NCBI GenBank assembly: GCA_000002445.1
Contig: CH464492.1
Span: 32,001 to 96,000, forward strand
Source of the DNA: Trypanosoma brucei
Lineage: Eukaryota
Reading direction: 5' to 3'
Length of the DNA: 64,000 bases
Part shown: one piece after another, positions 1 through 64,000 of the stretch
Layout of the letters: each line of letters opens with the position of its first letter
Position numbering within the stretch: position 1 is the stretch's first letter
The notes under the pieces: model-generated
Databases searched by the model: none
What the model was told of the DNA's origin: nothing
What the model saw: the letters and a program-made list of their open reading frames with translations, nothing else
Position numbers and translations under genes: made by a program

Positions 1-400
1 CTAGTAGGTGCTCGCGTGGCTCAATGCGGAGGTGAAGGTAAGACCGCATGGTGCGGGAATGTAGGGCTTTGACTAGATGTTTGCTGTGGTATACTTCCTC
101 AGCACTGCGCCGCAAACATCCGCCTCGTGACTCACACATCAGCATGAATTTCATGCTGCGCACAAGAGTGGTCGTCTTGAGTGGCAGGAGGTTTGCCTCC
201 AGCAGAGAGTCCTCTTTGCGCGTCCCATGGGGTATGCCAGCTATGATGCAACTGGCTTTGTGTTGTGCTGCTGAAAGGAGGTCCCGACTTCGTTCCGAAG
301 CGTCCCAGTACCATACCTCAATGCCATACATGGTGTGTGCCTGTACGAGTGCTAGATAAAGAGCTCTCAACACTTGTCGTCTTGGCCCCCATGTAGAAGC

Positions 401-2065
401 TTATATGGCTGCTATCTGCAGTAGTCTGAAGTTCATCTTGCGTCTCGTTTCGGCCGCATGTGTTTCCATCCCTTGCAGACACTGGAATGTTACTCCTAGA
501 AGCTTCGGTGTCCCGTCAGCTCCTATTCTTTCGCCGTCCAGTTGCAATGTAAGGGGGTGGCGCTCTGTACACCCGAAGAGTGTGCACTTTGTTTTCGCTA
601 TATTGACAGACATGAAGTACTCTTTTGACCACTGTAACATCACGTTTAGGCCGCATTGTAGTGTGTGGTTGATGACATCCCTCTCTGTGTGCCTCGCAAG
701 AGCGTCAGGTCGTCTGCAAAGAATCCGTGCTGCAGTAACGGCACTTCTGCAAGGCGTTGGCTCAACGAGTTCATGACAATAATGAACATGATTGGGCCAA
801 GGACAGTTTCCTTGTGGCACTCCTCGCTCAAATGTTCTGCTGCTGGAAAGCTTCTCCTTGAATCTCACTCTGCCAGTTCGGTTACTCAGAAATGATACGC
901 ACCACTTCACAATGTGGGGTGATACCTTCATTCTGTGCATTTCCCTCGCAATTTTGTCGTGGTCCACTGTATCAAATGCCTTCTCGTAGTCGACGAATAC
1001 AGCACCCGTACGATATTGGTGCGTGGGACGGCAGAGGGCAGCGCGGACGTGCAGGAGTTGTTCGAGTGTTGAGCATCCGGGGCAAAAGCCTGATTGCTGC
1101 GGCGTCAGCTGGGACTCAACAGTGTCTCTAAGTCTCGCGGCAATTATGCACTCCATGACTTTGCAGAGACAGCTCGTGAGCGTCACAGGCCTGTAAGAAT
1201 CGAGGTCCTCCCACTTTTTTCCGGCCTTCAGGATGGGGATGATAACACCAGTCTTCCATGCAGACGGCACGACTCCCGTTCGTAGGCTCTCATTGAATAG
1301 CCTCAGAACAACATTCAGTGCTGTTCTACCGAGATGTTGCAGTGCCTCGTTGTATAAGCAATCAGGTCCGGGTGCGGATCCACTCGGAAGCAGTTTGATC
1401 GATCTCCGTAGTTCAGCCATCGTGATGGGACTGAACTCACTCGCTATCGTCTTTATGGGTGCCGGTGGGTGTGAGTCGGGGTGCCTTCTTGCGCGGGACG
1501 AGTACAGTTTACTGAACCTCTCAGCTTGACGGTAGTCCGTGATGGCCGCGTTATCAACAAGCACAGCCGGTGTGGTTAGTGGTCGTGGTGCATATACCTT
1601 CTTGACAATGTGCCAACTGCAGCGGTCTGACACCGCAAGTCTGGAGCATAGCGTGCTCCATCTCTTCTTTGTGGTACGGTCCAGGATCTGCTTACGCGTG
1701 GCTACCAACTTTTCCCTTCTGTGGGAGGGTCCGCATCCAGCGATCTCTTCATCGAGTTTCGGGAGTGTATGTGTCCAATGTGGTGGCGTTGCTCTGCAGC
1801 CACGGGGGACGGAGACCTTCGTCGCAATGCGGATGGCGGAGCTCAATTTCTGTTCCAGGGTGTTGACGTTCTTCTCTCTACCAATTTTCCTGCAGAGCTC
1901 GTCAACCTTGAGACGGAAATTCCTCCAGTCAGCTTTTAGCCATGCGTACATGGGCTTTCGAAGCCGCGGGCAACTCAGTGCATCTGTGTCGTCTCCAACG
2001 ATAACGTCGAAAAATATGTGATGGTGATCGCTATCGGGAGAATACAGCGATGTCCACGTGTACAC
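401..2065 (-). pseudogene. ingi reverse-transcriptase region; one fragment of the frameshift-broken ingi polyprotein
   Basis: 554-aa ORF with RT motifs (…FVDYEKAFDTVDHD…, GVPQG, FADDLTLL-like). Adjacent ORFs are in other frames. Confidence 0.8.
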
Positions 2066-2077
2066 TGTGCAATTCCT

Positions 2078-2884
2078 TCACAGTGTCACATCAGGGCTGG
2101 ACTCCCCGTGGTGGCGTGCGTACCTGGTGCACTCACCAGTGTTGCAGACCAGAAACTGGTTGTCAATGCACCACTGTGTGAGGGTTTCACCCTTGGTATT
2201 TGGTGAGCTCGCGCGATCCCATGCCAACGCGTGTACGTTAGCGTCTGCACCGATGAGCTGGACACCGTCAGTCGACAGAAGCGTATCTATGTCATTTTCC
2301 GTGAAGTTGTGTTTTGGTGGGATGTATGCCGACGTGACGGTCAGCGCCTTTCCATGTGTAAGGTGAATTGTTCCATGCACTTGTTCAATGCGACCAACAA
2401 CGGCCATACCGGTCTCGACTGGTAGGTCTTCCCTCACTAGTATTGATACACCACCTCCTTTGCAGTTACGAGCTATTCCGTGATGTTGGTAGCCATCAAC
2501 GCTAAAGCAAGCGGCTTCTCAAGGCGTCATCCTTGTCTCGCTCAACAGACAAAAGGCGATCCGCTCATCAACAAGGGTTTTGTGGAGTGCTAATCTCTTT
2601 CCTTGAGATAGCCCGGCGCAGTTCCACTGCATCCCGCGCAACGACAGGCCGGGATTCTCTTCCACATCACCGGACAGCAGCATCTTAGTGCGGATGATAT
2701 TGCTGATGGCACGCTGGCACGTGCCTAGGGACCGACAAATGAAAAAGTGTGTGTCCCAGCAAGACGCTGCTGATCCCTGTGCTGTATGATGCCGTAGCCG
2801 GAGCAAAGCAGTGTTCCCCATGAAAGGAACGCTGCTGGATCTTGGCTTCCCCCGATGATACGGGGTACTGGACCCTGGCACCAC
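2078..2884 (-). pseudogene. ingi AP-endonuclease region with an N-terminal 2A-like peptide (DVEENPGL); frameshifted
   Basis: ORFs 2078-2437 and 2519-2884 match the APE segments of the other ingi copies. The motif is LLSGDVEENPGLSLRGMQWN at about 2610-2670. Confidence 0.75.
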
Positions 2885-2999
2885 GTTGAGGTGGCCGGCA
2901 TCGCCAGGGAAGAAAAGAAGTCAGTTGTTACAGATGCCAAGTTTAATTTCTTCGATGAGTTTCTCGTTTCAATTATAAAACATGCCACACCTTATCTAA

Positions 3000-3180
3000 A
3001 TCCAAAATTTCAACATTTATGATCCTTAGTGGCCTCTATTAACTTAACTAATGTAGCTACCCCATTTGACCTGTACACTAATATTATTATCCCCATTGCT
3101 GTCCTCCGAATCATTTACATGAGTTAACAAGAGTAGCCATATTCATATTTGCTGTGAAACTGCGCATGTACCATATCTTT
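3000..3180 (-). other. Conserved ~180-bp element that normally follows the 70-bp repeats at the 5' edge of VSG cassettes. Here it directly abuts the ingi 5' end.
   Basis: Near-identical to 9690-9870 (…CCCCATTTGACCTGTACACTAATATTATTATC…CATTGCTG…TTACATGAG.TAACAAGAGT.GCCATATTCA…). Related copies are at 28390-28440, 59925-59990 and 62630-62700. Confidence 0.6.
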
Positions 3181-3491
3181 TCTTTTCCTCACCATTTCCA
3201 CTTATTTACTGCCTTTTTGCCGTGGCTCTGGTATATCCTATCATTATCATTATCCTTTCTATTATAACCCTAAATAACATCAATACAGAAAAAAAACTAA
3301 AGTAGTACAGGACTACTTTTTCATTTTTTCACTCTGCTAATTGTTCCCATAGTTCACCATGATACATATTACTTGAGTTATAAGATTTAAAAAAATCTCA
3401 ATATTTTCATTAATTTGCGTAGTTTTATCAAAAAGTATTTAAAAATATCAATCTTTAAAAAATTCTGTCAAAGTAGAAAATATTTCGTAAA

Positions 3492-4911
3492 TTATATATG
3501 ATTAAGAAAAATTCTTATAGTGCTATAATACTTAAAATGATACAAACCCATAAAAGCGGAAGATATCAGAGGCAATTTCTTACTGACGAGAAACCTGGAA
3601 TATTTGCAATCTTTTCCTTCCCATTGGCATTTATCATTTTCGCATGCGGTTTTATTGTCTTTGTGTTGTTTGCATTGTTGCCGCCTGGCTTTGTCTACTG
3701 CTGGTTTCGCTCCTTCTGGCGGGCCAGCCGCCGCTGTCTGCTTCCCTGACTGCGGTATGTGCATGTAAGCTATGTTATCTGCTAGTTTGCGCTTGGCTTC
3801 TACTGCCTCCTTGATGCTTTCTAACCTCATTACTGCACTCTCGTGTTCGTGCAGTCTGTCCGCTACCGTTTTTAAATTCTTGAGCCAGCTGATCTGCTCT
3901 GTTGGGTCCCCTGTCGTCGTTGTTATTGTTGTGTACTTGACGCACATGCCCTGGCCTGTTACGCCCGAGCAGCCTGTTCCGAGGTAAGCACCGAGGTAAG
4001 CGTCGCTGGCGGTTTTTCTCACGAGGTGAGCGACGTCACTTATTCTTCTTGTTAGTTCGGCGGCCGTTAGTTTAATTTGTGTATTTGTGTTGCACAGTTG
4101 TTTCACGTCTTTCATGGCGTCATCACTTGGGTTTGAGTTGGCTGTCCACGTGTTTGTTAGTGCGGCGGAGCCGCTGCACGCTTTGCCTGCGTTGGAGCTG
4201 TTGCTGCCGTCGGTTGCACACACACATATCAGCGTTGCAAATGCCGTATTTGCTTTTGCCGCACCCCCGTCGCCTGCGCAATTCGCACTCCTCGAGCCAC
4301 CTGGGTTTGCCGAAAACGCTTTGTACGTTGTGCCCGTGAATCCTGGCTCTTCATCCTGCCCATACACCGCCTTGTTTATCGCCTTGTGAAGTTCATCGTC
4401 GCTTATTAATTTTTTTCCTTTCGCCAGCTGCTTTGCTGACTTGTCGAGGGCCATCGCCTCCGCCGCCAGCGCTTGAATGTAAGGCCGGAGATGGTCTCGT
4501 GCTCTGCTGCTTGGCGAGTTCAGCTTGTACTTTTTTTCAGTGTTTGTTCGTTTGCTGTCTTCCAAGAGATTTTCAGCGGCTTTGGCCCACACTGCCCATT
4601 GCTGCGTCCAGTCTGTCCCTTCCGGTAGTTTTTTTTTTGTTTAGGTCTCTCGGTTTGTCCCGGTTTTCGTCGTCTCTGAATTCATTTATCCATTCTTCTG
4701 TTGAGGCTGACATGTTGAGCTCGAATATTTCCTGCAAGTCGCTTCCTTCTGCAGGTTGGGTCTTCGCTACTGTCGCACGTTTGCCAGCTAACTCAATCAA
4801 TGCGCATAGTGATGCCCTTTCCCGCTGGTTTGCGTCGGCCATGATGTTTCCGCGTGCTTGTCGGCGTAAGTACAGCGTTAAAAATATTGGAAAAAATACT
4901 TTTCCGAGCAT
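3492..4911 (-). pseudogene. VSG: VSG pseudogene (frameshifted). The N-terminal ORF 4573-4911 is joined to ORF 3492-4592.
   Basis: A signal-peptide-like start and an A-type N-domain (…CVCATDGSNSS…GTGCSGVTGQGMCVKY…) followed by a C-domain and a degenerate GPI signal (SRFLVSKKLPLISSAFMGL…). A poly-T run at 4622-4632 lies at the frame change. Confidence 0.8.
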
Positions 4912-5136
4912 GGTAGACTGCGTTTGTGCCTTGCTTAGTGGATTGGAGGGCTACAGAGTGCATTTGAAAAAGTATGTCCGTTGTGGCTGCTTCCTCCAGA
5001 TCCCACAAGTGTATCAGGTACTTGTCCTTATTTAGCGTTGCAAATTCTTCTAGTTTATATAATTCTACTACATTTTACTTCATAACCTAGTGAAATACGT
5101 TTGTACATCACATCGGCTTTTTGGCAGCCCCTTTTA

Positions 5137-5161
5137 AATAAATAAATAAATAAATAAATAA
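5137..5161. repeat. (AAAT)6 microsatellite
   Basis: aaataaataaataaataaataaata. Confidence 0.9.
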
Positions 5162-6540
5162 CCGGTCCTTTGAATAAAGCTATTAGCAAGAACAGGCTTC
5201 TGTTGCTATTTGGTTGTAACATTGTCTCAACATACCGGTGTCTCTTGAGAATGTCCCGTTGTGCTTGGACATCGATGGTGGAAATCCCAGCCTTGCCGCC
5301 AACCAGCAGTCTGCCAAAAGTATGTTCCTGTCAGCAAGTTCCTCTGCCGGCTGCGAGACCGTCTTTAGTAACTATTGCGTAAAGATCGTGCACCCTGGTG
5401 TTTAGCCATCTTCTGGTAGCCGTATCGTCGGGAGTCCTTGAATCACTGTAGTTTGCTGGTCCAACCTCTAAAGTTTATTCTTATATTATTGCTTTTTTGG
5501 AAGTATACTCGGCTCCACATTATTTTTCCGCGATGGGTTTTTGCAGGTTTAGCGGCTGTTGCTGTTTAAATGGGTTGATCATGCGCCAAATGTAAGCTTA
5601 GTGCGTCTGCAATGTTTATTTTCCTCTATTATTTCATGTCGTTAAACTTGGCTCTAAAGAAAGCTGTAAAAAGTTCAAAATACTGCTTAAGAACAATTTT
5701 TCTTTACTGCATTTTACCATGTAAGGTAGACTCATTTGCGGTCTTTCAAGCAACATCATTTCTGGCCACTAAATCAGGCATTTGAGGTACATTTAAACCC
5801 TTTAAATTGTCGAACCTAGAAAAAATGAAACGTTTCCCTCTATCTAATAACTTTGCCTGGTCGGGTTGGTATAAGGGTTACTAGGAATCACTGTCTGTAG
5901 GCAACTTTGAGACGAAGTAGCAGTTTTTTTTTCCTTCACTGTTTTGATCAATTCTCCACTTGTTGTTCTCCTTTATAAATGTACCTGTATTTTTATCACA
6001 AAGTGCAAGGTCGTGTCTACATATCATCTGTGCGGTTGCGCGTGCTTTGCTACCTTTCGTAATTCTGATTCGTGACAAAGTTTTCGAGAAGTCACATAGC
6101 TTTATTAGGAATATTATCTGCTGCAGATTGCCGCACAGCCAAGATATTGTTTTAACAAGAAATAACTCATTTTTCTAAAAAATATTGTGAACGTACCTGT
6201 AATGGTGCTATTGGATGCCTTCCACTTGCGCTGTTTCTTTATTTAAGTTCTAGCGATCACCTTTGGCCACTACACTGAACTATTTCTCTTGTTCTTTTTC
6301 CCTCCCACTTCATCATCTCGTTGTGTTTGATGTTACCTATGAACATGATTGTATTCTAAACCTCGCATATTCCATACACCTCTCCCCCTTGCTGTCTTTC
6401 TGTTTTTTCTCTATTAATATTCTTTGTTATTTTTCCTAGCCAGTTACTTGTTAACATTCCATCCTTTTAATTCTGTTAAGTGCTAATATTTTTCCGGGTA
6501 TTTCGTTTTACTTCCACTATAACATTAGCATTCACACACT

Positions 6541-6590
6541 CATAACACTTTCATCTCATTATTATTATTTATTATTATTATTACCCTAAC
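6541..6590 (-). repeat. Possible minimal 70-bp-repeat remnant (a TAA-triplet run) upstream of the VSG at 3492-4911
   Basis: cattattattatttattattattattaccctaac. It has triplet runs only, with no GTGTGAG core. Confidence 0.3.
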
Positions 6591-6823
6591 TAATATTTAC
6601 TAAAAGAAATCTGATAAACAAAATTAGGGTACCGCTAAATTTTCATACCATATCACCTTACTATATTACAGCCATAGGCTATTTTTATACCATAATTTAG
6701 TATTTTCTAAATCTGTACATTTCGCAAGGTTTTACAAAATTATTAAAACATATCGAAATTTACCAATTTTAACAAAATATCAAATTTTTATAGAGTTTGA
6801 AAAACATCTTTATAATGCTAAAA

Positions 6824-8335
6824 TCATTTCATACTCAAGAGAGAAGCAGTCATATGAGAAATATTATTATTTTCCAGATAACTAGAGTCCTGGCACTTGC
6901 CTTTAATCCAACCGCAAACAGCTTTTTTGTCTTTTGGGATATCGCCTTTTACTACAGCACATTCTTCAGGTGTTTTGGCGGCACCACACTTGTCTGTTGT
7001 TGTTTCAGTTCCTCCACCTGCTTGAGTTGCTTGTTGTTCTGCTGCTTTTACTGAGTCTAATGAGCATTTTTTATTTGTTTCAGTTGCTTTTTCTTCCCAT
7101 TTTCAGGGTTCTGTGCATTTGTCTTTTGATTGAAGTTTGTTGCAAGATTCCTTTGCTTCTTTTTCTTGCGGTGCTCCTGTGACCGTGTTGGGTTTGTTGG
7201 TTGCTGCTGCACTTATCGCTGCTACTTTGCTGAGCGTTAGGAAATTGTACGTTTGCCAAGCCGATGTGTTGGTTGCTTGTAGCGCCGCCTTTGCTGCTTC
7301 CACCTCTCTTGTCCCAATTGCTGCCTGCTCCAGTTTATCTCTGGCGTCGAGTAACTTCCCAACCCATTCCAGCTTACCTATTGGGTGTTTGTTAAGTTTT
7401 GCCGAGTAGTCTATGCATGTGGTCGCAGACTCCGCGCCAGTGCAGGTTGCTGCCGCGTTGTTTCCAAGTTTGTTGTGGGCGTTAGCTCTGTCCGTTATGC
7501 CTTTGCCAAGGGCGCTCTGGAAGTTTGCCAGAGCTGCCGTGACCGTGTTTACTGTTTTTTCTGTGTCAGCTGAGGCTCTCTTACAGTGGGACTTTATGTC
7601 GGTCCATGCCTGCAGAGCGTTGGCTGCGTCGTCGGCTGCGCTGGTATACCGTGTTGATCCTATGCCGGTCCCGCAGATATTGGCCCCGTCTGTTGCTCCG
7701 GAGCAGAGGCAAACGAGATCGGCTGTAATGGTTTTGCCTGGGCCGTGAGTGCCTCCGCCGGCGCACATCTGGGCATGGGCTGCGAAATCGGTTTGCTTGG
7801 CATCTCTTAGGACGGCGTCGCCGATTGCAGCTTGTGCCAATGCCTTCCTTGCGAGGCTCAGATGCCCCTCGATGTCAGCTGTCGCTTTCCTAAGGTTTTC
7901 CGCTGCTGATTGCGCTTGTTTCCTGATGTCCCCCAGTTGCTTGTGTACTTCTTTCTTCAGAGCTGATTGTTCCGGCCGCTTTATTTTCTGGTTACCTTTT
8001 TCGTCCTTGTGGTTTGTTAGTTCTGTTTTGGCTTGCGTCCAGTCCTCTTCTGAGGCACTGTATTCCCAGTATGTTTTGTTAGCAAACAGTGCGTCGTCTG
8101 CGGTAGCGACAAAAAGATGAGTTACATCCGATGGTATGGTTGGTGCCGCCGAATTACCAGTGTAACGCTCCGCTGTAATAGTTCCTGTTGCCGCATTGTA
8201 CGCTTCGCATAAGGCTGAGAAACCAACGGCGTTTTCGTCGTTCGCTTTTCTTTTCAACGATGCCGCGGATAGTACGAGCGACAAACAAAATATTAGCAGC
8301 GCTTTCTGCCTGGGTTCGGTGCAGCGGTGTGACAT
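6824..8335 (-). pseudogene. VSG: VSG with an intact signal peptide and A-type N-domain. A single in-frame TGA at 7103-7105 separates it from the C-domain, and the GPI signal is degenerate.
   Basis: ORF 7103-8335 (410 aa; MSHRCTEPRQKALLIFCLSLVLSAASL…LVCLCSGATDG…). Translating past the stop by hand in the same frame gives KWEEKATETNKKCSLDSVKAAEQQATQAGGGTETTTDKCGAAKTPEECAVVKGDIPKDKKAVCGWIKGKCQDSSYLENNNISHMTASLLSMK*. Confidence 0.85.
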
Positions 8336-8755
8336 GGTTGAACGTTATGTAGATTACAGTGTGAAATGGCTTACTTGAGTGTATAAAAATAAATGAGTTG
8401 TTATGAGGTGGTTCTCCTCTCGTGTTGCCAGTTGCTACGTGGATCTTGGCAGTGATTGCCTTGCATCTATTCTTTTGTCTTCAACGATGTTGGTTGCTTC
8501 GCCTCGTTGATAAAGGCAATCACAGACCTATAATTTTTCTCCTTCAAAGAAATCCACTTCTATAAATATATCCCCAGAAACTTCCCGACACTCAAAATCC
8601 TATTTCCTTCCATCTATTATATACGTTTGAACTTTACCCTAAAATCTCTCAGGCTAAACTGCATCCTTTCCAATTACTTATACCAAGTAAGATTTTTCAC
8701 AATCAGTCTTACTTTCTCCTCCCATGCAATTGGATGCCCAGGAAAATAAATGAAT

Positions 8756-9311
8756 TCAGCCGCTCAAATCCCACCACTGTTTGTAATACAAAAGAAACTC
8801 TCTCGAAAATCCAATCCAATCATTCCTCTCTCCAAAACAAATCTCTGTCCAGCAGCTTCCGCCTGAATTGCACTCCAAATTAGTAAAGGCTTGTAAATAC
8901 TCTGCTCTGACCACCATTCCAAGCGGACATTTCAATAACTCCCAAAAATGCATATTCAAATATCTTAAATGCCCATACTCTGGCTATTAAACCTCCTCCA
9001 CTAAGATAAGGTTTTCCACTTGTTTGTGACATAAGTTGATGAGGCAACTTCTTATCCTCTTCTTTTCTGTAACCGAAAATAAACAACTAGTAATATCCCT
9101 CCATACTCTTATTGTAAATATCCTCCTCTCTAAACTTATCTTCATTTTCTGCAGTATTTTTTATAAAATATTCCACAGCACTCTCATACTTATTTCCATC
9201 ACTAACAATAACATCAAACCCATTAACATTTATTACAATATCCTCATCACATGCATTCTGTATCTCAAAAACTTCCATAAACCATCTGGGCCTTTTAACA
9301 TGGCTATACAA
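8756..9311 (-). pseudogene. Conserved co-transposed-region ORF family, copy 1, frameshifted. It lies upstream of and in the same orientation as its VSG.
   Basis: ORFs 9087-9311 and 8880-9086 are homologous to 17138-17614 (…YSHVKRPRW…NEDIVI.L.G.DVIVSD…YRKEEDKKLPH…SGKPYLS.GGLIARVWAFK…). Confidence 0.6.
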
Positions 9312-9689
9312 ACTTCAGATCGCAACTGTAATAATTTCAAGATGGCTTAGTTTGGCACTCAATATCAGCCTACACCTTCTTGAGTTGTATGAGTTTGTAC
9401 AACAGCCACAAACGCTCTGTGATTCTTAGGTTGATTCTCTGTCACATTTGTTTTGTTATTTGCTTCATCTTGATGTGATATTGCACTTAAACACACTAAA
9501 TGTTATAGCAACATTAAGAGTAAAGTTCGCAAGACGCCGAATTTTACCTCCTAGGAAACTTTCAAAATTTGAAAAATATGTAATAAAAAAATAAATGGCT
9601 TAGGAAAAGGAGATATAACCACAAGGAGAATTTTAATTTTGAACAAGTTTCCAATTCTGATAAGAAAATATACTTCTCTGTTTCTAAAT

Positions 9690-9870
9690 CTAAAATTTCA
9701 ACATTTATGGTCTGTAGTGGGCTCTTTTTTTTTTACTAACGTCACTACCCCATTTGACCTGTACACTAATATTATTATCTCCATTGCTGTTCTTTAAATA
9801 ATTTACATGAGGTAACAAGAGTGGCCATATTCACATTCTTTCTGAAATGCGCATGTCCCGTACCTTTTTC
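9690..9870 (-). other. Conserved post-70-bp-repeat cassette boundary element
   Basis: Near-identical to 3000-3180. Confidence 0.6.
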
Positions 9871-9974
9871 TTTCTCTCCCTGTCCGCTTACTTACTGTCT
9901 TTTTGCCTTGGCAATGGTATATCTGCTACTATTGCTACAGTCCATTTACTTTTAAACACTGTTTTTATTATAAT

Positions 9975-10140
9975 TTTAGCATGCACACTCACAACAGTCT
10001 CCTATTATTATTATCATTATTATTATCATTATTATCACTATTACTGCTCTTATTATAATATAGTATGTACACTCTCCCAACACACTCCTATCATTATCAT
10101 TACTATTATTATTATTATAAACATAACTAATATTTATAAT
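9975..10140 (-). repeat. 70-bp repeats (about 2 units) in minus orientation, the 5' boundary of the cassette containing the VSG at 6824-8335
   Basis: Reverse complement of the GAGAGTGTTGTGAGTGTGC core (gcacactcacaacagtctcct; acactctcccaacacactcc), flanked by ATT/ATC triplet runs. Confidence 0.85.
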
Positions 10141-10389
10141 ATAAGCAAATCAAAATAGCACCCGCTTTTTATGCCCTATTATCCTATTAATTTACTTCCA
10201 GGCGCCTCTATCGTACAAAGATTTCATATTGTTGAGTTTCAAAATTTAATATTCTGAACAGTTTCCACATTTTCACTTAAAAGTGTTAAAATGCAAAAAA
10301 TTTTAGTGCGTTTCATAAATTTATAAAATTCAGTATAAGTCCATATAATATTAAAATACTACAATCATTTTAAATTCAGAAACTATCAG

Positions 10390-11852
10390 GGCGAATTTTT
10401 GTTTACTAGAATAGAAGAATCTTTGCAAGTTTCGCCCTACAACTTACAATCTGGAGATTTGCAGTCATCCTTTTCCTTATCTTTGCATTTCTCCTCTTTC
10501 TTTTCTTCTGCTTTCATTCCCTCTTTGAGTTTGCATTTTCCTTCTTTGTGTTCTCAATCTGGGTCTGCTGTTCATTTACTTTGTTCTGTGTCTTCTTTGC
10601 ATTTTTCTGTAGTTTTTGATTCTGTAGTGGTCTTAGGTTTAGCTTGTTGTTGTCTGCTGTTTTCTTTCCAGAAAACAACTGCTATTGCTTCACCAAAATT
10701 TGCAGTTTTAGAGACTCCTACTATGTCTGGGTTGCCGTTTGTGGAGCCCACATTGCACGTTATTTTGTCATTTTTTAAGGGTTCAATGAACTCCTTGTTG
10801 ATATCGCTTGTATCTGGTCCGTATACTTCCGTTATTGCGGCTACCCAGTCCCCGTCTATTGCCGTTAGAGGTATCGATCCCTTCGTGAGAAGGAATGCTA
10901 TCTTCGCTGCCGGTGACCCTTTGGCTATTTGCTTGCGCGTCAGACTTGCTGCTTTCGCCTCTGGTTTTATCAGGACTTTTTTGGCTTCGCACACCTTGTT
11001 TAACAGTGTCTTTTCTGAAATTACTAGTTTAAGCGGCTGGTCGTTGACGACGCAGCTCGTGTCGTCCGGTCCTGTCTTTCCTAGTGCTTGTTTGGCTGGC
11101 TGCGTTATTGCCGCCGGGGATTGACTAGGCTTTGCTCCTACACCGTGAGTCACTGACCCTTTCGTTTCCGCGTTTGCTCCACAGTATCCGGCTTGCTTAG
11201 CGCCGGCTGTACTGACGCTCCGGCGCTGCTCTGCATGTGGATGTCAAATGAAAGCTGCATGGGTTTGAGTTCACTGTTTGGCGTTAGTGCTAGGTGCTTT
11301 AGTTCCGCTATTTCAGTGCTGANNNNNNNNNNNNNNNNNNNNNNNNNNNNNNNNNNNNNNNNNNNNNNNNNNNNNNNNNNNNNNNNNNNNNNNNNNNNNN
11401 NNNNNNNNNNNNNNNNNNNNNNTCGACTTGGGGCGACCATTGAGCAGCTGGCCCAGTACGCCGTTCCGTTTTTGCAGCGCTTCAATTGCAGCCTCTATTG
11501 TGCTTGCTTTTTCTTTCAAGACTTCCTGCTGTTTGATTGCCGTCGTCGCTGCTATTGCGCTGAGGGCTGTGTACAGCAGCTTCCTCTTACTGTCGTGTGT
11601 TGCTGTGGCCGCGAGAAAAAACATGCGCGTCTCAGTGTTGAGGTCCGAAAGACGCTGTTGGGATTCTTGGACATTTATCCTTAAGTGTTCGGCCAATTTC
11701 TTGTTAAAATAGATTTCGGCGCATGTGGTTTTGACCGCTGCTAGGCTTCCGGGGTCTGCTGGTTGCGCAGTTGCGAGGGTATCTAGAAGAAACACCACCA
11801 TTATAGCAGCGATTCTTCTCTTTGGTTCGTGCATCTGCATTCGCCTCCTCAT
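10390..11852 (-). pseudogene. VSG: VSG (signal peptide and B-type-like N-domain) interrupted by a 100-N scaffold gap. It has overlapping frames and a degenerate GPI signal.
   Basis: ORFs 11313-11852 (MRRRMQMHEPKRRIAAIMVVFLLDTLATAQPADP…), 11150-11485 and 10572-11153. The terminus …FYSSKQKFALIVSEFKM resembles DSSILVNKQFALSVVS. Confidence 0.7.
11323..11422. other. Scaffold gap (100 N)
   Basis: Run of n characters. Confidence 1.
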
Positions 11853-12449
11853 TTTGTGCTTAACTTGAGTTAGGATTGATCAAATGGGACATGCAAGTTC
11901 TGTACGTGTTGTTTTGGCCACATAGGAACGTTGGTCTAATCAATGCGATTTGCGTGACCTATTGTTACACAATCCAAACACAAAACAATATCTTCCCATT
12001 TCCACCTGCCCGTTCTATGCCCTCTATCATAAACTATTCTCTCTTCATCAAATACTCTCGATTGCCCATACAGCTTCGTTTACTTCACCATGGAAATATC
12101 TTTCCCAGTGATATTCGATTTAAGCACTAGTTTTCTAGTGAGTAAAGCTGTTTTTCTCATCTACAACTGATTAAAGTGCAGCTTCCTTTCAGTTAGCTTA
12201 TATGCTGTTCCCCTTTCCACTTGTAGTTCGTGCGCTATTCCTGAAGCTAGTCTCGCAGTTAGTTACGCTCTGTAGATTATTTTGTTTTTTGAATTCACTG
12301 TGTGTGCATATAGTAGTTTTGTTGTGTTTTTAAATGCTATTGGACGCATTTTCGTATGACTCTTTTCTTCAATGTGCATATTAATGGGCGAAATTTTTAC
12401 AATACGCTAGCTAAGAGGAGGAAATACGTTTATATACATCATGCCAAAT

Positions 12450-12549
12450 NNNNNNNNNNNNNNNNNNNNNNNNNNNNNNNNNNNNNNNNNNNNNNNNNNN
12501 NNNNNNNNNNNNNNNNNNNNNNNNNNNNNNNNNNNNNNNNNNNNNNNNN
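12450..12549. other. Scaffold gap (100 N). It may hide the 70-bp repeats of the 10390-11852 cassette.
   Basis: Run of n characters. Confidence 1.
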
Positions 12550-12715
12550 CCACTATCATAATAATTTCATATTTCCTATTCTAAATTTTTCCAATTTCTA
12601 CGTTTGTAAAGTTTTATAAAAGTGTCAAGATATATAAATTTAGAAAGCGTTAGCATATTTTTCAAAATAGCAAGTTTCATAAATTTTATAAAATAAGCAA
12701 AAAATCTTTGAAATT

Positions 12716-13683
12716 CTAAAATGTTGCAAAGATCATAAAAGCAGCAGCCATCAGAGCGAATTTCTTATTGACGAGAAAACTTCTATTTCAGTACTTTTAG
12801 GTATCCCTGTCGTTTTCACCATCTTTGCCATTTCTAAATGCACAATTTTGTTTGTCGCCTGTTTTGTCAACTAGGCAAGCCTCCTTATTGGTTCTGTGGC
12901 TTGCACACTCAGCTGTAGCTGCTGCTCCACCTGAAGCTCCTTCTACTGCTGCTCCTGCTGCTCCTGCTGCTGGGTTTTCTGTTTCTCCTTTAGGTTTGCG
13001 CTTGTTGTTCTCAGTATCATGATTACAACCAAGGGTTTGGCATCCCTCTGTACTTTTTTCTTTCCATAATTACACTTGCTTTGCGCCTCTTTTTTCCCAG
13101 TGTTTGTTGCTTTATTTTCTACCCGAGTTACTTCACTTAGGTCAGCAAGCTCGGCGTCTGCTAGTGGCAGCAGGCTGTATGCTAGTTTTCGTGCTGTCTC
13201 TAGCTGCGCTTCCAGTTCTTTTAGTTCGCTCTGCGCCTCTTCGTGTTGTTGTTGGAGTTTCGCAGCCTGCTGCAATTCCTTGATCCACTGTATTTTAGTA
13301 AACTTGCCTTGTGCTGTTTTTGTGTTGGCAGCGTACATGACACAAACTCCGTTGGTATCCGTGCCATCACAGCCTGTTTTGGAGAAATGCCCGAGGTAAA
13401 CATCTGTGGTCTTTGATTTTACTTGTGCTAAAAGCGCCACTAATTTGCTGTGGATTTCGGCTGTCGTGGGGCTGCTGATGTCTGGTTGCGGGCAGAGATT
13501 TAGCAGATTGGCCATTAGTTTGTGGCCGTTTGTGTCGAGCTTTAAGTTTGATTCCGTTTGCGACGATTCGCAGAACCGCTGGCTCTCACTGTCGTAGGCG
13601 CAGAGTAAGAGAATTAACTTGGCTATCTTATTTGCTTTGGCGTCTGTATTGGGCGCACCGCATCCTTTTCTGTGCCGGTGCAT
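12716..13683 (-). pseudogene. VSG: 5'-truncated VSG fragment: the distal N-domain plus the C-domain with an intact 23-aa-type GPI signal
   Basis: ORF 12943-13683 contains the conserved YLGHFSKTGCDGTDTNGVCVMY block only about 95 aa from its start, so roughly 180 aa of N-terminus and the signal peptide are missing. Hand translation of the end gives …SFLVNKKFALMAAAFMIFATF* with the stop at 12716-12718. Confidence 0.75.
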
Positions 13684-14817
13684 ATGTTTAATATGTCATT
13701 GAACGTTATGAAAGCCTGTTCCTCTATTGGTCTTAGTAACTTCCTGTAAACAGCCATTTGCTTGCCTGTCGCTTTTCCATACAACGCTCTGCCAGGATCG
13801 CTTGCCGCTGATCATCGCTTGACACCTTCTTTGCTTTCTCTTTCTAGTACGTCTCTCGATGACCAGGGGCTGTTGTCGCTTTGGATAAAGGGGATGGTTT
13901 CTGTGGTGAAGATGGGGGTTCGTTGTATCCCTTGATAGCCTGCTTCCAACTCCTCGTTCCTATTGAATTGTTCAGTTTTGCAATGGCCAAATAAGATTCC
14001 TTGGCTGCGGCTTCTGAGAGTTTCTTCGAGGCAGGACGTTGTGCTAGGTTGACGAGGTCACAAAGTTACAGGAAAAGGTGCGTGTGGTCGCTAGCCGCCA
14101 CTGCCTGACACCTATGTGTTTGGCATGCTATTAAAGCTATCGTTGCCAGGGTGGGCTGTAATAAGCGTGGCCTTTCCAACTGCATTACTGCGTTGCTGGC
14201 TTTTTTCCCTTTCTTTTTTGACTTGCTAAAGGTTTTAAACTGGTGTGTCCGTAGATGTTTTGATTTGAGATTAGCTTCCTGATTAATTTCTTGTTATTGT
14301 TGGAATGATTGTTTTATCACAATTCTATTTTCTGAAACAACGCTTTTGTTTTACGGTCTCTACAATGAATTTTTTTCCAGTCGCCAAACCCTCAGGACCA
14401 TGCAGTCTGTCCACTTGTGGGTAAGGAAGAAATGCATTTACGCACACCACGCCGCGAGAACATGGTGGTAGTGTGTGACTCAACGCTGGATACTGGCGTT
14501 CCTACCCACTAAAATCCCCTGTTTTTGGAGAATTGATACCCACGGGTGGGCGACCGCATGTGCGCGTGTCTAGGGGGGGTCTCCATTTGACGCCCATTCG
14601 ATCCCTCCCACATTGCGTCTGAACCATGTTTACCATATCCATTTGTCTCCCTGGACGGAAGTTGTATCAGGTATTTTTGGTTCCCACACCTGAGCAGGGT
14701 GCTGGACCGTAGAACACTAAGTATTGGTTTTCTCCCCACGGAGCGGTCGCATCATATCCGGTGTTGTGGCCGCTGTTTGAATGGAACATTTGGCTTTCTA
14801 GTTGATTTCTCTTCTCG

Positions 14818-14845
14818 TACTAGACCCTGGCGCCACGTTGAGGCA
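14818..14845 (-). mobile_element. Short relic matching the ingi/RIME/SIDER 5' signature (ACTAGACCCTGGCGCCACGTTGAGG)
   Basis: 24/27 identity to ACTGGACCCTGGCACCACGTTGAGG at the ingi 5' ends. The surrounding 14400-14900 shows no other homology. Confidence 0.3.
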
Positions 14846-14989
14846 TATCCATTCTTAGTGTAAGCTAAATACTCGCTGCCTTCGGGGATCGACCACGGTA
14901 CTATCTGCGACGAGCACTCTATTTCTCCACTTAACAACTAAAGCAGGGCTGCAAACCACGCGGGACAACCAAAAACACGGGAGAATGGA

Positions 14990-15800
14990 CCAACAACGCC
15001 GATGGTAAAGCTAAAACAGAGTTCCTAGACAGCACGTGCTCAGCGCTGCTAATACCGAAAGAACCCTCTTCAACGGAGCTACAACACAGGCTATCAGCAT
15101 TTCTGTACAAAGTAGACGGCGAGAAAGGCAGCACACAAACCTTCAACTTCGCATTCGCCGCAGTAGCAGGCACCGGCGACGGCTGCATCGGCAAAGTTAT
15201 AGGGATTTCTGGCTGATACGTCAAGTTGATGGAGAAAAAAATCAAGACAGCAGACCCAACATTAAAATGGCGGGTGCAGCTGCAGGAAGCGGCCGACGCA
15301 TGGGATGAACATCAGCATGCAAGAAGGCACCTGGAAGTTATAGCAAAAAAACCCAAACTAATAAACACAACAGCAGCGACATTGATATACATCAAAATAC
15401 CAAAGGCCATGAAGGATATAGGGAAGCCAACCGAAACCAAGCACACAAAAGGTTCAGTCCACTTCACTCACAAATCTAACATCACCTGCTCAGACAATAA
15501 CTGCAAATGGGATAACACCACAGAGAAGACAGGAAACCACTGCAAACCTAAAGATGATGCAGAGCAGACAAAGCAAGGAACGAAGGGAACTTTAGCGACG
15601 AATACTGAAGGGAAAAAGTGCTCTGAAAAGAAAAGTGAGGTCGAATGCAAATTTCCGGATTGTCAGTGGGAAGGAACAGAGCGTACAGATTACAGTATCA
15701 TTATAAATAGTAACATTTTCTCTTATTGTTGCTGCTCTTGCGAGTTTGACAACATGTTAGGTATACTAGCTCCATTTTACAAACAATTATGCAACTAATA
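14990..15800 (+). pseudogene. VSG: VSG 3' fragment (C-terminal domain) with frameshifts and a degenerate GPI signal
   Basis: ORF 15226-15798 carries cysteine-rich C-domain motifs (…CSDNNCKWDNTTEKTGNHCKPKDD…CKFPDCQWEGTE…). The alternative frame at the end gives FSLIVAALASLTTC*. Confidence 0.5.
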
Positions 15801-16024
15801 AAATTTGTTAAATTTGACAAATTTAAAATTTTTGATGAAAATGTGCAATTTTTTGAAAATTTTCGAATTTAACAAATTTGAAAATTTGATAAATATAGTA
15901 AATGTGCATAATAGTCACCTATTCTTAAAACAAAGCAGTGTGATAGGATGTGACAAGTTTCTTATTTGCTTATTTTACTTATTTTGTTTATTTAGTTTTT
16001 ATTAATTTATGAACATTAATTAGC

Positions 16025-16190
16025 GTTATAATAATAATAATAATAAGAGAGTGTTGTGAGTGTGTGTATACAAATATTATAATAATAATATTAATAATAA
16101 TAGTAATAATGATAATGATAATAGGAGAGTGTTGTGAGTGTGCATAAACTGATATTATAATGAGAGCAGTAATAATACTGAATGGATGGG
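16025..16190 (+). repeat. 70-bp repeats (about 2 units) in plus orientation, the 5' boundary of the cassette containing the intact VSG at 18282-19883
   Basis: ataataataataataagagagtgttgtgagtgtgtgtatac…gataataggagagtgttgtgagtgtgcataaactgatattataatgagagcagtaataatactg. Confidence 0.9.
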
Positions 16191-17137
16191 AAAGATGAAG
16201 GCACTGAAAATAATAAAAAAAGTGCAATGAGAATATGTTAGTGAAATCACAGTGAGTAAGTGAGGGAGCAATAAACACACAAAGAATATTATTATTAAAG
16301 GAAGTGCTAAAAACTGAGAAATAAATGTAGATGGAATAAGTGGAATTTCAAATATAACTATGACGATGGGCATAAAATATACAAAGAGATGTTGGAGAGA
16401 CAGAATACGGTATATAGGTATAATTGAATTGGTAGGTTATCCACAGCTATGGAGGTAGCAGAATAAAATGAACGAAAATACAGAAAACAACTGGATTTTG
16501 TAACCAGAAAAAAAGTACAATGACTAAAGAGGTGATTTGCTTCACATTTGACACATAAATATATAAATAATCGTGCAGAGATAGCGGTAGCATCAAGAAC
16601 AGTAGTTTATATATCTAACCTTATAGGAATTTTAAAATGAAATTAGGTGGAAGGAGTATTTGTCACAAGAAAATAATAAAATTACTGGCATATCTCAACA
16701 CATAAGTTAAACTATTTACTGCAATTGCTATAAAAATGCATAAAGAGGAACTTTGAATGCAGGAAAGAGCTGATTTAACGACTGCGCTGTGAATCATCAA
16801 GCTAATGTGTATGGCTAAAACTATAGATTCGTGCTCAAAGATAGGTTGCAGACACCGAGTATACTCTATTCAACAGATTCATCATAACAATATCGTGGGA
16901 TTACTTATATGAACATATTAGTCGTACTGCTCACTTTTTCCCTTACGGTTTCCACGTTATTCTTTTAACAGTCTCCAAATTTAAAGGTATGTTAGGGAAA
17001 TGAAATTTTATATCTTGAGAACTTTACTATTACTGTTGATATAACCTTTAGTGTGTTTAAGTGCAATATCCCTTCAATATACAGTGGATAGAATAACAAA
17101 TATGACACATAATAATACTACGTAACCCAGAATTATT

Positions 17138-17614
17138 GTGATTGTAGTTCAAACTCATGTAACTCAAGGATGGTATAGGCTCATATTGAGTGCCAAACTA
17201 AGCCGTGTTGAAATTGTTACAATTGCAATGGGAGGTTTGTACAGTCATGTTAAAAGGCCTAGATGGGTAATGGAATATTTAGAGAAACAGAATGCAAGTA
17301 ATGAGGATATTGTAATTCATTTGGATGGGTCTGATATTATAGTTAGTGATGAGGTGGGGTATAAGAATGCGGTGAAATATGTTATAAAAAATAGCGTAGC
17401 TAATGAAGATAAGTTTAGTGAAGAGGATAATCACAACGAGCTTGTGCAGAGATGTCTTTGGCTTTTTAATGTTGGTTACAGGAAAGAAGAGGATAAAAAG
17501 TTACCGCATTTACTGAAATCGCCTCCTAGTGGAAAACCCTATCTTAGTGATGGTGGTTTGATAGCCAGAGTATGGGCATTTAAGAAATTTAATATGCATT
17601 TGGAGAGTTACTAA
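17138..17614 (+). CDS. Conserved co-transposed-region ORF family, copy 2 (the longest and apparently intact, 158 aa). Function unknown, with weak glycosyltransferase-like motifs.
   Basis: MIVVQTHVTQGWYRLILSAKLSRVEIVTIAMGGLYSHVKRPRW…NEDIVIHLDGSDIIVSD…YRKEEDKKLPHLLKSPPSGKPYLSDGGLIARVWAFK. It is conserved at 8756-9311 and 32560-32792, with conserved flanks. Confidence 0.5.
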   Translation: MIVVQTHVTQGWYRLILSAKLSRVEIVTIAMGGLYSHVKRPRWVMEYLEKQNASNEDIVIHLDGSDIIVSDEVGYKNAVKYVIKNSVANEDKFSEEDNHNELVQRCLWLFNVGYRKEEDKKLPHLLKSPPSGKPYLSDGGLIARVWAFKKFNMHLESY

Positions 17615-18281
17615 AGGAAAGTGATGAAGGGTGGTCAGAGCAGAGTATTTACAAACCGTTGTTAATATGGAGTGCCATCCAGTAAGAAGCTGTTGGACAG
17701 AGATTTGTTTTGCGGAAAGGGATAATTGCATTGTATTATGAGGAGAGATTCTTTTTGATTCTGACTAATAGTGTGGCGAGTGGAGAGATGCTATTTATTT
17801 ATTTTGATGGACAGCCGATCGCGTGAAAAGAGAAAGCCAAGTTAATTGTGAAAAATCTTACTTTGTATGAAGAGTTAGAAAAAAAGGAATTTGGTTTGGC
17901 AGACTTGGGAAGAATTCAAACTCATACAAAAGATAAAAGGAAATGGGAATTTGGGTATTCGAATATTTGTACTGAAGCGGTTGAAGGCAGTGATTTGTTA
18001 AATGCCACAAAGCTGTGAAACTATACAAACTGTCAAAGATATCAGGACGTCCGAAACGAACGGCGATTAGCCGGGCCGGCGGGCACCAGTGGTTGGCAAA
18101 GGAAAAAACAGGGAACACCATGATTTCAAGAGCTATCCAATCGCATCCATAAAAGTGCTCCAGGCGCAACTGACAAAGCAACAGCAAGCGGCGCTAAACC
18201 TCAGCAGTAAAAAGCACCCTCCAAAGGAACAAAACAGCTCATCGATCGCAGTATTTCAGGTTTATTTTTCTTTTCTGTGGA

Positions 18282-19883
18282 GTGGAAAAGCAGTTAGCAA
18301 GTCGACAGTTGCGTATTCGGATGACCCCAACACCTAAAGCAACGGCGGAACTACAGCGCATCTTGATTCTATACATCGGTGTGCTGTTCTTTGGCCTCAA
18401 CCTAGTAGAGGCCGCCACCGACGCCAACGCCGCACAACACCGCGTGATGTGTCTTCTCACCGCACTAGCCAACACCCCCATCAAGCAAGCAGAAATAACA
18501 GGCAGTGGCGGTTCCGCAAGAGAGACAATCAGTGCGTTGAACGTAACAACGAGCTCAAGCGAGTGGCAAAAAATCTTTGACACCAGTCTCAGCCGGGAAG
18601 CAGGCACAAACTTCCCAGAGACGCTCAAAGACAAGCCGTACGCAGACATCTGGAAAGCGAACTGGGCGTCATGGTGGAAAGCAGCAAAGCATGCCAAAAA
18701 CACTAACATTGGCCAGCCAACACACGACCTATACAAGCCCATCTCATCAGCAATACAAAAAGCAGCCGCAAACAAGAAGATACGGCAACTAGCACTACAA
18801 GCAGAAACCTTAGGTCGAATGTACGACGAAGCGGCGCAACAGGCAACAAGTACCCAAAAGCAACTAGCGCAAACAAAATTAACAGCAGCGCTGTACGGAG
18901 GCGACGGCAGCAAAGCAACACCAGGAACAGACCACACCCGCAAAGCATTTACAACCTGGGACGCCGCATGCACAGGAGACGAAAATGGCAAATCAATCGT
19001 AGGCGACTTTTTCTGCCTTTGTGCCCCAAAAGACGGGACAACGAAAGAATGTGCTGATGGTTACGCCCCGACGCGCTGGGACGCCACCATAGCAGACCCA
19101 GCGGCGGAGTGGAAAAAGCTACAGACGTCTTGCCCAACTGCTAAGCTCAGCAGCGCCAAAGAGCATGATATAAGAATGGCCATAGGAGCGTTCCTACAAG
19201 CCTTGACTACCAGAACTCAAGGCGGCACAACAAAAACTTACCTAGGGAGCAGCGACACAGGCGCATGCGACGGGACAAGCAGCAAGCTATGCGTCGATTA
19301 CACCGGCTACTTCAGCAAGCAAGCAGGTAAAACCTACAAAGATATACCATGGCTCAAATCCCTCGAAGATGCGGTTACGGCCCTAGAAAACATGCACAAG
19401 CAGGAAGAAAAAGCAAATAACCTCGACGCGCAGCTGGCAAACCTGCTGAAACAAGCCAATCTTATCTACGCCGCTGCATTAAACGGCGACTTGATGACCG
19501 AGACAGCGGTCAAAGCCGAAGTTGTTCCTGAAGGGAACCCAAGACAAAATGTAAACTGCGCGCAGCATGACAACAACAAAACTTGCGTTTCTCCATGCAA
19601 GTGGGAATCTAAAGGCGACAAAGGAACATGCAAATTAGATGAAAGCAAAGTTACAACTCAGACAAATACAGAAAGAACAGGAACAGGAGATGGCGCAGCA
19701 AAACATGGAGTAAATTGCTCTAGCCATGCAACCAAGGAGGCATGCGAGGGATTCCAAGGAACTTCAGTCCCAGGCAAAAAAGCTGTTTGTGGCTGGATTG
19801 AAGGCAAATGTCAGGATTCCAGTTTTCTTGTAAACAAAAAATTCGCCCTCATGGTTTCTGCATTTGTGGCCATGCTTTTCTAA
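18282..19883 (+). CDS. VSG: Intact VSG (533 aa) with a signal peptide, N-domain, C-domain and canonical 23-aa GPI signal
   Basis: …MTPTPKATAELQRILILYIGVLFFGLNLVEAATDANAAQH…CGWIEGKCQDSSFLVNKKFALMVSAFVAMLF*. The 16-mer lies 37 bp downstream. Confidence 0.92.
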   Translation: MEKQLASRQLRIRMTPTPKATAELQRILILYIGVLFFGLNLVEAATDANAAQHRVMCLLTALANTPIKQAEITGSGGSARETISALNVTTSSSEWQKIFDTSLSREAGTNFPETLKDKPYADIWKANWASWWKAAKHAKNTNIGQPTHDLYKPISSAIQKAAANKKIRQLALQAETLGRMYDEAAQQATSTQKQLAQTKLTAALYGGDGSKATPGTDHTRKAFTTWDAACTGDENGKSIVGDFFCLCAPKDGTTKECADGYAPTRWDATIADPAAEWKKLQTSCPTAKLSSAKEHDIRMAIGAFLQALTTRTQGGTTKTYLGSSDTGACDGTSSKLCVDYTGYFSKQAGKTYKDIPWLKSLEDAVTALENMHKQEEKANNLDAQLANLLKQANLIYAAALNGDLMTETAVKAEVVPEGNPRQNVNCAQHDNNKTCVSPCKWESKGDKGTCKLDESKVTTQTNTERTGTGDGAAKHGVNCSSHATKEACEGFQGTSVPGKKAVCGWIEGKCQDSSFLVNKKFALMVSAFVAMLF

Positions 19884-19919
19884 AAGAATTTCCCTTCTTT
19901 TTAAAATAATTTTGCTGTT

Positions 19920-19935
19920 TGATATATTTTAACAC
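19920..19935 (+). promoter_or_regulatory. VSG 3'-UTR conserved 16-mer TGATATATTTTAACAC
   Basis: Exact match. Confidence 0.9.
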
Positions 19936-20039
19936 GTAAGTTACCTGGAAAAGTAATTAAATTTTTTGTCCCGGCTCCGCGTATAAAAATTTTTGCCGAC
20001 TAAAAATTTCTCCTTTTTTCTGTTGTTTTTTGTTTAAAA

Positions 20040-20300
20040 AACAAAAAGAAGGTAGGAGGAATGAAGGTAGGTTGGAGTTAGGGTTAGGGTTATTTTTTCT
20101 CTTAGCAATAAGTGTTTTTACCAGCACTTAACCGTAACGACTTTAGCTCTTTTTTTTAATCATGCGAGTCGCTCTTTTTTAATGCAACCCTAACCCTTAT
20201 TCTTCCACTCCCCCCCCCAACGCCCAACTCCGCTTAACTTTTTCACCTGCACCTTCGCCCGTATTTGTAACTTTTTTCTGCTTCTGTGGATTTCAGCTCT
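20040..20300. repeat. Small palindrome: VSG 3' flank, then GGTTGGAGTTAGGGTTAGGGTTA, about 80 bp of centre, then AACCCTAACCCTTA and an inverted degenerate flank
   Basis: TTAGGG x2 at 20076-20092 on the plus strand. The inverted CCCTAA x2 is at 20186-20199. CACCTGCAC and TTTGTAAC…TTTTCTGCTTCTG after 20220 resemble the reverse complement of the telomeric VSG 3' flank. Confidence 0.65.
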
Positions 20301-21180
20301 GCATTTTGAGCTGCGCGCGGTATCAATTTTTTTTAAAGCTGGAGCGCGGCCTATAACACCGCACGCAATTCTTTTACGCCGCCTCGCTGCAGTATCGGTG
20401 CGCCAAACAATTTTTGTTTTCAAAAAGAAAATAAAGGAAGGGGAAAATATTTGTGAGATGGCAATTATAAAGAGCAGAAATTAAGGAGCGATTAGACAAT
20501 CTGCTGCTGGCACCCAACGGCCAAAGACGATAAACTGCCAGAGGTACGTTTTTAACCCCTAAGCCGTCGAGGATAAAATGTGCACATTGAGTGAGAGAAA
20601 TCAAGAAGATAGAACAAAAAGAAGCGCGAACAGATGGAGACAAAAAAGAGAACTATTATTTTTTTTGAAATTTTCTTCGTGACTTCGTGAGAGTTTCTCC
20701 CCACTGGCGAGTCCATCAGCCATAACCGTAGAGCCATGAGATGCTATCGGTCTGGCGACTGTGGCAGAGTCTCCCTTTTTTATTCAGCCTAACACACCCT
20801 CTATAATTTTTTGTTGTAGCTCCGCAGTTGGACGGAATACAGCAGATGGAGCAGAAAGCCCCCCACCCCTGACTCTCCAAAAGATGTCAATTAACAGTCC
20901 TTTTGTTTTGATTTTTGTTATTCGTTTATTATTCTCTCCTCTTTCTCTTTCTGTTTTTGTTGCTTGTTGACAGCATACCCTCTCTGTCTCTGAGGGTGTC
21001 TGGACTATTCCTGCGTCCGGTGCTTTTCCTGCTGGCTCCACACTCGGCAATAAGGGGGGAAGCTGCAGAATGGAGAGTGGGTTGTATGACTGTTACATTA
21101 GGTGAGGACTTCACCTGCGGCCGGCTCCGTTCAACCGCAATAAGAAACTGCGCCAGCCTTTTAGAGAAACATATATCCTG

Positions 21181-24100
21181 CACACACACACTCACCTTCT
21201 ACCGCAAACCTAACACGTAACTCCTTCAAACCGGGACAGCTCATCAAGTGCAGCGACGTTTCTTCGCAGTCGCCGCGTTGGCTGGTAACAGCGCACTCTA
21301 CCTTCATACCTTGCATCTTCTTTTGATGTAGGGTGAGGCCAGTTTTGCTAGCACACTGCCTTCCGCATGTCGGGCATACCAACATGGATGTGTTTGTATG
21401 CGGGGAATCAGTGGCAAGCAATTTTGTGCTTTTGCTGCATTTAAGCTCGACTCCCTCACCTTTGTGGAAAGCCTTACAGTGTCGGATGAGGGAGTCCCTG
21501 CAACTGAGCATTTTTTGGCACACACCACACTGCACCTCGCCCTTCCCCGGGACGTCAACGTTTCCCTCACGGGCACGCTTACGAGGGAATTGCACCACCA
21601 CCACGGTACCGTCCTCCGTCACTATGCTCTTATGTTTGAATTTCTTGTGTAGTGACAGGGAAGAACGTGTACCGAAGCTCGCCTCGCACAGGTCACATTG
21701 AAACGGCAGCTTCCGTGTATCCTGAGAGGCTGGCGCTGCTGGGGCTCTACCATCTCCTTGCACTGAGTCCTCGTTCTCTCTCCCCCTTTTCACGCGGCAA
21801 CTACCGCTGCCTATGCCATGTATTGTTCTAAGGTGGTGTAATAGTCGGCCTAGCACTGCGAATATGGAGGCACAGATGGTACAATGAAGCACCTGCAGTC
21901 TCATCGGGACTCGTGTGCTCGATGGTAGAGGAACGATCGCCACCGCTGGAGGGGGCTCCGGGGGGATGTCCACTGCAGGTGTTGCATCGCCGTATTTGAT
22001 CCTCCGGAGGGCATCAGCTCGCACAAAGCCATGTTTGTTTACCATATGCGTTACAGCACTCGAGCGGCATTGGTATGTGGCATCACATTCCGTATATTAG
22101 GTCGGTTCGGAGGTTCTCTGAAGAGTGCGTGTCGCAACAGTTGGGGATGTTTGTATTGTGGGTCCTATTGCTTCATGTTTCGGGTTACACCATCGGCACT
22201 GTGGAGGCACACTCGGGTTGATATTTCGCAACATCCATCCATAGTGTCTTGAAGAACCAACCCGAAAGCGTGCCAGTGCCGTTTCTTCTTCCCTCGTCAG
22301 TTCTTCATTATGTTTTGTTGGAAAGTGGTTGCCCGTGATACCAAACCTATGAGTGTTCTCATGGACTTCTTCCGACCTAAGCACTCGCTTCGCATAAGCA
22401 ATGATGTCGGGGACCCATGTGTCTCGCAACTGTGGTAAATCAGCGGCCTTTTTGGCCATTTCATCGCAAACCTCATTCCGTTTCACGCCACAATGGCCAA
22501 ACAAAAATTGCAGTCGGATACGTATCTTCCTTCTCTGAACTTGAAGCAGAAGCCTCCATAGTCGTCTCAGAATTGGGTCCGTTACGGCTAGGGGGCCTGT
22601 CTGCAATGCTGTTAACATTGACAGCGAGTCAGAGAAGATGGACAACCTGCTCGGTGTGCTTCTGTATGCCGGAACCCATTTCAGCAGCCGTTGCAGTCCT
22701 ATCTCTAATGCTACGCATTCCGCTCTGTAACTTCATGAGAGTTCCCCTGCTCCGGTCTTGGGTGCGCAAATCAGCGTGTTGTTTCTATAGAGCAGGGCAG
22801 CTGCTCCGAACTTCTCACCGAGGGACAAAGATCCATCAGTCCACAATTCGTAGTGCTCTCGTCGCGGTGGCTCCTTCCCCCTCCGTGCAAAATGCCGTTC
22901 AATCCACTTTTCGGAAGCCTCCCTTTTGACATTGTTAGAGTCATCAGCGCACACAGGCTTTATCTGCGTGTGAAATAGCGGTCGGCAGCTGTGGCGGAGC
23001 GTCGATGTCTCTAGTGGGTTTTCGCGTGGCTCAATGCGGAGGTGAAGGTAGGACCGCATGATGCGGGAATGTGTGGCTCTGACTGGGTGTTTGCTGTGAT
23101 ATGCTTCCTCAGCACTGCGCCGCAAACATCCGCCTCGTGACTCACACATCAGCATGAATTTCATGCTGCGCACAAGAGTGGTCGTCTTGAGTGGCAGGAG
23201 GTTTGCTTCCAGCAGACAGTCCTCTTTGCTCGTCCCATGTGGTATGCCAGCTATGATGCGACTGACCTTGTGTTGCGCTGCTGCAAGGAGGTCGCGACTT
23301 CGTTCCGAAGCGTCCCAGTACCATACCTCAATGCCATACATGGTGTGTGCCTGTACGAGTGCTAGATAAAAAGCTCTCAGTACTTGTCGTCTTGGCCCCC
23401 ATGTAGAAGCTGAGATGGCTGCTATCTGCAGTAGTAGGAAGTCCATCTTGCGTCTCGTTTCTGCCGCATGTGTTGCCATCCCTTGCAGACACTGGAATGT
23501 TACTCCTAGAAGCTTCGGTGTCCTGTCAGCTCCTATTCTTTCGCCGTCCATTGTAATGTAAGGGGGTGGCGCTCTATACACCCGAAGAGTGTGCACTTCG
23601 TTTTCGCTACGTTGACAGACATGAAGTACTCTTTTGACCACTGTAACACCACGTTTAGGCCGCATTACAGCGTGTGGTTGATGACATCCCTCTCTGTGTG
23701 CCTCGCAAGTAGCGTCAGGTCATCTGCAAAGAATCCGTGCTGCAGTAACGGCACTTCTGCAAGGCGCTGGCTCAACGAGTTCATGACAATAATGAACATG
23801 ATTGGGCCAAGGACAGTTCCTTGTGGCACTCCTCGCTCAAATGTTCTGCTGCTGGAAAGCTTCTCCTTGAATCTCACTCTGCCAGTTCGGTTACTCAGAA
23901 ATGATACACACCACTTCACAATGTGGGGTGATACCTTCATTCTGTGCATTTCCCTCGCAATTTTGTCGTGGTCTACTGTATCGAATGCCTTCTCTTAGTC
24001 GACGAATACAGCACCTGTACGATATTGGTGCGTGGGACGGCAGAGGGCAGCGCGGACGTGCAGGAGGTGTTCGAGCGTTGAGCATCCGGGGCGAAAGCCT

Positions 24101-25917
24101 GATTGCTGCGGCGTCAGCTGGGACTCAACAGTGTCTCTAAGTCTCGCGGCAATTATTCGCTCCATGACTTTGCAGAGACAGCTCGTGAGCGTCACTGGCC
24201 TGTAAGAATCGAGGTCCTCCGCCTTTTTTCCGGCCTTCAGGATGGGGATGATAACACCAGTCTTCCATGCAGACGGCACGACTCCCGTTCGTAGGCTCTC
24301 ATTGAATAGCCTCAGAACAACATTCAGCGCTGTTCTACCGAGATGTTGCAGTGCCTTGTTGTATAAGCAATCAGGTCCGGCTGCGGATCCACTCGGTAGC
24401 AGTTTGATCGATCTCCGTAGTTCAGCCATCGTGATGGGACTGAACTCACTCGCTATCGTCTTTATGTGTGCCGGTGGGTGTGAGTCGGGGTGCCTTCTTG
24501 CGCAAGACGAGTACAGTTTAATGAACCTCTCAGCTTGACGGTAGTCCGTGATGGCCGCGTTATCAACAAGCACAGCCGGTGTGGTTAGTGGTCGTGGCGC
24601 ATATACCTTCTTGACAATGTGCCAACTGCAGCGGTCTGACACCGCAAGTCTGGAGCATAGCGTGCTCCATCTCTTCTTTGTGGTACGGTCCAGAATCTGC
24701 TTACGCGTGGCTACCAACTTTTCTCTTATGTGGAAAGGTCCTCATCCAGCGATCTCTTCATCGAGTTTCGCGAGCTCAGGTGTCCAATGTGGTGGCGTTA
24801 CTCTGCAGCCACGGGGGACGGAGACATTCGTCGCAGTGCGGATGGCGGAGCTCAATTTCTGTTCCAGAGTGTTGACATTCTTCTCTCTACCAATTTTCCT
24901 GCAGAGCTCGTGAACCTTGAGACGGAAATTCCTCCAGTTAGCTTTTAGCCATGCGTACATGGGCTTTTGAAGCCGCGGGCAACTCAGTGCATCTGTGTCG
25001 TCTCCAACGATATCGTCGAAAAATATGTTATGGTGATCGCTATCGGGAGAATACAGCGATGTCCACGTGTACACTGTGCAATTCCTTGACAGTGTCACAT
25101 CAGGGGTGGACTCCTCGTGGTGGCGCGTGTACCTGGTGCACTCACCAGTGTTACATACCAGAAACTGGTTGTCAATGCACCACTGTGTGAGGGTTTCACC
25201 CTTGGTATTTGGTGGGCTCGCGCGATCCCATGCCAACGCGTGTGCGTTAGCGTCTGCACCGATGAGCTTGGCACCGTCAGTTGTCAGAAGCGTATCTAGG
25301 TCAGTTGCCGTGAAGGTGTGTTTTGGTGGGATGTATGCCGACGTGACAGTCAGCGCCGTTCCACGTGCAAGGTGAATTGTTGCATGCACTTGTTCAATGC
25401 GACCAACAACGGTCATACCAGTCTCGACTAGCAGGTTCTCCATCACTAGTATTGATACACCACCTCCTTTGCAGTTACGAGCTATTCTGTGATGTCGGTA
25501 GCCAGCAACGCTAAAGCAAACCACCTCTCCAGGCGTCATCCTTGTCTCGCTCAACAGACAAAAGACAATCCGCTCATCAACAAGGGTTTTGTGGAGTGCT
25601 AATCTCTTTTCTTGAGATAGCCCAGCGCAGTTCCACTGCATCCCGCGCAACGACAGGCCGGGATTCTCTTCCACATCACCGGACAGCAGCATGTTAGTGC
25701 GGATGATATTGCTGATGGCACGCTGGCACATGCCCAGGGACCGACAAATGAAAAACGGTGTCCCAGCAAGACGCTGCTGATCCCTGTGCTGTATAATGCC
25801 TTGGCCGGAGCACAGCATTGTTCCCCATGAAAGGAACGTTGGTGGCTCTTGGCTTCCCCCGATGATACGGGGTACTGGACCCTGGCACCACGTTGATGTT
25901 GCCGGCATCGCCAGGGG
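21181..25917 (-). mobile_element. ingi retrotransposon copy 2, about 4.74 kb. It runs from the 5' signature to a (CA)n-ended 3' boundary, and its ORF is broken into 5 or more pieces.
   Basis: 5' signature at 25849-25917 (minus strand). ORFs along the minus strand are APE (24742-25956, with the 2A-like DVEENPGL), RT (23995-24717; 23665-23949; 22733-23665), RNase H (22097-22645; FGHCGVKRNEVCDEMAKKA) and C2H2 zinc fingers (21161-22045). Colinear with copy 3. Confidence 0.9.
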
Positions 25918-26455
25918 ACGAATTTGAAACCACCCTGAGCGTGACACATTACTCAAATGGAAAATTTAAAGTAGACGGTAACGCTATGACAAAAACAGCC
26001 AAACTCTATCTCACAAGTCAGAAAGGTCAAAACAAGAAAAGACACAACCATGCACGACTTTCTCTGCCCTTTCAGTACAACACAACGGCAGATAGCGACC
26101 AAGTTATTAAATATGGCAAAAATATCTGGCACAACCGCGAAACAAAAGCGCGCATGGAACTGATTAACAGCATAAAATTCTTTCTAAAAGTAATCGCTGG
26201 ACGCAAAACTGGCAATAAACAGCCTCAATACGCCCTCTAACGGAATTCTTACAGCACCTAAAAAGGACAACTACAGGCGAAAAGGCGGCCCCAAATAGCT
26301 GAAAAGTGCAACTCGTTCAGGCCTTAAACCACAAAGAAAGCCATTCTAAATCCATAGGACCAGCGGCTTTTCAGATGAAGCCGAGACCACAAGACAACAC
26401 TGCCTTCACCGCCTGTAAGTTGTAATGCCTCAAGACAAGCCTGATATTTTCTTAA

Positions 26456-27992
26456 ATGCCACCGAAGTTAGAGATGCAGAGCAAGAAACTACGTAGACTA
26501 GCTATAGACCTAACACTAGCGCTAATTGCAGTGACTGGGACAGCAATAGGCTCGGCACCAGACGACAGTGCATATTTCTCTGCACTTTCTGCAGTTTACA
26601 ACCTTGCCGAAGTCAAAGACAAAATCGCGCCAGAGACGGCTTTCCCAGAAGCAACTACGATTCTAGAAGAGGCAAGCAACCTAAACCTATCAACAGCAAA
26701 CGACGGTTATTTTGATGCTGCGGATGACATTTATCACCAAGGCGGCAAAGTCAAAGATCAAGAAGGGCTTAAGCAATGGTAAGAAAAAAATAAAGCTATA
26801 GCGGACAAAGACCTGGCCGGCCAGAAGCCGTATCTAAGGTTGCCAGAACACAATGCACGGCACCGAGCAAACAAGAGAATTTACACGCTATTAAACAGGA
26901 GCGCGGAGCTGATAACGCAATATAACGCAGCTAAGCAAGCCTACAATGAGGCGAGAACAAATGCGATGAACAGCCTCACAGAAGCAGTCTATGGAAAAGG
27001 CAAAGTGGACTTCGACAAGGGCAGATTCAACAACGAAGCGGGCGCCGGGAGGGGTAAGGCATGCGGGGCGACGGCGCAGGGAGGAAACAATGTAGGAGCA
27101 GCGCTAGCCGACGCTTGTATTTGTCTTTGTACAGCTTCAGGAAACCCAGCGCAAAACGAGTGTGCGGACTCGCTGACTGGCCAGGTTGACGCAGCCGGCG
27201 ACAAAAGCGATCAAGCAAAGGCAGCATGGGACAACGTCAAAACAAAATGCAAATATATGCCGCAGCCACAGCCCAGCTAATGGCAAAGATCGACGCAAGC
27301 AACACGGACGCAACGCAAGCAACACGGACGCAACGCAAGCAAACGGGCGGTGAACTCTAGAAAAAACTAACACCGCAGCTTGCGCAGGCGTCCAGGCAAC
27401 ACCCACCATGTGCATAAACTTCAAACAACAGCTCGGCACAAGCGACGGAAAGCTACCATGGCTAGAAAAGCTACACGAAGCAGAAAACCAACTGATGACA
27501 GCCGCATGAAAAGAGAGCGAAGCAGCAGCTCTCAAGCAAACCCTTATGCAGCTAAATAATGACGCCCGGGCTTCTTACGTCGACGCACAACACGAAATTG
27601 AAAACCCACCAAAGCTTACGCAACTTCACCCACAATCCCCCGCCAAAACAACCAATGAAGAGGACTGTAAAAAACACAAATAAAGCGGCAAATGCGCTGA
27701 GCCGTGCCAAAGGGGTGACAATGCCACTGGTGCAAACAAAAAATGCTCATTAGATCCAAAAAAGCTGCAGATCAAGCAGCTCAGGTATAAAAAGAAACAT
27801 GAGAGCAACCTTCAAAGTATGCTGGACAAGATACCAAAGAGAAATGTGAAGGAGTCAAATGAACTCCAGCCCCAGGCAAAAAATATGTTTGTGGACGGAT
27901 AGAAGACAAGTGCAAAGATTACAGTTTTCTAGTAAATAAGAAATTTGCCCTGATTGTTGCTTCTGCTTTTGTGAGTTTGGTAGGACTCTAGC
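26456..27992 (+). pseudogene. VSG: VSG pseudogene (signal peptide, B-type N-domain, C-domain and GPI signal) with multiple frameshifts or stops
   Basis: ORFs 26456-26782 (MPPKLEMQSKKLRRLAIDLTLALIAVTGTA…) and 26840-27280 (…GKACGATAQGG…DACICLCTASG…). The terminus …PGKKYVCGRIEDKCKDYSFLVNKKFALIVASAFVSLVGL* is found by hand translation. There is a 21-bp tandem duplication at 27295-27336. Confidence 0.8.
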
Positions 27993-28140
27993 ATTTTAAG
28001 GATAATAGCTAAATTTCACTCAATTTCTTAAAATTATGAAATTAAAGTAAAATATGTATAATAGTGGTATATGGGTGCAAAGTAATAGAGTAATAGTGTA
28101 TGAAAAATAAGTGCTGTTCTAACTTGGTTATTTTTTATTT

Positions 28141-28260
28141 AATGAATGCTGGTTAGGAATATAATTATTATCATTATTATTATTATGATAATAATGATGA
28201 TAATAATAATGATAATGATTATTATAAGAGAATGTTGTGAGTGTGTGGAAATGAGAGAAA
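28141..28260 (+). repeat. 70-bp repeats in plus orientation (cassette of the VSG at 30122)
   Basis: …gataataatgatgataataataatgataatgattattataagagaatgttgtgagtgtgtgg…. Confidence 0.85.
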
Positions 28261-30121
28261 ACAAGAGAAATAATATTAAAGTTGACACGAAAATAAAAAA
28301 GAAAAAATTAGATATAATATGCGTATTTTGACACACAAACATGAGTAGGATCATCATTACAAAGAAGTTGATAGAAGTGGCAATGATGTAGAAATAACCT
28401 CTAGTGTACACAGCAAATAGATTTGTTACGTCACTCGCTGTGTTGAAAGCATAAAAGGAAAAGAAGGGAAAAATTAAGGCACATTACGGAAAAGCAAAAC
28501 ACATTGGAATTAATAAATCAAGAGGATAAAAAGGATATGTTGTTCTTATTATACTAACAAATTGATAGATTATCATGCAGAATTTATGATAAAGACTGTA
28601 GTTATATGCTGATGGGGAATACTAATATGTGGCTTTGAATAATAAAAAGAATTATGATGAGGAGAAGAAAGAAAGGATTTGGTAATTGTGAAGTAATGTA
28701 CAACCATCTTCTTATCAGATACAGTAATAGGCACTAACATTTGTGGGCACAGTATTTTACTCTATGGAAGAATAATTTAAAACTAAACTACTAATGGACT
28801 GCCGAGGAAAGGAAAAGAAGGAATAAAAGCGCAGAAAGTGCTTAACAACCTCATAAATGAACCGCCATTTATCTTTATATAAATATGAAAAGTTTGCAAT
28901 GATGATCCAACAGTTCTATTCTTGTACAATGGCAAACCTTTGAACACTTTGAAGGAGCGACTAAATCATGTAAGAATATTCACTAATTTGGCATTGATGG
29001 AGTACCTTAGGAAACTTGTAAATAAAAAAATGCAGTAAGTGACGAACTTTCAGGGAGAGAGAGGCGAAAAAGAGCGTCATTTAGGCAGGATCACACTTGT
29101 AAATACTCAAAGCCATGCGGACGCTAGAGACGGCGGCGTTGTATTGTCACAGCCAATGCATCTGCACGATAGGAGTGGAGGCACAAATAAAACAAAGCGG
29201 CCGAAAAGACAGATGTTTTAGAAACGGATATAGAACAATCTAAATTATAATTGCAAAGTGGAAGTTCTTGGCCTTAACTGAGTGTGTTTTTACGTCACTA
29301 CTCTGTCACAGAGAATCCAAGCCATGGCACCTTTTTTTACCATTCGAACCACAAAACGGCAATAAATCTCGACTTTGCAGCCACAGTTCACTGAATGAAA
29401 GCAGCGCAGCGTTCTGAAATGCACTCCCCAACAACTTCAATATTGTCAAGTCACATTATACCTCGTAACTACAAATTTCGGTATCCGAATCCATTAAAAA
29501 AAGTATCAGAAGCAGTGTTACCTGTGTCAGCAACTTTTAAAGATCACAAGAAAGGAAGCAGAAGAGCACCAACACGAAAAGTGCGCAGATAGCTGCAAAT
29601 ACCTCACTCGGTTACCATCACGGCTTCTACACTACGGCATAAAGAAAGACACATCCATTCAGAAGCAGAGATCTATGAGAATTTTACCCACCAGGCTATT
29701 AGAGCCAACCGACCAAACGGCAGCGCCAATGATTATTAGGCCACAATTGCAGTGGAAAAAGCATGCCCTTGAAAGACAACTGACAAGATGCGACTATGGC
29801 ATTTTCTGCTTCCGAGAGGTGAACGAGGAGACGCTTTCAGATGTAAATAAAGCAAGAATCAACCTCGAAAGTGACCACAAAACAAAAATAACAGCATCAA
29901 GATATTGGAACATAGATTCAATAGGAGTACACACCAGCAGCACTCAATTTGAACCAACAGGTCAAAAGCATAAAAAAGTAACCGCCACTCGCAAGGAAAC
30001 AGAAGCCGAATCGACTATTGCAACGCTATTTAAAAACCCCGGAGGTTTATAGAAGGTATATCTCTCGTTTCCAAGTTTTGGTTAACAGGTTGTCTCAATA
30101 AATTAGGTAAATCAGCAGAAA

Positions 30122-31706
30122 ATGACAAATAACAAAATCAATAATGCGCCAAGCAATATGCGAAGCAAAACTATGTTATGTGCGGCCACACTTGCCCTAG
30201 CATTGCTCGTAACCCTTTTGCCAACGATAACAGCAGATGCAGCCGTGGCACACGCCGGGTCTTCAGCAAGCGGATTCAGGGTGATCTGCAACTTAATTAA
30301 CCTAGCGTCCATGGAATTAGAATCACCTAACTTGCCATCAACAGAAACCGAAATAGAAGACACAGTCGCACTAATAAACCTAACGTTGATGGCCCCGAAA
30401 GCGCTTGACGAACTCACTGCGGCGCCTGACTTATCACAGCTATGGAAAAAGGACAAAAATGAAACAAAAACACATTGTGCTGCAGAAGCCAGGCAAAGTT
30501 GCCGGAAAGCAGTAAATAGAGCGAAAACCCACGGCAAAGGCAACGTGATAGAGGCGGCCAAAAAGCTAGGTACGAACCCCGACGTGATCCCGCCGCTAAC
30601 AGAGACGATAAACCAAATCACCAAGGCTCTGACAGACTATTCTGAAGCGGCTAATGCAGCAGACGACAAAACCATACCAGCCGTCCTTGAAGCTGCTCTC
30701 AGAGGCAAAACGGACGGCACTACAACTGTAAAGCTCGCAGATGCGACTAACGACAGGCAGATAACGTGCGGCATACCCTCTGGCGAAACCAAAGGGACAA
30801 CAGGAGGCATACCTTAGCCGCAGACGTAATCTATTTGTGTGAGAGCGACGACAGCGATTCAGGCAACAATAACGCATGCTCGCTAAAAACAAAAAGAAGC
30901 GACATAAACTTCGCCGACGCTAATACAGACATTAAAGACGAATGTAAAAAAAACTAACAACCGAATGCAAAACACAATACCCAGGCAACAAACTCAACAG
31001 CAAGACACTTCAGACGGCGCTGCTGGCTTTTGACATCGAAATCGCAAAGAGCCAAGGAACAAACGGCAAGCTAATTAATACCCTAGGGTATATTGCAGGA
31101 GCTGGCAGCACTGGATGCGACGGCAGCAACGGCGGCACACACGGCGCTTGTGTTTACTACGGGAAGGACGACACTAACAAAAACGCACTTTCACCGGCGT
31201 GGTGCAAGCACATAACAGACGTAATAAACAAGATAAAAGCAGAGCAGAACGCGAACAATGCAACTACAATAGCGATGCGACTTGAAACATTAAACAACAC
31301 TCTCACTTCGCTCATACTTCTTGGTGCAGTGAGCAGTCAAAAGACACAACAAGCGACTGAAACTGCAACACAAAGCAAAAGTAGAGAAATATATGCACAA
31401 GAAGCAGCCAAAAAGGAATGCGAAAAGGCTAACTGCAAATGGAAAGGAGGGGAGAGTGAAACCAAAGTGGAATAAGAAGTAGATAAGAGCAAAATTAAAG
31501 AACAGAAGAATACAGAAGGAGCAGGAGAGGGTCATGCATGGACAGCGGCCACAACTGGGTGTGCGAAACACGGCATTGATAAGTCAAAATATGAAGATGA
31601 GAAAAGCTGCAAATGAAAGGGAGAAACTTGCAAAGATTTCGGAATTCTCGTCAATAAGAAATTGGCTCTGAGTGTGGCTGCTGTCATGAGTTTGGTGGTA
31701 TTTTAG
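30122..31706 (+). pseudogene. VSG: VSG pseudogene (signal peptide, N-domain, C-domain and GPI signal) with frameshifts and in-frame stops
   Basis: ORF 30122-30817 (MTNNKINNAPSNMRSKTMLCAATLALALLVTLLPTITADA…), plus 30766-30957 and 31275-31475 (…CEKANCKWKGGESE…). The end reads …CKDFGILVNKKLALSVAAVMSLVVF*. Confidence 0.8.
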
Positions 31707-31920
31707 GTTTTTTTAATTTTTAAATATGTTGTTTTTTAAGAAACGTTTTACGCAAAAATTTTTTAATATTTGCTAAACTTTGAGATATTTTGACACTTTA
31801 TAATTTAAATGTACGACTTTTTAGTAACATTTGTGTAAATTTGGCCTATTGGTGTAACGAAGTATGTTGTTAAGATATGGAAAACAAATGCTATTCTAAT
31901 TTTGTTTGTTTTGTAGATAT

Positions 31921-31932
31921 TAGTTGGAGCTC

Positions 31933-31963
<31 letters not shown>

Positions 31964-32055
31964 AATAAAAGGAGAGTGTTGTAAGGGTATGTGTATACGA
32001 ATATTATAATATTAATAAAAATAATGATAATAATAATGATGATGATAATGAAACC
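31921..32055 (+). repeat. 70-bp repeats in plus orientation
   Basis: …aataataataatgataatgataatgataataataaaaggagagtgttgtaagggtatgtgtatacgaatattataatattaat…. Confidence 0.85.
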
Positions 32056-32559
32056 GGCCGCTTGGGTTTGTAATCACAGAAAACAAGGAAAACGTGTAAT
32101 AAATTTTAAACAGTGCAGTGCAACTAGCGTATTCGAATCCCATAAAAATGAATAGATGGAAAATATGAAGAATACAAAGAGTAGCGGAATTTAAACAGTG
32201 AGAGAGTGGAGGTACGCCTGAAGCTAACTACATAAAAATGTAGATACGTACTCAAAGATGAGATAACAACACTGAGCATACGTCTTTTAGCAACTAGATT
32301 AAAACAATGTTAAACATTGCCTATGTAAAAACCCCAGAGACTCAACAAATTTTTTCTTTTTGTCTAACATGATTTTTTTTGTAGCCCTCTCAAATTCATA
32401 GGTAGAGTAAAACATAAATATTTCTGTATTGACAACTCTACTATTACATTTCATGAGTTTGCACTCGGTATCTCTTCAATATAACGAAGTAGATAACACA
32501 ACAAATATAACAGAGAATGTTCTTAAGAAACGAAGAGTGTGTGCGGTTGAAGTTTAAAC

Positions 32560-32792
32560 TCATGCAACACAAGGATGGTATTGACTCATATTGATTGCCA
32601 AACTAAGTAATGTTGAAATTATTACAATTGGGCTGGGATGTTTGTATAGTCATGTTAAAAGGCCTTTGTGGGGTTATGGAATTTTTAAAAAGTCAGAATG
32701 CAAGTAATGAGGATATTGTAATTCATTTGGATGGGTCTGATGTTATTGTTTGTGATTTAAAAAATATGAGAGTGCTGTGGAAAAAGCGATGA
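32560..32792 (+). pseudogene. Conserved co-transposed-region ORF family, copy 3 (a truncated fragment)
   Basis: …ACTCATGCAACACAAGGATGGTATTGACTCATATTGATTGCCAAACTAAG… flank, plus the ORF fragment …FLKSQNASNEDIVIHLDGSDVIVCD…. Confidence 0.55.
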
Positions 32793-34320
32793 GGGGGAAA
32801 ATTCGGCGCATAAATCTCAACGGCAGAGTTGAGACCACAACCAGAACAAAATTGACAAAAGCAGCTAGATATTAATATCTGAAAGTGGATGCACCCCGGA
32901 ACAAAAAGGCAAACTCAATAGGAAGCTTCCATCAATAGTTTCTACAGCTGTGCGCTTAGCCCATATTTTTCGAAAACAGACAATCGATAAGCCTCCTACT
33001 AACAAGGAAGCAGCGACCAAGCCTACAGCCACAGCAAACGAAGCTCAAAGTAATTTTATAGCTTTAATCGAAGGGGAACGGCAGTCAATAAGGAGGAAAT
33101 CACTAGTGGCGCAAAATTCGCCATGTTAGGTTACACTTTCGACCTAGACAGAGTCCTCGGCAACATATCGCCTATAGGAGACTTCCACGTAACAAAATAG
33201 TCACTAGTAGAACTAAACCACAAAACGTTTTAAACGACAATAAAATCTTACCATTTGAACAAAATTAAGAGATTTCACAGGCAGGGAAAGGTTAATGGTA
33301 AAAAAAGTTTCTCAATATGGGTAAAAGCACTTAAAGAGGCAACCGGCAAGACGACTAAATACAACAGCCTATACTGCAGACAAGCTATCGACTTAGACTT
33401 TAACGCAAAAAGTATGCCTATATCCAGACTTAACAACCAATCTGCGTTTATTGTCCTTCACTACGACAGTTAGCGCAGCAAATAGAAACCAAGCTTACAA
33501 AAGTCATCCAAAATGAGGAAGCAATTTTGGGCCGGTAAAATTGCATTTCACAAAAAAAAACGACATCAGTACCATCGAGTAGAGCAACCTTATGCCTATA
33601 CCGTGCGACAAAACAAACAAGTAGCGAAGATCTAGAAGATTCCTTTATCTGCATTTGCGGGGCAAGCACGGAGTGGTGTTAAAGTAAAGCGCCTTATCGA
33701 GGGCCACCGTCCACCAGAACGGAGTAGCACAGTATCCCACTACACAAGCAGTATCGGCCCAAGACATCACATAATAGGCAGATAACGCAGAACAAAAACA
33801 AGTGACACCGCAAGAATTAGCGTCAGCAACAAGTCATCTTCATAGCCGTCAGACCGTAGCTGGACGCAAACTAAACCGGACGTACAACAGCAAACTGCCG
33901 TCTCGAAAAGTTCTCACTGAAATTGTTTTCCTCAGACAAGCAACTAATATATCACCATTTAAGTAGGTCTCTACCCGTTTAAGATGTTGACTATGTCGCG
34001 CTCACAGCCGAAAGTGGCACAGGCTAAGCGGTAGGAGACGAAGCCACACATGAGCGGGCCAAGCGCACCAATGAGACTTAAAAGCGCATACCGCCGAGCT
34101 GAGTGGCACCATAACCTGGACGTTGGTTCGTAAAATGTTTAGCTTTTTCTCTTAATCACAGCAGAAATGGACATGTAAGCTGCAGCGGGCTCAACTGCAA
34201 CAGACGCAACAGCCAAGCCACTCAAAACCCCTGCATTCAACACAACTACCAATGCACAAGCAGCCCCCTCTATGCGAATACAAAATTGTAGAAAACCACT
34301 AGAAAACCAAGCTTACAGCG

Positions 34321-35920
34321 ATGAAGTAGGGCACTGCGATCGCGCTGGTGGCGGTTCTGACACATCTGCAACACGGTAAAGCAACAGTCGACAAACAAAT
34401 AGTACACACGTACTTGAAGGAGCTGTGCGAAATCGGCGCAGATGGCGAAAAACTCGGTAGCAGAGCACAACATACACTAAAGGCGCCTGCACAAGCGGCT
34501 AGCCAGGAACTACGAGGGCTACTACAGACAATGGTTTTTCTAGAAAGCGGCAACACCACACTCTCTGGGCCAGCGACGCAAACCACGCTCGACTACACGG
34601 CCCGATCCTTGTCAAAACATCTAGCATACTACGATTCGCAAGAGGCCAGCCAAGAACTGACTTCCGTACTAGACGGCGGTCGGCTGCAAGGCGCAATACG
34701 GGAGTTTGTAACGACTGCTGCGGCCGTATCAGGCAGCAACAAAAGCTGCCTGCAAGACAGCGACACAGCCAGTAACGGTGTGCAAGGCGTAGCAGCGCTC
34801 GAGAAGCAAGAACCGTTGTGCAAAATAAACCCAGCGGCAACCAACACCGGCGACCAGACTTCGTAGCCCTCAGACCCAACGGCTTTGCAAGCTACCTCGC
34901 AAATGCCGTGGACCACGCAACGTTGGCAACAGGCAGCGGCAACCAATGTGACATGAATTCCGACGCTGCAAACCACAAGTGGCTCAACGACGGCACTGGC
35001 GTGGACATTAGCAGGAACAACCCAACAGTGGCGGCGGGCTTGATCCAGATCACAGCAACTAACGGGCTTGCAGGAGAAGGCGGTAAGAAGTCAGTAAATG
35101 GCGGAAAAGCGCCTCTAGTTGCCGCGGTGCTAAGGCATGTGCAGCGGACCACAAGCCCGTTGCAAACCGCAACGCAGACCACGGTAGCCGACGCAGCACA
35201 GCGAGACGACTACAAAAACGCAGCAGGGAGATATTTGTTCGGCCTTGAAAGCTCAGACTGTAAAAGAGACAGCGAACTTCCGACCGCGACCAAGACAAGC
35301 TACAATGCAAGCGATCGACCGGACAAACTGCTTCTTCAAGACATAAACGACATGCCCATCACAGGCATACTAAAGAAAAGTCCCAACTTGAAGAAACTTG
35401 GTAATGACACTGACATAAACCAACTGTTGGAGCCGTGCTTCTACTCGGAGTTGAAGAAACAGAAACTAGCGAATACCGAGAAAAAACTTCAAGAAGCAGC
35501 AGCCAAGACGAGTACAAAATCAGCAGAAGAAAAGGAGAAGGAGTGCAATACCAAAGGCAACGACAAGCAAGAAGAGTGTAAAAAACTAGCTAAAGATGGG
35601 TGCGTTTTTAACAAAGACGGCAAAGATGGTGAAAAGTGCACGTTAACGAAAGAAGCCACACAAAAAGCGGCAGAGCAAGAAAACCAAGAAACAGGAGGGA
35701 ATGATGGGAAACTGTTTGCTCTACACACCAGGATCAGACATCTTGTGAAAAAGAGAATGAAGGACTGCCAGCTTCTGCCCCTCGTAAATGTGGTTGGATA
35801 ACTTTTACAGACAACGAGGGTAAAATTCCCAGACCTGACTGCCTTCCTTCCAGTTTTCTCGTCAATAAGAAATTGGCTCTCATAGCAGCTGCTTTTATGA
35901 GTTTTGTGTTATTTTAGCAT
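34321..35920 (+). pseudogene. VSG: VSG pseudogene. Codon 3 after the ATG is TAG (34327-34329), there is a later frameshift at about 34820-34866, and the GPI signal is intact.
   Basis: ATG AAG TAG GGC ACT GCG ATC GCG CTG GTG GCG GTT CTG ACA CAT CTG reads M K * G T A I A L V A V L T H L (signal-peptide-like). ORFs 34348-34866 and 34818-35801. The end reads …DCLPSSFLVNKKLALIAAAFMSFVLF*. Confidence 0.75.
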
Positions 35921-36124
35921 TCTAAGGATTTTTGCTCAATTTTATGAAATTTATAAAAATTATGAAATTTAATATTTTGAGAGTATTTTATTAAATTGTT
36001 AAACTTTGATATATTTTACAACTTTTGTAAAAATTTGAAATTTCGGTATTGTTGTGGCCCACTGGTGTAAAGCAGTTAAGTGTTAGGGCATGAAAAATAA
36101 GCGATGTTCTAATTTTGTTTACTT

Positions 36125-36200
36125 TATGGATATTAGATAGTGTTAGAATGGTAATGTTTTTTATGAGAGTTATGAGTGTGTATATACGAATATTATAATT
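36125..36200 (+). repeat. Degenerate single 70-bp repeat unit
   Basis: …gagagttatgagtgtgtatatacgaatattataattatagtgacg…. Confidence 0.6.
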
Positions 36201-37102
36201 ATAGTGACGCAGTCCGAGATGAAAATTGAAATAGAGGTAATTAAAATAATAGAAACGATTTTCTAGGAGTGAGTGAATGAATGCGACATTAGATGAGAGA
36301 GTATGAGTAATATTATTATTAAAGACAAGGCAGACGGAAAGAGAGATAGAGTATGAGCGGGTTACAGCACAAGCATTATAATATGCATAATCATACACAA
36401 GATGATGCAGGGAAAATGGGGGGCAGGCAAAATCCAGTTTCCAAGACAATGGCGTCGCTAGACCTAGTGCAAAGAAGTAGTGATACAAGACTGAAAAGAA
36501 AGTAAGAAAGTAGGGAATGCGGGACAACACAGAAGAGATAATGCATCAGGAGGAACAGGAGCCGCCGAGAGTGCCCCGAATTTCACTCACGAATAGATAG
36601 AAACATCGGCAGAGATAGGGCTGACTGTGTTTTTTATTGCATTAGTAAATCCAGATTTTAAGCGGCACCTCCATGTGGCAGCGGTTCGTAAAATAAATGT
36701 TAATTGTTGGCTCTGATGAAATAGTGGGGCAGCTTGTAGGGGGACTTTGTTGATTGATAGAATAACAGTGTTAGAGTATTATAAATGGCTACAAAATAAA
36801 GTTGGGGTTATGAAGGTCCCGTTGTTACAGAGGTTGCAACAGCACACAATGAGAAGGACTGCCCAACGGCCAGGCAGCCTCTCCGCAGAGCGGCCTTTGT
36901 GCTAACAGGAGGTGCACTCGTCAGCGGCTATCCAAAGACCTTTCATTTCTTCGCCAAGTGTGGGAGCTCTTTAACACTCAATGCTAACAGTAGCTGGCGG
37001 ATGCAGCAGCCCCATGCTCTCTTTTAACTTCATAGCACTCCCTAAGCACTGTTTATCAAAACGTCCCGCCGTGCCAACCTTCAGTGGTTCGACCAAGCTT
37101 AA

Positions 37103-38527
37103 ATGTCACGGCAATCAACGCAACGCGCTGTAGCAGCCGCACTGACGCTGCTTCTAGGCTCCGTAGAGGCGGCCCAAGATGCAAATGCAAAAGAACACAG
37201 CATACTGTGCAGGCTGCTGTCCGTGGCGGCAATAGAGCCAGAACCAAAAACATTGTCACCAGATGCAAGCGCGCTAGTAGCGACACTGGAGGAATTAAAC
37301 TTCTCAAACAGCGACGCCAACTGGACATCAAACTTCGATTTTGCCGCAATGACCGCCAAACCAGATGAATTGCCTCAAAAATTTAGGAAAGCACCGTATC
37401 CCCCAATGTGGACAACGATGTGGCCGAAATGGTACGCCGCAGGCAAACGGGCCGGCGAGGCTAAGGTCGGCACCGCTAGAAACAGCGATTACCCAGCCAT
37501 AAACGACGGGAGGCAAAAAAAACAGGCTCACAGTCAAATATCCGCGCTTCTTGACAGGGCGCTTTCATTGAAATCAAAGATAGACAACCTCAAAGGAGCG
37601 GACGGCACGTTCGGCATGACCACAGTAAGATCCCACCTTCAAGCAGCGGCCTACGGCAAGCCAGAGGCCAACAAGCCGACAACGCCAGACGGCATCCACG
37701 CACTGGCCAACTGGGACTCGGCATGCGGCAAATCAAACGTGGGCAAAAGCCTAGCAAGCGACATGATGTGCCTTTGCCACGGTACAGGTGTAACACCGCA
37801 AGACTGCGGGCTGACTGTAACGGCTGTCCAGTGGAACGCAGCCAAAACCATCGATGAGCCGTGGAATCCACTCAAAACATCTTGCCCATGCGGCAAACCA
37901 GGCGAACTGACAGACGCAGTAGTTGAAGCGGCAGTGACGGACTTTACAAGGGCCCTGAAGGAAACCTCCACCGGTGGCGAAAAAGTGCTACACTTCGGCG
38001 ATAACTCCGGCACAGGGTGCAATGGAGCAGACACCAAACTTTGCATAGATTACAGCGACTTCTTCAAAAAAGGAGGCGATAGCGGAGTAAGCAAGATAAA
38101 GTGGGCAGCCGAGCTTCGGCTGGCAGCAGGGCTAGCAAAGCAGACCGAAACCAGGCTGCAGCAAGCGCAGACACTGGCCCTGCTTGTAGAAGCACTCAGC
38201 GAGGAAGCAAAAAGCGTTTATACAGCTGCCGCCCAAAACAGGTTAGTGCCACCAGCTGAAGCGGAACACCAAGCGGATGCCAGCAGGCACCGTGATCAGA
38301 CGCAGGGCATTACCGGCGAAAAAAAGCAAGAAATTACATGCCAGGAGGAAAATAACAAGGATAAAAGCAACAGCAAGGCCGGATGCAAATATAATGACAA
38401 AGATAGAAAATGCGAGGAAGATCCTGCAAAAGCTACAGCAACAGCAGCACCAAACACAAACAGCACAGGAGACAATTCTTTTCTCATTAACAAGGCCCCT
38501 CTTTGGCTTGCATTTTTGCTTCTATAA
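37103..38527 (+). CDS. VSG: Intact VSG (474 aa) with a 17-aa-type GPI signal
   Basis: MSRQSTQRAVAAALTLLLGSVEAAQDANAKEH…MMCLCHGTGVT…NSFLINKAPLWLAFLLL*. An exact 16-mer lies downstream. Confidence 0.92.
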   Translation: MSRQSTQRAVAAALTLLLGSVEAAQDANAKEHSILCRLLSVAAIEPEPKTLSPDASALVATLEELNFSNSDANWTSNFDFAAMTAKPDELPQKFRKAPYPPMWTTMWPKWYAAGKRAGEAKVGTARNSDYPAINDGRQKKQAHSQISALLDRALSLKSKIDNLKGADGTFGMTTVRSHLQAAAYGKPEANKPTTPDGIHALANWDSACGKSNVGKSLASDMMCLCHGTGVTPQDCGLTVTAVQWNAAKTIDEPWNPLKTSCPCGKPGELTDAVVEAAVTDFTRALKETSTGGEKVLHFGDNSGTGCNGADTKLCIDYSDFFKKGGDSGVSKIKWAAELRLAAGLAKQTETRLQQAQTLALLVEALSEEAKSVYTAAAQNRLVPPAEAEHQADASRHRDQTQGITGEKKQEITCQEENNKDKSNSKAGCKYNDKDRKCEEDPAKATATAAPNTNSTGDNSFLINKAPLWLAFLLL

Positions 38528-38549
38528 AACTTTTAGGATTTTTGCTGTT

Positions 38550-38565
38550 TGATATATTTTAACAC
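38550..38565 (+). promoter_or_regulatory. VSG 3'-UTR 16-mer TGATATATTTTAACAC
   Basis: Exact match. Confidence 0.9.
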
Positions 38566-38696
38566 CTAAATTCACCGAAAAAATTGAACTGTATTTGTAA
38601 AAAATTCTGAGTCTGTAAAAATTTTTGCTTTTCTGATACCTAAAATTTTTTTCCTTTTCCCGTTGAATTTTTTTATTTTGTGCAGGTAGGTGGGTG

Positions 38697-38795
38697 ATTA
38701 GTTAGGTTAGTTAGGGAGGGTTTCCCTACTTAGGCTTAGGATTAGGATTAGGCTTAGGGTTAGGATTAGGATTAGGGTTATTCGGTTAGGGTTAA
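38697..38795 (+). repeat. Degenerate telomere-like repeats in G-strand orientation (TTAGGG, TTAGGC, TTAGGA variants)
   Basis: ttaggttagttagggagggtttccctacttaggcttaggattaggattaggcttagggttaggattaggattagggtta…ggttagggtta. Confidence 0.85.
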
Positions 38796-38848
38796 TTTTC
38801 CTCTCTTCCTGCTAATTAATTTTCTCATTCCAGTTTTTCTAGTCTTTT

Positions 38849-38975
38849 AGTGATGCAGCGGCTCCATTTTTTTTACACCACTTTGCTGTTTTTATTTTTT
38901 TAAAAGTGATGCAGCAGCTTTTTTGTTATGCGAACCCTAACCCTCAACACCTTAACCCGAACCCGAAACTTAGGC
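38849..38975 (+). repeat. Left copies of the nested inverted-repeat motif AGTGATGCAGC(G/A)GCT…TTATGCGAACCCTAACCCTC
   Basis: 38849-38865 agtgatgcagcggctcc. 38906-38975 agtgatgcagcagcttttttgttatgcgaaccctaaccctcaacaccttaacccgaacccgaaac. Confidence 0.8.
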
Positions 38976-38979
38976 GCTC

Positions 38980-39700
38980 GTGTGGCTAAAAAAAATGTGT
39001 GTCGCAAAAAAAAGTGGGGGGTTGCAAAAAAAAAGAAGTTAAAGAAAAAAATGCAAAATCTAACCCGGAGTTCGAAATTTAAAAATCTCAAAACTCTCAA
39101 AAACTTTAAAATCTAAAAATCTAAAAAACGATAATTTAAAAAAATAAAGATTTAAAAAGAACCGAAAAAATCCAAACAGAAAAAAGGAAAAAAGCGAAAA
39201 AAAATAAAGCAAAAAGATGAATTAAAAAAATATGAGCTAAAAAAGCCGAAATAAAAAAATAATGCCGCGACAGGGAACAAAAAAATCAAAAATAACAAAT
39301 TAAAATTCAAAAATTCGGAAAATTTTAAAAAAAATGAAAAAATTTTTTAAAAAACCAAAAACCTCGCAAAATCCGAAAACTAAAAAAAAGGATTAGAAAA
39401 AATTTTTTAAATCTAAAAACATTGAAAACAAAAAAACTGCGGTGACAAAAAAAACGAAAAACCAAGAAGGCAAAAAAGAGTCACTGGTGGGGTGCAAAAA
39501 ATATATAAATTCAAATTTAAAAAGTCGCAAAATTTAAAAAATAAAATCATGCAAAAAAAAGAAGGGTAAAAAAGGGTTGCTGAAAGACGCGCTAAAAAAA
39601 ATTCGCGCACTCCCAAAAAACGTAAAAATGTAAAAAAAAATGCAATGTCGCGACGGGGATCAAAATATTTTTATAAATTTAAAGATTGGATATGCGTGCG
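38980..39700. repeat. A-rich, low-complexity spacer on the top strand with degenerate internal repeats (…GTCGCGACGGGG…, …GCAAAAAAAAG…)
   Basis: Visual inspection. Only low-complexity ORFs occur here. Confidence 0.7.
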
Positions 39701-39701
39701 C

Positions 39702-39759
39702 GGGGGAGTGGGGGGGAGGAGGGTTAGGGTCCGCATAATAAAGGAGCCGCTGCATCACT
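39702..39759 (-). repeat. Right inverted copy of the motif (reverse complement: TTTTTTTAGTGATGCAGCGGCTCCTTTATTATGCGGACCCTAACCCTCC)
   Basis: gggggagtgggggggaggagggttagggtccgcataataaaggagccgctgcatcacta. Confidence 0.8.
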
Positions 39760-39970
39760 AAAAAAATACAAATTTTTAAAAATCGAAAAACTCAAGAAAA
39801 AAAACAAAAATTAAAAAAGGTTTAAAAAACTTTAAAAAAACTTTAAAAAATTTAAAAAAACGCTGGCGCAAAGAAAAAAGAGCCTGTGCATTACTGTGGA
39901 GCCAAAAACAAAATTATTGGAGCAATTAAGGACGCAGCTGCGGGGTAAAAAAGAAAAAGGAAAAAAGTAA

Positions 39971-40146
39971 CCCTAACCGAATAACCCTAACCCTAACCCT
40001 AACCCTAACCCGCTAACCCGAAACACCCTAACCCTAACCCGCTAACCCGAAACACCCTAACCCTAACCCGCTAACCCGAAACACCCTAACCCTAACCCGC
40101 TAACCCGAAACACCCTAACCCTAAGCCTAAGCCTACCTAACCCCCC
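39971..40146 (-). repeat. Telomere repeats with the C-strand (CCCTAA)n on top. They include 4 units of a 29-bp higher-order repeat, CCCGCTAACCCGAAACACCCTAACCCTAA, at 40009-40124.
   Basis: ccctaaccctaaccctaaccctaa, then 4x29 bp, then ccctaagcctaagcctacctaa. Confidence 0.9.
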
Positions 40147-40311
40147 TCCACCTACCTAACTACCCCCCCCCCATTCCTACCTAGGTACCTACAAAAACTC
40201 TAAAAAAACGGGAAAAGAAGGAAAAAAATTTTATTCGCCAGAAAAACAAATGTTTTTACAGAATCAAATATTTTTACAAACAATCAACAAAAAACACTCA
40301 GCTGATTTTAG

Positions 40312-40327
40312 GTGTTAAAATATATCA
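40312..40327 (-). promoter_or_regulatory. VSG 3'-UTR 16-mer on the minus strand
   Basis: gtgttaaaatatatca is the reverse complement of TGATATATTTTAACAC. Confidence 0.9.
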
Positions 40328-40371
40328 GAAGTTTTCAAGTAGCAAGGAAAATTTTAAAAAGAGGGAGGGAA

Positions 40372-41928
40372 TTAAAAAAGCAAGGCCACAAATGCAGCAG
40401 AAACCACGCTGAGGGCGAATTGTTTGTTTACTAGAATAGAGGAATCACGGCAGTAAGGCTTTTCAAGTGTTCCTTTACCGTCCTCGTAAGTGATCCATCC
40501 GCAAACAGATTTTTTGCCAGGGGGAGCTGTTCCTTGCACGGCTTCGCATTTCTCCTTGCTTTCTATGCCAGTACATTTTGAAGTTTTCTCTCCTGTTCCT
40601 GTTGCTGGGTTTGTCTGCTCTGTAACTTTAGTTTCATCTGCTACGCACTTTCCATCTTTTTCTTCCCATTTGCAACCTTTTTCTTCACATGTCTCTTTTG
40701 GTTTGTGCTCCTTGCATTCTTCTTGTGCAACACTTGCTAATTTGTCGTTTGTTGGTTCACTGTCTTTTTTTGTGTTTGCTGAAAAACCAGCTTCATATAG
40801 GTGCCAAACACTTGGGTTCATTGTCGTTAGTGTGTTGATGGTGGCAGTAATGTCTGATTCGGTTGCTGCTGTTGGCGCTGCTTCGATTCCTTGTCGCACT
40901 TCTGTTTGCCAGCGGATCTCGCTGTTCCCTACCGTTTTTTGCCATGGTGCATAGTTGACGCAAATCTGTTTTGTTGTGCCGTCGCAGCCTGTTGCCGTCG
41001 CATCTGCCCAGCCGAGAATGTATTTGTTGTTTTGGGTTGGTGTTGTTTTGCTGTGAGTGTTTCCTCCAATTAGTGAGACGAGGCTGGTAAGCGCTGCCTG
41101 TAGAGCTGCTGCTGTGACTTTCGTTGGTGTTTGTGGGCACTCCGCCATCAAAGTATCCCAGCTTGTGTGTATTGTGCTATGCGGTGTGCGAAAGTTGTTT
41201 TGGTTTGTCGTTGTTCCGTGGGCAGCTGTTGCGCAGTTCTACATTCCCGTTTGTCCGTCGACACAAAGACAGACTAAGTCGTTAATTAACGTTTTGCCGA
41301 CATTGGTTGTTTGTTCGCTGCTGAATGGCACCGAGCCGCAGCTTGTTTCCCTTGTGTTTGAGCCGGTTCCGCCGAAAATGCTGGCGACGTTTCCCGCCGC
41401 AAAGAGGGTTGCTCTTGGTGTTAGTTCAGGAGGCTTTTCGTCTTTGCCACACACTGCTTTGAAAAGGTGTTTGTTTGCCGTGGCCGTGGCCGCTTCGACG
41501 GTTTTGATCTTGCTTTTCAGCGCCGATATCACCTCCGCTGCCGCCTGGGCCGTTTCATTTATTTGCTTCGCTGTGGCGATTCCTGCCGCAGTTTTTGGCA
41601 GCGCCTTGTATTCTTTGTTAAGTCCTTCTGTGCCTTCCTTTTCTCGTCTTTCTACCTCTGTTTTGTTGTCGTAAGCGATTATCTCCGCTCTCTGTATGTC
41701 GTTTTTTAGCTGCGTTACTTGCTCTGCAACTTTTATCTCTGTGCTGTCGAAGCCCTTAGAGGCCAGCCGAATTAAGTTACAGAGCGCTCCAAACTCTTGT
41801 GCGTTTTCAGCTTCTTGGTCAACGGTTGCGTCGACAATGGTCGCTGCGCGGAACATTATTGTGGCCGCTGTTGCCGCTAGGTACATGAGCGTGGTCATCT
41901 CTGTTGCTCTTTCTTTTTGAATGGACAT
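40372..41928 (-). pseudogene. VSG: Full-length VSG (signal peptide, N-domain, C-domain and canonical 23-aa GPI signal) interrupted by one in-frame TAG at 41236-41238
   Basis: ORFs 41239-41928 (MSIQKERATEMTTLMYLAATAATIMFRAATIVDA…LVCLCVDGQTGM*) and 40372-41151 share a frame, since both starts are divisible by 3. Hand translation across the junction gives …DGQTGM*NCATAAHGTTTNQNNFRTPHSTIHTSWDTLMAECPQ…. The end reads …DSSILVNKQFALSVVSAAFVALLF*. Confidence 0.85.
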
Positions 41929-42077
41929 GTACAGAAGGTTGCCTGTTGATCAGAAAGAAGGGGGTGCACCAAAATTTTGTGCCCCGTGGTCGTTTAGTGG
42001 TTTGTCATCAATGCTGTTTGCTTTCTGGGTTCAACAGCGAACGTTGAGCTGCTTTGTTGAAGGTTTTTAGGCAAAAA

Positions 42078-42150
42078 AGAGGGTGTTGTGAGTGTGTGTA
42101 TACGAATATTATAATAAGAGCAGTAATGATAGTAGTAATAATGATGATGA
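42078..42150 (+). repeat. Single 70-bp repeat unit in plus orientation
   Basis: aaaaaagagggtgttgtgagtgtgtgtatacgaatattataataagagcagtaatgatagtagtaataatgatgatgatgg. Confidence 0.85.
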
Positions 42151-43886
42151 TGGGAAAGTGCTTTGAACATGTACGTGCTAATACTATAATAAGAGGCGTG
42201 GTAAAATTAAATGAGAGGACAGAACAGACCAATTTAAAACAGTGCCGACTGTGCTATGGTGGCACCTGTATGAGTGGAACAGTGATCAATTGACCAAAAG
42301 CACTGCGAATATTATTAAAGAAATTAAAAAAAGGAGGTGGAATGTGCGCAGCTTCAAGCACAAAGAAGATGATATACATAATCAAATACCAGAAAGCAGA
42401 CAGTGTGAAATAGAGATGTAGCCAGGTTCAAAGACCAAATGAATTCACTCCAGCACGAACAGACAACACGTACCAAAAAAGGCATGTAATTGGACCGCCA
42501 CTGACATTATTAAATAGCGGTACGAAAATGTATTATATACAAACAGAATACTAAAAAGAATGAACAGAAACTCAATACATTGACACAAGCTGATAATGAA
42601 TGTACAACTTGCACAGAAGTGACTTTGTCAACCAAAGTAATAAAACCCCACAAGCGGAGCTGAAACAGAAAGCCGACGATTGTGGCCAATAAAATACTAA
42701 GTCCACGAACCAGCATAAACTTTCTGCAACATAGCACTATCCATCGCAATATAATAATACAAAATAAAAGTACAAACCCAAATGAAACCGTTATGTCTTC
42801 AAAATGGAGAACGCAAACAGGGACTTTTAATACCCCTTACACACAAGCGAATTACATACATTATTTGATGGATATAACCTTTCGTTGTTTTGTACAAGAA
42901 AGCATGTAAAGATTGAAACTTAAGTTTAAAAAATTGATTCAATAGATCAGCAATGATGTTTCATACAAAACTACAACTGAATCTATCTTATCACACAGAT
43001 ATCTGTAAAAAAGAACCATTTCTAAAAACTGTTTGTCGCCAAACAGATTTACGTATCGGTGAATTTCAAAAGCAGTAACAAAAAGAAAATACAATAAAGG
43101 AAACTACAGCAATTAGAACACTAACTTCAAGTACGCAATATACAAAAGTAGGCATATCAAGAAACAAAACGCAAACATAGAAAAAGTAAAATTGCAAAAA
43201 AAGAAAGCAACATTGGTTTATAAACCGCACATTAACCACGAGAGAACTTCCAAGCTGTTTCAAGTCATCGCAAAATAGACAAAACAGAAAGCAGTAAGCT
43301 GTGGCAAATCTGAAAAGAAAAGTAGGCAAACAAACGGCTGTGTTTCACACAAAAGTGCCTTAAGATTATAGCTCAACCTGAAACAAACATTGTTTATAAC
43401 GCCATGGATGTATAAAACTGACACAATGCTCGCACATAGAAGCATTATATCCAAAAGCAACATCCAACGTAGCGCGAACAGCCTTCTTTCACACTCAGAA
43501 ACTCCCCACCAGTGACGCCGCAATAAGCTGTGCAACTCACCGATTTGTAACAAAGACCGTGCTATCGCCCTCAACTCACAGGGTGACACACCTTGCCAGA
43601 CAGCGGCGGTAATGTGCTCAAGAAAAAAGAGCAAACAGTCAGAAACCAATGTGTGTTCACCAGCAGAGATCGGTAATGATTTCTACCATATCTGCACAGA
43701 TGCTCCGGAAAGAAAGTCCAGTTTCTAGCCTTCATTTCACTATTTTCTGAAACAAAAAGTATAAGCAAGAGATGACAAAAAAAAAAAAAAAAGCAAGCCT
43801 GGCACCGTATACTCGCAGCGGTAACTCTAACCGCTTTCACGCAAGCGAACAACCAAGCGACGGATAACAGTGCCCTGTATCATGCC

Positions 43887-45320
43887 TTGTGCGAAACTGT
43901 AAACCTGGCACGCGGGACGGCAAACCTGAGACAAGCGTTAAAATCGGCAACATCAGCGTACGACGAGTTAATAGAACTCAATACGTCAGCAGCTCCTAGC
44001 GAATGGCAAAAAATGCTGCAGGACCACAAGACCTCGAACTCAGCAGACGACATAGCTAAATCAGCAGGAGTACCAAAAGAGCACCTAAATAAACACTGGA
44101 CGACGAACTGGGAAAAGTGGAAAACAGCGGCCGACAAGCTGAAATCACCAAGCAGCACACCGGAAAAAGTTAAAAACAACGCGCTAACAAACCTCAAGGG
44201 ACCGGCCAAAGATCTAGCGACAGCAGCAATAAAGCAAGCATCGGCGACCGCAGCGAATATACTGGAAAAAATGGAAACCAAGAAGCAAACAGCGACCAAG
44301 TACACAGCTGAAACTGCACAAGAGCAGATAAGGCAACTAGTTTTCGGGGCAGGGAGCACTGGACAGACGTACGACAACACCAAAGTTTTTAAAACCTCAA
44401 GCAACACGCGGCAAACAGACTGCACAGACAACGCAATAACTGTAGCGGCAACTATAGTATGTGTCTGCGCCAAAGACAACACAGGGGCGCTGGCCACGCC
44501 TTGCTTCAGAGGCCAACTAAATACGCAGGCATGGAACAGCGGAGTCAGCGCACCGAGCCCAACACTATGGAACGAATTAATCGGGCACTGCCCTGAAGAA
44601 AAAACCTCGGTCATAACGGCGACGAATTTACAAACGCTGGCGCGGCGACTAAGAGCAATGGTCAAAATAATTTCAGGAGACGGCTACCTAGGCACGTTAC
44701 ACAGTGGAACAAGCTGCATCGGCACCCAAGCCACCGCAATCTGCACCAAATACACCGGCTATACCGCCAGCGCGGCGTCGCACGCAGGCAAAATCCTGTG
44801 GCTGGACGGCCTGGAAAGAATAGCAGCCGACCTTGCAGACCAAGAAACCGCAATAGCAAACAGTAACACAATGGTCGAACAAATCAGCAGGCTCCGCGAC
44901 GAAGCATACACAATAGCAGAGGCGTACAAGCTCGTATCCATACAACAAGCAGCAACAGCTGGCAGTCCGATGCCACAAAGCAGCGACAACCAAGAGTGCA
45001 CGACACACAAAAACAGCAAAACCACATGTGAAAATACAGGTAAATGCAAATGGGAAGGAAAAAATGAAACAGAAGGAACATACAAACCTAAAGAGGGAGA
45101 AGGAGAGACAAATGCAGGAACAGGGGAGTCAACTTCAAAATGCACCGGCCTCGATACCGAAGATAAATGCGAGGTTGTCCAAGTAAAGACTCATACAGGC
45201 AAAAAATATGTTTGTGGTTGGATAGAAGAAAAATCAAGAGGTACCAGTTTTCTTGTAAATAAGAAATTACGTCTTATTACTACTGCTTTTATGAGTTTGG
45301 AATCATTCTACGTTTTTTAA
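43887..45320 (+). CDS. VSG: VSG (N-domain, C-domain and GPI-signal-like end) whose annotated start is a non-ATG codon. The probable true ATG at 43771 is 1 nt out of frame across an A16 homopolymer.
   Basis: 477-aa ORF; …FLVNKKLRLITTAFMSLESFYVF*. Upstream, gagATGacaaaaaaaaaaaaaaaagcaagcctggcaccgtatactcgcagcg would read MTKKKKK.QAWHRILAAVTLTAFTQANN… (signal-like) if the A run were ±1. Confidence 0.75.
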   Translation: MCETVNLARGTANLRQALKSATSAYDELIELNTSAAPSEWQKMLQDHKTSNSADDIAKSAGVPKEHLNKHWTTNWEKWKTAADKLKSPSSTPEKVKNNALTNLKGPAKDLATAAIKQASATAANILEKMETKKQTATKYTAETAQEQIRQLVFGAGSTGQTYDNTKVFKTSSNTRQTDCTDNAITVAATIVCVCAKDNTGALATPCFRGQLNTQAWNSGVSAPSPTLWNELIGHCPEEKTSVITATNLQTLARRLRAMVKIISGDGYLGTLHSGTSCIGTQATAICTKYTGYTASAASHAGKILWLDGLERIAADLADQETAIANSNTMVEQISRLRDEAYTIAEAYKLVSIQQAATAGSPMPQSSDNQECTTHKNSKTTCENTGKCKWEGKNETEGTYKPKEGEGETNAGTGESTSKCTGLDTEDKCEVVQVKTHTGKKYVCGWIEEKSRGTSFLVNKKLRLITTAFMSLESFYVF

Positions 45321-45480
45321 TTTACTGTTCAATATATTTTAACACTTGTTGAAACAAATGTGAAAAATATTGAAACTATCTAAATTTTGAAATTTCATAT
45401 GACAGTGGCTTAGGAGTGCAAAGTAAGAGGATTATAGGGTATGAAAAATTTGTGAAATTATAATTTGTTTATTTCCTATA

Positions 45481-45570
45481 TGTATATTATTCAGAGTTTT
45501 AATAGTGATATTAGTATTAATAATAATAAGAAAGTGTTGTGAATGTGCATATACCAAAATCATAATAAGA
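45481..45570 (+). repeat. Single 70-bp repeat unit in plus orientation
   Basis: …ttaataataataagaaagtgttgtgaatgtgcatataccaaaatcataataagaagagtgacg. Confidence 0.75.
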
Positions 45571-47066
45571 AGAGTGACGAAGATGGTGTAAAAATATAAA
45601 ATAGTTGCGATGGAAGCAATGTAAAGGATGTAAGAGGACTAGTTAGGTTAGTGAGTAGAATAGTGAGAAGAAGAGAAACACTATCACTAAGGAAGGGACA
45701 TAAAGAAAGTGGGAGGGATAAGGATATGGAATATACGCAGATTCAAACGCGAATGAGACCATGAACAGCATCGAACAGCTGCAGACGGCGAATGTGACAA
45801 TTAGAGATAAACAGAGTCGCGTTTAGACGCCAAATGCAGTCTACACAACTAATACAAAGGAGTAAAAGTGGAAGGCGAATAAACATACCACGATCAATAT
45901 GCTCTTAAGAACTATTTTAACAACGTATTATTTTAGCTTAAGGAACTATCATGGGTACACAAAAACTTAAAATAAAGAATTCAAATAATAAAAGAAATAC
46001 AATTAGTTTAAAAGTGCATCTGCTAACAACACTGACGAAACCGATGAAGAAAAGAAAAAAATAAAATGAAGAATGCAACAAACCGTGCACAATTTGCAAA
46101 AATTAGTATAAATGTAGCCTGTCAGGAGACAAGAGGAATATTACATCGAAAAACAAAAATGTAAACTCCAATAAAGAAGTTAAAGAAGAAGAGGATAGCG
46201 TATGAACAGTAAGCTTAAGTGGCCATTTTAAGGATAAAAATTGTAAAATATACTATATCGGAGAAAAAAATGCCGTTCCATATTTATGCGAACGCCAATT
46301 AGAGATTACAACTTGAATAGCATACCCAGATGGTTATAGGTAATATGACTTATGAGTGTAAAATTGAATTTATTTTATTAGAGATAATCCCGAACATTAC
46401 GATTGTTTCTCATACTCTTTTTATATTATAGCACCTTTTAGTACAGTTAACTTTAAAGAAAAACAATCGCAGTAAGAAAGTCAGAAACGAATGATACAAA
46501 TGGAAGACACACGGGCATTGTAGTTCCATATGGAAGATGTTTCTTGAAAAACAGCAGTGATGAATCTTCCTCAATACACAGAATGTTGTGGTGCAAACCA
46601 AAGAATCAAACAGATAGAATATCATACTGAATTAGCTACGCCACTAGAACCCGCGATTGAAAAGGACATTAAAATAAGATGCTGTGACCATCTAAAAGAC
46701 TATAAGAAAAGCCGCATCTCATCCAAAAATAAATTGATACAGAAGAGGAGATGGCTATGACTGTTTTTTCATTGTGATGGGAGTCCCTGCCGACATGAAA
46801 CAACAGAAAGAATTTACTCATAGAGTGTGAAGCGTTATTTACTTTAACAAAAGGCTGGAACAACAACGGGTGTGGCTTGTTAGATAAATAGTAAATGTAA
46901 ATTGAAAACATTTAAACGAATATAAAAAAGAATTTAAAATGAAAATAAGGAAGCCCTCAAACAGCGGATATATTACCATTTCACGTTATACCTAAGCATA
47001 AAGAGAAAAAGAGATGTATCAAAGAAAATTTTTCAACTCAGTAACCTACCAAACTGATCCATTCTG

Positions 47067-48522
47067 ATGTTAATAACAGCCTGGAGGCAGGCAGCCAAGG
47101 AAGCACCCACGAAAATGAGGAACATCTTGCACCACCCTGGAGTTATAAAACTTCTAACGGTACTGGCAACGGCGCATGTGCAAGCCAAAACCAACGACAA
47201 AGGGGCGGCGGCTGTAGACGATTCGTGCAAGGAGTTAACACATGACAAAGCACTAAAATCACACATACAGAAGCAGACTGCTAATGCAAGAGCTGACTTT
47301 GAGAAGCTGCACAGACAGCACCTGGCGTGGCAAACGGCAGAAACAGCAGAACAAAACGCCGAAAGAAGATGCTTGTTCATGGCACTTGCAGCTAAGGCAG
47401 AGGAGATGGAAGAAAAAGCACCGCTACACAGCAAAGGCCAAGATTTGACAATAAACGAAGCTGTAAGTCTCCTAGATCATCAACTTTGTGTACTTCAGGC
47501 CCTAACGGTAGCGGCCAAAGCAATGCCAGCAGAAGACACAGGGAAGCACTCAAAAACAAGCGACATGGCCGTAAACATCAAACTTAAATTAGCAACAGGA
47601 GTAACTTCGGTCTGCATCGTTGTAAATAATGTGAAAACGCTGTGGTCACCATTAGTGGAACACGAGTGGACGAAACTTTTTAAATTGAAAATAACGACGC
47701 CAGAATAATTTCTAAAAAAGTTCAACAAGTCGGCTGTAACGCTAAGCAGCCTAGGAAAATGCACACAACACGACAGAAACAACTTCAACTTCTCCAACTC
47801 TATTCAAAGGTGCGTTCAAACAAGCACAATGGCAAAAATAAGTTTTAAAGACTTACGAAAAACGACATCTTACACAGCCACCGGCGTGGACCTCAGGACA
47901 GGCGACAGGTACACAGGTGTTTGAATACAAGAAATAGCCAAAACCGTTGAAAACACGGCTTACGAGGCGAAGCTTGGATATTTCGTCTGTAGGGCACTAG
48001 ACACAATGAAAAATAAACCCGATAAGCTTGAAGACCTAAGCGGCAGCAACCTAAAAAGCGACGGCATAGTCAAGCTCACACTTAGAAACTGCCTTCCACA
48101 ATTCCAACATATAGCCGACACGACAGATAGCGAAAAGAGCAAACAAATTGAAGATTACATTGAACAGACGTTCCATAAAAACAGAAATGACTTCAAAACC
48201 AACTTCATGGATATCCTCAACAAGGATAGTCACACGAGCCGCAGTGAGAAAAGTTCGGCACAAAAATAAATAACAGGAATAAGTAACGCCCAGGAGCGGA
48301 CAGCAATCATAAGTCATGCCGAATGGATAAGGAACGCCAAAGTACTAGAAGCAGAAAAGAAGGTCGCAACCGCAGCAGCAGCTGATTCCAAAAAAACAGA
48401 AGAAAAGTGCCAAGATAAAGTGACCACAACAACAGGGACAGATAGTACAACAAACACCACAGTAAGCAATTCTTTTGTTATCAATAAAGCTCCTCTTTGG
48501 CTTGCATTTTTTCTTCTATGAT
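47067..48522 (+). pseudogene. VSG: VSG or VSG-related pseudogene with a 17-aa-type GPI signal; multiple frame breaks
   Basis: ORF 47067-47708 has a signal-like start and an alpha-helical N-region. The end reads …TTTTGTDSTTNTTVSNSFVINKAPLWLAFFLL* by hand translation (stop at 48520-48522). Confidence 0.6.
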
Positions 48523-48619
48523 TAAATTTTTGAAAAACGTTTTGCTCAATTTTGTGAAATTTTTGAAATTTTTCTAAAATATGATATTCTTTTCACAGTT
48601 TTTCTCATATCTCTACAAA

Positions 48620-51600
48620 TACTCGGTGGCGCCTGCCGCCTCATCGTGGTTCCAGGGTTTATTGCTCCATCCAGAAGGAAGCCAATCGCCCGCATTATAC
48701 CTGGTCCGACAGGATTTGGGAGGGCAACAGGTTTTTGGCGACCAGAGAAAGAGCAAGCAGCAGCATCAGCACTCTGGGCTGAAGAAATATATTAGACTGT
48801 TCTTCTGCACGTCAGAGCATACCCCGATTGGGATACGTAGGCTTATACTACTTAAGGGAGATGTAGAACAGAATCCCGGCCCCGTTATTCGTGGAGCCAA
48901 ATGGAATGCTGTGGCGTTACCTCATGTAAAACGACTTGACTTGGAGAGGCGGCTTCAAGAGGACCACGTTGTATTCTGTTTATTGTGGGAGATTTACTCG
49001 GCTTCAGCGGGATCACCGCGCTTAAAATAAGAGAATACCAGCATGTAGCGTTGGAGAGAATTATGCACGGGGTTGTGGTGTAAATTCTAGTGCGAGATGA
49101 AATGGAGTGGGGAAAGGGGACATATGAAAAAAGGAGTGCTAGAAAGAGTGACAGCAACGCTGAGATTTTTGGCTGATGTGAATTTGGCAGTCACTTCAGC
49201 TTATTTTCTTAGAAAATCAGTAGTTTTTAACACAGCGTTGGAACAATTAGCGATAGAAAGATGGCTTCTATTATAAGGGGCTGATGCCAACTCGCATCAT
49301 GTGTTGTGGGACCCACTATGGCCTCAAAACCTTCCCCAACTTTATACATGTGGAATAAAGCGCGTTGGAGTGACTTCCGAGCGGTCGGTAATAAGTTCAT
49401 TTTCAACAAGACTTAAAAGAAAAATAGAAAGTGCGGATGCGCTAAATGAAGCCATCGCGAGATGCAAAAGACAAGCAGCCAAGAAAAACATACCAAAAGG
49501 TAAGGGTGTAGCACCGTCGTTCTCGATAATAGAGTTGATGAAACTCTCCAAGAAAATACAAAAGTATCGTAATGAACGTAGGAGAGATGCGCTGATTAGA
49601 TAGTGAAGAAAAGTACTTGCGGACATGGCTCTTCAAAGATGGAAGGAAAATGTACTCAAGTTGGAGGCACAAAACCGCTCAGCTGGAATATCGTAAAGTC
49701 TATTTACGTCCAGCGTAGTTTTGCATCGCCAGTAATGGTAGTGGATGGACATTCATTGACTAAGCGCCAGCAGACACACAAACTAGAAAGGATGTACATG
49801 GAGCGTTTAACAAAGGCACTAAGAGCACCAGATATGCAAATTCCGACCGCCAGGAAAAGGACTTTCACACCAACTACAGAAGCCGAACTGGAAACTGCAG
49901 TAAAAGAGCTCTCCTCTGTAACTGCTTCGGAATACTACGAAATTCATTGCGAAGAATTCAGACAGCTTGGAACGATTGGTCAAAGAGCTGTTGAGACTAT
50001 TTAACTGCAGTGTGAAAAACAGTTAACTTCCAAAAAAATGGAAACCTTTTATGATTATTCCGCTGCTAAACCATAATAAACATGAGGCAAGCATGGCGTC
50101 ATTCAGACCAGTGACCCTCAAAAAATCCGTAACACATGGAGTAACAGTAGAAAAAAGCAGCGAAAGTATTCATAGATCATGATAGAGCTTTTGACTCTGT
50201 GGATAACGGATGTATAACCAAGGCATTACACGAAATTGGATTGGAGTCGCACCTGTTTGCCTGGATAGTGCAGCTTTTATAAAGTAAGGACTGCACGAGT
50301 AAGAGTCGACAACACGAAGTCAGAAAAAATACAGCTGACATGCGGCATCTTCCAAGGCTCAGTGCTAGTTTTACTTCTGCTTATTATAGAAGTAACATAC
50401 ACTCGCTAAGTTCAATAATGAAAATGATTCCAGAATTCGCACACGGATTCTACGCTGATGACCTTACAATAATATGTACACCCAATAACATCATCGAGAT
50501 ACAGAAACAGTACAGATAGGACTTAATTGCACAGAGAAGTTGTCAGCGTTGCACTTCATGGATATGTCAGTGATAAAGGGGAGTATACGCTATTTGTATC
50601 AAGGGACACAAACCGGATAAGGCTAAAAGTAGGGGGAAGCTTTAAAGGAAAATAGAACGCTAAAGCTACTGGGATTGACAATACAGCCACATAAAGGACG
50701 AAGTAAGCAAACATCCACACTTCCTATAAACAGCAGAAAACATGTGACTAATGAAGCTTAGGCCAGTTGACATCGCCCCTGTAGAGAAATAATAAGAGCA
50801 TTCTGTTTGGCTCTTGTTCAGGCAAAGTTTAGCTATAGTATAGTGTCATCGCGGTTTAATGCATCGCCATCGGATAGAGAAAAGCTGTAAAAACAGAATG
50901 CTAATGCTGCTAACATTGTGGCAAGCATACCGAAATCGGCAAACCGAACATATTCTCTTTTAGAGGCTTGTTTAAAGCCACTGAGCAACGAAGTGGCGTA
51001 CCGTAGAGTAACGGGGTACTACCTGAGATTGAAAGTCGGGGGCGCAAAGTATGCTGACGCGGAAGATAATATGTTCCAACAAGAACATCCAGTTCACATA
51101 AAAATGGTCAGGGTAAGTCATATATGCGGCGAAACAGATAAACCAGGAAAACCACAAGATGAGACCCTATTGCAAATTGCGAAGATAGTATATTTTAACA
51201 TCAAACCATCAGGAGTCTAAAAGCTAACGCAAAAGACAAAGTTAAGAAAGTACAAACAGTGAAACTGGTACAGTGTTTTAAAAACTATGACTATCAAGTG
51301 TGGTCAGATGGATCGGTAGTGTTAGATGCTTCCTCAGGGGCAAGCGCAATGATGTACTCAATCAATGGAAAGAGTGGGAAAGTACATCTGGGTTCTGTAT
51401 CGATGACCTGCAGCTATAGGGAGGATTGTGTAGCAACGGAGGCAGGTCTCAAATGGCTCGTAAAGATAATTAATGTCAACAAAATAACAATACAAAAGTA
51501 GCTATATTCACAGACTTATTGTCGCTCATAATGATACTTAAAACTGAATATGCGGTAGTAAAAGAAGCGACACTGAAACAAATACGGACACAAATTATTC

Positions 51601-52270
51601 ATATCGTGAAGCTACGAGTAGTGGGTAATTTTCATTTTGTGTTCTCACACTGCGGGGTCCCAAGAAATGAAGCAGTTGACAAAGAAGCAGAGAAAGACGA
51701 TAAAATGCTAAGGACATATCCAGCATGGATCACGGACATAGTCACATGTATAGAAAGGCAAATACATCGAGAAAGGGACAATGAATTCGAAGAGGTCCAA
51801 AAGTCACAAACAAATCGCAGTGCTCTACTCAACCATATTAAACCTACGCAGAAAATATCCAAAGTGGACAGGATGGGAAAATCATTACTAGCGCAATTTA
51901 GAATAGGTACATCGAAACAATTCGGATGGCTACATCATGTATTCACAAAAGAAAACAGTGCAAAATGAGTGTAGATAGCGTCGTCGTGACTATGTGGAAC
52001 TGGAGACAGCTGTGAATGGGAAAGCGAGAAGTACACAGAATGATAATACGGAAACACAGTCATCACAGGTAACGGTAAGACAAAATGAGCCCATAATATC
52101 CCCGTTGTGCAACGTTGTGGGTGCACGTCTTCAAGCCAGAGTAGTGCACCTTATGAAGATACACAGTTGGGAAAGAGAAAGAGCACTGACAATGATGAAG
52201 ATAGCAAAAATTGGCGGTGCAGGAATATAAAGGTAAATACGGTTGCCATGTTTGTAAAAGGGATTGTGAG
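48620..52270 (+). mobile_element. DIRE-like degenerate ingi-related retroelement in plus orientation. It has a 5' signature homolog, a canonical 2A, and APE, RT, RNase H and zinc-finger remnants.
   Basis: 5' …GGTGGCGCCTGCCGCCTCATCGTGGTTCCAGGGTTTATTGCTCCATCCAGAAGGAAGCCAA. ORF 48581-49030 reads …LLKGDVEQNPGPVIRGAKWNAVALPHVKRLDLERRL…VVFCLLWE. YADDLTIIC is at about 50450. RNase H remnants are WSDGS… (51259-51501) and …FVFSHCGVPRNEAVDKEA (51519-51968). A zinc-finger-like PLCNVVGARLQARVVHLMKIHS is at 51994-52230. Confidence 0.75.
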
Positions 52271-52300
52271 GTAAGAGGTTTACTTGTGGAGCACATGGTC

Positions 52301-55300
52301 ACAGACACAGACGCACACACACACACCCTCTACCGCAAACCTAACACGTAACTCCTTCAAACCGGGCCAGCTCATCAAGTGCGGCGACGTTTCTTCGCAG
52401 ACGCCGCGTTGGCTGGTAACAGCGCGCTCTACCTTCATACCGTGCATCTTCTTTTGATATAGGGTGAGGCCAGTTTTGCTAGCACACTGCCTTCCGCATG
52501 TCGGGTACACCAACATGGATGTGTTTGTATGCGGGGAATCAGTGGCACACGATTTCGTGCTTTTGCTGCATTTAAGCTCGATTCCCTCACCTTTGTGGAA
52601 AGCCTTACAGTGTCGGATGAGGGAGTCCCTGCAACTGAGCACTTTTTGGCACACACCACACTGCACCTCGCCTTTCCCCGGGACGTCAACGTTTCCCTCA
52701 CGGGCACGCTTACGAGGGATTTGCACCACCACCACGGTACCGTCCTCCGTCACTATGCTCTTATGTTTGAATTTCTTGTGTAGTGACAGGGAAGAGCGTG
52801 TACCAATGCTCGCCTCGCACAGGTCACATTGAAACGGCAGCTTCCGTGTATCCTGAGGGGCTGGCGCTGCTGGGGCTCTACCATCTCCTTGCAACGAGTC
52901 CTCGTTTTCTCGCCCCCTTTTCACGCGGCAACTACCGCTACCTATGCCATGTATTGTTCTAAGGTGGTGTAATAGTCGGCCTGGCACTGCGAATTTGGAG
53001 GCACAGATGGTACAATGAAGCACCTGCGGTCTCATCGGGACTCGTGTGCTCGATGGTAGAGGAACGATCGCTACCACTGGAGGGGGCTCCTGGGGGATGT
53101 CCACTGCGGGTGTTGCATCGCCGTATTTGATCCTCCGGAGGGCATCAGCTCGCACAAAGCCATGTTTGTTTACCATATGCGTTACAGCACTCGAGCGGCA
53201 TTGGTATGTGGCATCACATTCCGTATATTAGGTCGGTTCGGAGGTTCTCTGAAGAGTGCGTGTCGCAACAGTTGGGGATGTTTGTATTGTGGGTCCTATT
53301 GCTTCATGTTTCGGGTTACACCATCGGCACTGTGGAGGCACACTCGGGTTGATATTTCGCAACATCCATCCATAGTGTCTTGAAGAACCAACCCGAAAGC
53401 GTGCCAGTGCCGTTTCTTCTTTCCTCGTCAGTTCTTCATTATGTTTTGTTGGAAAGTGGTTGCCCGTGATACCAAACCTATGAGTGTTCTCATGGACTTC
53501 TTCCGACCTAAGCACTCGCTTCGCATAAGAAATGATGTCGGGGATCCATGTGTCTCGCAACTGTGGTAAATCAGCGGCCTTTTTGGCCATTCCATCGCAA
53601 ACCTCATTCCGTTTCACGCCACAATGGCCAAACACAAATTGCAGTCGAATACGCACCTTCCTTCTCTGAACTTGAAGCAGAAGCCTCCATAGTCGTCTCA
53701 GAATTGGGTCCGTTACGGCTAGGAGGCCTGTCTGCAGTGCTGTCAACATTGACAGCGAGTCAGAGAAGATGGAAAACCTGCTCGGTGTGCTTCTGTATGC
53801 CGGAAGCCATTTCAAGCAGCCGTTGCAGTCCTATCTCTAATGCTACGCATTCCACTCTGTAACTGCATGAGAGTTCCCTTGCTCCGGTCTTGGGTGCACA
53901 AATCAGCGTGTTGTTTCTATAGAGCAGGGCAGCTGCTCCGGACTTCTCACCGAGGGACACGGATCCATCAGTCCACAATTCGTAGTGCTCTCGTCGCGGT
54001 GGCTCCTTCCCCCTCCGTGCAAAATGTCGTGCAATCCACTTTTCGGAAGCCTCCCTTTTGACATCGTCAGGGTCATCAGCGCACACAGCCTTTATCTGCG
54101 TGTGAAATAGCGGTCGGCAGCTGTGGCGGAGCGTCGATGTCTCCAGTGGGTGCTCGCTCGGCTCCATGCGGAGGTGGGGGTAGGACCGTATGATGCGGGA
54201 ATGTAGGGCTCTGACTGGGTGTTTGCTGTGGTATACTTCCTCAGCACTGCGACGCAAATATCCATCTCGTGACTCACACATCAGCATGAATTTCATGATG
54301 CGCACAAGAGTGGTCGTCTTGAGTGGCAGGAGGTTTGCTTCCAGCAGAGAGTCCTCTTTGCGCGTCCCATGCGGTATGCCAGCTATGATTAGACTAGCCT
54401 TGTGTTGTGCTGCTGCAAGGAGGTCGCGACTTCGGTTCTAAGCGTCCCAGTACCATACCTCAATGCCATACATGGTGTGTGCCTGTACGAGTGCTAGATA
54501 AAAAGCTCTCAGTACTTGTCGTCTTGGCCCCCATGTAGAAGCTGAGATGGCTGCTATCTGCAGTAGTAGGAAGTCCATCTTGCGTCTCGTTTCGGCCGCA
54601 TGTGTTGCCATCCCTTGCAGACACTGGAATGTTACTCCAAGAAGCTTCAGTGTCCTGTCAGCTCCTATTCTTTCGCCGTCCAGTTGTAATGTAAGGGGGT
54701 GGCGCCCTATACACCCGAAGAGTGTGCACTTTGTTTTCGCTATATTGACAGACATGAAGTACTCTTGTGACCATTGTAACACCACGTTTAGACCGCATTG
54801 TAGCGTGTGGTTGATGACATCCCTCTCTGTGTGCCTCGCAAGTAGCGTTAGGTCGTCTGCAAAGAATCCGTGCTGCAGTAACGGCACTTCGACAAGGCGT
54901 TGGCTCAACGAGTTCATGACAATAATGAACATGATTGTGCCAAGGACAGTTCCTTGTGGCACTCCTCGCTCAAATGTTCTGCTGCTGGAAAGCTTCTCCT
55001 TGAATCTCACTCTGCCAGTTCAGTTACTCAGAAATGATACGAACCACTTCACAATGTGGGGTGATACCTTCATTCTGTGCATTTCCCTCGCAATTTTGTC
55101 GTGGTCCACTGTATCAAATGCCTTCTCGTAGTCGACGAATACAGCACCCGTACGATATTGGTGCGTGGGACGGCAGAGGGCAGCGCGGACGTGCAGGAGT
55201 TGTTCGAGCGTTGAGCATCCGGGGCGAAAGCCTGATTGCTGCGGCGTCAGCTGGGACTCAACAGTGTCTCTAAGTCTCGCGGCAATTATGCGCTCCATGA

Positions 55301-57049
55301 CTTTGCAGAGACAGCTCGTGAGCGTCACAGGCCTGTAAGAATCGAGGTCCTCCCACTTTTTTCCGGCCTTCAGGATGGGGATGATAACACCAGTCTTCCA
55401 TGCAGGCGGCACGACTCCCGTTCGTAGGCTCTCATTGAATAGCCTCAGAACAAAACTCAGCGCTGTTCTACCGAGATGTTGCAGTGCCTCGTTGTATAAG
55501 CAATCAGGTCCGGGTGCGGATCCACTCGGAAGCAGTTTGATCGATCTCCGTAGTTCAGCCATCGTGATGGGACTGAACTCACTCGCTATCGTCTTTATTG
55601 GTGCCGGTGGGTGTGAGTCGGGGTGCCTTCTTGCGCGGGACGAGTACAGTTTACTGAACCTCTCAGCTTGACGGTAGTCCGTGATGGCCGCGTTATCAAC
55701 AAGTACCGCCGGTGTGGTTAGTGGTCGTGGCGCATATACCTTCTTGACAATGTGCCAACTGCAGCGGTCTGACACCGCAAGTCTGGAGCATAGCGTGCTC
55801 CATCTCTTCTTTGTGGTACGGTCCAGAATCTGCTTACGCGTGGCTACCAACTTTTCCCTTCGGTGGGAGGGTCCGCATCCAGCGATCTCTTCATCGAGTT
55901 TCGCGAGCTCAGGTGTCCAATGTGGTGGCGTTGCTCTGCAGCCATAGAGCACGGAGACCTTCGTCGCAATGCGGATGGCGGAGCTCAATTTCTGTTCCAG
56001 GGTGTTGACGTTCTTCTCTCTACCAATTTTCCTGCAGAGCTCGTCAACCTTGAGACGGAAATTCCTCCAGTCAGCTTTTAGCCATGCGTACATGGGCTTT
56101 CGAAGCCGCGGGCAACTCAGTGCATCTGTGCCGTCTCCAACGATAACGTCGAAAAATATGTGATGGTGATCGCTATCGGGAGAATACAGCGATGTCCACG
56201 TGTACACTGTGCAATTCCTTGACAGTGTCACATCAGGGGTGGACTCCCCGTGGTGGCGTGCGTACCTGGTGCACTCACCAGTGTTGCAGACCAGAAACTG
56301 GTTGTCAATGCACCACTGTGTGAGGGTTTCACCCTTGGTATTTGGTGGGCTCGCGCGATCCCATGCCAACGCGTGTGCGTTAGCGTCTGCACCGATGAGC
56401 TGGGCACCGTCAGTCGTCAGAAGCGTATCTAGGTCAGTTGCCGTGAAGGTGTGTTTTGGTGGGATGTATGCCGACGTGACAGTCAGCGCCGTTCCACGTG
56501 CAAGGTGAATTGTTGCATGCACTTGTTCAATGCGACCAACAACGGTCATACCAGTCTCGACTAGCAGGTTCTCCATCACTAGTATTGATACACCACCTCC
56601 TTTGCAGTTACGAGCTATTCTGTGATGTCGGTAGCCAGCAACGCTAAAGCAAACCACCTCTCCAGGCGTCATCCTTGTCTCGCTCAACAGACAAAAGACA
56701 ATCCGCTCATCAACAAGGGTTTTGTGAAGTGCTAATCTCTTTCCTTGAGATAGCCAGGCGCAGTTCCACTGCATCCCGCGAAACAACTAGACGGGATTCT
56801 CTTCCACATCACCGGACAGCAGCATGTTAGTGCGTATGATACTGCTGATGACACGCTGGCACGTGGCCAGGGACCGACAAATGAAAAACGGTGTCCCAGC
56901 AAGACGCTGCTGATCCCTGTGCTGTATGATGCCGTAGCCGGAGCACAGCAGTGTTCCCCATGAAAGGAAAGCTGCTGGCTCTTCGCTTCCCCCGATGATA
57001 CGGGGTACTGGACCCTGGCAACACGTTGAGGTGGCCGGCATCTCCGGGG
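52301..57049 (-). mobile_element. ingi retrotransposon copy 3, about 4.75 kb. Its longest ORF is 588 aa (RT plus APE), and the 2A-like motif is interrupted (DVEENPV*).
   Basis: 5' signature at 56985-57049. ORFs 56787-57041 (N-terminus), 55020-56786, 54438-55010, 53760-54305, 53228-53815 (RNase H) and 52280-53176 (C2H2 fingers). The 3' boundary is a (CA)n run, as in copy 2. Confidence 0.9.
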
Positions 57050-57236
57050 ACTACCATAGTACGTTACCCTTATAGGCGACTATTAAACATGTTCTGCTAA
57101 AATTTTATTTTTTATAGCTTTTAAAAATGTTACAATCCCTCAATGGCTTTACACAATTTTAAAATATAAGAATTATTAATAATTTTTTGATAAACGTTAT
57201 AAATTTAAGAAAAAATTCTTTGAAAGTTAAAATTCT

Positions 57237-58961
57237 TCAAAACTCACAAAATAAGCTGCAGTAGAAGCAAATTTCTTTTTGCAATAAAACTGGAATAGCG
57301 GTATCTTTTTGAATCCTTGTCATATTCACATTCTTTACCCTTCCTCCATGCACAATTTTGCTTGTCACCTGTTTTGTCACTTTCACAATCAGGCTGATTT
57401 TTGTGCCTTGCACATCCAGATGTTGTTGCTCCCCCTTTTGTTGTTCCTCCTGTTCCTGCTGCTGTGTTTTCTTTTCCAGGTTTAGGCTTGCATTCCTTTT
57501 TAGTTTTCTCATATTCGCATCCGTTGTTTTTGCAATCTGTTTTATTTTTGTTGAACATAGCGCATTTATTATGTTCTTCTACTGTGGGTTCTTTGACTCC
57601 CCCTGCTGGTGTGTTGGCACCTTGCGGTGACATTTACATATCTGCCGCAAGCAAAAAAGCCTCCATTTGTGTAGCAATTGTTTCTGCTTTGGTTACCTCG
57701 GCTGCAGCTGCCTGTGCTTCGTTACTGATTTGTGCTAACTTTTTTTGAGCATCCTGGAGCGCTTTGATCCATGCTATATGCTGTCCAGGTTTGAGTAAAT
57801 CAGCGTAGTCTATGCAAATCCCTTTGTTTGCGGTCGTTAAGTCGGAGCCGCCTGCTTTATCGCACTTAGTTTGTGCTGTACCGGCCACATTGTACGCGCC
57901 GAATAAAGATCGGTGCTTTCCCGCCTGTGCGCTGCTGCATTTCCCAGTTCTGCCTGAGGAATCCAGTTAGTTCCCAGGTCGGCGTGAAACGTCGAAATTG
58001 CTGCGGCTATGTTTGCTGTTGTTAGTTCTGTCCCTGTTGTGTGTGTTGCCGAGTCGCATGCTTTTGTTAGAGTCTTAAAAGCCGCCGCTGCCGCCCCCTG
58101 ATTGCCGGCGCCGCCGCTGAAGTCGCCCGTCACCGGTTGGGCCGTCCCGCACGTGTTGTCTTGAGCTGAGTGTGAGATGACACACAGACAGACCAAGTCC
58201 GTGGCCAGTGCTGCTCCCGGTTTGCCGGCGTTGTTTGATGCTTTCGCACATGTCGCCGCTCTTGTGCTGCTGTCGTCCCACGGGAATTGAGTGGCTGGGA
58301 GCGCCGTAAGCAACGCGTTTGGGTCAGTGAGCGCGTTTATTGTCGGTGCCGCAGCTTTTCCGTATAGTGCTGTTAGCAGGTCTTTCCGCAGTTGCAGCCT
58401 GGTCTGTTTTATTGTAGTGTCTAATGAAGTTACGGCGCTATTGATTTCTTCCGCTTTGGTCGCCAGCTTGGTAAGTTTCGACCTGAGGATTTGTCTTTTG
58501 CCTTCACTGAGTGGGAGGCCGTACTCCGTGTTGAACGCCTTCAGTTTTGCGGAGTTGGTCTGCAGGTCGTTGTAGTCTTTGATCATGGTGTCGAGTAGTT
58601 TGTTGTCTATTCCGGCAAAAAGGTTTTTGACTGGACTGCTCTCTGCCTGCAATTTGGCTGCTGTTCCGTACTTTTCCTTTGCTTTTAGAGCCTCAGTCAT
58701 TTGGGGCTCTGCCGCCGTTAAATTGAGGTTGACAATCTTTGCTAGGATTGTCTTCATTCGCTCCTTGGCAGTTTCTTCTGTGGTAGCTGTGCCGATCGCC
58801 GCCATTTTTGGTTCAGGTGGAACTGCTGTCAAAAGTTTGTAAATTACACAGAGATCCCTGAACTCTTTGGCATTCTCTCCGGCGCTGTTTGCAGATCCCA
58901 CTGTGAAAATTGCGATGAGAACCAGCTTTATAAACAATTTCGCCAGTATTTGTGAGTGCAT
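57237..58961 (-). pseudogene. VSG: VSG pseudogene (signal peptide, A-type N-domain and C-domain) frameshifted into 3 ORFs; atypical GPI end
   Basis: ORFs 57837-58961 (MHSQILAKLFIKLVLIAIFTVGSANSAGENAKEFRDLCV…LVCLCVISHSAQDNTCG…), 57634-57888 and 57244-57633 (…CEYEKTKKECKP…YSSFIAKRNLLLLQLIL). Confidence 0.8.
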
Positions 58962-59924
58962 TTTGCTGCTTGCATGAAAGAAAATTGTGGGAAGTTAAAA
59001 ATACACAACTTCTGCGTAACATATGAGGTGAAACGAATTGTTTCTAGCTTCAGTTTCTGTGATATTGAAGAGGTCTTAAAAACAGCACTCAGTTAAGCAA
59101 AATAATCTTCTATTTTTGAATCTAACCTACAGTATTCTATATCTATATCTAAGGAGTATATAATATATGTGTTGCAATAGCTTCTATCATATGGTAGTCT
59201 TCAGACCGTCTTTTGACTCAGAATGACCAGGTAACGTCGCTGCTTCTCTGAGAAACTGTCGAGCTTCTGCTTTTGTCCCACGCCATTGGTGACTGCATTA
59301 AGCCACCGTTTAACACACGGTAATTTGGGTCATGAAAGCTCTTTTTTGCTTCTCTCTTTGCTTATTCGTGATTCTAACAGCGGCTCTGCAATCACCATTA
59401 TATGTGTTACTTGTTCTTTAAATGGTGTTAGTTGTTTCCCCATGCAAAGAAAGGCGAGGATGGAGTGCGGCTCTTCATTCACTCTAATTCACAAAGATTC
59501 TCTATTTGTTTATGTATGCTCTATCTTAATAAGTTTTCACGTTTTTTAATTTTATCTCTCCCCGACAATTCATTAGTTGTCTTAGTTGTAAAATCTTTTT
59601 CCCTATAATATAATATTGTTTTCCGCAAATTTTAAGATTATTATTATATTTAATGCGAATATGAGTTCAAAATTACCCCACAGTTACCCAATTCCTCAGT
59701 CTCCCTCTTCTTTAATCGCAGACGTATATCAGGATTCACCAATAAATTAATAACCACAGTTTCCAACATCATTTTACAAGTGGTTTCTACTGATTTTAGT
59801 AAAAATGAGAGCGGAACCACTCCAACGTCACTTTCTCATGCTCTGTAGTGTCGCATCTTCTGTGTTTTTACTCTGTACTTTATTTCTTTTTTCTCTTTTG
59901 TTAATTCTGCAGACGATGTAACAA

Positions 59925-59990
59925 CCATATTTGACATGTACAGTTAATGCTATCTCTCCCTCATTATTTTCTATATCAGCTCTTTGTATA
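59925..59990 (-). other. A copy of the conserved cassette-boundary element lying immediately after the stop of the VSG at 59998-61546, with no 70-bp repeats
   Basis: …ACCATATTTGACATGTACAGTTAATGCTATCTCTCC… resembles CCATTTGACCTGTACACTAATATTATTATCTCC. Confidence 0.45.
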
Positions 59991-59997
59991 TGATGAT

Positions 59998-61546
59998 TAC
60001 AAACTAACAAAGGCAGCATCGATACTCAGAACAATTTTCTTACTGACAAGAAAACTTGAAGAGCGGCATTTGTAAGATCATTTATCGGATCCATCGTTTT
60101 CTTTCGCCCTTTCATCCACAAACTTTGATTGTTTTACCTTCATTGTCCTTTCCACGACCAGGTTGGGTTAGAAATTTACTGCAATTAGTCTTCTCATCTT
60201 TTTTTCCTCTGCCTGTGGCATTTTGTAATCATTGTCCACTACGCACTTCTTTTTCTCCGTTTTCTGTAGCTTTTTTGCAGCCTTCTTAGCAAGCTTCTCC
60301 CATTTTCCCTTGCAATCATCTGATTTAGGAACATGCGGTGCTTTGCTCGGTATGGAATTTGCTGCTTCTAGTTCGGAAGCGAGTTTCCCTAATTCTTCTC
60401 GCTTTTGTAGATGATTCAGCAGAATGGTGCGCCTTGCGTCGTCGCTACTTACTGCCTCCTTCAGTGGTTTAGTTGTAGTTTTGTCACCTTCTATTCTTGT
60501 TGCCATTTGTGCTTTTATCTTTTCAACAATCTTCTCCTCAGATTTTGTGTCTGCATTATCTGCCGCCACTTTGCCCATTTCCTCGGCTGCCTTGCTTGCG
60601 GATTTTCCTGTTTTGTACGGTTCTTGAGTTATTAATACTGCTTCCAGAAGTTTCTGAGCAGCTTTTGATGCCACCACTGTTTTTATTACGTCCTCAGCGC
60701 TTTGTCCACAGCCTGTGTTTTCAAATGTTAGCAGGTCGGTTAAGGAGTTGAAAATTTTTTTCGATATGTTGTCGGCGTTCGCAAATTTGTAGTCCGCGGC
60801 ACCGCCGTTAGCTGAAATTACGGTTGAATCCTCGGTACCGACGGTTTTGTGTGGTTTCCGAGTGAGCATTTCCTGCATGACATATTTTCCGGTCGGCGTA
60901 TTTTCGTGGCAAATCGCTGACGATGTGTCCGCTGTTCCTGCGAGTAAGCCGCACTTAGTGCTGTGCGTTGCGGTTATTTTGGCTTGACCTGGTGTCAGTG
61001 TTGTGAACCCAGTGCTGTAAATGACCATCGTGTCTAGGCTGGCTATCGGTGCGAAGTCTGTTAGAAGCTCCGGTGGGCATTCTAGGTCTGTTATTGTCGT
61101 ATCCTTTGTTCTGCTGGCCGCGGTTGTTCCTAAGCAAAAGTTTGTCTGTGTGTTTTTTGTCGTCCGGGATATCTGTCTAAGGAATTCCGCCATTTCGGCT
61201 ATGCGCTTGGTCGTCTTGACACTGGGTGCTATCGCTCTGCTTTCCGCCTTAGGTAGCTCAGTAAGCTTGTTATTAGCGTTCTCGCCGTAGCCCCTGGTTC
61301 CTAACCTTATTGCCTTAAATACCGTCGAAGTGGTTAGTTCAGTTTCTGCTGCTGCGGCACTCTTCGCCATTGTCGCCGCTGCTGCTGCTGCTTTGACGTA
61401 TAGATACTTTTTTGCTGCCACAGCTGGTGTCCGCGCTAGCTGTGCTGCTACTTTGGACAAGCCTTTTATTTTGGTTTCGTCAATGGGCGTTTGGCTTGCG
61501 GGATAAGTTTTAGCAAAAGTACTGCGACGAGGGCCTTGGTAAACAT
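59998..61546 (-). pseudogene. VSG: B-type VSG pseudogene. The signal-peptide exon-equivalent (MFTKALVAVLLLKLIPQA…) is out of frame with the 430-aa body, and the GPI signal is intact.
   Basis: ORF 60168-61460. An upstream ATG at 61546-61544 gives MFTKALVAVLLLKLIPQAKRPLTKPK*. The end reads …SFLVSKKIVLSIDAAFVSL* (stop at 59998-60000). Confidence 0.8.
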
Positions 61547-62874
61547 CCTGTAGTTTTCTTTTTTAGAAAAATTTTCGTTGCGGTGATGGAAGCGGGTTTT
61601 TGTTCTAGCAGTTGCGTGTCTCCCTTAAAACAGAAATCTCCTGCAGGAATGGCTGGTTGGCCGTTTCTGTTCAGCCGGGTCATGGTTGTCGTGATTTTTT
61701 ATAAATGCCAATAAAACTCTGCAACTCTTTTCTGCCCTGTTGCTGCATATCGTCATGTTGTAAGAGTTGTAGTACCTGTTCTCTACCTTGAAGGAAATTT
61801 CTGAAAACTCCACTCTTTGAAGGCGGTAAATTTGTTTGTTTAAATGCAAGTTGATTCCCACTATATCTAAGACAATTAATATTTATTTCCTTCGCTACTG
61901 TTTATCATATGTTACTTTTCAGATTTATGCTCGACTCAAAATAACAATGTATAGTTACTTTCATTCCACAATCCGATTCTTTTTCTCGCTTCTTATTTGC
62001 ATTTGCTGTGTCTGCATTTCGACAGTGCGCAAGACTTGTAAATTTGAATCCGAAAAGTGCTTTTTACTACCTTTTCTTTATTAACTCTTGATGTTATCCT
62101 TTCACCGCCGACAACTCTTGTATGAATTGTGCGTTCCTTAAACGGTTTTAGCGTCTGCCTAGTATACCAATACGTAATTGGAGAACTATCACCACTGGCT
62201 CTTTGCCCTTCGTATAATAACCCTCACAATTCATAAGTGTTCTATTTTAAGAAGCTTCTGCATTTCCATTCTTCTTTTGCTATCCATATGATTCCACCAT
62301 TATTCTTTGTTCCAAAACTTTTTCAGATAATATTGTATTTTTTTCCGCAAATGTTGGTTACTGTTAATATACATGATGAGAATAGTTCAACATTACTTAA
62401 TACTTACAAAATCCTTTCAATATGCTTCTGTTTCCACATAAAGGCTTTAGATTTGCCATTAGATTAAATATAACAGTTTCCAAAATTACCTCCGTAAGAG
62501 TATCTACACACTTTTGAGCAAAATAAATCCCATCATTGGCTCAGCCTGACGTATTATTTTCCCTTTTGCTATTGCCCATATCGTTGTTTCACCCCATTTT
62601 TAAATTTCCTTCTGTTTCAATCATTTCGGATAACGCAGCAACTCCACTTGACTTGTACACTGAATTCTGTCTTTCCATGTTTGTATCCTCCATCATATTA
62701 TCGTGTATGATGATGAAGCCACTCATAATCTTTGTGTTTAACACTGAGCATATTCTATCTCCCTCTTTCTCTTTATTTTTGCTATCCTCCAAGTTACTGG
62801 CACATTACCATCCCCATTTTTTTAAGTGATTCTATTTCAATGTCCATTGGCCGTGATAGCTACCCTTGCCACAA

Positions 62875-62995
62875 TATTAGCATATACACACTCACAACAC
62901 TCTCCTATCGTTATCACTATAATTAATATTTTTTAATTGTAATATTAGTAGATAAACGCTGACAACACACTTCTATTATTATTCCCACTATTATT
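62875..62995 (-). repeat. 70-bp repeats in minus orientation, the 5' boundary of the cassette containing the VSG at 59998-61546
   Basis: tatacacactcacaacactctcctatcgttatcactataatt… is the reverse complement of AGGAGAGTGTTGTGAGTGTGTATA. The conserved boundary element sits at 62630-62700. Confidence 0.8.
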
Positions 62996-63257
62996 ACAAC
63001 CCTAACCAATATGCATAAAATTAGAAAAATAAGATAAAAAATATTAGCACTCATTTTTAATAGCCTGTGACTCTACGAATTTTTACCCATAGTTCTAATT
63101 GTAATATATTTTACAAAAAAATTAAGATTTTTCAAATTTTCAAAGTTTTTACTAATTTGTAAATTTTTATCAAAAAGTGAAATATATCAAGTTATAGAAA
63201 ATTATATAAATATCATAAAATTAAGCAAAAAAATTCACTAGAGTTTTAAAATGAAAT

Positions 63258-64000
63258 CTAACTCGTAAATGCATAAACAATCAGAGCTATTTTCTTATTT
63301 ACAACAGAACTGGAATCTCTGCAATCTTCACCTTCCAATTTACAGCTTTTGACATTTTCACAAACGGCTTTCTCAGTGCCGTGTTTTGTACATCCAGTTT
63401 CTTCTGCTGGTCCCGTTCCTGATTGGGTTGCTTATTGTGCTGCTTTTGTATTCAATTTGCATCTTTTTCATCAGGTCCTTCCTATTTGCAGTGGCCTTTT
63501 TGTTTGCAGTCGCTTGCTTTCTGTATCTCCTCACACTCTTTGGCCTTGCTAGTTTGTTCTTCTTTGTTCGTTTTGGTTAATGATTCGGGTGGATTCTGCT
63601 GCGCCTGTTGTTTCTTTATTAGCTGAACTTGAGGTAGCATGCTGAACGCCAGAGTTTTCAGCTTTTGCAATTTTTTGTTGCCTGCCAGGATTTGTGCCCT
63701 TTTGGCTTCTCTGCTGTGAAGTAAGTTTGAAGCCTTGATTAGCTCTTTGCGCCACGGCATATTGTTTATCTTTTCTACATCGCTTTTGCTGGCCGTTTTG
63801 TACATTGCACACACGCCTTGGCCGGTGTTGCCGTTGCAGCCCGTGCCTGTGTAGCTGCCGATGAACATGTTTGTTGTTTTTGTTGTGAACTTTGCTTTTA
63901 GGGTTTTGATCGCTGCCGTTAACTCAGCGCTTGTGATTGGGTTGCTACTGGTTTGGCAGTGCTTTATGAGGTCTTCGCCTAAGTCTTTAAGGTTGTTTAG
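63258..64000 (-). CDS. VSG: VSG 3' portion (distal N-domain, C-domain and GPI signal). Its 5' part lies beyond the window end.
   Basis: ORF 63482-63868 (…FIGSYTGTGCNGNTGQGVCAMY…) reaches upstream to the window edge. The end reads DSSSVVNKKIALIVYAFTS* (stop at 63258-63260). Confidence 0.75.

What the first reader, a model, noticed from the sequence alone, without database searches (positions are those of the whole stretch)
17138..17614. Conserved ORF family in the co-transposed region upstream of VSGs, with PLOD/GT-like motifs
Three copies exist at 8756-9311 (-), 17138-17614 (+) and 32560-32792 (+). They share protein-level similarity and about 250 bp of conserved 5' flank. Each lies 0.5-1.5 kb upstream of a VSG in the same orientation. 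The longest copy contains IVIHLDGSDIIVSD (a DxD-like stretch) and KPYLSDGGLIARVWAF. The second resembles the YLNSGGFIG block of lysyl-hydroxylase/GT-A type glycosyltransferase domains. This could be a remnant of the subtelomeric glycosyltransferase pseudogene family, or a real small protein that travels with VSG cassettes.
Basis: partly seen in the sequence, partly recalled or inferred. Interest (0 to 1): 0.5.

Follow-up and report, generated by a model that had tools for sequence, protein, structure and literature searches.

The report
Decayed ESAG3 glycosyltransferase pseudogenes beside VSGs
The "conserved ORF" is the longest open stretch left in a broken copy of ESAG3, the trypanosome enzyme that adds glucose to the surface coat protein, and dead copies like this next to silent coat genes are already known, so the finding is real but ordinary.

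Summary
The three stretches are homologous and carry the quoted motifs. Each lies between a 70-bp repeat and a VSG in the same orientation. They are not a small-ORF family. They are three pseudogenes of ESAG3 (expression-site-associated gene 3, Fam53) in a Trypanosoma brucei-type subtelomeric VSG array:
- copy 2, 17000-18018 (+), full length
- copy 1, 8528-9547 (-), full length
- copy 3, 32402-~32790 (+), N-terminal third only

A repaired translation of copy 2 matches expression-site ESAG3 at E 1.6e-121 with 71% identity. The 158-aa ORF runs from a premature stop (17123) to a stop created by a private 1-bp deletion (~17591).

The family profile hits only the LH3/PLOD3 glycosyltransferase domain in the PDB (E 1.6e-6). 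An AlphaFold model gives the same top fold match. A 2026 preprint shows ESAG3 is the Mn-dependent VSG O-glucosyltransferase.

The window copies are dead. They carry 4-6 in-frame stops and 1-3 frameshifts. They share an 87-bp deletion that removes a core strand, and the catalytic His297 is replaced by Tyr.

One oddity remains. Pairwise dN/dS is about 0.4, below the neutral expectation of about 0.8. Novelty: already known. Interest is low.

The parts
17000..18018 (+). ESAG3 pseudogene, copy 2. It is full length relative to the 368-aa ESAG3, minus 29 codons, and includes the finding.
   Evidence: tblastn with ESAG3 P0001 covers aa 44-368 at E 2e-113. The frameshift-aware alignment covers aa 1-368 at 70% aa identity, ending at TGA 18016-18018. 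The repaired translation hits ESAG3 at E 1.6e-121.
17138..17614 (+). The reported 158-aa ORF. It is the longest open stretch of copy 2 and corresponds to ESAG3 aa 47-227 minus the deletion. The first ATG is at 17228.
   Evidence: ORF list. It is bounded upstream by the in-frame stop at 17123 and downstream by the stop at 17612-17614, which a private 1-bp deletion near 17591 brings into frame.
17042..17044 (+). In-frame TAA at ESAG3 codon 15, inside the signal/anchor peptide. The same codon is TAA in copy 1 (9505).
17123..17125 (+). In-frame stop at ESAG3 codon 43, private to copy 2.
17324..17335 (+). DGSD, the DXXD metal-binding motif (ESAG3 D110-D113). It is intact in copy 2.
   Evidence: Sequence, alignment, residue assignment from the preprint.
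17426..17431 (+). Junction of the in-frame 87-bp (29-codon) deletion of ESAG3 aa 145-173 (IVKEKHISPIMFMTTSECYAPQLDLLMNS). It is shared with copy 1 and with the T. b. equiperdum copy.
   Evidence: The deleted part holds beta-strand 154-159 of the AF2 model and the family-invariant C162 and Q166.
17589..17593 (+). Private 1-bp deletion (frameshift) that ends the 158-aa ORF.
   Evidence: Copy 2 reads AAATTT-AATATGCA where copy 1 and L001 read TTTGAATATGCA.
17683..17685 (+). In-frame stop at ESAG3 codon 259 in the downstream frame.
17800..17802 (+). TAT (Tyr) in place of the catalytic, metal-binding His297. It is shared by copy 1 (TAT) and L001 (TAC).
   Evidence: The role of H297 is from the preprint.
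17824..17826 (+). In-frame stop at ESAG3 codon 305.
8528..9547 (-). ESAG3 pseudogene, copy 1. It is full length. ATG has become GTG. It has 6 in-frame stops (9505, 9317, 9089, 8766, 8676, 8602) and 3 frameshifts (9379, 8921, 8640). It carries the same 87-bp deletion, D110N and H297Y.
   Evidence: (E 1e-95).
32402..32790 (+). ESAG3 pseudogene fragment, copy 3, covering ESAG3 aa ~1-130 only. It has stops at 32408, 32555 and 32582 and frameshifts at 32672 and 32757. DGSD is intact. Homology ends at ~32790.
   Evidence: (E 2e-29).
16028..16177 (+). 70-bp-type repeat (period 78, 1.9 copies, TAA-rich plus a GTGTTGTGAGTGTG core). It marks the upstream boundary of the copy-2 VSG cassette.
   Evidence: TRF. 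Related copies lie upstream of the other cassettes. Repeat properties of 75-77 bp and AT-rich are from PMC4858185.
18321..19883 (+). Apparently intact B-type VSG (520 aa, N- and C-terminal domains), 300 bp downstream of copy 2.
   Evidence: Pfam VSG_B at 2.6e-61 and Trypan_glycop_C at 6e-28.
7103..8335 (-). B-type VSG ORF downstream of copy 1. No C-terminal domain is in frame.
   Evidence: Pfam VSG_B at 1.2e-41.
34348..35801 (+). Frameshifted A-type VSG pseudogene, ~1.5 kb downstream of copy 3.
   Evidence: Pfam Trypan_glycop at 3.4e-18 for 34348-34866. ORF layout.
9958..10144 (-). 70-bp-type repeat upstream of copy 1.
31933..32051 (+). 70-bp-type repeat upstream of copy 3.

Best explanation
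The three elements are non-functional relics (pseudogenes) of ESAG3. ESAG3 is the T. brucei expression-site-associated GT-A glycosyltransferase, recently shown to O-glucosylate class B VSGs. Each relic sits inside a silent VSG cassette, between the upstream 70-bp repeat and the VSG.

Shown here:
- Full-length collinear homology to ESAG3.
- Many disabling lesions, most of them private to one copy.
- An in-frame 87-bp deletion and His297Tyr shared by copy 1, copy 2 and a copy in T. b. equiperdum. These copies therefore descend from one already crippled ancestor that multiplied within the subtelomeric archive.
- The 158-aa ORF is only the stretch between a premature stop and a frameshift-induced stop.

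Inferred:
- The pseudogenes make no useful protein.
- They are carried passively. VSG duplication and gene conversion use the 70-bp repeat as the 5' boundary, so anything between that repeat and the VSG (the co-transposed region) is copied along with it.
- They can then decay freely, because intact ESAG3 copies in the expression sites supply the enzyme.
For: - The exhaustive HMMER search with the repaired copy-2 translation gives a best hit of 368 aa at 71% identity, E 1.6e-121. Members of that cluster are named ESAG3 of T. brucei bloodstream expression sites.
- The next hits, at 28-35% identity, are GRESAG3 proteins.
- tblastn with ESAG3 finds only these three loci in the window.
- The lesion map shows 4-6 stops and 1-3 frameshifts per full-length copy.
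- The DNA alignment shows the same deletion junction and the same His-to-Tyr codon in copy 1, copy 2 and T. b. equiperdum locus L001.
- The deleted segment contains a high-confidence core beta-strand and family-invariant residues.
- An NJ tree places the copies on long branches inside ESAG3 sensu stricto, outside the tight expression-site clade and away from GRESAG3.
- The context is a VSG array with ingi-type retroelements.
- Literature:
  - ESAG3 pseudogenes occur in subtelomeric arrays (PMC3871602).
  - An 'ESAG3 psi 3' of 70-bp repeat' is reported in Lister 427 BES7 and BES15 (PMC2567434).
  - ESAG3 is an LH3-like GT-A O-glucosyltransferase (preprint).
Against: - Pairwise dN/dS among copy 1, copy 2 and L001 is 0.35-0.43. 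Base-specific neutral simulations give about 0.8 (0 of 400 were as low). The two off-frames give 0.85-1.4.
- Copy 2 and L001 carry fewer in-frame stops (2 and 1) than the ~5-6 expected for fully neutral branches. Part of the divergence therefore happened while the reading frame mattered, even though the shared deletion and H297Y look inactivating.
- No ESAG3 DNA was available, so gene conversion from intact copies could not be tested.
- Transcription and translation were not tested.
Confidence: 0.93

Rival explanations
1. A formerly, or still partly, selected 'short ESAG3'. In this reading the deletion-bearing H297Y variant was a catalytically dead paralogue (a pseudoenzyme, for example a subunit or regulator of the ESAG3 oligomer). 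It was carried with class B VSG cassettes and began to decay only recently.
For: - In-frame dN/dS of 0.35-0.40 is well below the neutral controls.
- The deletion is exactly in frame, at 87 bp.
- Stops are fewer than neutral expectation in two of the three copies.
- The shared stop at codon 15 could be a parallel mutation. My rough estimate is a ~25% chance of at least one shared stop.
- Three of the four copies lie upstream of B-type VSGs.
- BES7 (VSG3) and BES15 (VSG11) carry an ESAG3 pseudogene in the same position, and both VSGs are O-glucosylated class B VSGs.
Against: - Every copy seen has stops and frameshifts.
- No intact protein with the deletion is in the 5.8-billion-protein or 1.8-billion-representative libraries. 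The only hit is a 95-aa fragment annotated as hypothetical.
- The deletion removes a central beta-strand and invariant residues, so folding is doubtful.
- The sample is only 3-4 copies.
Confidence: 0.08
2. A real small protein of 128-158 aa is encoded by the open stretch and conserved upstream of VSGs.
For: - The ORF is long for 33% GC DNA.
- The homologous Met-initiated ORF in T. b. equiperdum was called as a hypothetical protein by an annotation pipeline.
- dN/dS is below 1 in this segment, at 0.38.
Against: - The ORF boundaries are not conserved. Copy 1 is broken by stops at 9317 and 9089 and by a frameshift at 9379. Copy 3 is broken by stops at 32555 and 32582 and by a frameshift at 32672.
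- The ORF ends at a private 1-bp deletion.
- The start is GTG, and the signal peptide is cut off by two stops.
- Homology continues for another 400 bp in a different frame. This is what a decayed longer gene looks like.
Confidence: 0.02
3. The element is kept for a DNA-level role. Its ESAG3 homology might guide pairing or recombination between silent cassettes and the ESAG3 copies in expression sites, or it might supply RNA-processing signals for the VSG.
For: - Hertz-Fowler et al. note that recombination breakpoints in expression sites coincide with ESAG3 loci and suggest a role in aligning sites (PMC2567434).
- The element recurs in the same position in arrays and in BES7 and BES15.
Against: - The copies are only 73-78% identical to each other at the DNA level. 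By general knowledge of mismatch-repair limits, that is poor substrate for homologous recombination.
- Only 3 of about 10 VSG cassettes in the window have it.
- Substitutions show codon periodicity rather than uniform DNA conservation.
- The flanks between repeat, pseudogene and VSG are not conserved.
Confidence: 0.05

Closest known systems
ESAG3 of T. brucei bloodstream expression sites (e.g. CAQ57304, Q26748; 368 aa)
   Same: The match is collinear along the full length, at 66-70% aa identity. The N-terminal hydrophobic peptide, DGSD, the GGG loop and WSEQ are all recognisable.
   Different: The window copies are not intact. They have stops, frameshifts, a 29-codon deletion and H297Y, and copy 1 also has D110N. 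They lie in silent arrays downstream of a 70-bp repeat, not upstream of it among the ESAGs.
'ESAG3 pseudogene 3' of the 70-bp repeat' in Lister 427 BES7 (VSG 427-3) and BES15 (VSG 427-11), Hertz-Fowler et al. 2008 (PMC2567434)
   Same: The arrangement is the same: 70-bp repeat, then ESAG3 pseudogene, then VSG.
   Different: Those copies are in telomeric expression sites.
T. b. equiperdum DPX39_070011900 locus (CM010678.1, locus L001 9983-10784)
   Same: It shares the 87-bp deletion junction and H297Y. It is 78% nt identical to copy 2 and lies upstream of a B-type VSG fragment.
   Different: It is 5'-truncated at ESAG3 aa 74 and abuts an A-type VSG pseudogene. It is not orthologous to any window copy, since all pairs are about 73-74% identical.
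GRESAG3 / ESAG3-like proteins of trypanosomatids (e.g. XP_827729, XP_823173)
   Same: They belong to the same protein family and share the invariant D110, D113, G215 and Q245.
   Different: They are only 22-35% identical. The window copies group with ESAG3 sensu stricto.
Human LH3/PLOD3 N-terminal glycosyltransferase domain (PDB 6FXR, 6WFV)
   Same: It has the same GT-A fold and equivalent catalytic motifs. It is the only PDB family hit by the ESAG3 family profile (E 1.6e-6) and is the top Foldseek hit.
   Different: Identity is about 16%. Pfam GT_PLOD scores below its cut-off for ESAG3 (16.5 against 27 bits) and gives nothing for the window copies. The substrates also differ: collagen hydroxylysine-galactose for LH3 and VSG serine for ESAG3.

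Membership tests
ESAG3 sensu stricto (Fam53) | Significant full-length sequence similarity to expression-site ESAG3, closer than to GRESAG3 | tested here: met
   E 1.6e-121 at 71% identity, against 28-35% for GRESAG3. tblastn gives E 2e-113, 1e-95 and 2e-29. NJ tree.
ESAG3 sensu stricto (Fam53) | Intact reading frame of ~368 aa with an N-terminal signal/anchor peptide | tested here: not met
   There are 4-6 in-frame stops and 1-3 frameshifts per full-length copy. A stop at codon 15 lies inside the hydrophobic N-terminus. Copy 3 is truncated at aa ~130. The copies are therefore filed as pseudogenes of the family.
ESAG3 sensu stricto (Fam53) | Location in T. brucei-type telomeric or subtelomeric VSG loci | tested here: met
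   VSG_B, Trypan_glycop and Trypan_glycop_C domains, 70-bp repeats and ingi-type elements are present in the window.
Active GT-A (LH3-like) glycosyltransferase | DXXD metal-binding motif (ESAG3 D110/D113) | tested here: inconclusive
   Copy 2 and copy 3 keep DGSD. Copy 1 has NGFD, i.e. D110N, the substitution used as a catalytic mutant (D110N) in the preprint.
Active GT-A (LH3-like) glycosyltransferase | C-terminal metal-binding His (ESAG3 H297, LH3 H253) | tested here: not met
   Tyr is present in copy 1, copy 2 and L001. Copy 3 lacks the region.
Active GT-A (LH3-like) glycosyltransferase | Complete GT-A core, including strand 154-159 and the invariant C162/Q166 | tested here: not met
   A 29-codon deletion of aa 145-173 is present in copy 1, copy 2 and L001.
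Active GT-A (LH3-like) glycosyltransferase | Glycine loop (G215-G216) and the W242/E244/Q245 donor-site residues | tested here: met
   Copy 2 has YLSDGG and GWSEQ. Copy 1 has YLSGGG and WWSEQ.
Active GT-A (LH3-like) glycosyltransferase | Parent family has the LH3/PLOD3-type GT-A fold | tested here: met
   The family profile against the PDB hits only LH3, at E 1.6e-6. The AF2 model has pLDDT 87, and Foldseek's top hits are LH3 at E 4e-9. This agrees with the preprint.
Pfam GT_PLOD (PF25342) | Score at or above the gathering threshold (27 bits) | tested here: not met
   The window ORFs and the repaired copy give no hit even at E <= 10. ESAG3 itself scores 16.5 bits. Only a distant relative, P0026, reaches 28.4 bits.
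   No Pfam family was reported at E <= 10 for the repaired 293-aa translation. All significant protein hits are ESAG3 or GRESAG3.
VSG cassette / co-transposed region | Position between an upstream 70-bp repeat and a downstream VSG in the same orientation | tested here: met
   Repeats lie at 16028-16177, 9958-10144 and 31933-32051. VSGs lie at 18321-19883, 7103-8335 (-) and 34348-35801.

The most novel reading that the evidence does not exclude
The deletion-bearing, His297Tyr 'short ESAG3' was not dead on arrival. It was a selected, non-catalytic paralogue that was co-transposed specifically with class B VSGs, the substrates of ESAG3. In that case some VSG cassettes once carried their own modifier or regulator of O-glucosylation. 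The array copies, and the ESAG3 pseudogenes next to VSG3 and VSG11 in Lister 427, would be its recent relics. The residual dN/dS of about 0.4 and the B-type VSG neighbours are compatible with this reading but are far from proving it.
Probability: 0.08. Interest if true: 0.5.

Novelty: already known. Interest (0 to 1): 0.15.

Why it matters
It matters little for discovery. ESAG3 pseudogenes scattered through T. brucei subtelomeric VSG arrays, and even an ESAG3 pseudogene between the 70-bp repeat and the VSG, are documented. The GT-A/LH3-like nature of ESAG3 is now established experimentally.

The value lies elsewhere:
- Annotation. The 128-158-aa ORF should not be called a protein. A homologous fragment is already deposited as a 'hypothetical protein' in T. 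b. equiperdum.
- A defined old sublineage of ESAG3 pseudogenes. It is marked by an 87-bp deletion and H297Y, and could serve as a marker for the ancestry of VSG cassettes.
- A cheap question for a full-genome census, raised by the non-neutral dN/dS and the B-type VSG neighbours.

Tried and rejected
- Pfam on the raw ORFs and on the repaired 293-aa translation gave no family even at E <= 10. The GT link needed a family profile and a fold search.
- phmmer of the raw 158-aa ORF against the PDB gave only spurious MonB hits, E 0.5.
- The word-index protein search with the 158-aa ORF found nothing. This was a false negative. The exhaustive search and a later search with the 339-aa repair both found ESAG3.
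- Exact-protein look-ups found nothing on record. The queries were the VSGs at 18321, 37103 and 7106, the 128-aa ORF and ESAG3 P0001. The source strain is therefore not identified, and no ESAG3 DNA was obtained for branch-specific codon models.
- Homology outside the ESAG3 body is absent between cassettes. I compared the repeat-to-pseudogene and pseudogene-to-VSG flanks. The one exception is 9683-9923, which matches 2995-3237.
- Short-patch gene conversion as the route by which the deletion spread was rejected. Identity around the junction is not elevated.
- Base-composition bias as the cause of the low dN/dS was rejected. GC is similar at all three codon positions and base-specific simulations still give about 0.8.

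Full report
**Observation.** The ORF at 17138-17614 (+) exists and carries the two quoted motifs. It is 158 aa only under the bacterial start rule of the ORF tool, because its start is GTG. The first ATG is at 17228, leaving 128 aa.

Self-BLASTN shows that the similarity is real and longer than reported:
- 17013-17956 matches 9534-8590 (-) at 76% over 951 bp.
- 17067-17350 matches 32469-32756 at 81% over 288 bp.

A TAA-rich 70-bp-type repeat lies upstream of each copy (16028-16177, 9958-10144, 31933-32051). A VSG lies downstream in the same orientation:
- an intact-looking B-type VSG at 18321-19883
- a B-type VSG ORF at 7103-8335 (-)
- a frameshifted A-type VSG at 34348-35801

The window as a whole is a T. 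brucei-type subtelomeric VSG array. It holds about ten VSG (pseudo)genes and three ingi-like retroelement bodies.

**What it is.** Reading the three frames by eye showed that similarity between copies continues upstream of 17138 to an ATG at 17000 (MKFYILRTLLLLLI, interrupted by two stops). It also continues downstream of 17614 in another frame, to about 18015.

I joined the two frames and masked the stops to make a 293-aa translation. It gave no Pfam hit. Against the PDB its only hits were the glycosyltransferase domain of human LH3/PLOD3, at a non-significant E of 0.1.

The exhaustive HMMER search of 1.84 billion representatives settled the identity. The best hit is a 368-aa protein at 71% identity, E 1.6e-121. 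The members of its 90% cluster are the ESAG3 proteins of T. brucei bloodstream expression sites. The following hits, at 28-35% identity, are the chromosome-internal ESAG3-like (GRESAG3) proteins of T. brucei and other trypanosomatids. tblastn with ESAG3 finds exactly three loci in the window:
- 17000-18015 (+)
- 9547-8531 (-)
- 32411-32756 (+)

**Anatomy.** I aligned each copy to ESAG3 with a frameshift-aware method.

Copy 2 (17000-18018):
- 70% aa identity
- in-frame stops at 17042, 17123, 17683 and 17824
- one frameshift near 17591
- a 29-codon deletion of ESAG3 aa 145-173
- Tyr in place of His297

Copy 1 (8528-9547, minus strand):
- 66% aa identity
- ATG changed to GTG
- six stops and three frameshifts
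- the same deletion and H297Y, plus D110N

Copy 3 (32402-~32790):
- covers only aa ~1-130
- three stops and two frameshifts
- unrelated sequence follows it

The 158-aa ORF is therefore simply the stretch between the stop at 17123 and the stop brought into frame by a 1-bp deletion private to copy 2.

**A shared lineage.** One database fragment is a 95-aa 'hypothetical protein' of T. b. equiperdum. It led to locus L001. That locus holds a 5'-truncated ESAG3 pseudogene with the same deletion junction and the same His-to-Tyr change. It is 78% identical to copy 2 and again lies upstream of a B-type VSG fragment.

The deletion and H297Y are therefore ancestral to a multi-copy pseudogene lineage present in more than one genome. 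The three longer copies are about equally distant from each other, at 73-74% nt identity. Each is closer to expression-site ESAG3 (65-71% aa) than to the others (56-59% aa). In an NJ tree they sit on long branches at the base of the tight expression-site clade, well apart from GRESAG3. The sequences between repeat, pseudogene and VSG are not conserved between cassettes.

**The PLOD/GT-A idea.**
- A profile of 17 ESAG3/GRESAG3 proteins hits only LH3/PLOD3 in the PDB, at E 1.6e-6.
- An AlphaFold2 model of ESAG3 (pLDDT 87) has the LH3 GT domain as its top Foldseek matches, at E 4e-9.
- Pfam GT_PLOD is sub-threshold for ESAG3 itself, at 16.5 against 27 bits.
- A 2026 preprint (10.64898/2026.01.27.701950) shows experimentally that ESAG3 is a Mn-dependent, UDP-glucose-specific, retaining GT-A O-glucosyltransferase acting on class B VSGs. 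Its closest structural relative is LH3/PLOD3.

The preprint names the key residues as D110/D113, G215-G216, W242, E244/Q245 and H297. In the window copies the catalytic His is lost. The deletion also removes a central beta-strand (residues 154-159 of the model) together with the family-invariant C162 and Q166.

**Selection test.**
- Nei-Gojobori dN/dS between copy 1 and copy 2 is 0.43, with a bootstrap range of 0.31-0.59.
- Over the span shared with L001, the three pairs give 0.35-0.40.
- The two off-frames of the same alignments give 0.85-1.4.
- Base-specific neutral simulations give a median of about 0.8, and none of 400 was as low as observed.
- Private substitutions fall 84/72/118 on codon positions 1/2/3.
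- In-frame stops number 5, 2 and 1, against about 5-6 expected for wholly neutral branches.

The decay is therefore not purely neutral. By my rough estimate, about half of the divergence accrued while the frame mattered. Identity is not raised around the deletion junction, so recent patch-wise spread of the deletion is unlikely. The shared TAA at codon 15 could be a parallel hit.

I could not separate two explanations without ESAG3 DNA. One is a period of constraint on the deletion variant. The other is undetected conversion from intact ESAG3 genes. This remains the one unexplained point.

**Mechanism.** The best-supported account is passive. This is inference from established knowledge of VSG gene conversion. 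Duplication and conversion of VSG cassettes use the 70-bp repeat as the upstream boundary. An ESAG3 copy that once landed between the repeat and a VSG is therefore copied with the cassette. It then decays, because intact ESAG3 genes in the expression sites supply the enzyme.

A DNA-level role as recombination homology has been suggested for ESAG3 loci in expression sites (PMC2567434). It is unlikely for copies that are only 73-78% identical to each other and present in only 3 of about 10 cassettes.

**Comparison with what is known.**
- Hertz-Fowler et al. list an 'ESAG3 psi 3' of 70-bp repeat' in BES7 (VSG 427-3) and BES15 (VSG 427-11) of Lister 427. This is the same arrangement as in the window.

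Points beyond the literature I read are the shared 87-bp deletion/H297Y lineage, the residual constraint signal and the possible link to B-type VSGs. They rest on four copies and are leads only.

**Verdict.** The elements are ESAG3 pseudogenes (confidence 0.93), the novelty is 'already known', and interest is 0.15.

Noticed in passing
window 38690-38800 and 39968-40183: Two convergent VSGs, 37103-38527 (+) and 40372-41928 (-), are each followed by the conserved VSG 3'UTR motif (TGATATATTTTAACAC at ~38549; its reverse complement at ~40311). Each then has a short degenerate telomere-repeat tract: TTAGGG-type on the + side and CCCTAA-type on the other side. The CCCTAA tract has a 29-bp higher-order unit repeated 4.4 times. 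The tracts face each other across ~1.2 kb of A-rich spacer. This looks like a relic of a head-to-head telomere fusion, or possibly a scaffold join.
   Followed up: partly
window 401-2065 (-), 21161-25956 (-), 52280-56786 (-): These are ingi-type non-LTR retrotransposon bodies with RVT_1, Exo_endo_phos_2 and C2H2 zinc-finger ORFs, all broken into several ORFs. Window 20658-22551 and 52314-53682 are 95% identical to T. b. equiperdum L001 18399-20288.
   Followed up: partly
window 9683-9923 (-) and 2995-3237 (-): A 243-bp stretch between the 70-bp repeat and ESAG3 pseudogene copy 1 is 83% identical to a stretch downstream of the VSG at 3492-4592 (-). It is the only flank similarity found outside the ESAG3 body.
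   Followed up: no
L001 (T. b. equiperdum CM010678.1 227913-248200), 10001-10288: The public annotation calls a 95-aa 'hypothetical protein' (DPX39_070011900). It is in fact an open fragment of an ESAG3 pseudogene that runs into the wrong frame after the deletion junction.
   Followed up: yes
window 60168-61460 (-), 47067-47708 (+), 34818-35801 (+): These long ORFs in VSG-like positions have no Pfam VSG hit at E <= 0.01. They are probably divergent or C-terminal VSG pseudogene parts.
   Followed up: no
protein search tool: The word-index protein search missed ESAG3 with the 158-aa query although long identical words are shared (e.g. EDIVIHLDGSDIIVSD). It found ESAG3 with the 339-aa repaired query. 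Negative results from that index should not be read as absence.
   Followed up: yes

What the first reader, a model, noticed from the sequence alone, without database searches (positions are those of the whole stretch)
20040..20300. Second, smaller inverted telomere-repeat palindrome immediately 3' of the intact VSG at 18282-19883
After the VSG's exact 16-mer and 3' flank come GGTTGGAGTTAGGGTTAGGGTTA at 20070-20092 and about 85 bp of unique centre. These are followed by the inverted AACCCTAACCCTTA at 20186-20199 and a reverse-oriented degenerate copy of the telomeric VSG 3' flank (…CACCTGCAC…TTTGTAAC…TTTTCTGCTTCTG). It looks like a collapsed version of the 38528-40372 structure. It may be a healed fold-back at a formerly telomeric VSG, with an ingi inserted about 1 kb further on. 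Two independent inverted-telomere scars in one 64-kb window point to a recurrent process.
Basis: seen in the sequence. Interest (0 to 1): 0.62.

Follow-up and report, generated by a model that had tools for sequence, protein, structure and literature searches.

The report
Internalised telomere-type VSG end, inverted repeats
Just after an intact trypanosome coat-protein (VSG) gene lies a short relic of chromosome-end repeats facing a few inverted repeats; it is one of three related copies in this window, not a separate fold-back scar, so it is a modest point about how telomeric VSG genes end up inside arrays.

Summary
VSG_A (18321-19883) is 100% identical to an annotated T. b. brucei TREU927 VSG. 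It is followed by the exact 16-mer, a 112-nt telomere-type flank, a C-free G-rich tract (20048-20092), a 93-nt T-rich centre and AACCCTAACCCT with a C-rich tail (20186-20240).

There is no reverse-complement symmetry beyond the 17-nt hexamer pair. The claimed reversed VSG flank does not beat shuffles. No inverted VSG remnant is detectable, and the region has no unusual hairpin potential.

The centre is not unique. Its last 40 nt, hexamers excluded, find as their two best matches in the whole window the equivalent spots just 5' of the inner C-strand hexamers in each arm of the 38528-40372 structure. Site A is therefore homologous to one arm of that imperfect palindrome, not a collapsed copy of the whole.

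The best reading is three paralogous copies of one composite module: telomere-type VSG 3' end, interstitial G tract and conserved inverted junction, spread by duplication. They are not independent recurrent events. No external T. brucei DNA was reachable, so the genome-wide frequency is unknown. Interest is modest.

The parts
16028..16177 (+). 70-bp-type repeats (78-nt period, 1.9 copies); upstream boundary of the VSG_A cassette
   Evidence: Tandem Repeats Finder
18321..19883 (+). VSG_A, intact coding sequence (520 aa, real ATG at 18321)
   Evidence: Translation. 100% identical to an annotated T. b. brucei TREU927 VSG with Pfam VSG_B and Trypan_glycop_C.
19884..19935 (+). VSG 3' UTR ending in the exact 16-mer TGATATATTTTAACAC (19920-19935)
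   Evidence: UTR identity is 82% to B and 72% to C.
19936..20047 (+). Telomere-type VSG 3' flank (112 nt), homologous to the flanks of VSG_B and VSG_C
   Evidence: BLAST 19899-20091 against 38531-38722: 66%, E = 2e-15. Ordinary array VSGs in the window run instead into 70-bp-type repeats. A similar flank follows a T. equiperdum VSG.
20048..20092 (+). G-rich 'TTAGGG-like' transition followed by 2.7 perfect G-strand hexamers (20077-20092); 21 G, 0 C
   Evidence: TTAGGG-like repeats 3' of telomere-proximal VSGs are a known hallmark (PMC3708902, citing Aline and Stuart 1989).
20093..20185 (+). T-rich centre (93 nt). The 5' 40 nt has no detectable relative; the 3' 40 nt is conserved in arms B and C.
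   Evidence: Window-wide scan
20147..20198 (+). Conserved junction element (about 52 nt): T run, CATGCGAGTCGCTC, T run, AATGC, ACCCTAACCCT
   Evidence: 75% identical to B and 77% to C. BLAST 20151-20219 against 39766-39697: 75% over 71 nt, E = 2.5e-8. Top two hits of about 127,000 positions, z = 7.7 and 6.6.
20186..20240 (+). Inverted (C-strand) hexamers AACCCTAACCCT plus a degenerate C-rich tail (28 C, 2 G)
   Evidence: Inverted-repeat pairs I6 and I23.
38528..38975 (+). Paralogous arm B: UTR with exact 16-mer, flank, about 110 nt of G tract (38685-38794), about 138-nt T-rich centre, element, then ACCCTAACCCT with a 29-bp-repeat-like C-strand unit
39697..40371 (-). Paralogous arm C, read on the minus strand: UTR with exact 16-mer, flank, about 225 nt of G tract including 4.4 perfect 29-bp subtelomeric repeats, about 236-nt T-rich centre, element, ACCCTAACCCT and a C run
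   Evidence: Collinear with B at 65-84% identity (E down to 3e-33).

Best explanation
The site is the distal end of a telomere-type VSG cassette that now lies inside a subtelomeric array of T. b. brucei TREU927. The cassette runs from 70-bp repeats through VSG_A, the 16-mer, a conserved flank and a 'TTAGGG-like' transition to G-strand hexamers. It ends in a composite junction: a short interstitial G-strand tract, a T-rich spacer, and a conserved element of about 52 nt that runs into two inverted (C-strand) hexamers and a C-rich tail.

The same module forms each arm of the imperfect palindrome at 38528-40372. The three copies are paralogues of one ancestral structure.

Shown: the anatomy, the homology of the three copies, and the absence of palindromic arms at site A.

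Inferred:
(1) The ancestral structure arose once, from a rearrangement that placed a VSG-bearing chromosome end head-to-head against another telomere-derived tract.
(2) It then spread together with the VSG 3' flank by segmental or inverted duplication, or by gene conversion.
(3) VSG coding regions were later swapped within the cassettes, since the C-terminal domains of B and C differ.
(4) The G tract eroded in copy A to 2.7 hexamers.
(5) The relic has no dedicated function. It does leave VSG_A with telomere-type 3' homology (exact 16-mer, flank, TTAGGG seed) that could serve as the downstream end-point of gene conversion into an expression site.
For: Hexamers and composition.

Telomere-type flank. 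A, B and C share the exact 16-mer and a flank of about 115-120 nt leading into G-rich repeats, with identities of 61, 60 and 71%. The other VSGs in the window run into 70-bp-type repeats instead. TTAGGG-like repeats are a recognised mark of telomere-proximal VSGs (PMC3708902).

Homology of the non-telomeric junction. The 40 nt 5' of A's C-strand hexamers, hexamers excluded, hit the equivalent positions in C (z = 7.7) and B (z = 6.6) as ranks 1 and 2 of about 127,000 window positions. BLAST of 20151-20219 against 39766-39697 gives E = 2.5e-8. GTGATGCAGCGGCTCC is exact in B and C.

Co-divergence. Element identity is 83% for B-C, against 77% for A-C and 75% for A-B. This matches the flank order: 71% for B-C, against 61% for A-B and 60% for A-C.

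Left junction. In all three copies the G tract ends in GGGTTA followed by a T run (20068-20102 against 38767-38804, 79%).

B and C are collinear inverted arms.
Against: There are only three copies, all in one 64-kb window of one strain. No external T. brucei DNA could be reached.

The 5' part of A's centre has no detectable similarity to B or C. The centres differ in length (93, about 138 and about 236 nt). An independent junction of A to the same partner sequence is therefore not excluded.

A rank order from three taxa is weak evidence of co-divergence.

The nature of the ancestral event, and any role in recombination, is inference only.
Confidence: 0.6

Rival explanations
1. Recurrent independent capture. 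A, and B/C or their ancestor, were formed separately. Each time, a VSG-bearing telomere was joined to the same kind of partner sequence: a chromosome-end or repeat element X that carries the 52-nt element, C-strand hexamers and a C-rich tail. The shared sequence would then reflect a common partner, not common descent of the whole module.
For: The 5' 40 nt of A's centre finds nothing in B or C. Centre lengths differ (93, about 138 and about 236 nt). The G tracts differ greatly in length and repeat type. The sequence to the right of the C-strand hexamers is unrelated between A and B/C.
Against: The G tract ends GGGTTA followed by a T run in all three copies. Identities of the element and the flank rank the same way. 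B and C are collinear across the whole centre, so at least those two are en bloc copies. No free-standing copy of X is seen in the window.
Confidence: 0.2
2. A break at a formerly telomeric VSG_A was healed by fold-back priming, giving a small palindrome that has since decayed.
For: G-rich and C-rich tracts face each other across a 93-nt spacer. A 17-nt pair is 88% complementary. The spacing of about 720 nt from the C-strand hexamers to the ingi-like element resembles the 720-nt spacer of the B-C palindrome, so a partner arm could have been destroyed.
Against: There is no reverse-complement symmetry beyond the hexamers. The reverse complement of 20200-20460 and of 20440-20960 does not exceed shuffles against any VSG end. 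tblastn finds no VSG remnant in 20200-21000 (best E = 2.1). There are no telomere-like repeats on the far side of the ingi-like element at 25919-26460. The sequence next to the inverted hexamers is homologous to that of other loci, which a local fold-back does not predict.
Confidence: 0.05
3. Telomerase-mediated insertion of a short interstitial telomeric tract at a double-strand break, with the neighbouring C-strand motif copied from telomerase RNA, like the TERC-flanked interstitial telomeric sequences of rodents.
For: CCCTAACCCT equals 10 of the 11 nt of the T. brucei telomerase RNA template CCCUAACCCUA (PMC8643685). Such TERC-flanked tracts exist in vertebrates (PMC8537989; seen only in the listing, the paper was not read).
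Against: The eleventh template base, A, is T, C and C in the three copies. PMC4229120 gives the T. brucei template as 11 nt, where other kinetoplastids have 12 nt beginning with A; I take this to mean the preceding base is not A in T. brucei, whereas all three copies have A there. The orientation expected for run-on reverse transcription is the antisense of the RNA 5' region, not a sense template. There is no Rfam match. The T. brucei telomerase RNA sequence itself could not be obtained for a direct comparison.
Confidence: 0.02
4. Chance co-occurrence of hexamers, or an assembly artefact that joins unrelated reads through telomere repeats.
For: The window has two 100-N gaps (11323-11422 and 12450-12549), so the assembly is not finished everywhere.
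Against: The expected number of such 12-mers is 0.14 per window. The tract at A is only 23 nt, too short to mislead a clone-based assembly. The context is homologous to two other loci.
Confidence: 0.03

Closest known systems
Conserved 3' organisation of telomere-proximal VSG genes in T. brucei: 16-mer, flank, 'TTAGGG-like' repeats, 29-bp subtelomeric repeats, then (TTAGGG)n. Source: Aline and Stuart 1989, as cited in PMC3708902. The 29-bp repeats are attributed to Van der Ploeg 1984 and Blackburn and Challoner 1984 from my own knowledge.
   Same: Site A has the exact 16-mer, a homologous flank of about 112 nt, a C-free TTAGGG-like transition and perfect G-strand hexamers in the correct orientation. 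Arm C also has 4.4 perfect 29-bp repeats.
   Different: The tract is 2.7 hexamers long and internal, with at least 43 kb of chromosome beyond it. It is followed by a T-rich spacer and inverted hexamers, not a terminal telomere. In real expression sites the VSG-to-telomere distance is 200-1590 nt (PMC2567434). Whether the longer cases contain this module is unknown.
Head-to-head interstitial telomeric sequences left by telomere-telomere fusion (for example human 2q13), and interstitial telomere-repeat islands at the boundaries of subtelomeric duplication blocks (human subtelomeres; the internal TG1-3 tracts between yeast X and Y' elements). From my own knowledge.
   Same: A G-strand tract faces a C-strand tract inside a subtelomere, at the boundary of a duplicated cassette. 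The copies are propagated with the neighbouring block.
   Different: The two tracts do not abut; a non-telomeric spacer of 93 to about 236 nt separates them. Only the left side has recognisable subtelomeric (VSG) flank. The inverted side is only about 12 nt of true repeat plus a degenerate tail.
Fold-back inversions and palindromic duplications formed from hairpin-capped breaks, for example the inverted linear amplicons of Leishmania (references seen in PMC11739655).
   Same: Inverted orientation of short repeats near a fragile subtelomeric site. The neighbouring B-C structure is a true imperfect palindrome with a 720-nt spacer.
   Different: Site A has no reverse-complement arms, no inverted gene copy and no unusual hairpin stability.

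Membership tests
Telomere-proximal-type VSG 3' cassette | Intact VSG with a C-terminal domain and the conserved 16-mer in the 3' UTR | tested here: met
   520-aa ORF, 100% identical to an annotated TREU927 VSG with Pfam VSG_B and Trypan_glycop_C. The 16-mer is exact.
Telomere-proximal-type VSG 3' cassette | 3' flank homologous to flanks that lead into telomere-derived repeats, followed by 'TTAGGG-like' and TTAGGG repeats in G-strand orientation | tested here: met
   Flank is 61% identical to B and 60% to C; BLAST E = 2e-15. 20048-20092 has 21 G and 0 C and holds 2.7 perfect hexamers.
Telomere-proximal-type VSG 3' cassette | The repeat tract runs to the chromosome end | tested here: not met
   The tract ends at 20092 and the window continues for 43.9 kb with an ingi-like element and further VSGs.
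Head-to-head interstitial telomeric sequence (fusion relic) | A G-strand tract followed by a C-strand tract on the same strand | tested here: met
   20077-20092 (G strand) and 20186-20198 (C strand). The composition flips across the centre.
Head-to-head interstitial telomeric sequence (fusion relic) | The two tracts abut directly | tested here: not met
   A 93-nt T-rich non-telomeric centre separates them.
Head-to-head interstitial telomeric sequence (fusion relic) | Subtelomeric flank in opposite orientation on both sides | tested here: not met
   The left side qualifies. On the right, no reversed VSG flank, UTR or coding remnant is found.
Fold-back (inverted-duplication) palindrome | Arms that are reverse complements of each other beyond the short priming repeat | tested here: not met
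   Reverse-complement self-BLAST finds only a 17-nt pair plus A/T low complexity. Shuffle tests.
Fold-back (inverted-duplication) palindrome | Hairpin-forming potential above background | tested here: not met
   ssDNA minimum free energy is -19.7 kcal/mol against a shuffle mean of -17.1; z = -0.85.
Telomerase-RNA-flanked interstitial telomeric sequence | Sequence next to the repeats derives from telomerase RNA outside the template | tested here: inconclusive
   Only the template (CCCUAACCCUA) and one flanking base could be compared, using published text (PMC8643685, PMC4229120). Both flanking positions disagree.
Paralogous family with arms B and C of the 38528-40372 structure | Collinear homology of the UTR, flank, G tract and the non-telomeric element 5' of the inverted hexamers | tested here: met
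   The exception is the 5' half of the centre, which is not alignable for A.

The most novel reading that the evidence does not exclude
The 52-nt element with its C-strand hexamers is the end of a discrete, reusable partner sequence: a class of chromosome end or a mobile subtelomeric block. This partner repeatedly joins to VSG-bearing telomeres and so converts telomeric VSGs into internal array members. That would be a specific, sequence-marked mechanism for the growth of the VSG archive, and its copies would tag every such event genome-wide.
Probability: 0.12. Interest if true: 0.65.

Novelty: new member of a known kind. Interest (0 to 1): 0.3.

Why it matters
If the reading is right, at least three VSGs in this array still carry the full 3' signature of telomeric VSGs, and the distal edge of the unit that was moved or copied is marked by a recognisable junction element. 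That gives a simple sequence tag for asking, genome-wide, how often telomeric VSG cassettes have been internalised and duplicated. It also allows a test of whether array VSGs that keep telomere-type 3' homology are activated earlier or more often than ordinary array VSGs; the determinants of the VSG expression hierarchy are the subject of PMC12137147. Interstitial TTAGGG tracts could also attract telomere proteins or base J inside arrays. None of this was tested here. The finding does not support a recurrent fold-back process.

Tried and rejected
(1) External comparison failed. Exact-protein look-ups for VSG_A, VSG_B, a VSG at 43992 with a guessed start, and two TREU927 proteins found nothing on record. 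The only locus obtained was a 3.3-kb T. equiperdum contig that ends 60 nt after the 16-mer. Two further protein searches gave no hits with contigs.

(2) Inverted VSG remnant to the right of site A. By eye, the reverse complement of 20395-20560 looked like a VSG C-terminus plus UTR. tblastn and shuffle-controlled DNA alignments do not support this, so it was rejected.

(3) Homology between A's right side (20215-20900) and the 720-nt A-rich spacer of B-C. Only T or A runs matched.

(4) A centre-only local alignment with dinucleotide shuffles was not significant (29/200). The T-rich background inflates random scores. The position-specific window scan was the informative test.

(5) Telomerase-RNA retrocopy. 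The flanking bases disagree and the idea is unsupported.

(6) Rfam found nothing.

(7) Hairpin or cruciform potential: z = -0.85.

(8) A target-site duplication for the ingi-like element was not found.

(9) Nine full-text literature searches found no description of inverted interstitial telomere repeats in T. brucei VSG arrays. Marcello and Barry 2007 and Wickstead 2004 are not held.

(10) Other single hexamers in the window, for example at 6584-6632, lie in 70-bp-type repeat sequence and look like chance.

Full report
**What the window is.** VSG_A (ATG at 18321, stop at 19883, 520 aa) is 100% identical to an annotated variant surface glycoprotein of Trypanosoma brucei brucei TREU927 on a 286-kb contig. 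The window is a subtelomeric VSG array. It holds about ten VSG genes or pseudogenes on both strands, three ingi-like retroelement copies and two 100-N gaps.

**Checking the observation.**
- The VSG 16-mer at 19920-19935 is exact.
- Twelve-mers within one mismatch of TTAGGGTTAGGG occur 14 times in the window against 0.14 expected. They occur only here and at 38748-40130, so chance is excluded.
- The inverted telomere-like character is wider than the hexamers. 20048-20092 has 21 G and no C, and 20186-20240 has 28 C and 2 G.
- The centre is 93 nt (20093-20185).
- An ingi-like element follows about 1 kb later. Its core at 21183-25919, minus strand, is 96% identical to 52314-57051.

- Reverse-complement self-BLAST of 19880-20950 gives only the 17-nt hexamer pair (88%) and A/T low-complexity matches.
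- The proposed reversed VSG flank to the right of the C-strand hexamers does not beat dinucleotide shuffles against any of the three telomere-type flanks (32/300, 13/300 and 90/300). The same holds for 20440-20960 on either strand.
- tblastn with eleven ORF translations from the window (mostly VSGs) finds no coding remnant in 20200-21000 (best E = 2.1).
- There are no telomere-like repeats on the far side of the ingi-like element.
- As single-stranded DNA, 20040-20245 folds no better than shuffles (z = -0.85).

**What the site resembles.** Three VSGs in the window have an exact 16-mer followed by the same kind of 3' flank: A, B (37103-38527, plus strand) and C (40372-41928, minus strand, disrupted). 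The other VSGs run into 70-bp-type repeats instead.

In all three the order is:
- UTR
- a flank of about 115-120 nt
- a G-rich 'TTAGGG-like' transition
- a G-strand tract (A 45 nt, B about 110 nt, C about 225 nt with 4.4 perfect 29-bp subtelomeric repeats)
- a T-rich centre (93, about 138 and about 236 nt)
- a conserved stretch ending in ACCCTAACCCT
- C-rich or 29-bp-like C-strand sequence

'TTAGGG-like' repeats 3' of telomere-proximal VSGs are a recognised hallmark (PMC3708902, citing Aline and Stuart 1989). A T. equiperdum VSG contig shows the same 16-mer and flank start.

**The key test.** I took the 40 nt immediately 5' of A's C-strand hexamers, with the hexamers excluded, and scored them against every position on both strands of the window, about 127,000 positions. 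The two best non-self hits are the positions immediately 5' of the inner C-strand hexamers of arm C (39723-39766, z = 7.7) and arm B (38888-38931, z = 6.6). BLAST gives 20151-20219 against 39766-39697 at 75% over 71 nt, E = 2.5e-8. GTGATGCAGCGGCTCC is exact in B and C, and TTATGCGRACCCTAACCCT occurs only there. A simple local alignment of the centres alone was not significant, because T runs inflate the null. The positional scan is the appropriate control.

**Relation to the larger structure.** B and C are collinear inverted arms (38550-38794 against 40327-40058, E = 3e-33; 38705-38904 against 40068-39842; 38889-38945 against 39772-39719). They are separated by about 720 nt that is A-rich on the plus strand. 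Each arm carries its own short inner C-strand hexamers. Site A therefore corresponds to one arm, not to a collapsed version of the whole palindrome.

Pairwise identities rank the same way for the VSG flank and for the junction element.

| Pair | VSG flank | Junction element |
|---|---|---|
| B-C | 71% | 83% |
| A-B | 61% | 75% |
| A-C | 60% | 77% |

This is what en bloc descent predicts, although three taxa give it little weight. In all three copies the G tract ends in GGGTTA followed by a T run. The 5' 40 nt of A's centre has no detectable relative.

**Interpretation.** The most economical reading is that A, B and C are paralogous copies of one composite module. The module is a telomere-type VSG 3' end whose G-strand tract is interstitial and is followed, after a T-rich spacer, by a conserved element with inverted telomere and subtelomere repeats. 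In arm B the inner hexamers continue into a 29-bp-repeat-like C-strand unit, so they are truly telomere-derived.

These steps are inferences:
- The ancestral structure probably arose from a rearrangement that placed a VSG telomere head-to-head against another telomere-derived tract.
- It then spread with the flank by duplication, inverted duplication or gene conversion.
- VSG coding regions were exchanged afterwards, since B and C have different C-terminal types.
- A's G tract shrank to 2.7 hexamers.

The anatomy and the homology are shown.

The main rival is independent joining of different VSG telomeres to the same partner sequence. It is favoured by the unalignable 5' centre and by the different centre and tract lengths.

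The other readings are unlikely: fold-back, telomerase-RNA-templated insertion, chance and artefact. For the telomerase idea, the template is CCCUAACCCUA (PMC8643685) and both flanking bases disagree (PMC4229120).

**Function.** There is no evidence for a dedicated function, no RNA family match and no special structure. The plausible consequence is that VSG_A keeps telomere-type 3' homology for gene conversion into expression sites and carries an interstitial TTAGGG seed. This is untested.

**Limits.** No T. brucei genome could be searched with these tools. Every look-up of a TREU927 protein returned 'not on record', and the remaining protein searches gave no loci. The genome-wide frequency of the module, its presence at true telomeres (VSG-to-telomere distance is 200-1590 nt in expression sites, PMC2567434) and its conservation between strains are all unknown. 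Nine full-text searches found no description of such inverted interstitial repeats in VSG arrays, but key older papers are not held.

**Verdict.** The feature is real and the observation largely correct. The fold-back and 'independent recurrent scars' interpretations are not supported. It is an internalised telomere-type VSG end with a conserved inverted junction, one of three paralogues in the window. Interest is modest at 0.3. It is a new member of a known kind: interstitial telomere relics at the edges of subtelomeric duplication units.

Noticed in passing
window 38528-40372: This is a true imperfect palindrome. Arms B and C are collinear at 65-84% identity (E down to 3e-33) around a spacer of about 720 nt that is A-rich on the plus strand. 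The two VSGs have different C-terminal types, so the coding regions were probably exchanged after the inverted duplication. Each arm has its own short inner C-strand hexamers.
   Followed up: partly
window 39996-40124: There are 4.4 perfect copies of the 29-bp T. brucei subtelomeric repeat (ACCCTAACCCTAACCCGCTAACCCGAAAC), 100% matches, well inside the contig.
   Followed up: partly
window 11323-11422 and 12450-12549: Two runs of exactly 100 N (assembly gaps). The second lies just downstream of a minus-strand VSG pseudogene whose degenerate 16-mer is at 12622-12637.
   Followed up: no
window 21183-25919, 52314-57051 and 1-2909: Three ingi-like copies share only the roughly 4.7-kb core at 95-96% identity. 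Homology stops before the expected terminal (RIME-like) parts. No target-site duplication was found around the copy next to site A, and about 950 nt (20240-21183) between the junction and the ingi core remains of unknown origin.
   Followed up: partly
window 20027-20061 and 20411-20445: A direct repeat: TTTTTGTTTAAAAAACAAAAAGAAGGTAGGAGGAA against TTTTTGTTTTCAAAAAGAAAATAAAGGAAGGGGAA (74%). Only 1 of 300 shuffles reaches its score. It could be a second, direct remnant of the boundary between flank and transition. Not explained.
   Followed up: partly
window 20006-20062: An A/T-rich self-complementary stretch (TTTTTTGTTTAAAAAACAAAAA) inside the VSG_A 3' flank. It produced only weak, sub-threshold microRNA-like Rfam matches and is probably low complexity.
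   Followed up: no
window 40372-41928 (minus strand): VSG_C is split into two ORFs (40372-41151 and 41239-41928), so it is probably a pseudogene despite its perfect 16-mer and long telomere-type tract. No 70-bp-type repeat array was detected upstream of it in 41900-43950.
   Followed up: partly
L001 3140-3289 (T. equiperdum CZPT02001353.1): A T. equiperdum VSG that is 39% identical to VSG_A has the exact 16-mer and a flank start very like arm B (CCTAAATTC.CC.GAAAAAATTGA.CTGT). The contig ends about 60 nt after the 16-mer, consistent with collapse at repeats.
   Followed up: no
window 38926-38944 and 39720-39738 (minus strand): The conserved element contains an ATG (ATGCGRACCCTAACCC) that opens short ORFs beginning MRTLTL in B and C. 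In A the equivalent ATG meets a stop after three codons. They are most likely spurious.
   Followed up: no

What the first reader, a model, noticed from the sequence alone, without database searches (positions are those of the whole stretch)
48581..49030. A DIRE retains a canonical 2A ribosome-skipping motif (DVEQNPGP), whereas all three ingi copies have altered motifs (DVEENPGL, DVEENPGL and DVEENPV*)
In the ingi/L1Tc lineage a 2A peptide precedes the AP endonuclease. Its established consensus is D(V/I)ExNPG|P, with the final proline required. Here the supposedly degenerate element (ORF 48581-49030, …LLKGDVEQNPGPVIRGAKWN…) keeps the consensus. The near-full-length ingi copies carry Pro→Leu (2610-2670; 25650-25700) or a stop after NPV (56784-56810). 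Either ingi in this genome has lost 2A function or uses a non-canonical variant, or these ingi copies are all dead.
Basis: partly seen in the sequence, partly recalled or inferred. Interest (0 to 1): 0.5.

Follow-up and report, generated by a model that had tools for sequence, protein, structure and literature searches.

The report
Decayed 2A motifs in dead retrotransposons
In a Trypanosoma brucei surface-antigen gene array, three dead copies of the ingi jumping gene have each lost the key proline of their ribosome-skipping signal, while one much older dead relative has kept its signal by luck; this is ordinary pseudogene decay, and intact ingi genes still carry the normal signal.

Summary
DVEQNPGP lies at 48860-48883 (+) in a degenerate ingi-related element. 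DVEENPGL, DVEENPGL and DVEENPV* lie at the homologous position of three ingi copies on the minus strand.

It has no functional meaning. All three ingi copies are pseudogenes, each with 3-5 in-frame stops and 1-2 frameshifts relative to an intact 1656-aa T. b. equiperdum ingi ORF, which reads DVEENPGP. In 10 other ingi copies (9 T. b. equiperdum, 1 T. b. gambiense) the final Pro codon is CCG in 10/10. The whole motif is canonical in 6/10, as expected from neutral decay at about 2.7% divergence.

So ingi has not lost or changed its 2A.

The DIRE is thoroughly dead: at least 12 stops, at least 6 frame changes, and its ATG lies outside the element in a VSG 3'UTR. Two sibling copies elsewhere have lost the motif (DVEQHPGF, DVEHNPCH). 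Survival in one of three copies fits chance.

One small residue remains. All three window copies are hit in the same codon, and B and C share a diverged 5' haplotype spanning it. A minor NPGL-bearing sub-lineage, or gene conversion, is therefore possible.

The parts
48623..51932 (+). Degenerate ingi-related element (TbDIRE), related to Tvingi/Tcoingi. The 5' end is at a Pr77-like hallmark. Protein homology to ingi is traceable to 51932. Its 3' part is missing or unrecognisable up to the junction with ingi C at about 52317.
   Evidence: tblastn of the intact ingi ORF P0031 gives 24-45% identity over residues 2-1225, with at least 6 frame changes and at least 12 in-frame stops. The N-terminal 135 aa are 53% identical to a T. 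congolense protein, P0007. A 236-aa query is 45-46% identical to T. vivax P0044/P0045. Pfam detects only a sub-threshold RVT_1 match of 19.9 bits.
48623..48700 (+). Pr77-like 5' hallmark of the DIRE (CTCGGTGGCGCCTGCCGCCTCATCGTGGTTCCAGGG...). The ATG that ingi carries inside this hallmark is absent here.
   Evidence: Alignment by eye to the ingi 5' ends (CCCTGGCGATGCCGGCCACCTCAACGTGGTGCCAGGG). The hallmark is conserved in two sibling DIRE copies. No Rfam family matched.
48860..48883 (+). DIRE 2A motif DVEQNPGP (GAT GTA GAA CAG AAT CCC GGC CCC). It is canonical in sequence but embedded in a dead ORF.
48581..49030 (+). Fortuitous 149-aa ORF. It starts in the VSG 3'UTR, runs into the DIRE, and ends at the first of many stops.
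1..2909 (-). ingi copy A. Only the 5' 2.9 kb is visible because the window edge cuts it. It is a pseudogene, with a 2-nt insertion upstream of 2A and 3 stops. Its 2A reads DVEENPGL at 2645-2668.
20655..25919 (-). ingi copy B. It is full length (5.26 kb) and 95.6% identical to an intact T. b. equiperdum ingi. It is a pseudogene with 2 frameshifts and 5 stops. Its 2A reads DVEENPGL at 25654-25677.
52317..57051 (-). ingi copy C. It is 3'-truncated (4.73 kb) and lies tail-to-tail with the DIRE. It is a pseudogene with at least 1 frameshift and 4 stops. Its 2A reads DVEENPV* at 56787-56810.
48400..48520 (+). C-terminal end of a VSG (pseudo)gene (...SNSFVINKAPLWLAFFLL*), about 100 nt upstream of the DIRE.
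   Evidence: The upstream flank is shared with the sibling DIRE in L004.

Best explanation
The window is a T. brucei-group subtelomeric VSG array littered with dead retroelements. The ancestors of both Tbingi and the Tvingi/Tcoingi-like TbDIRE encoded a canonical 2A ribosome-skipping peptide about 75-83 codons into their single ORF, just upstream of the AP-endonuclease domain.

After each copy stopped being translated, its 24-nt motif drifted neutrally. The three ingi copies here happen to have been hit in the final Pro codon: CCG to CTG in A and B, and a four-substitution cluster giving GTC TAG in C. The much older DIRE copy happens not to have been hit.

None of the four motifs is functional now, because none sits in an intact ORF. 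Functional ingi retains DVEENPG|P.

Shown here: the motifs, the pseudogene status, the state of other copies, and the neutral expectation. Inferred: that NPGL and NPV* would not skip (from published FMDV 2A mutagenesis), and that the motifs are untranslated in vivo.
For: - Pseudogene status: compared with the intact 1656-aa ORF P0031, copy A has 1 frameshift and 3 stops in the visible 965 codons. Copy B has 2 frameshifts and 5 stops. Copy C has at least 1 frameshift and 4 stops.
- Canonical state elsewhere: P0031, P0034, P0003, P0029 and P0032 (T. b. equiperdum) and L009 (T. b. gambiense) read DVEENPGP. The other four copies read DVEKNTGP, DVEENPSP, DAEENPGP and DVE*NPGP, and all still have CCG at the Pro codon. 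That makes 10/10 with Pro and 6/10 fully canonical.
- Neutral expectation for ingi: copies are about 2.5-3% from consensus in a star-like pattern, and the intact-ORF copy is closest to consensus at 0.8%. Simulated neutral decay at d=0.027 leaves the motif intact with P=0.65, against 0.6 observed.
- DIRE: it has at least 12 stops and at least 6 frame changes, Pfam domains below threshold and no start codon inside the element.
- DIRE siblings: the copies in L004 and L005 read DVEQHPGF and DVEHNPCH. The three-copy consensus (GAT GTG GAA CAG AAT CCC GGC Cn.) reads DVEQNPG with the final codon only partly resolved. The branch length of about 0.17 per copy gives P(intact) of about 0.08-0.1.
- Relatives in T. 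vivax and T. congolense carry DVERNPGP and DIERNPGP, so the DIRE motif is an ancestral relic.
- Literature: ingi and L1Tc 2As are active and sit upstream of the APE domain (PMC3708506, PMC5814959). Mutating the final Pro codon almost abolishes 2A activity (PMC3326317).
Against: - All three window copies are altered at the same nucleotide, the second base of the Pro codon, whereas 0 of 10 outside copies are. My own arithmetic for a Fisher exact test gives about 0.0035, so three fully independent hits are unlikely. At least B and C are not independent, because they share 13 exclusive variants in element positions 224-504, which span the codon.
- Only 13 ingi copies were examined, out of the several hundred I recall for a T. 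brucei genome. The 10 outside copies come from other subspecies and were found through annotated ORFs, so there may be ascertainment bias.
- No copy from elsewhere in the window's own genome could be examined.
Confidence: 0.85

Rival explanations
1. A minor ingi sub-lineage already carrying NPGL (CTG) gave rise to copies B and C, and perhaps A. Elements with a dead 2A would then have been copied by the machinery of intact ingi acting in trans, as RIME is, or spread by gene conversion or duplication inside the VSG array.
For: B and C share 13 exclusive variants clustered at element positions 224-504. This tract contains the 2A codon. Within it they are 5.7-7.1% from the intact copy but only 3.2% from each other. 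A and B share the identical CTG. Three of three window copies are hit in one codon, against none of ten elsewhere.
Against: A does not share the B/C haplotype: there are only 4 scattered A+B exclusive sites, and A is 2.1% from the intact copy in the tract. Copy C reads TAG, not CTG, so two extra changes are needed either way. The site is a CpG, and CpG transitions run 1.6 times the non-CpG C/G rate in these copies, so recurrence is plausible. L007 shares several polymorphisms with A, B and C, but it keeps CCG. No CTG copy was seen outside the window.
Confidence: 0.12
2. Ingi in this genome uses a non-canonical NPG|L skipping site or has dispensed with 2A function altogether.
Against: All three copies are pseudogenes. 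Every intact or long ingi ORF recovered has NPGP, and 10/10 other copies keep the Pro codon. Replacing the final Pro almost abolishes 2A activity (PMC3326317).
Confidence: 0.02
3. The DIRE 2A is kept by selection, for example as part of a domesticated small ORF downstream of a VSG gene.
For: The motif and its LLxGD context are perfect although the element is otherwise decayed.
Against: Two sibling copies have lost it. The ORF starts outside the element and stops 49 codons after the motif, inside what was the endonuclease domain. Survival probability by chance is about 0.1 per copy, and eight copies of the ingi6-related TbDIRE group, to which this element probably belongs, are reported per genome (PMC3820030).
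Confidence: 0.01

Closest known systems
Tbingi 2A-like sequence (T. brucei ingi; ...IIRTKMLLSGDVEENPG|P), reported active by Heras et al. 2006 as cited in PMC3708506 and PMC5814959
   Same: Same element family (95-96% nt identity to T. b. equiperdum ingi). Same position about 240 nt from the 5' end, just upstream of the APE domain. Same upstream context, IIRTK/NMLLSG.
   Different: The three window copies carry Leu, Leu, or Val-stop in place of Gly-Pro/Pro. They also lie in ORFs broken by stops and frameshifts, so they are relics and not working sites.
TbDIRE (Degenerate Ingi/L1Tc-Related Element). It is probably the ingi6-related group (TbDIRE2), which Bringaud et al. 2011 (PMC3820030) describe as eight extinct copies related to Tvingi/Tcoingi.
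   Same: Long ingi-clade element with a Pr77-like 5' hallmark and heavily degenerated coding capacity. Its best protein matches are T. vivax and T. congolense elements. A T-rich upstream motif partly fits TTTTxxxxxA^A.
   Different: Subclade assignment was not tested by RT phylogeny. The 3' end is missing. This copy happens to keep an intact DVEQNPGP, while its siblings do not.
Tvingi / Tcoingi-type 2A (DVERNPGP in T. vivax P0044/P0045; DIERNPGP in T. congolense P0007)
   Same: Homologous N-terminal region (45-53% identity) with the 2A at the same place and the same LL(L/I)xGD(V/I)ExNPGP(x)(I/M)RGA(Q/K)WN context.
   Different: Those are annotated ORFs in species where the family may still be active (PMC3820030). 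The T. brucei copy is extinct.
Viral 2A peptides (FMDV F2A, P2A and others), consensus D(V/I)ExNPG|P
   Same: Same C-terminal consensus and the same presumed ribosome-skipping chemistry (PMC3326317).
   Different: Retrotransposon rather than viral context, and non-functional here.

Membership tests
2A / 2A-like ribosome-skipping peptide | C-terminal motif D(V/I)ExNPG followed by Pro | tested here: met
   Met for the DIRE: DVEQNPGP at 48860-48883. The ingi copies are covered in the next row.
2A / 2A-like ribosome-skipping peptide | C-terminal motif D(V/I)ExNPG followed by Pro (ingi copies A, B and C) | tested here: not met
   A and B read DVEENPGL (CTG). C reads DVEENPV* (GTC TAG).
2A / 2A-like ribosome-skipping peptide | Lies in frame within a translated ORF, with functional protein on the downstream side | tested here: not met
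   The DIRE ORF starts outside the element and stops 49 codons after the motif, with at least 12 stops downstream. Copies A, B and C have 3-5 stops and 1-2 frameshifts each.
2A / 2A-like ribosome-skipping peptide | Measured separation of upstream and downstream products (skipping activity) | not testable with these tools
   This needs a GFP-2A-GUS type reporter. The literature says only that substitutions of the final Pro almost abolish FMDV 2A activity (PMC3326317).
Tbingi (ingi4 subclade) non-LTR retrotransposon | About 5.2-kb element with a Pr77 hallmark at the 5' end and an A-rich 3' end, highly similar to reference ingi | tested here: met
   Copy B aligns over 5265 nt at 95.6% to the element holding the intact ORF P0031. 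Copy C aligns over 4733 nt and copy A over 2910 nt. 5' ends read CCCTGGCGATGCCGGCC....
Tbingi (ingi4 subclade) non-LTR retrotransposon | Single long ORF encoding APE, RT, RNase H and zinc-finger domains (autonomous copy) | tested here: not met
   The reference P0031 has all these domains. The window copies are interrupted, so they are ingi pseudogenes.
Tbingi (ingi4 subclade) non-LTR retrotransposon | 12-bp target-site duplication and the upstream ingi4 insertion signature | tested here: inconclusive
   No convincing 12-bp duplication was recognised for copy B. The 3' ends of A and C are unavailable or truncated.
[quoted passage not shown] | Long element with protein-level homology to ingi/L1Tc across APE, RT and RNase H, ruined by many stops and frameshifts | tested here: met
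   24-45% identity to P0031 over residues 2-1225 in 7 segments that change reading frame at least 6 times, with at least 12 stops.
[quoted passage not shown] | Pr77 / 76-79-bp signature at the 5' extremity | tested here: met
   48623-48700 aligns by eye to the ingi 5' end and is conserved in two sibling copies. This was judged by eye and from the MAFFT alignment; no covariance model was used, and there was no Rfam hit.
ingi6 subclade (TbDIRE2 / Tvingi / Tcoingi) | Groups with Tvingi/Tcoingi in RT phylogeny and is preceded by TTTTxxxxxA^A plus a 12-bp TSD | tested here: inconclusive
   The best N-terminal matches are T. vivax and T. congolense proteins. TTTT at 48601-48604 and A at 48610 fit the signature, but the next base is T, not A. 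No RT tree was made and the 3' TSD is unavailable.

The most novel reading that the evidence does not exclude
A sub-lineage of Tbingi whose 2A was already inactivated (NPGL) was nevertheless amplified, leaving copies B, C and perhaps A. This would imply that ingi RNAs with a dead 2A, and so with no proper release of the endonuclease-RT polyprotein, can be mobilised in trans by intact elements. The alternative is that short-tract gene conversion spreads inactivating mutations among ingi copies within one VSG array.
Probability: 0.12. Interest if true: 0.3.

Novelty: already known. Interest (0 to 1): 0.08.

Why it matters
It matters little. The result confirms that 2A belongs to the ancestral design of the whole ingi clade, since a relic is visible even in an extinct T. 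brucei DIRE lineage related to Tvingi/Tcoingi. It also confirms that functional Tbingi keeps NPG|P.

The practical lesson is for annotation. A perfect 2A motif in a trypanosome genome is not evidence of a working recoding site. Mutated motifs in a few ingi copies likewise say nothing about the family, because the copies seen here decay neutrally.

The only open thread is whether a small NPGL sub-lineage exists, which would bear on trans-mobilisation of defective ingi.

Tried and rejected
- An exact-protein look-up of a window VSG (37103-38527), meant to identify the source assembly, found nothing on record. The strain remains unknown.
- Heras et al. 2006 (PMC11136212), the primary paper on the trypanosome 2A, is not held. 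Searches for the literal peptide strings returned nothing relevant.
- An Rfam scan for an HDV-like or Pr77 ribozyme family gave no hits at gathering threshold.
- The TSD search for ingi B was inconclusive.
- Pfam on the DIRE translations gave only a sub-threshold RVT_1 match.
- A true genome-wide tabulation was impossible because no eukaryotic genome collection is searchable by DNA. I substituted 10 copies reached through annotated proteins and their 10-kb flanks, which used all 12 contig look-ups and all 3 protein searches.
- Rejected: 'A and B are sister copies or segmental duplicates'. Homology stops at the element ends, and only 4 exclusive sites are shared.
- Rejected: 'the window copies form a strain-specific clade'. 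The only site where A, B and C all differ from a unanimous outside state is the 2A codon itself.

Full report
**Observation.** A six-frame scan of the window finds four D[VI]ExNP.. sites and no others:
- DVEQNPGP at 48860-48883 on the plus strand
- DVEENPGL at 2645-2668 on the minus strand
- DVEENPGL at 25654-25677 on the minus strand
- DVEENPV* at 56787-56810 on the minus strand

About 7e-4 D[VI]ExNPG sites are expected per window from residue frequencies. 200 mononucleotide shuffles gave one hit, against three observed. More to the point, each site starts 238-240 nt from the 5' end of a retroelement, so the four are positional homologues.

**Context.** The window is a VSG array of the T. brucei group. 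Seven of ten large ORFs hit Pfam VSG_B and/or the VSG C-terminal domain. Self-comparison shows three copies of one roughly 5-kb repeat, all on the minus strand. Against the DNA of an intact T. b. equiperdum ingi (L003) they align at 95.6-96.6%:

| Copy | Window coordinates | Aligned length | State |
|---|---|---|---|
| A | 1-2909 | 2.9 kb | cut by the window edge |
| B | 20655-25919 | 5.26 kb | full length |
| C | 52317-57051 | 4.73 kb | lacks about 0.5 kb at the 3' end |

**The ingi copies are dead.** The reference is the intact 1656-aa ORF P0031, which Pfam shows to contain endonuclease, RVT_1, RNase H and zinc-finger domains. Relative to it:
- Copy A has a frameshift and three stops in the 965 codons visible. 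The frameshift is a 2-nt insertion upstream of the 2A.
- Copy B has two frameshifts and five stops.
- Copy C has at least one frameshift and four stops.

At DNA level the Pro codon CCG reads CTG in A and B. In C, GGC CCG TCG TTG has become GTC TAG TTG TTT, four substitutions within 11 nt.

**What ingi normally has.** Protein searches and cluster listings returned annotated ingi ORFs from T. b. equiperdum OVI and T. b. gambiense DAL972. I fetched the DNA of ten independent copies.
- The final Pro codon is CCG in all ten.
- The whole motif is DVEENPGP in six. These include the intact 1656-aa ORF, a 1481-aa ORF and the gambiense copy.
- The other four read DVEKNTGP, DVEENPSP, DAEENPGP and DVE*NPGP.

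It also agrees with the literature:
- Ingi and L1Tc carry active 2A-like sequences just upstream of the APE domain (PMC3708506, PMC5814959).
- Replacing the final Pro codon almost completely abrogates 2A activity (PMC3326317).

**Neutral expectation.** Over 2.9 kb the eleven aligned copies form a star. Most are 1.2-3% from consensus (the 5'-truncated L008 is 5%), and the intact-ORF copy is closest at 0.8%. Simulating neutral substitution on the 24-nt motif gives P(intact) = 0.65 at d = 0.027, close to the 6/10 seen outside the window. By my arithmetic, three of three mutated copies in the window has a naive probability of about 0.04. That is unremarkable for a finding selected after the fact.

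**A residue.** All three window copies are altered at the same nucleotide, the second base of the Pro codon. None of the ten outside copies is. This is the only site where A, B and C all depart from a unanimous outside state. By my arithmetic a Fisher exact test gives about 0.0035.

Part of this is non-independence. B and C share 13 exclusive variants clustered at element positions 224-504, a tract that contains the codon. Within the tract they are 3.2% apart but 5.7-7.1% from the intact copy. A lacks this haplotype and shares only four scattered exclusive sites with B.

The mutated base is a CpG cytosine, and CpG transitions run 1.6 times the non-CpG C/G rate in these copies. The pattern therefore reflects either two events at a somewhat mutable site, or a minor NPGL sub-lineage or gene conversion. 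I cannot decide between these with 13 copies.

**The DIRE.** From about 48623 the plus strand carries a Pr77-like hallmark, followed by sequence 24-45% identical to ingi protein over residues 2-1225. The match is broken by at least six frame changes and at least twelve stops. Pfam sees only a sub-threshold RVT_1 match.
- Its N-terminus is 53% identical to a T. congolense protein.
- A 236-aa query is 45-46% identical to T. vivax proteins.
- Those proteins read DIERNPGP and DVERNPGP at the same place.

The element is therefore an extinct T. brucei relative of Tvingi/Tcoingi. This fits the ingi6-related TbDIRE group described in PMC3820030, but I did not test subclade membership by RT phylogeny.

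The ATG at 48581 lies outside the element. A VSG (pseudo)gene ends at 48520 (...SNSFVINKAPLWLAFFLL*), and the ATG sits in its 3'UTR. The ATG that ingi has inside its Pr77 hallmark is absent from the DIRE.

**Is the DIRE motif preserved?** Two sibling copies turned up in the fetched T. b. equiperdum loci. They read DVEQHPGF (L004) and DVEHNPCH (L005). The three-way consensus (GAT GTG GAA CAG AAT CCC GGC Cn.) reads DVEQNPG with the final codon only partly resolved. The copies differ pairwise by about 28%, or about 0.17 substitutions per site per branch. This gives P(intact) of roughly 0.08-0.1 per copy. One survivor among three copies is what chance predicts; eight copies of the ingi6-related group are reported per genome (PMC3820030). 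There is no sign of selection.

**Verdict.** The contrast is real but has no functional meaning. Both element families inherited a canonical 2A. All four copies in the window are pseudogenes. The motif drifted in three of them and by luck not in the fourth. Functional Tbingi retains DVEENPG|P. Nothing here is new in kind. The one loose end is whether an NPGL-bearing ingi sub-lineage exists, which a genome-wide tabulation would settle.

Noticed in passing
window 48420-48625; L004 15909-16090 (minus); L005 8778-8960 (minus): The DIRE begins about 100 nt after the stop of a VSG (pseudo)gene. The sibling DIRE in L004 shares the same 85 nt or so of VSG-3'UTR-like flank right up to the element's 5' end. 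L004 and L005 also share VSG C-terminal coding sequence further upstream. The VSG 3' end and the DIRE seem to have been duplicated together as one unit, rather than the DIRE inserting three times.
   Followed up: partly
window 51932-52317: The DIRE (+) and ingi C (-) lie tail-to-tail, and both lack their 3' ends. Ingi C stops at reference position 4821 of about 5345, next to a (CA)n-like run at 52300-52326. This suggests a deletion or recombination junction.
   Followed up: partly
window 25416-25696 and 56548-56828 (element positions 224-504 of ingi B and C): B and C share 13 exclusive variants in a 280-nt tract but are not especially close elsewhere. The pattern is mosaic, suggesting gene conversion between ingi copies or a recombinant source lineage.
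   Followed up: partly
window 56780-56793: Ingi C carries four substitutions within 11 nt at the 2A (GGC CCG TCG TTG to GTC TAG TTG TTT). This is a mutation cluster, not scattered point changes.
   Followed up: no
ingi copies A, B, C and L001-L008 (2.9-kb alignment): Transitions at CpG sites occur at 0.024 per site per copy, against 0.015 at non-CpG C/G. This is a modest CpG effect in an organism I recall as having little cytosine methylation.
   Followed up: no
protein P0037 (XP_018644078.1, Schistosoma mansoni 'LOW QUALITY PROTEIN', 13-kb contig): This protein clusters at 90% identity or more with T. brucei ingi endonuclease proteins. Its N-terminus, MWKRIPARRC, is the ingi 2A DNA read in the +1 frame. 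It is probably T. brucei contamination in a S. mansoni assembly.
   Followed up: no
window 8593-9534 vs 17013-17953 (inverted, 77%); 9171-9466 and 17067-17350 vs 32469-32782: Further diverged repeats lie between VSG genes. They may be VSG flanks or other old elements and were not characterised.
   Followed up: no
window 11323-11422 and 12450-12549: Two runs of exactly 100 N mark assembly gaps inside the array.
   Followed up: no
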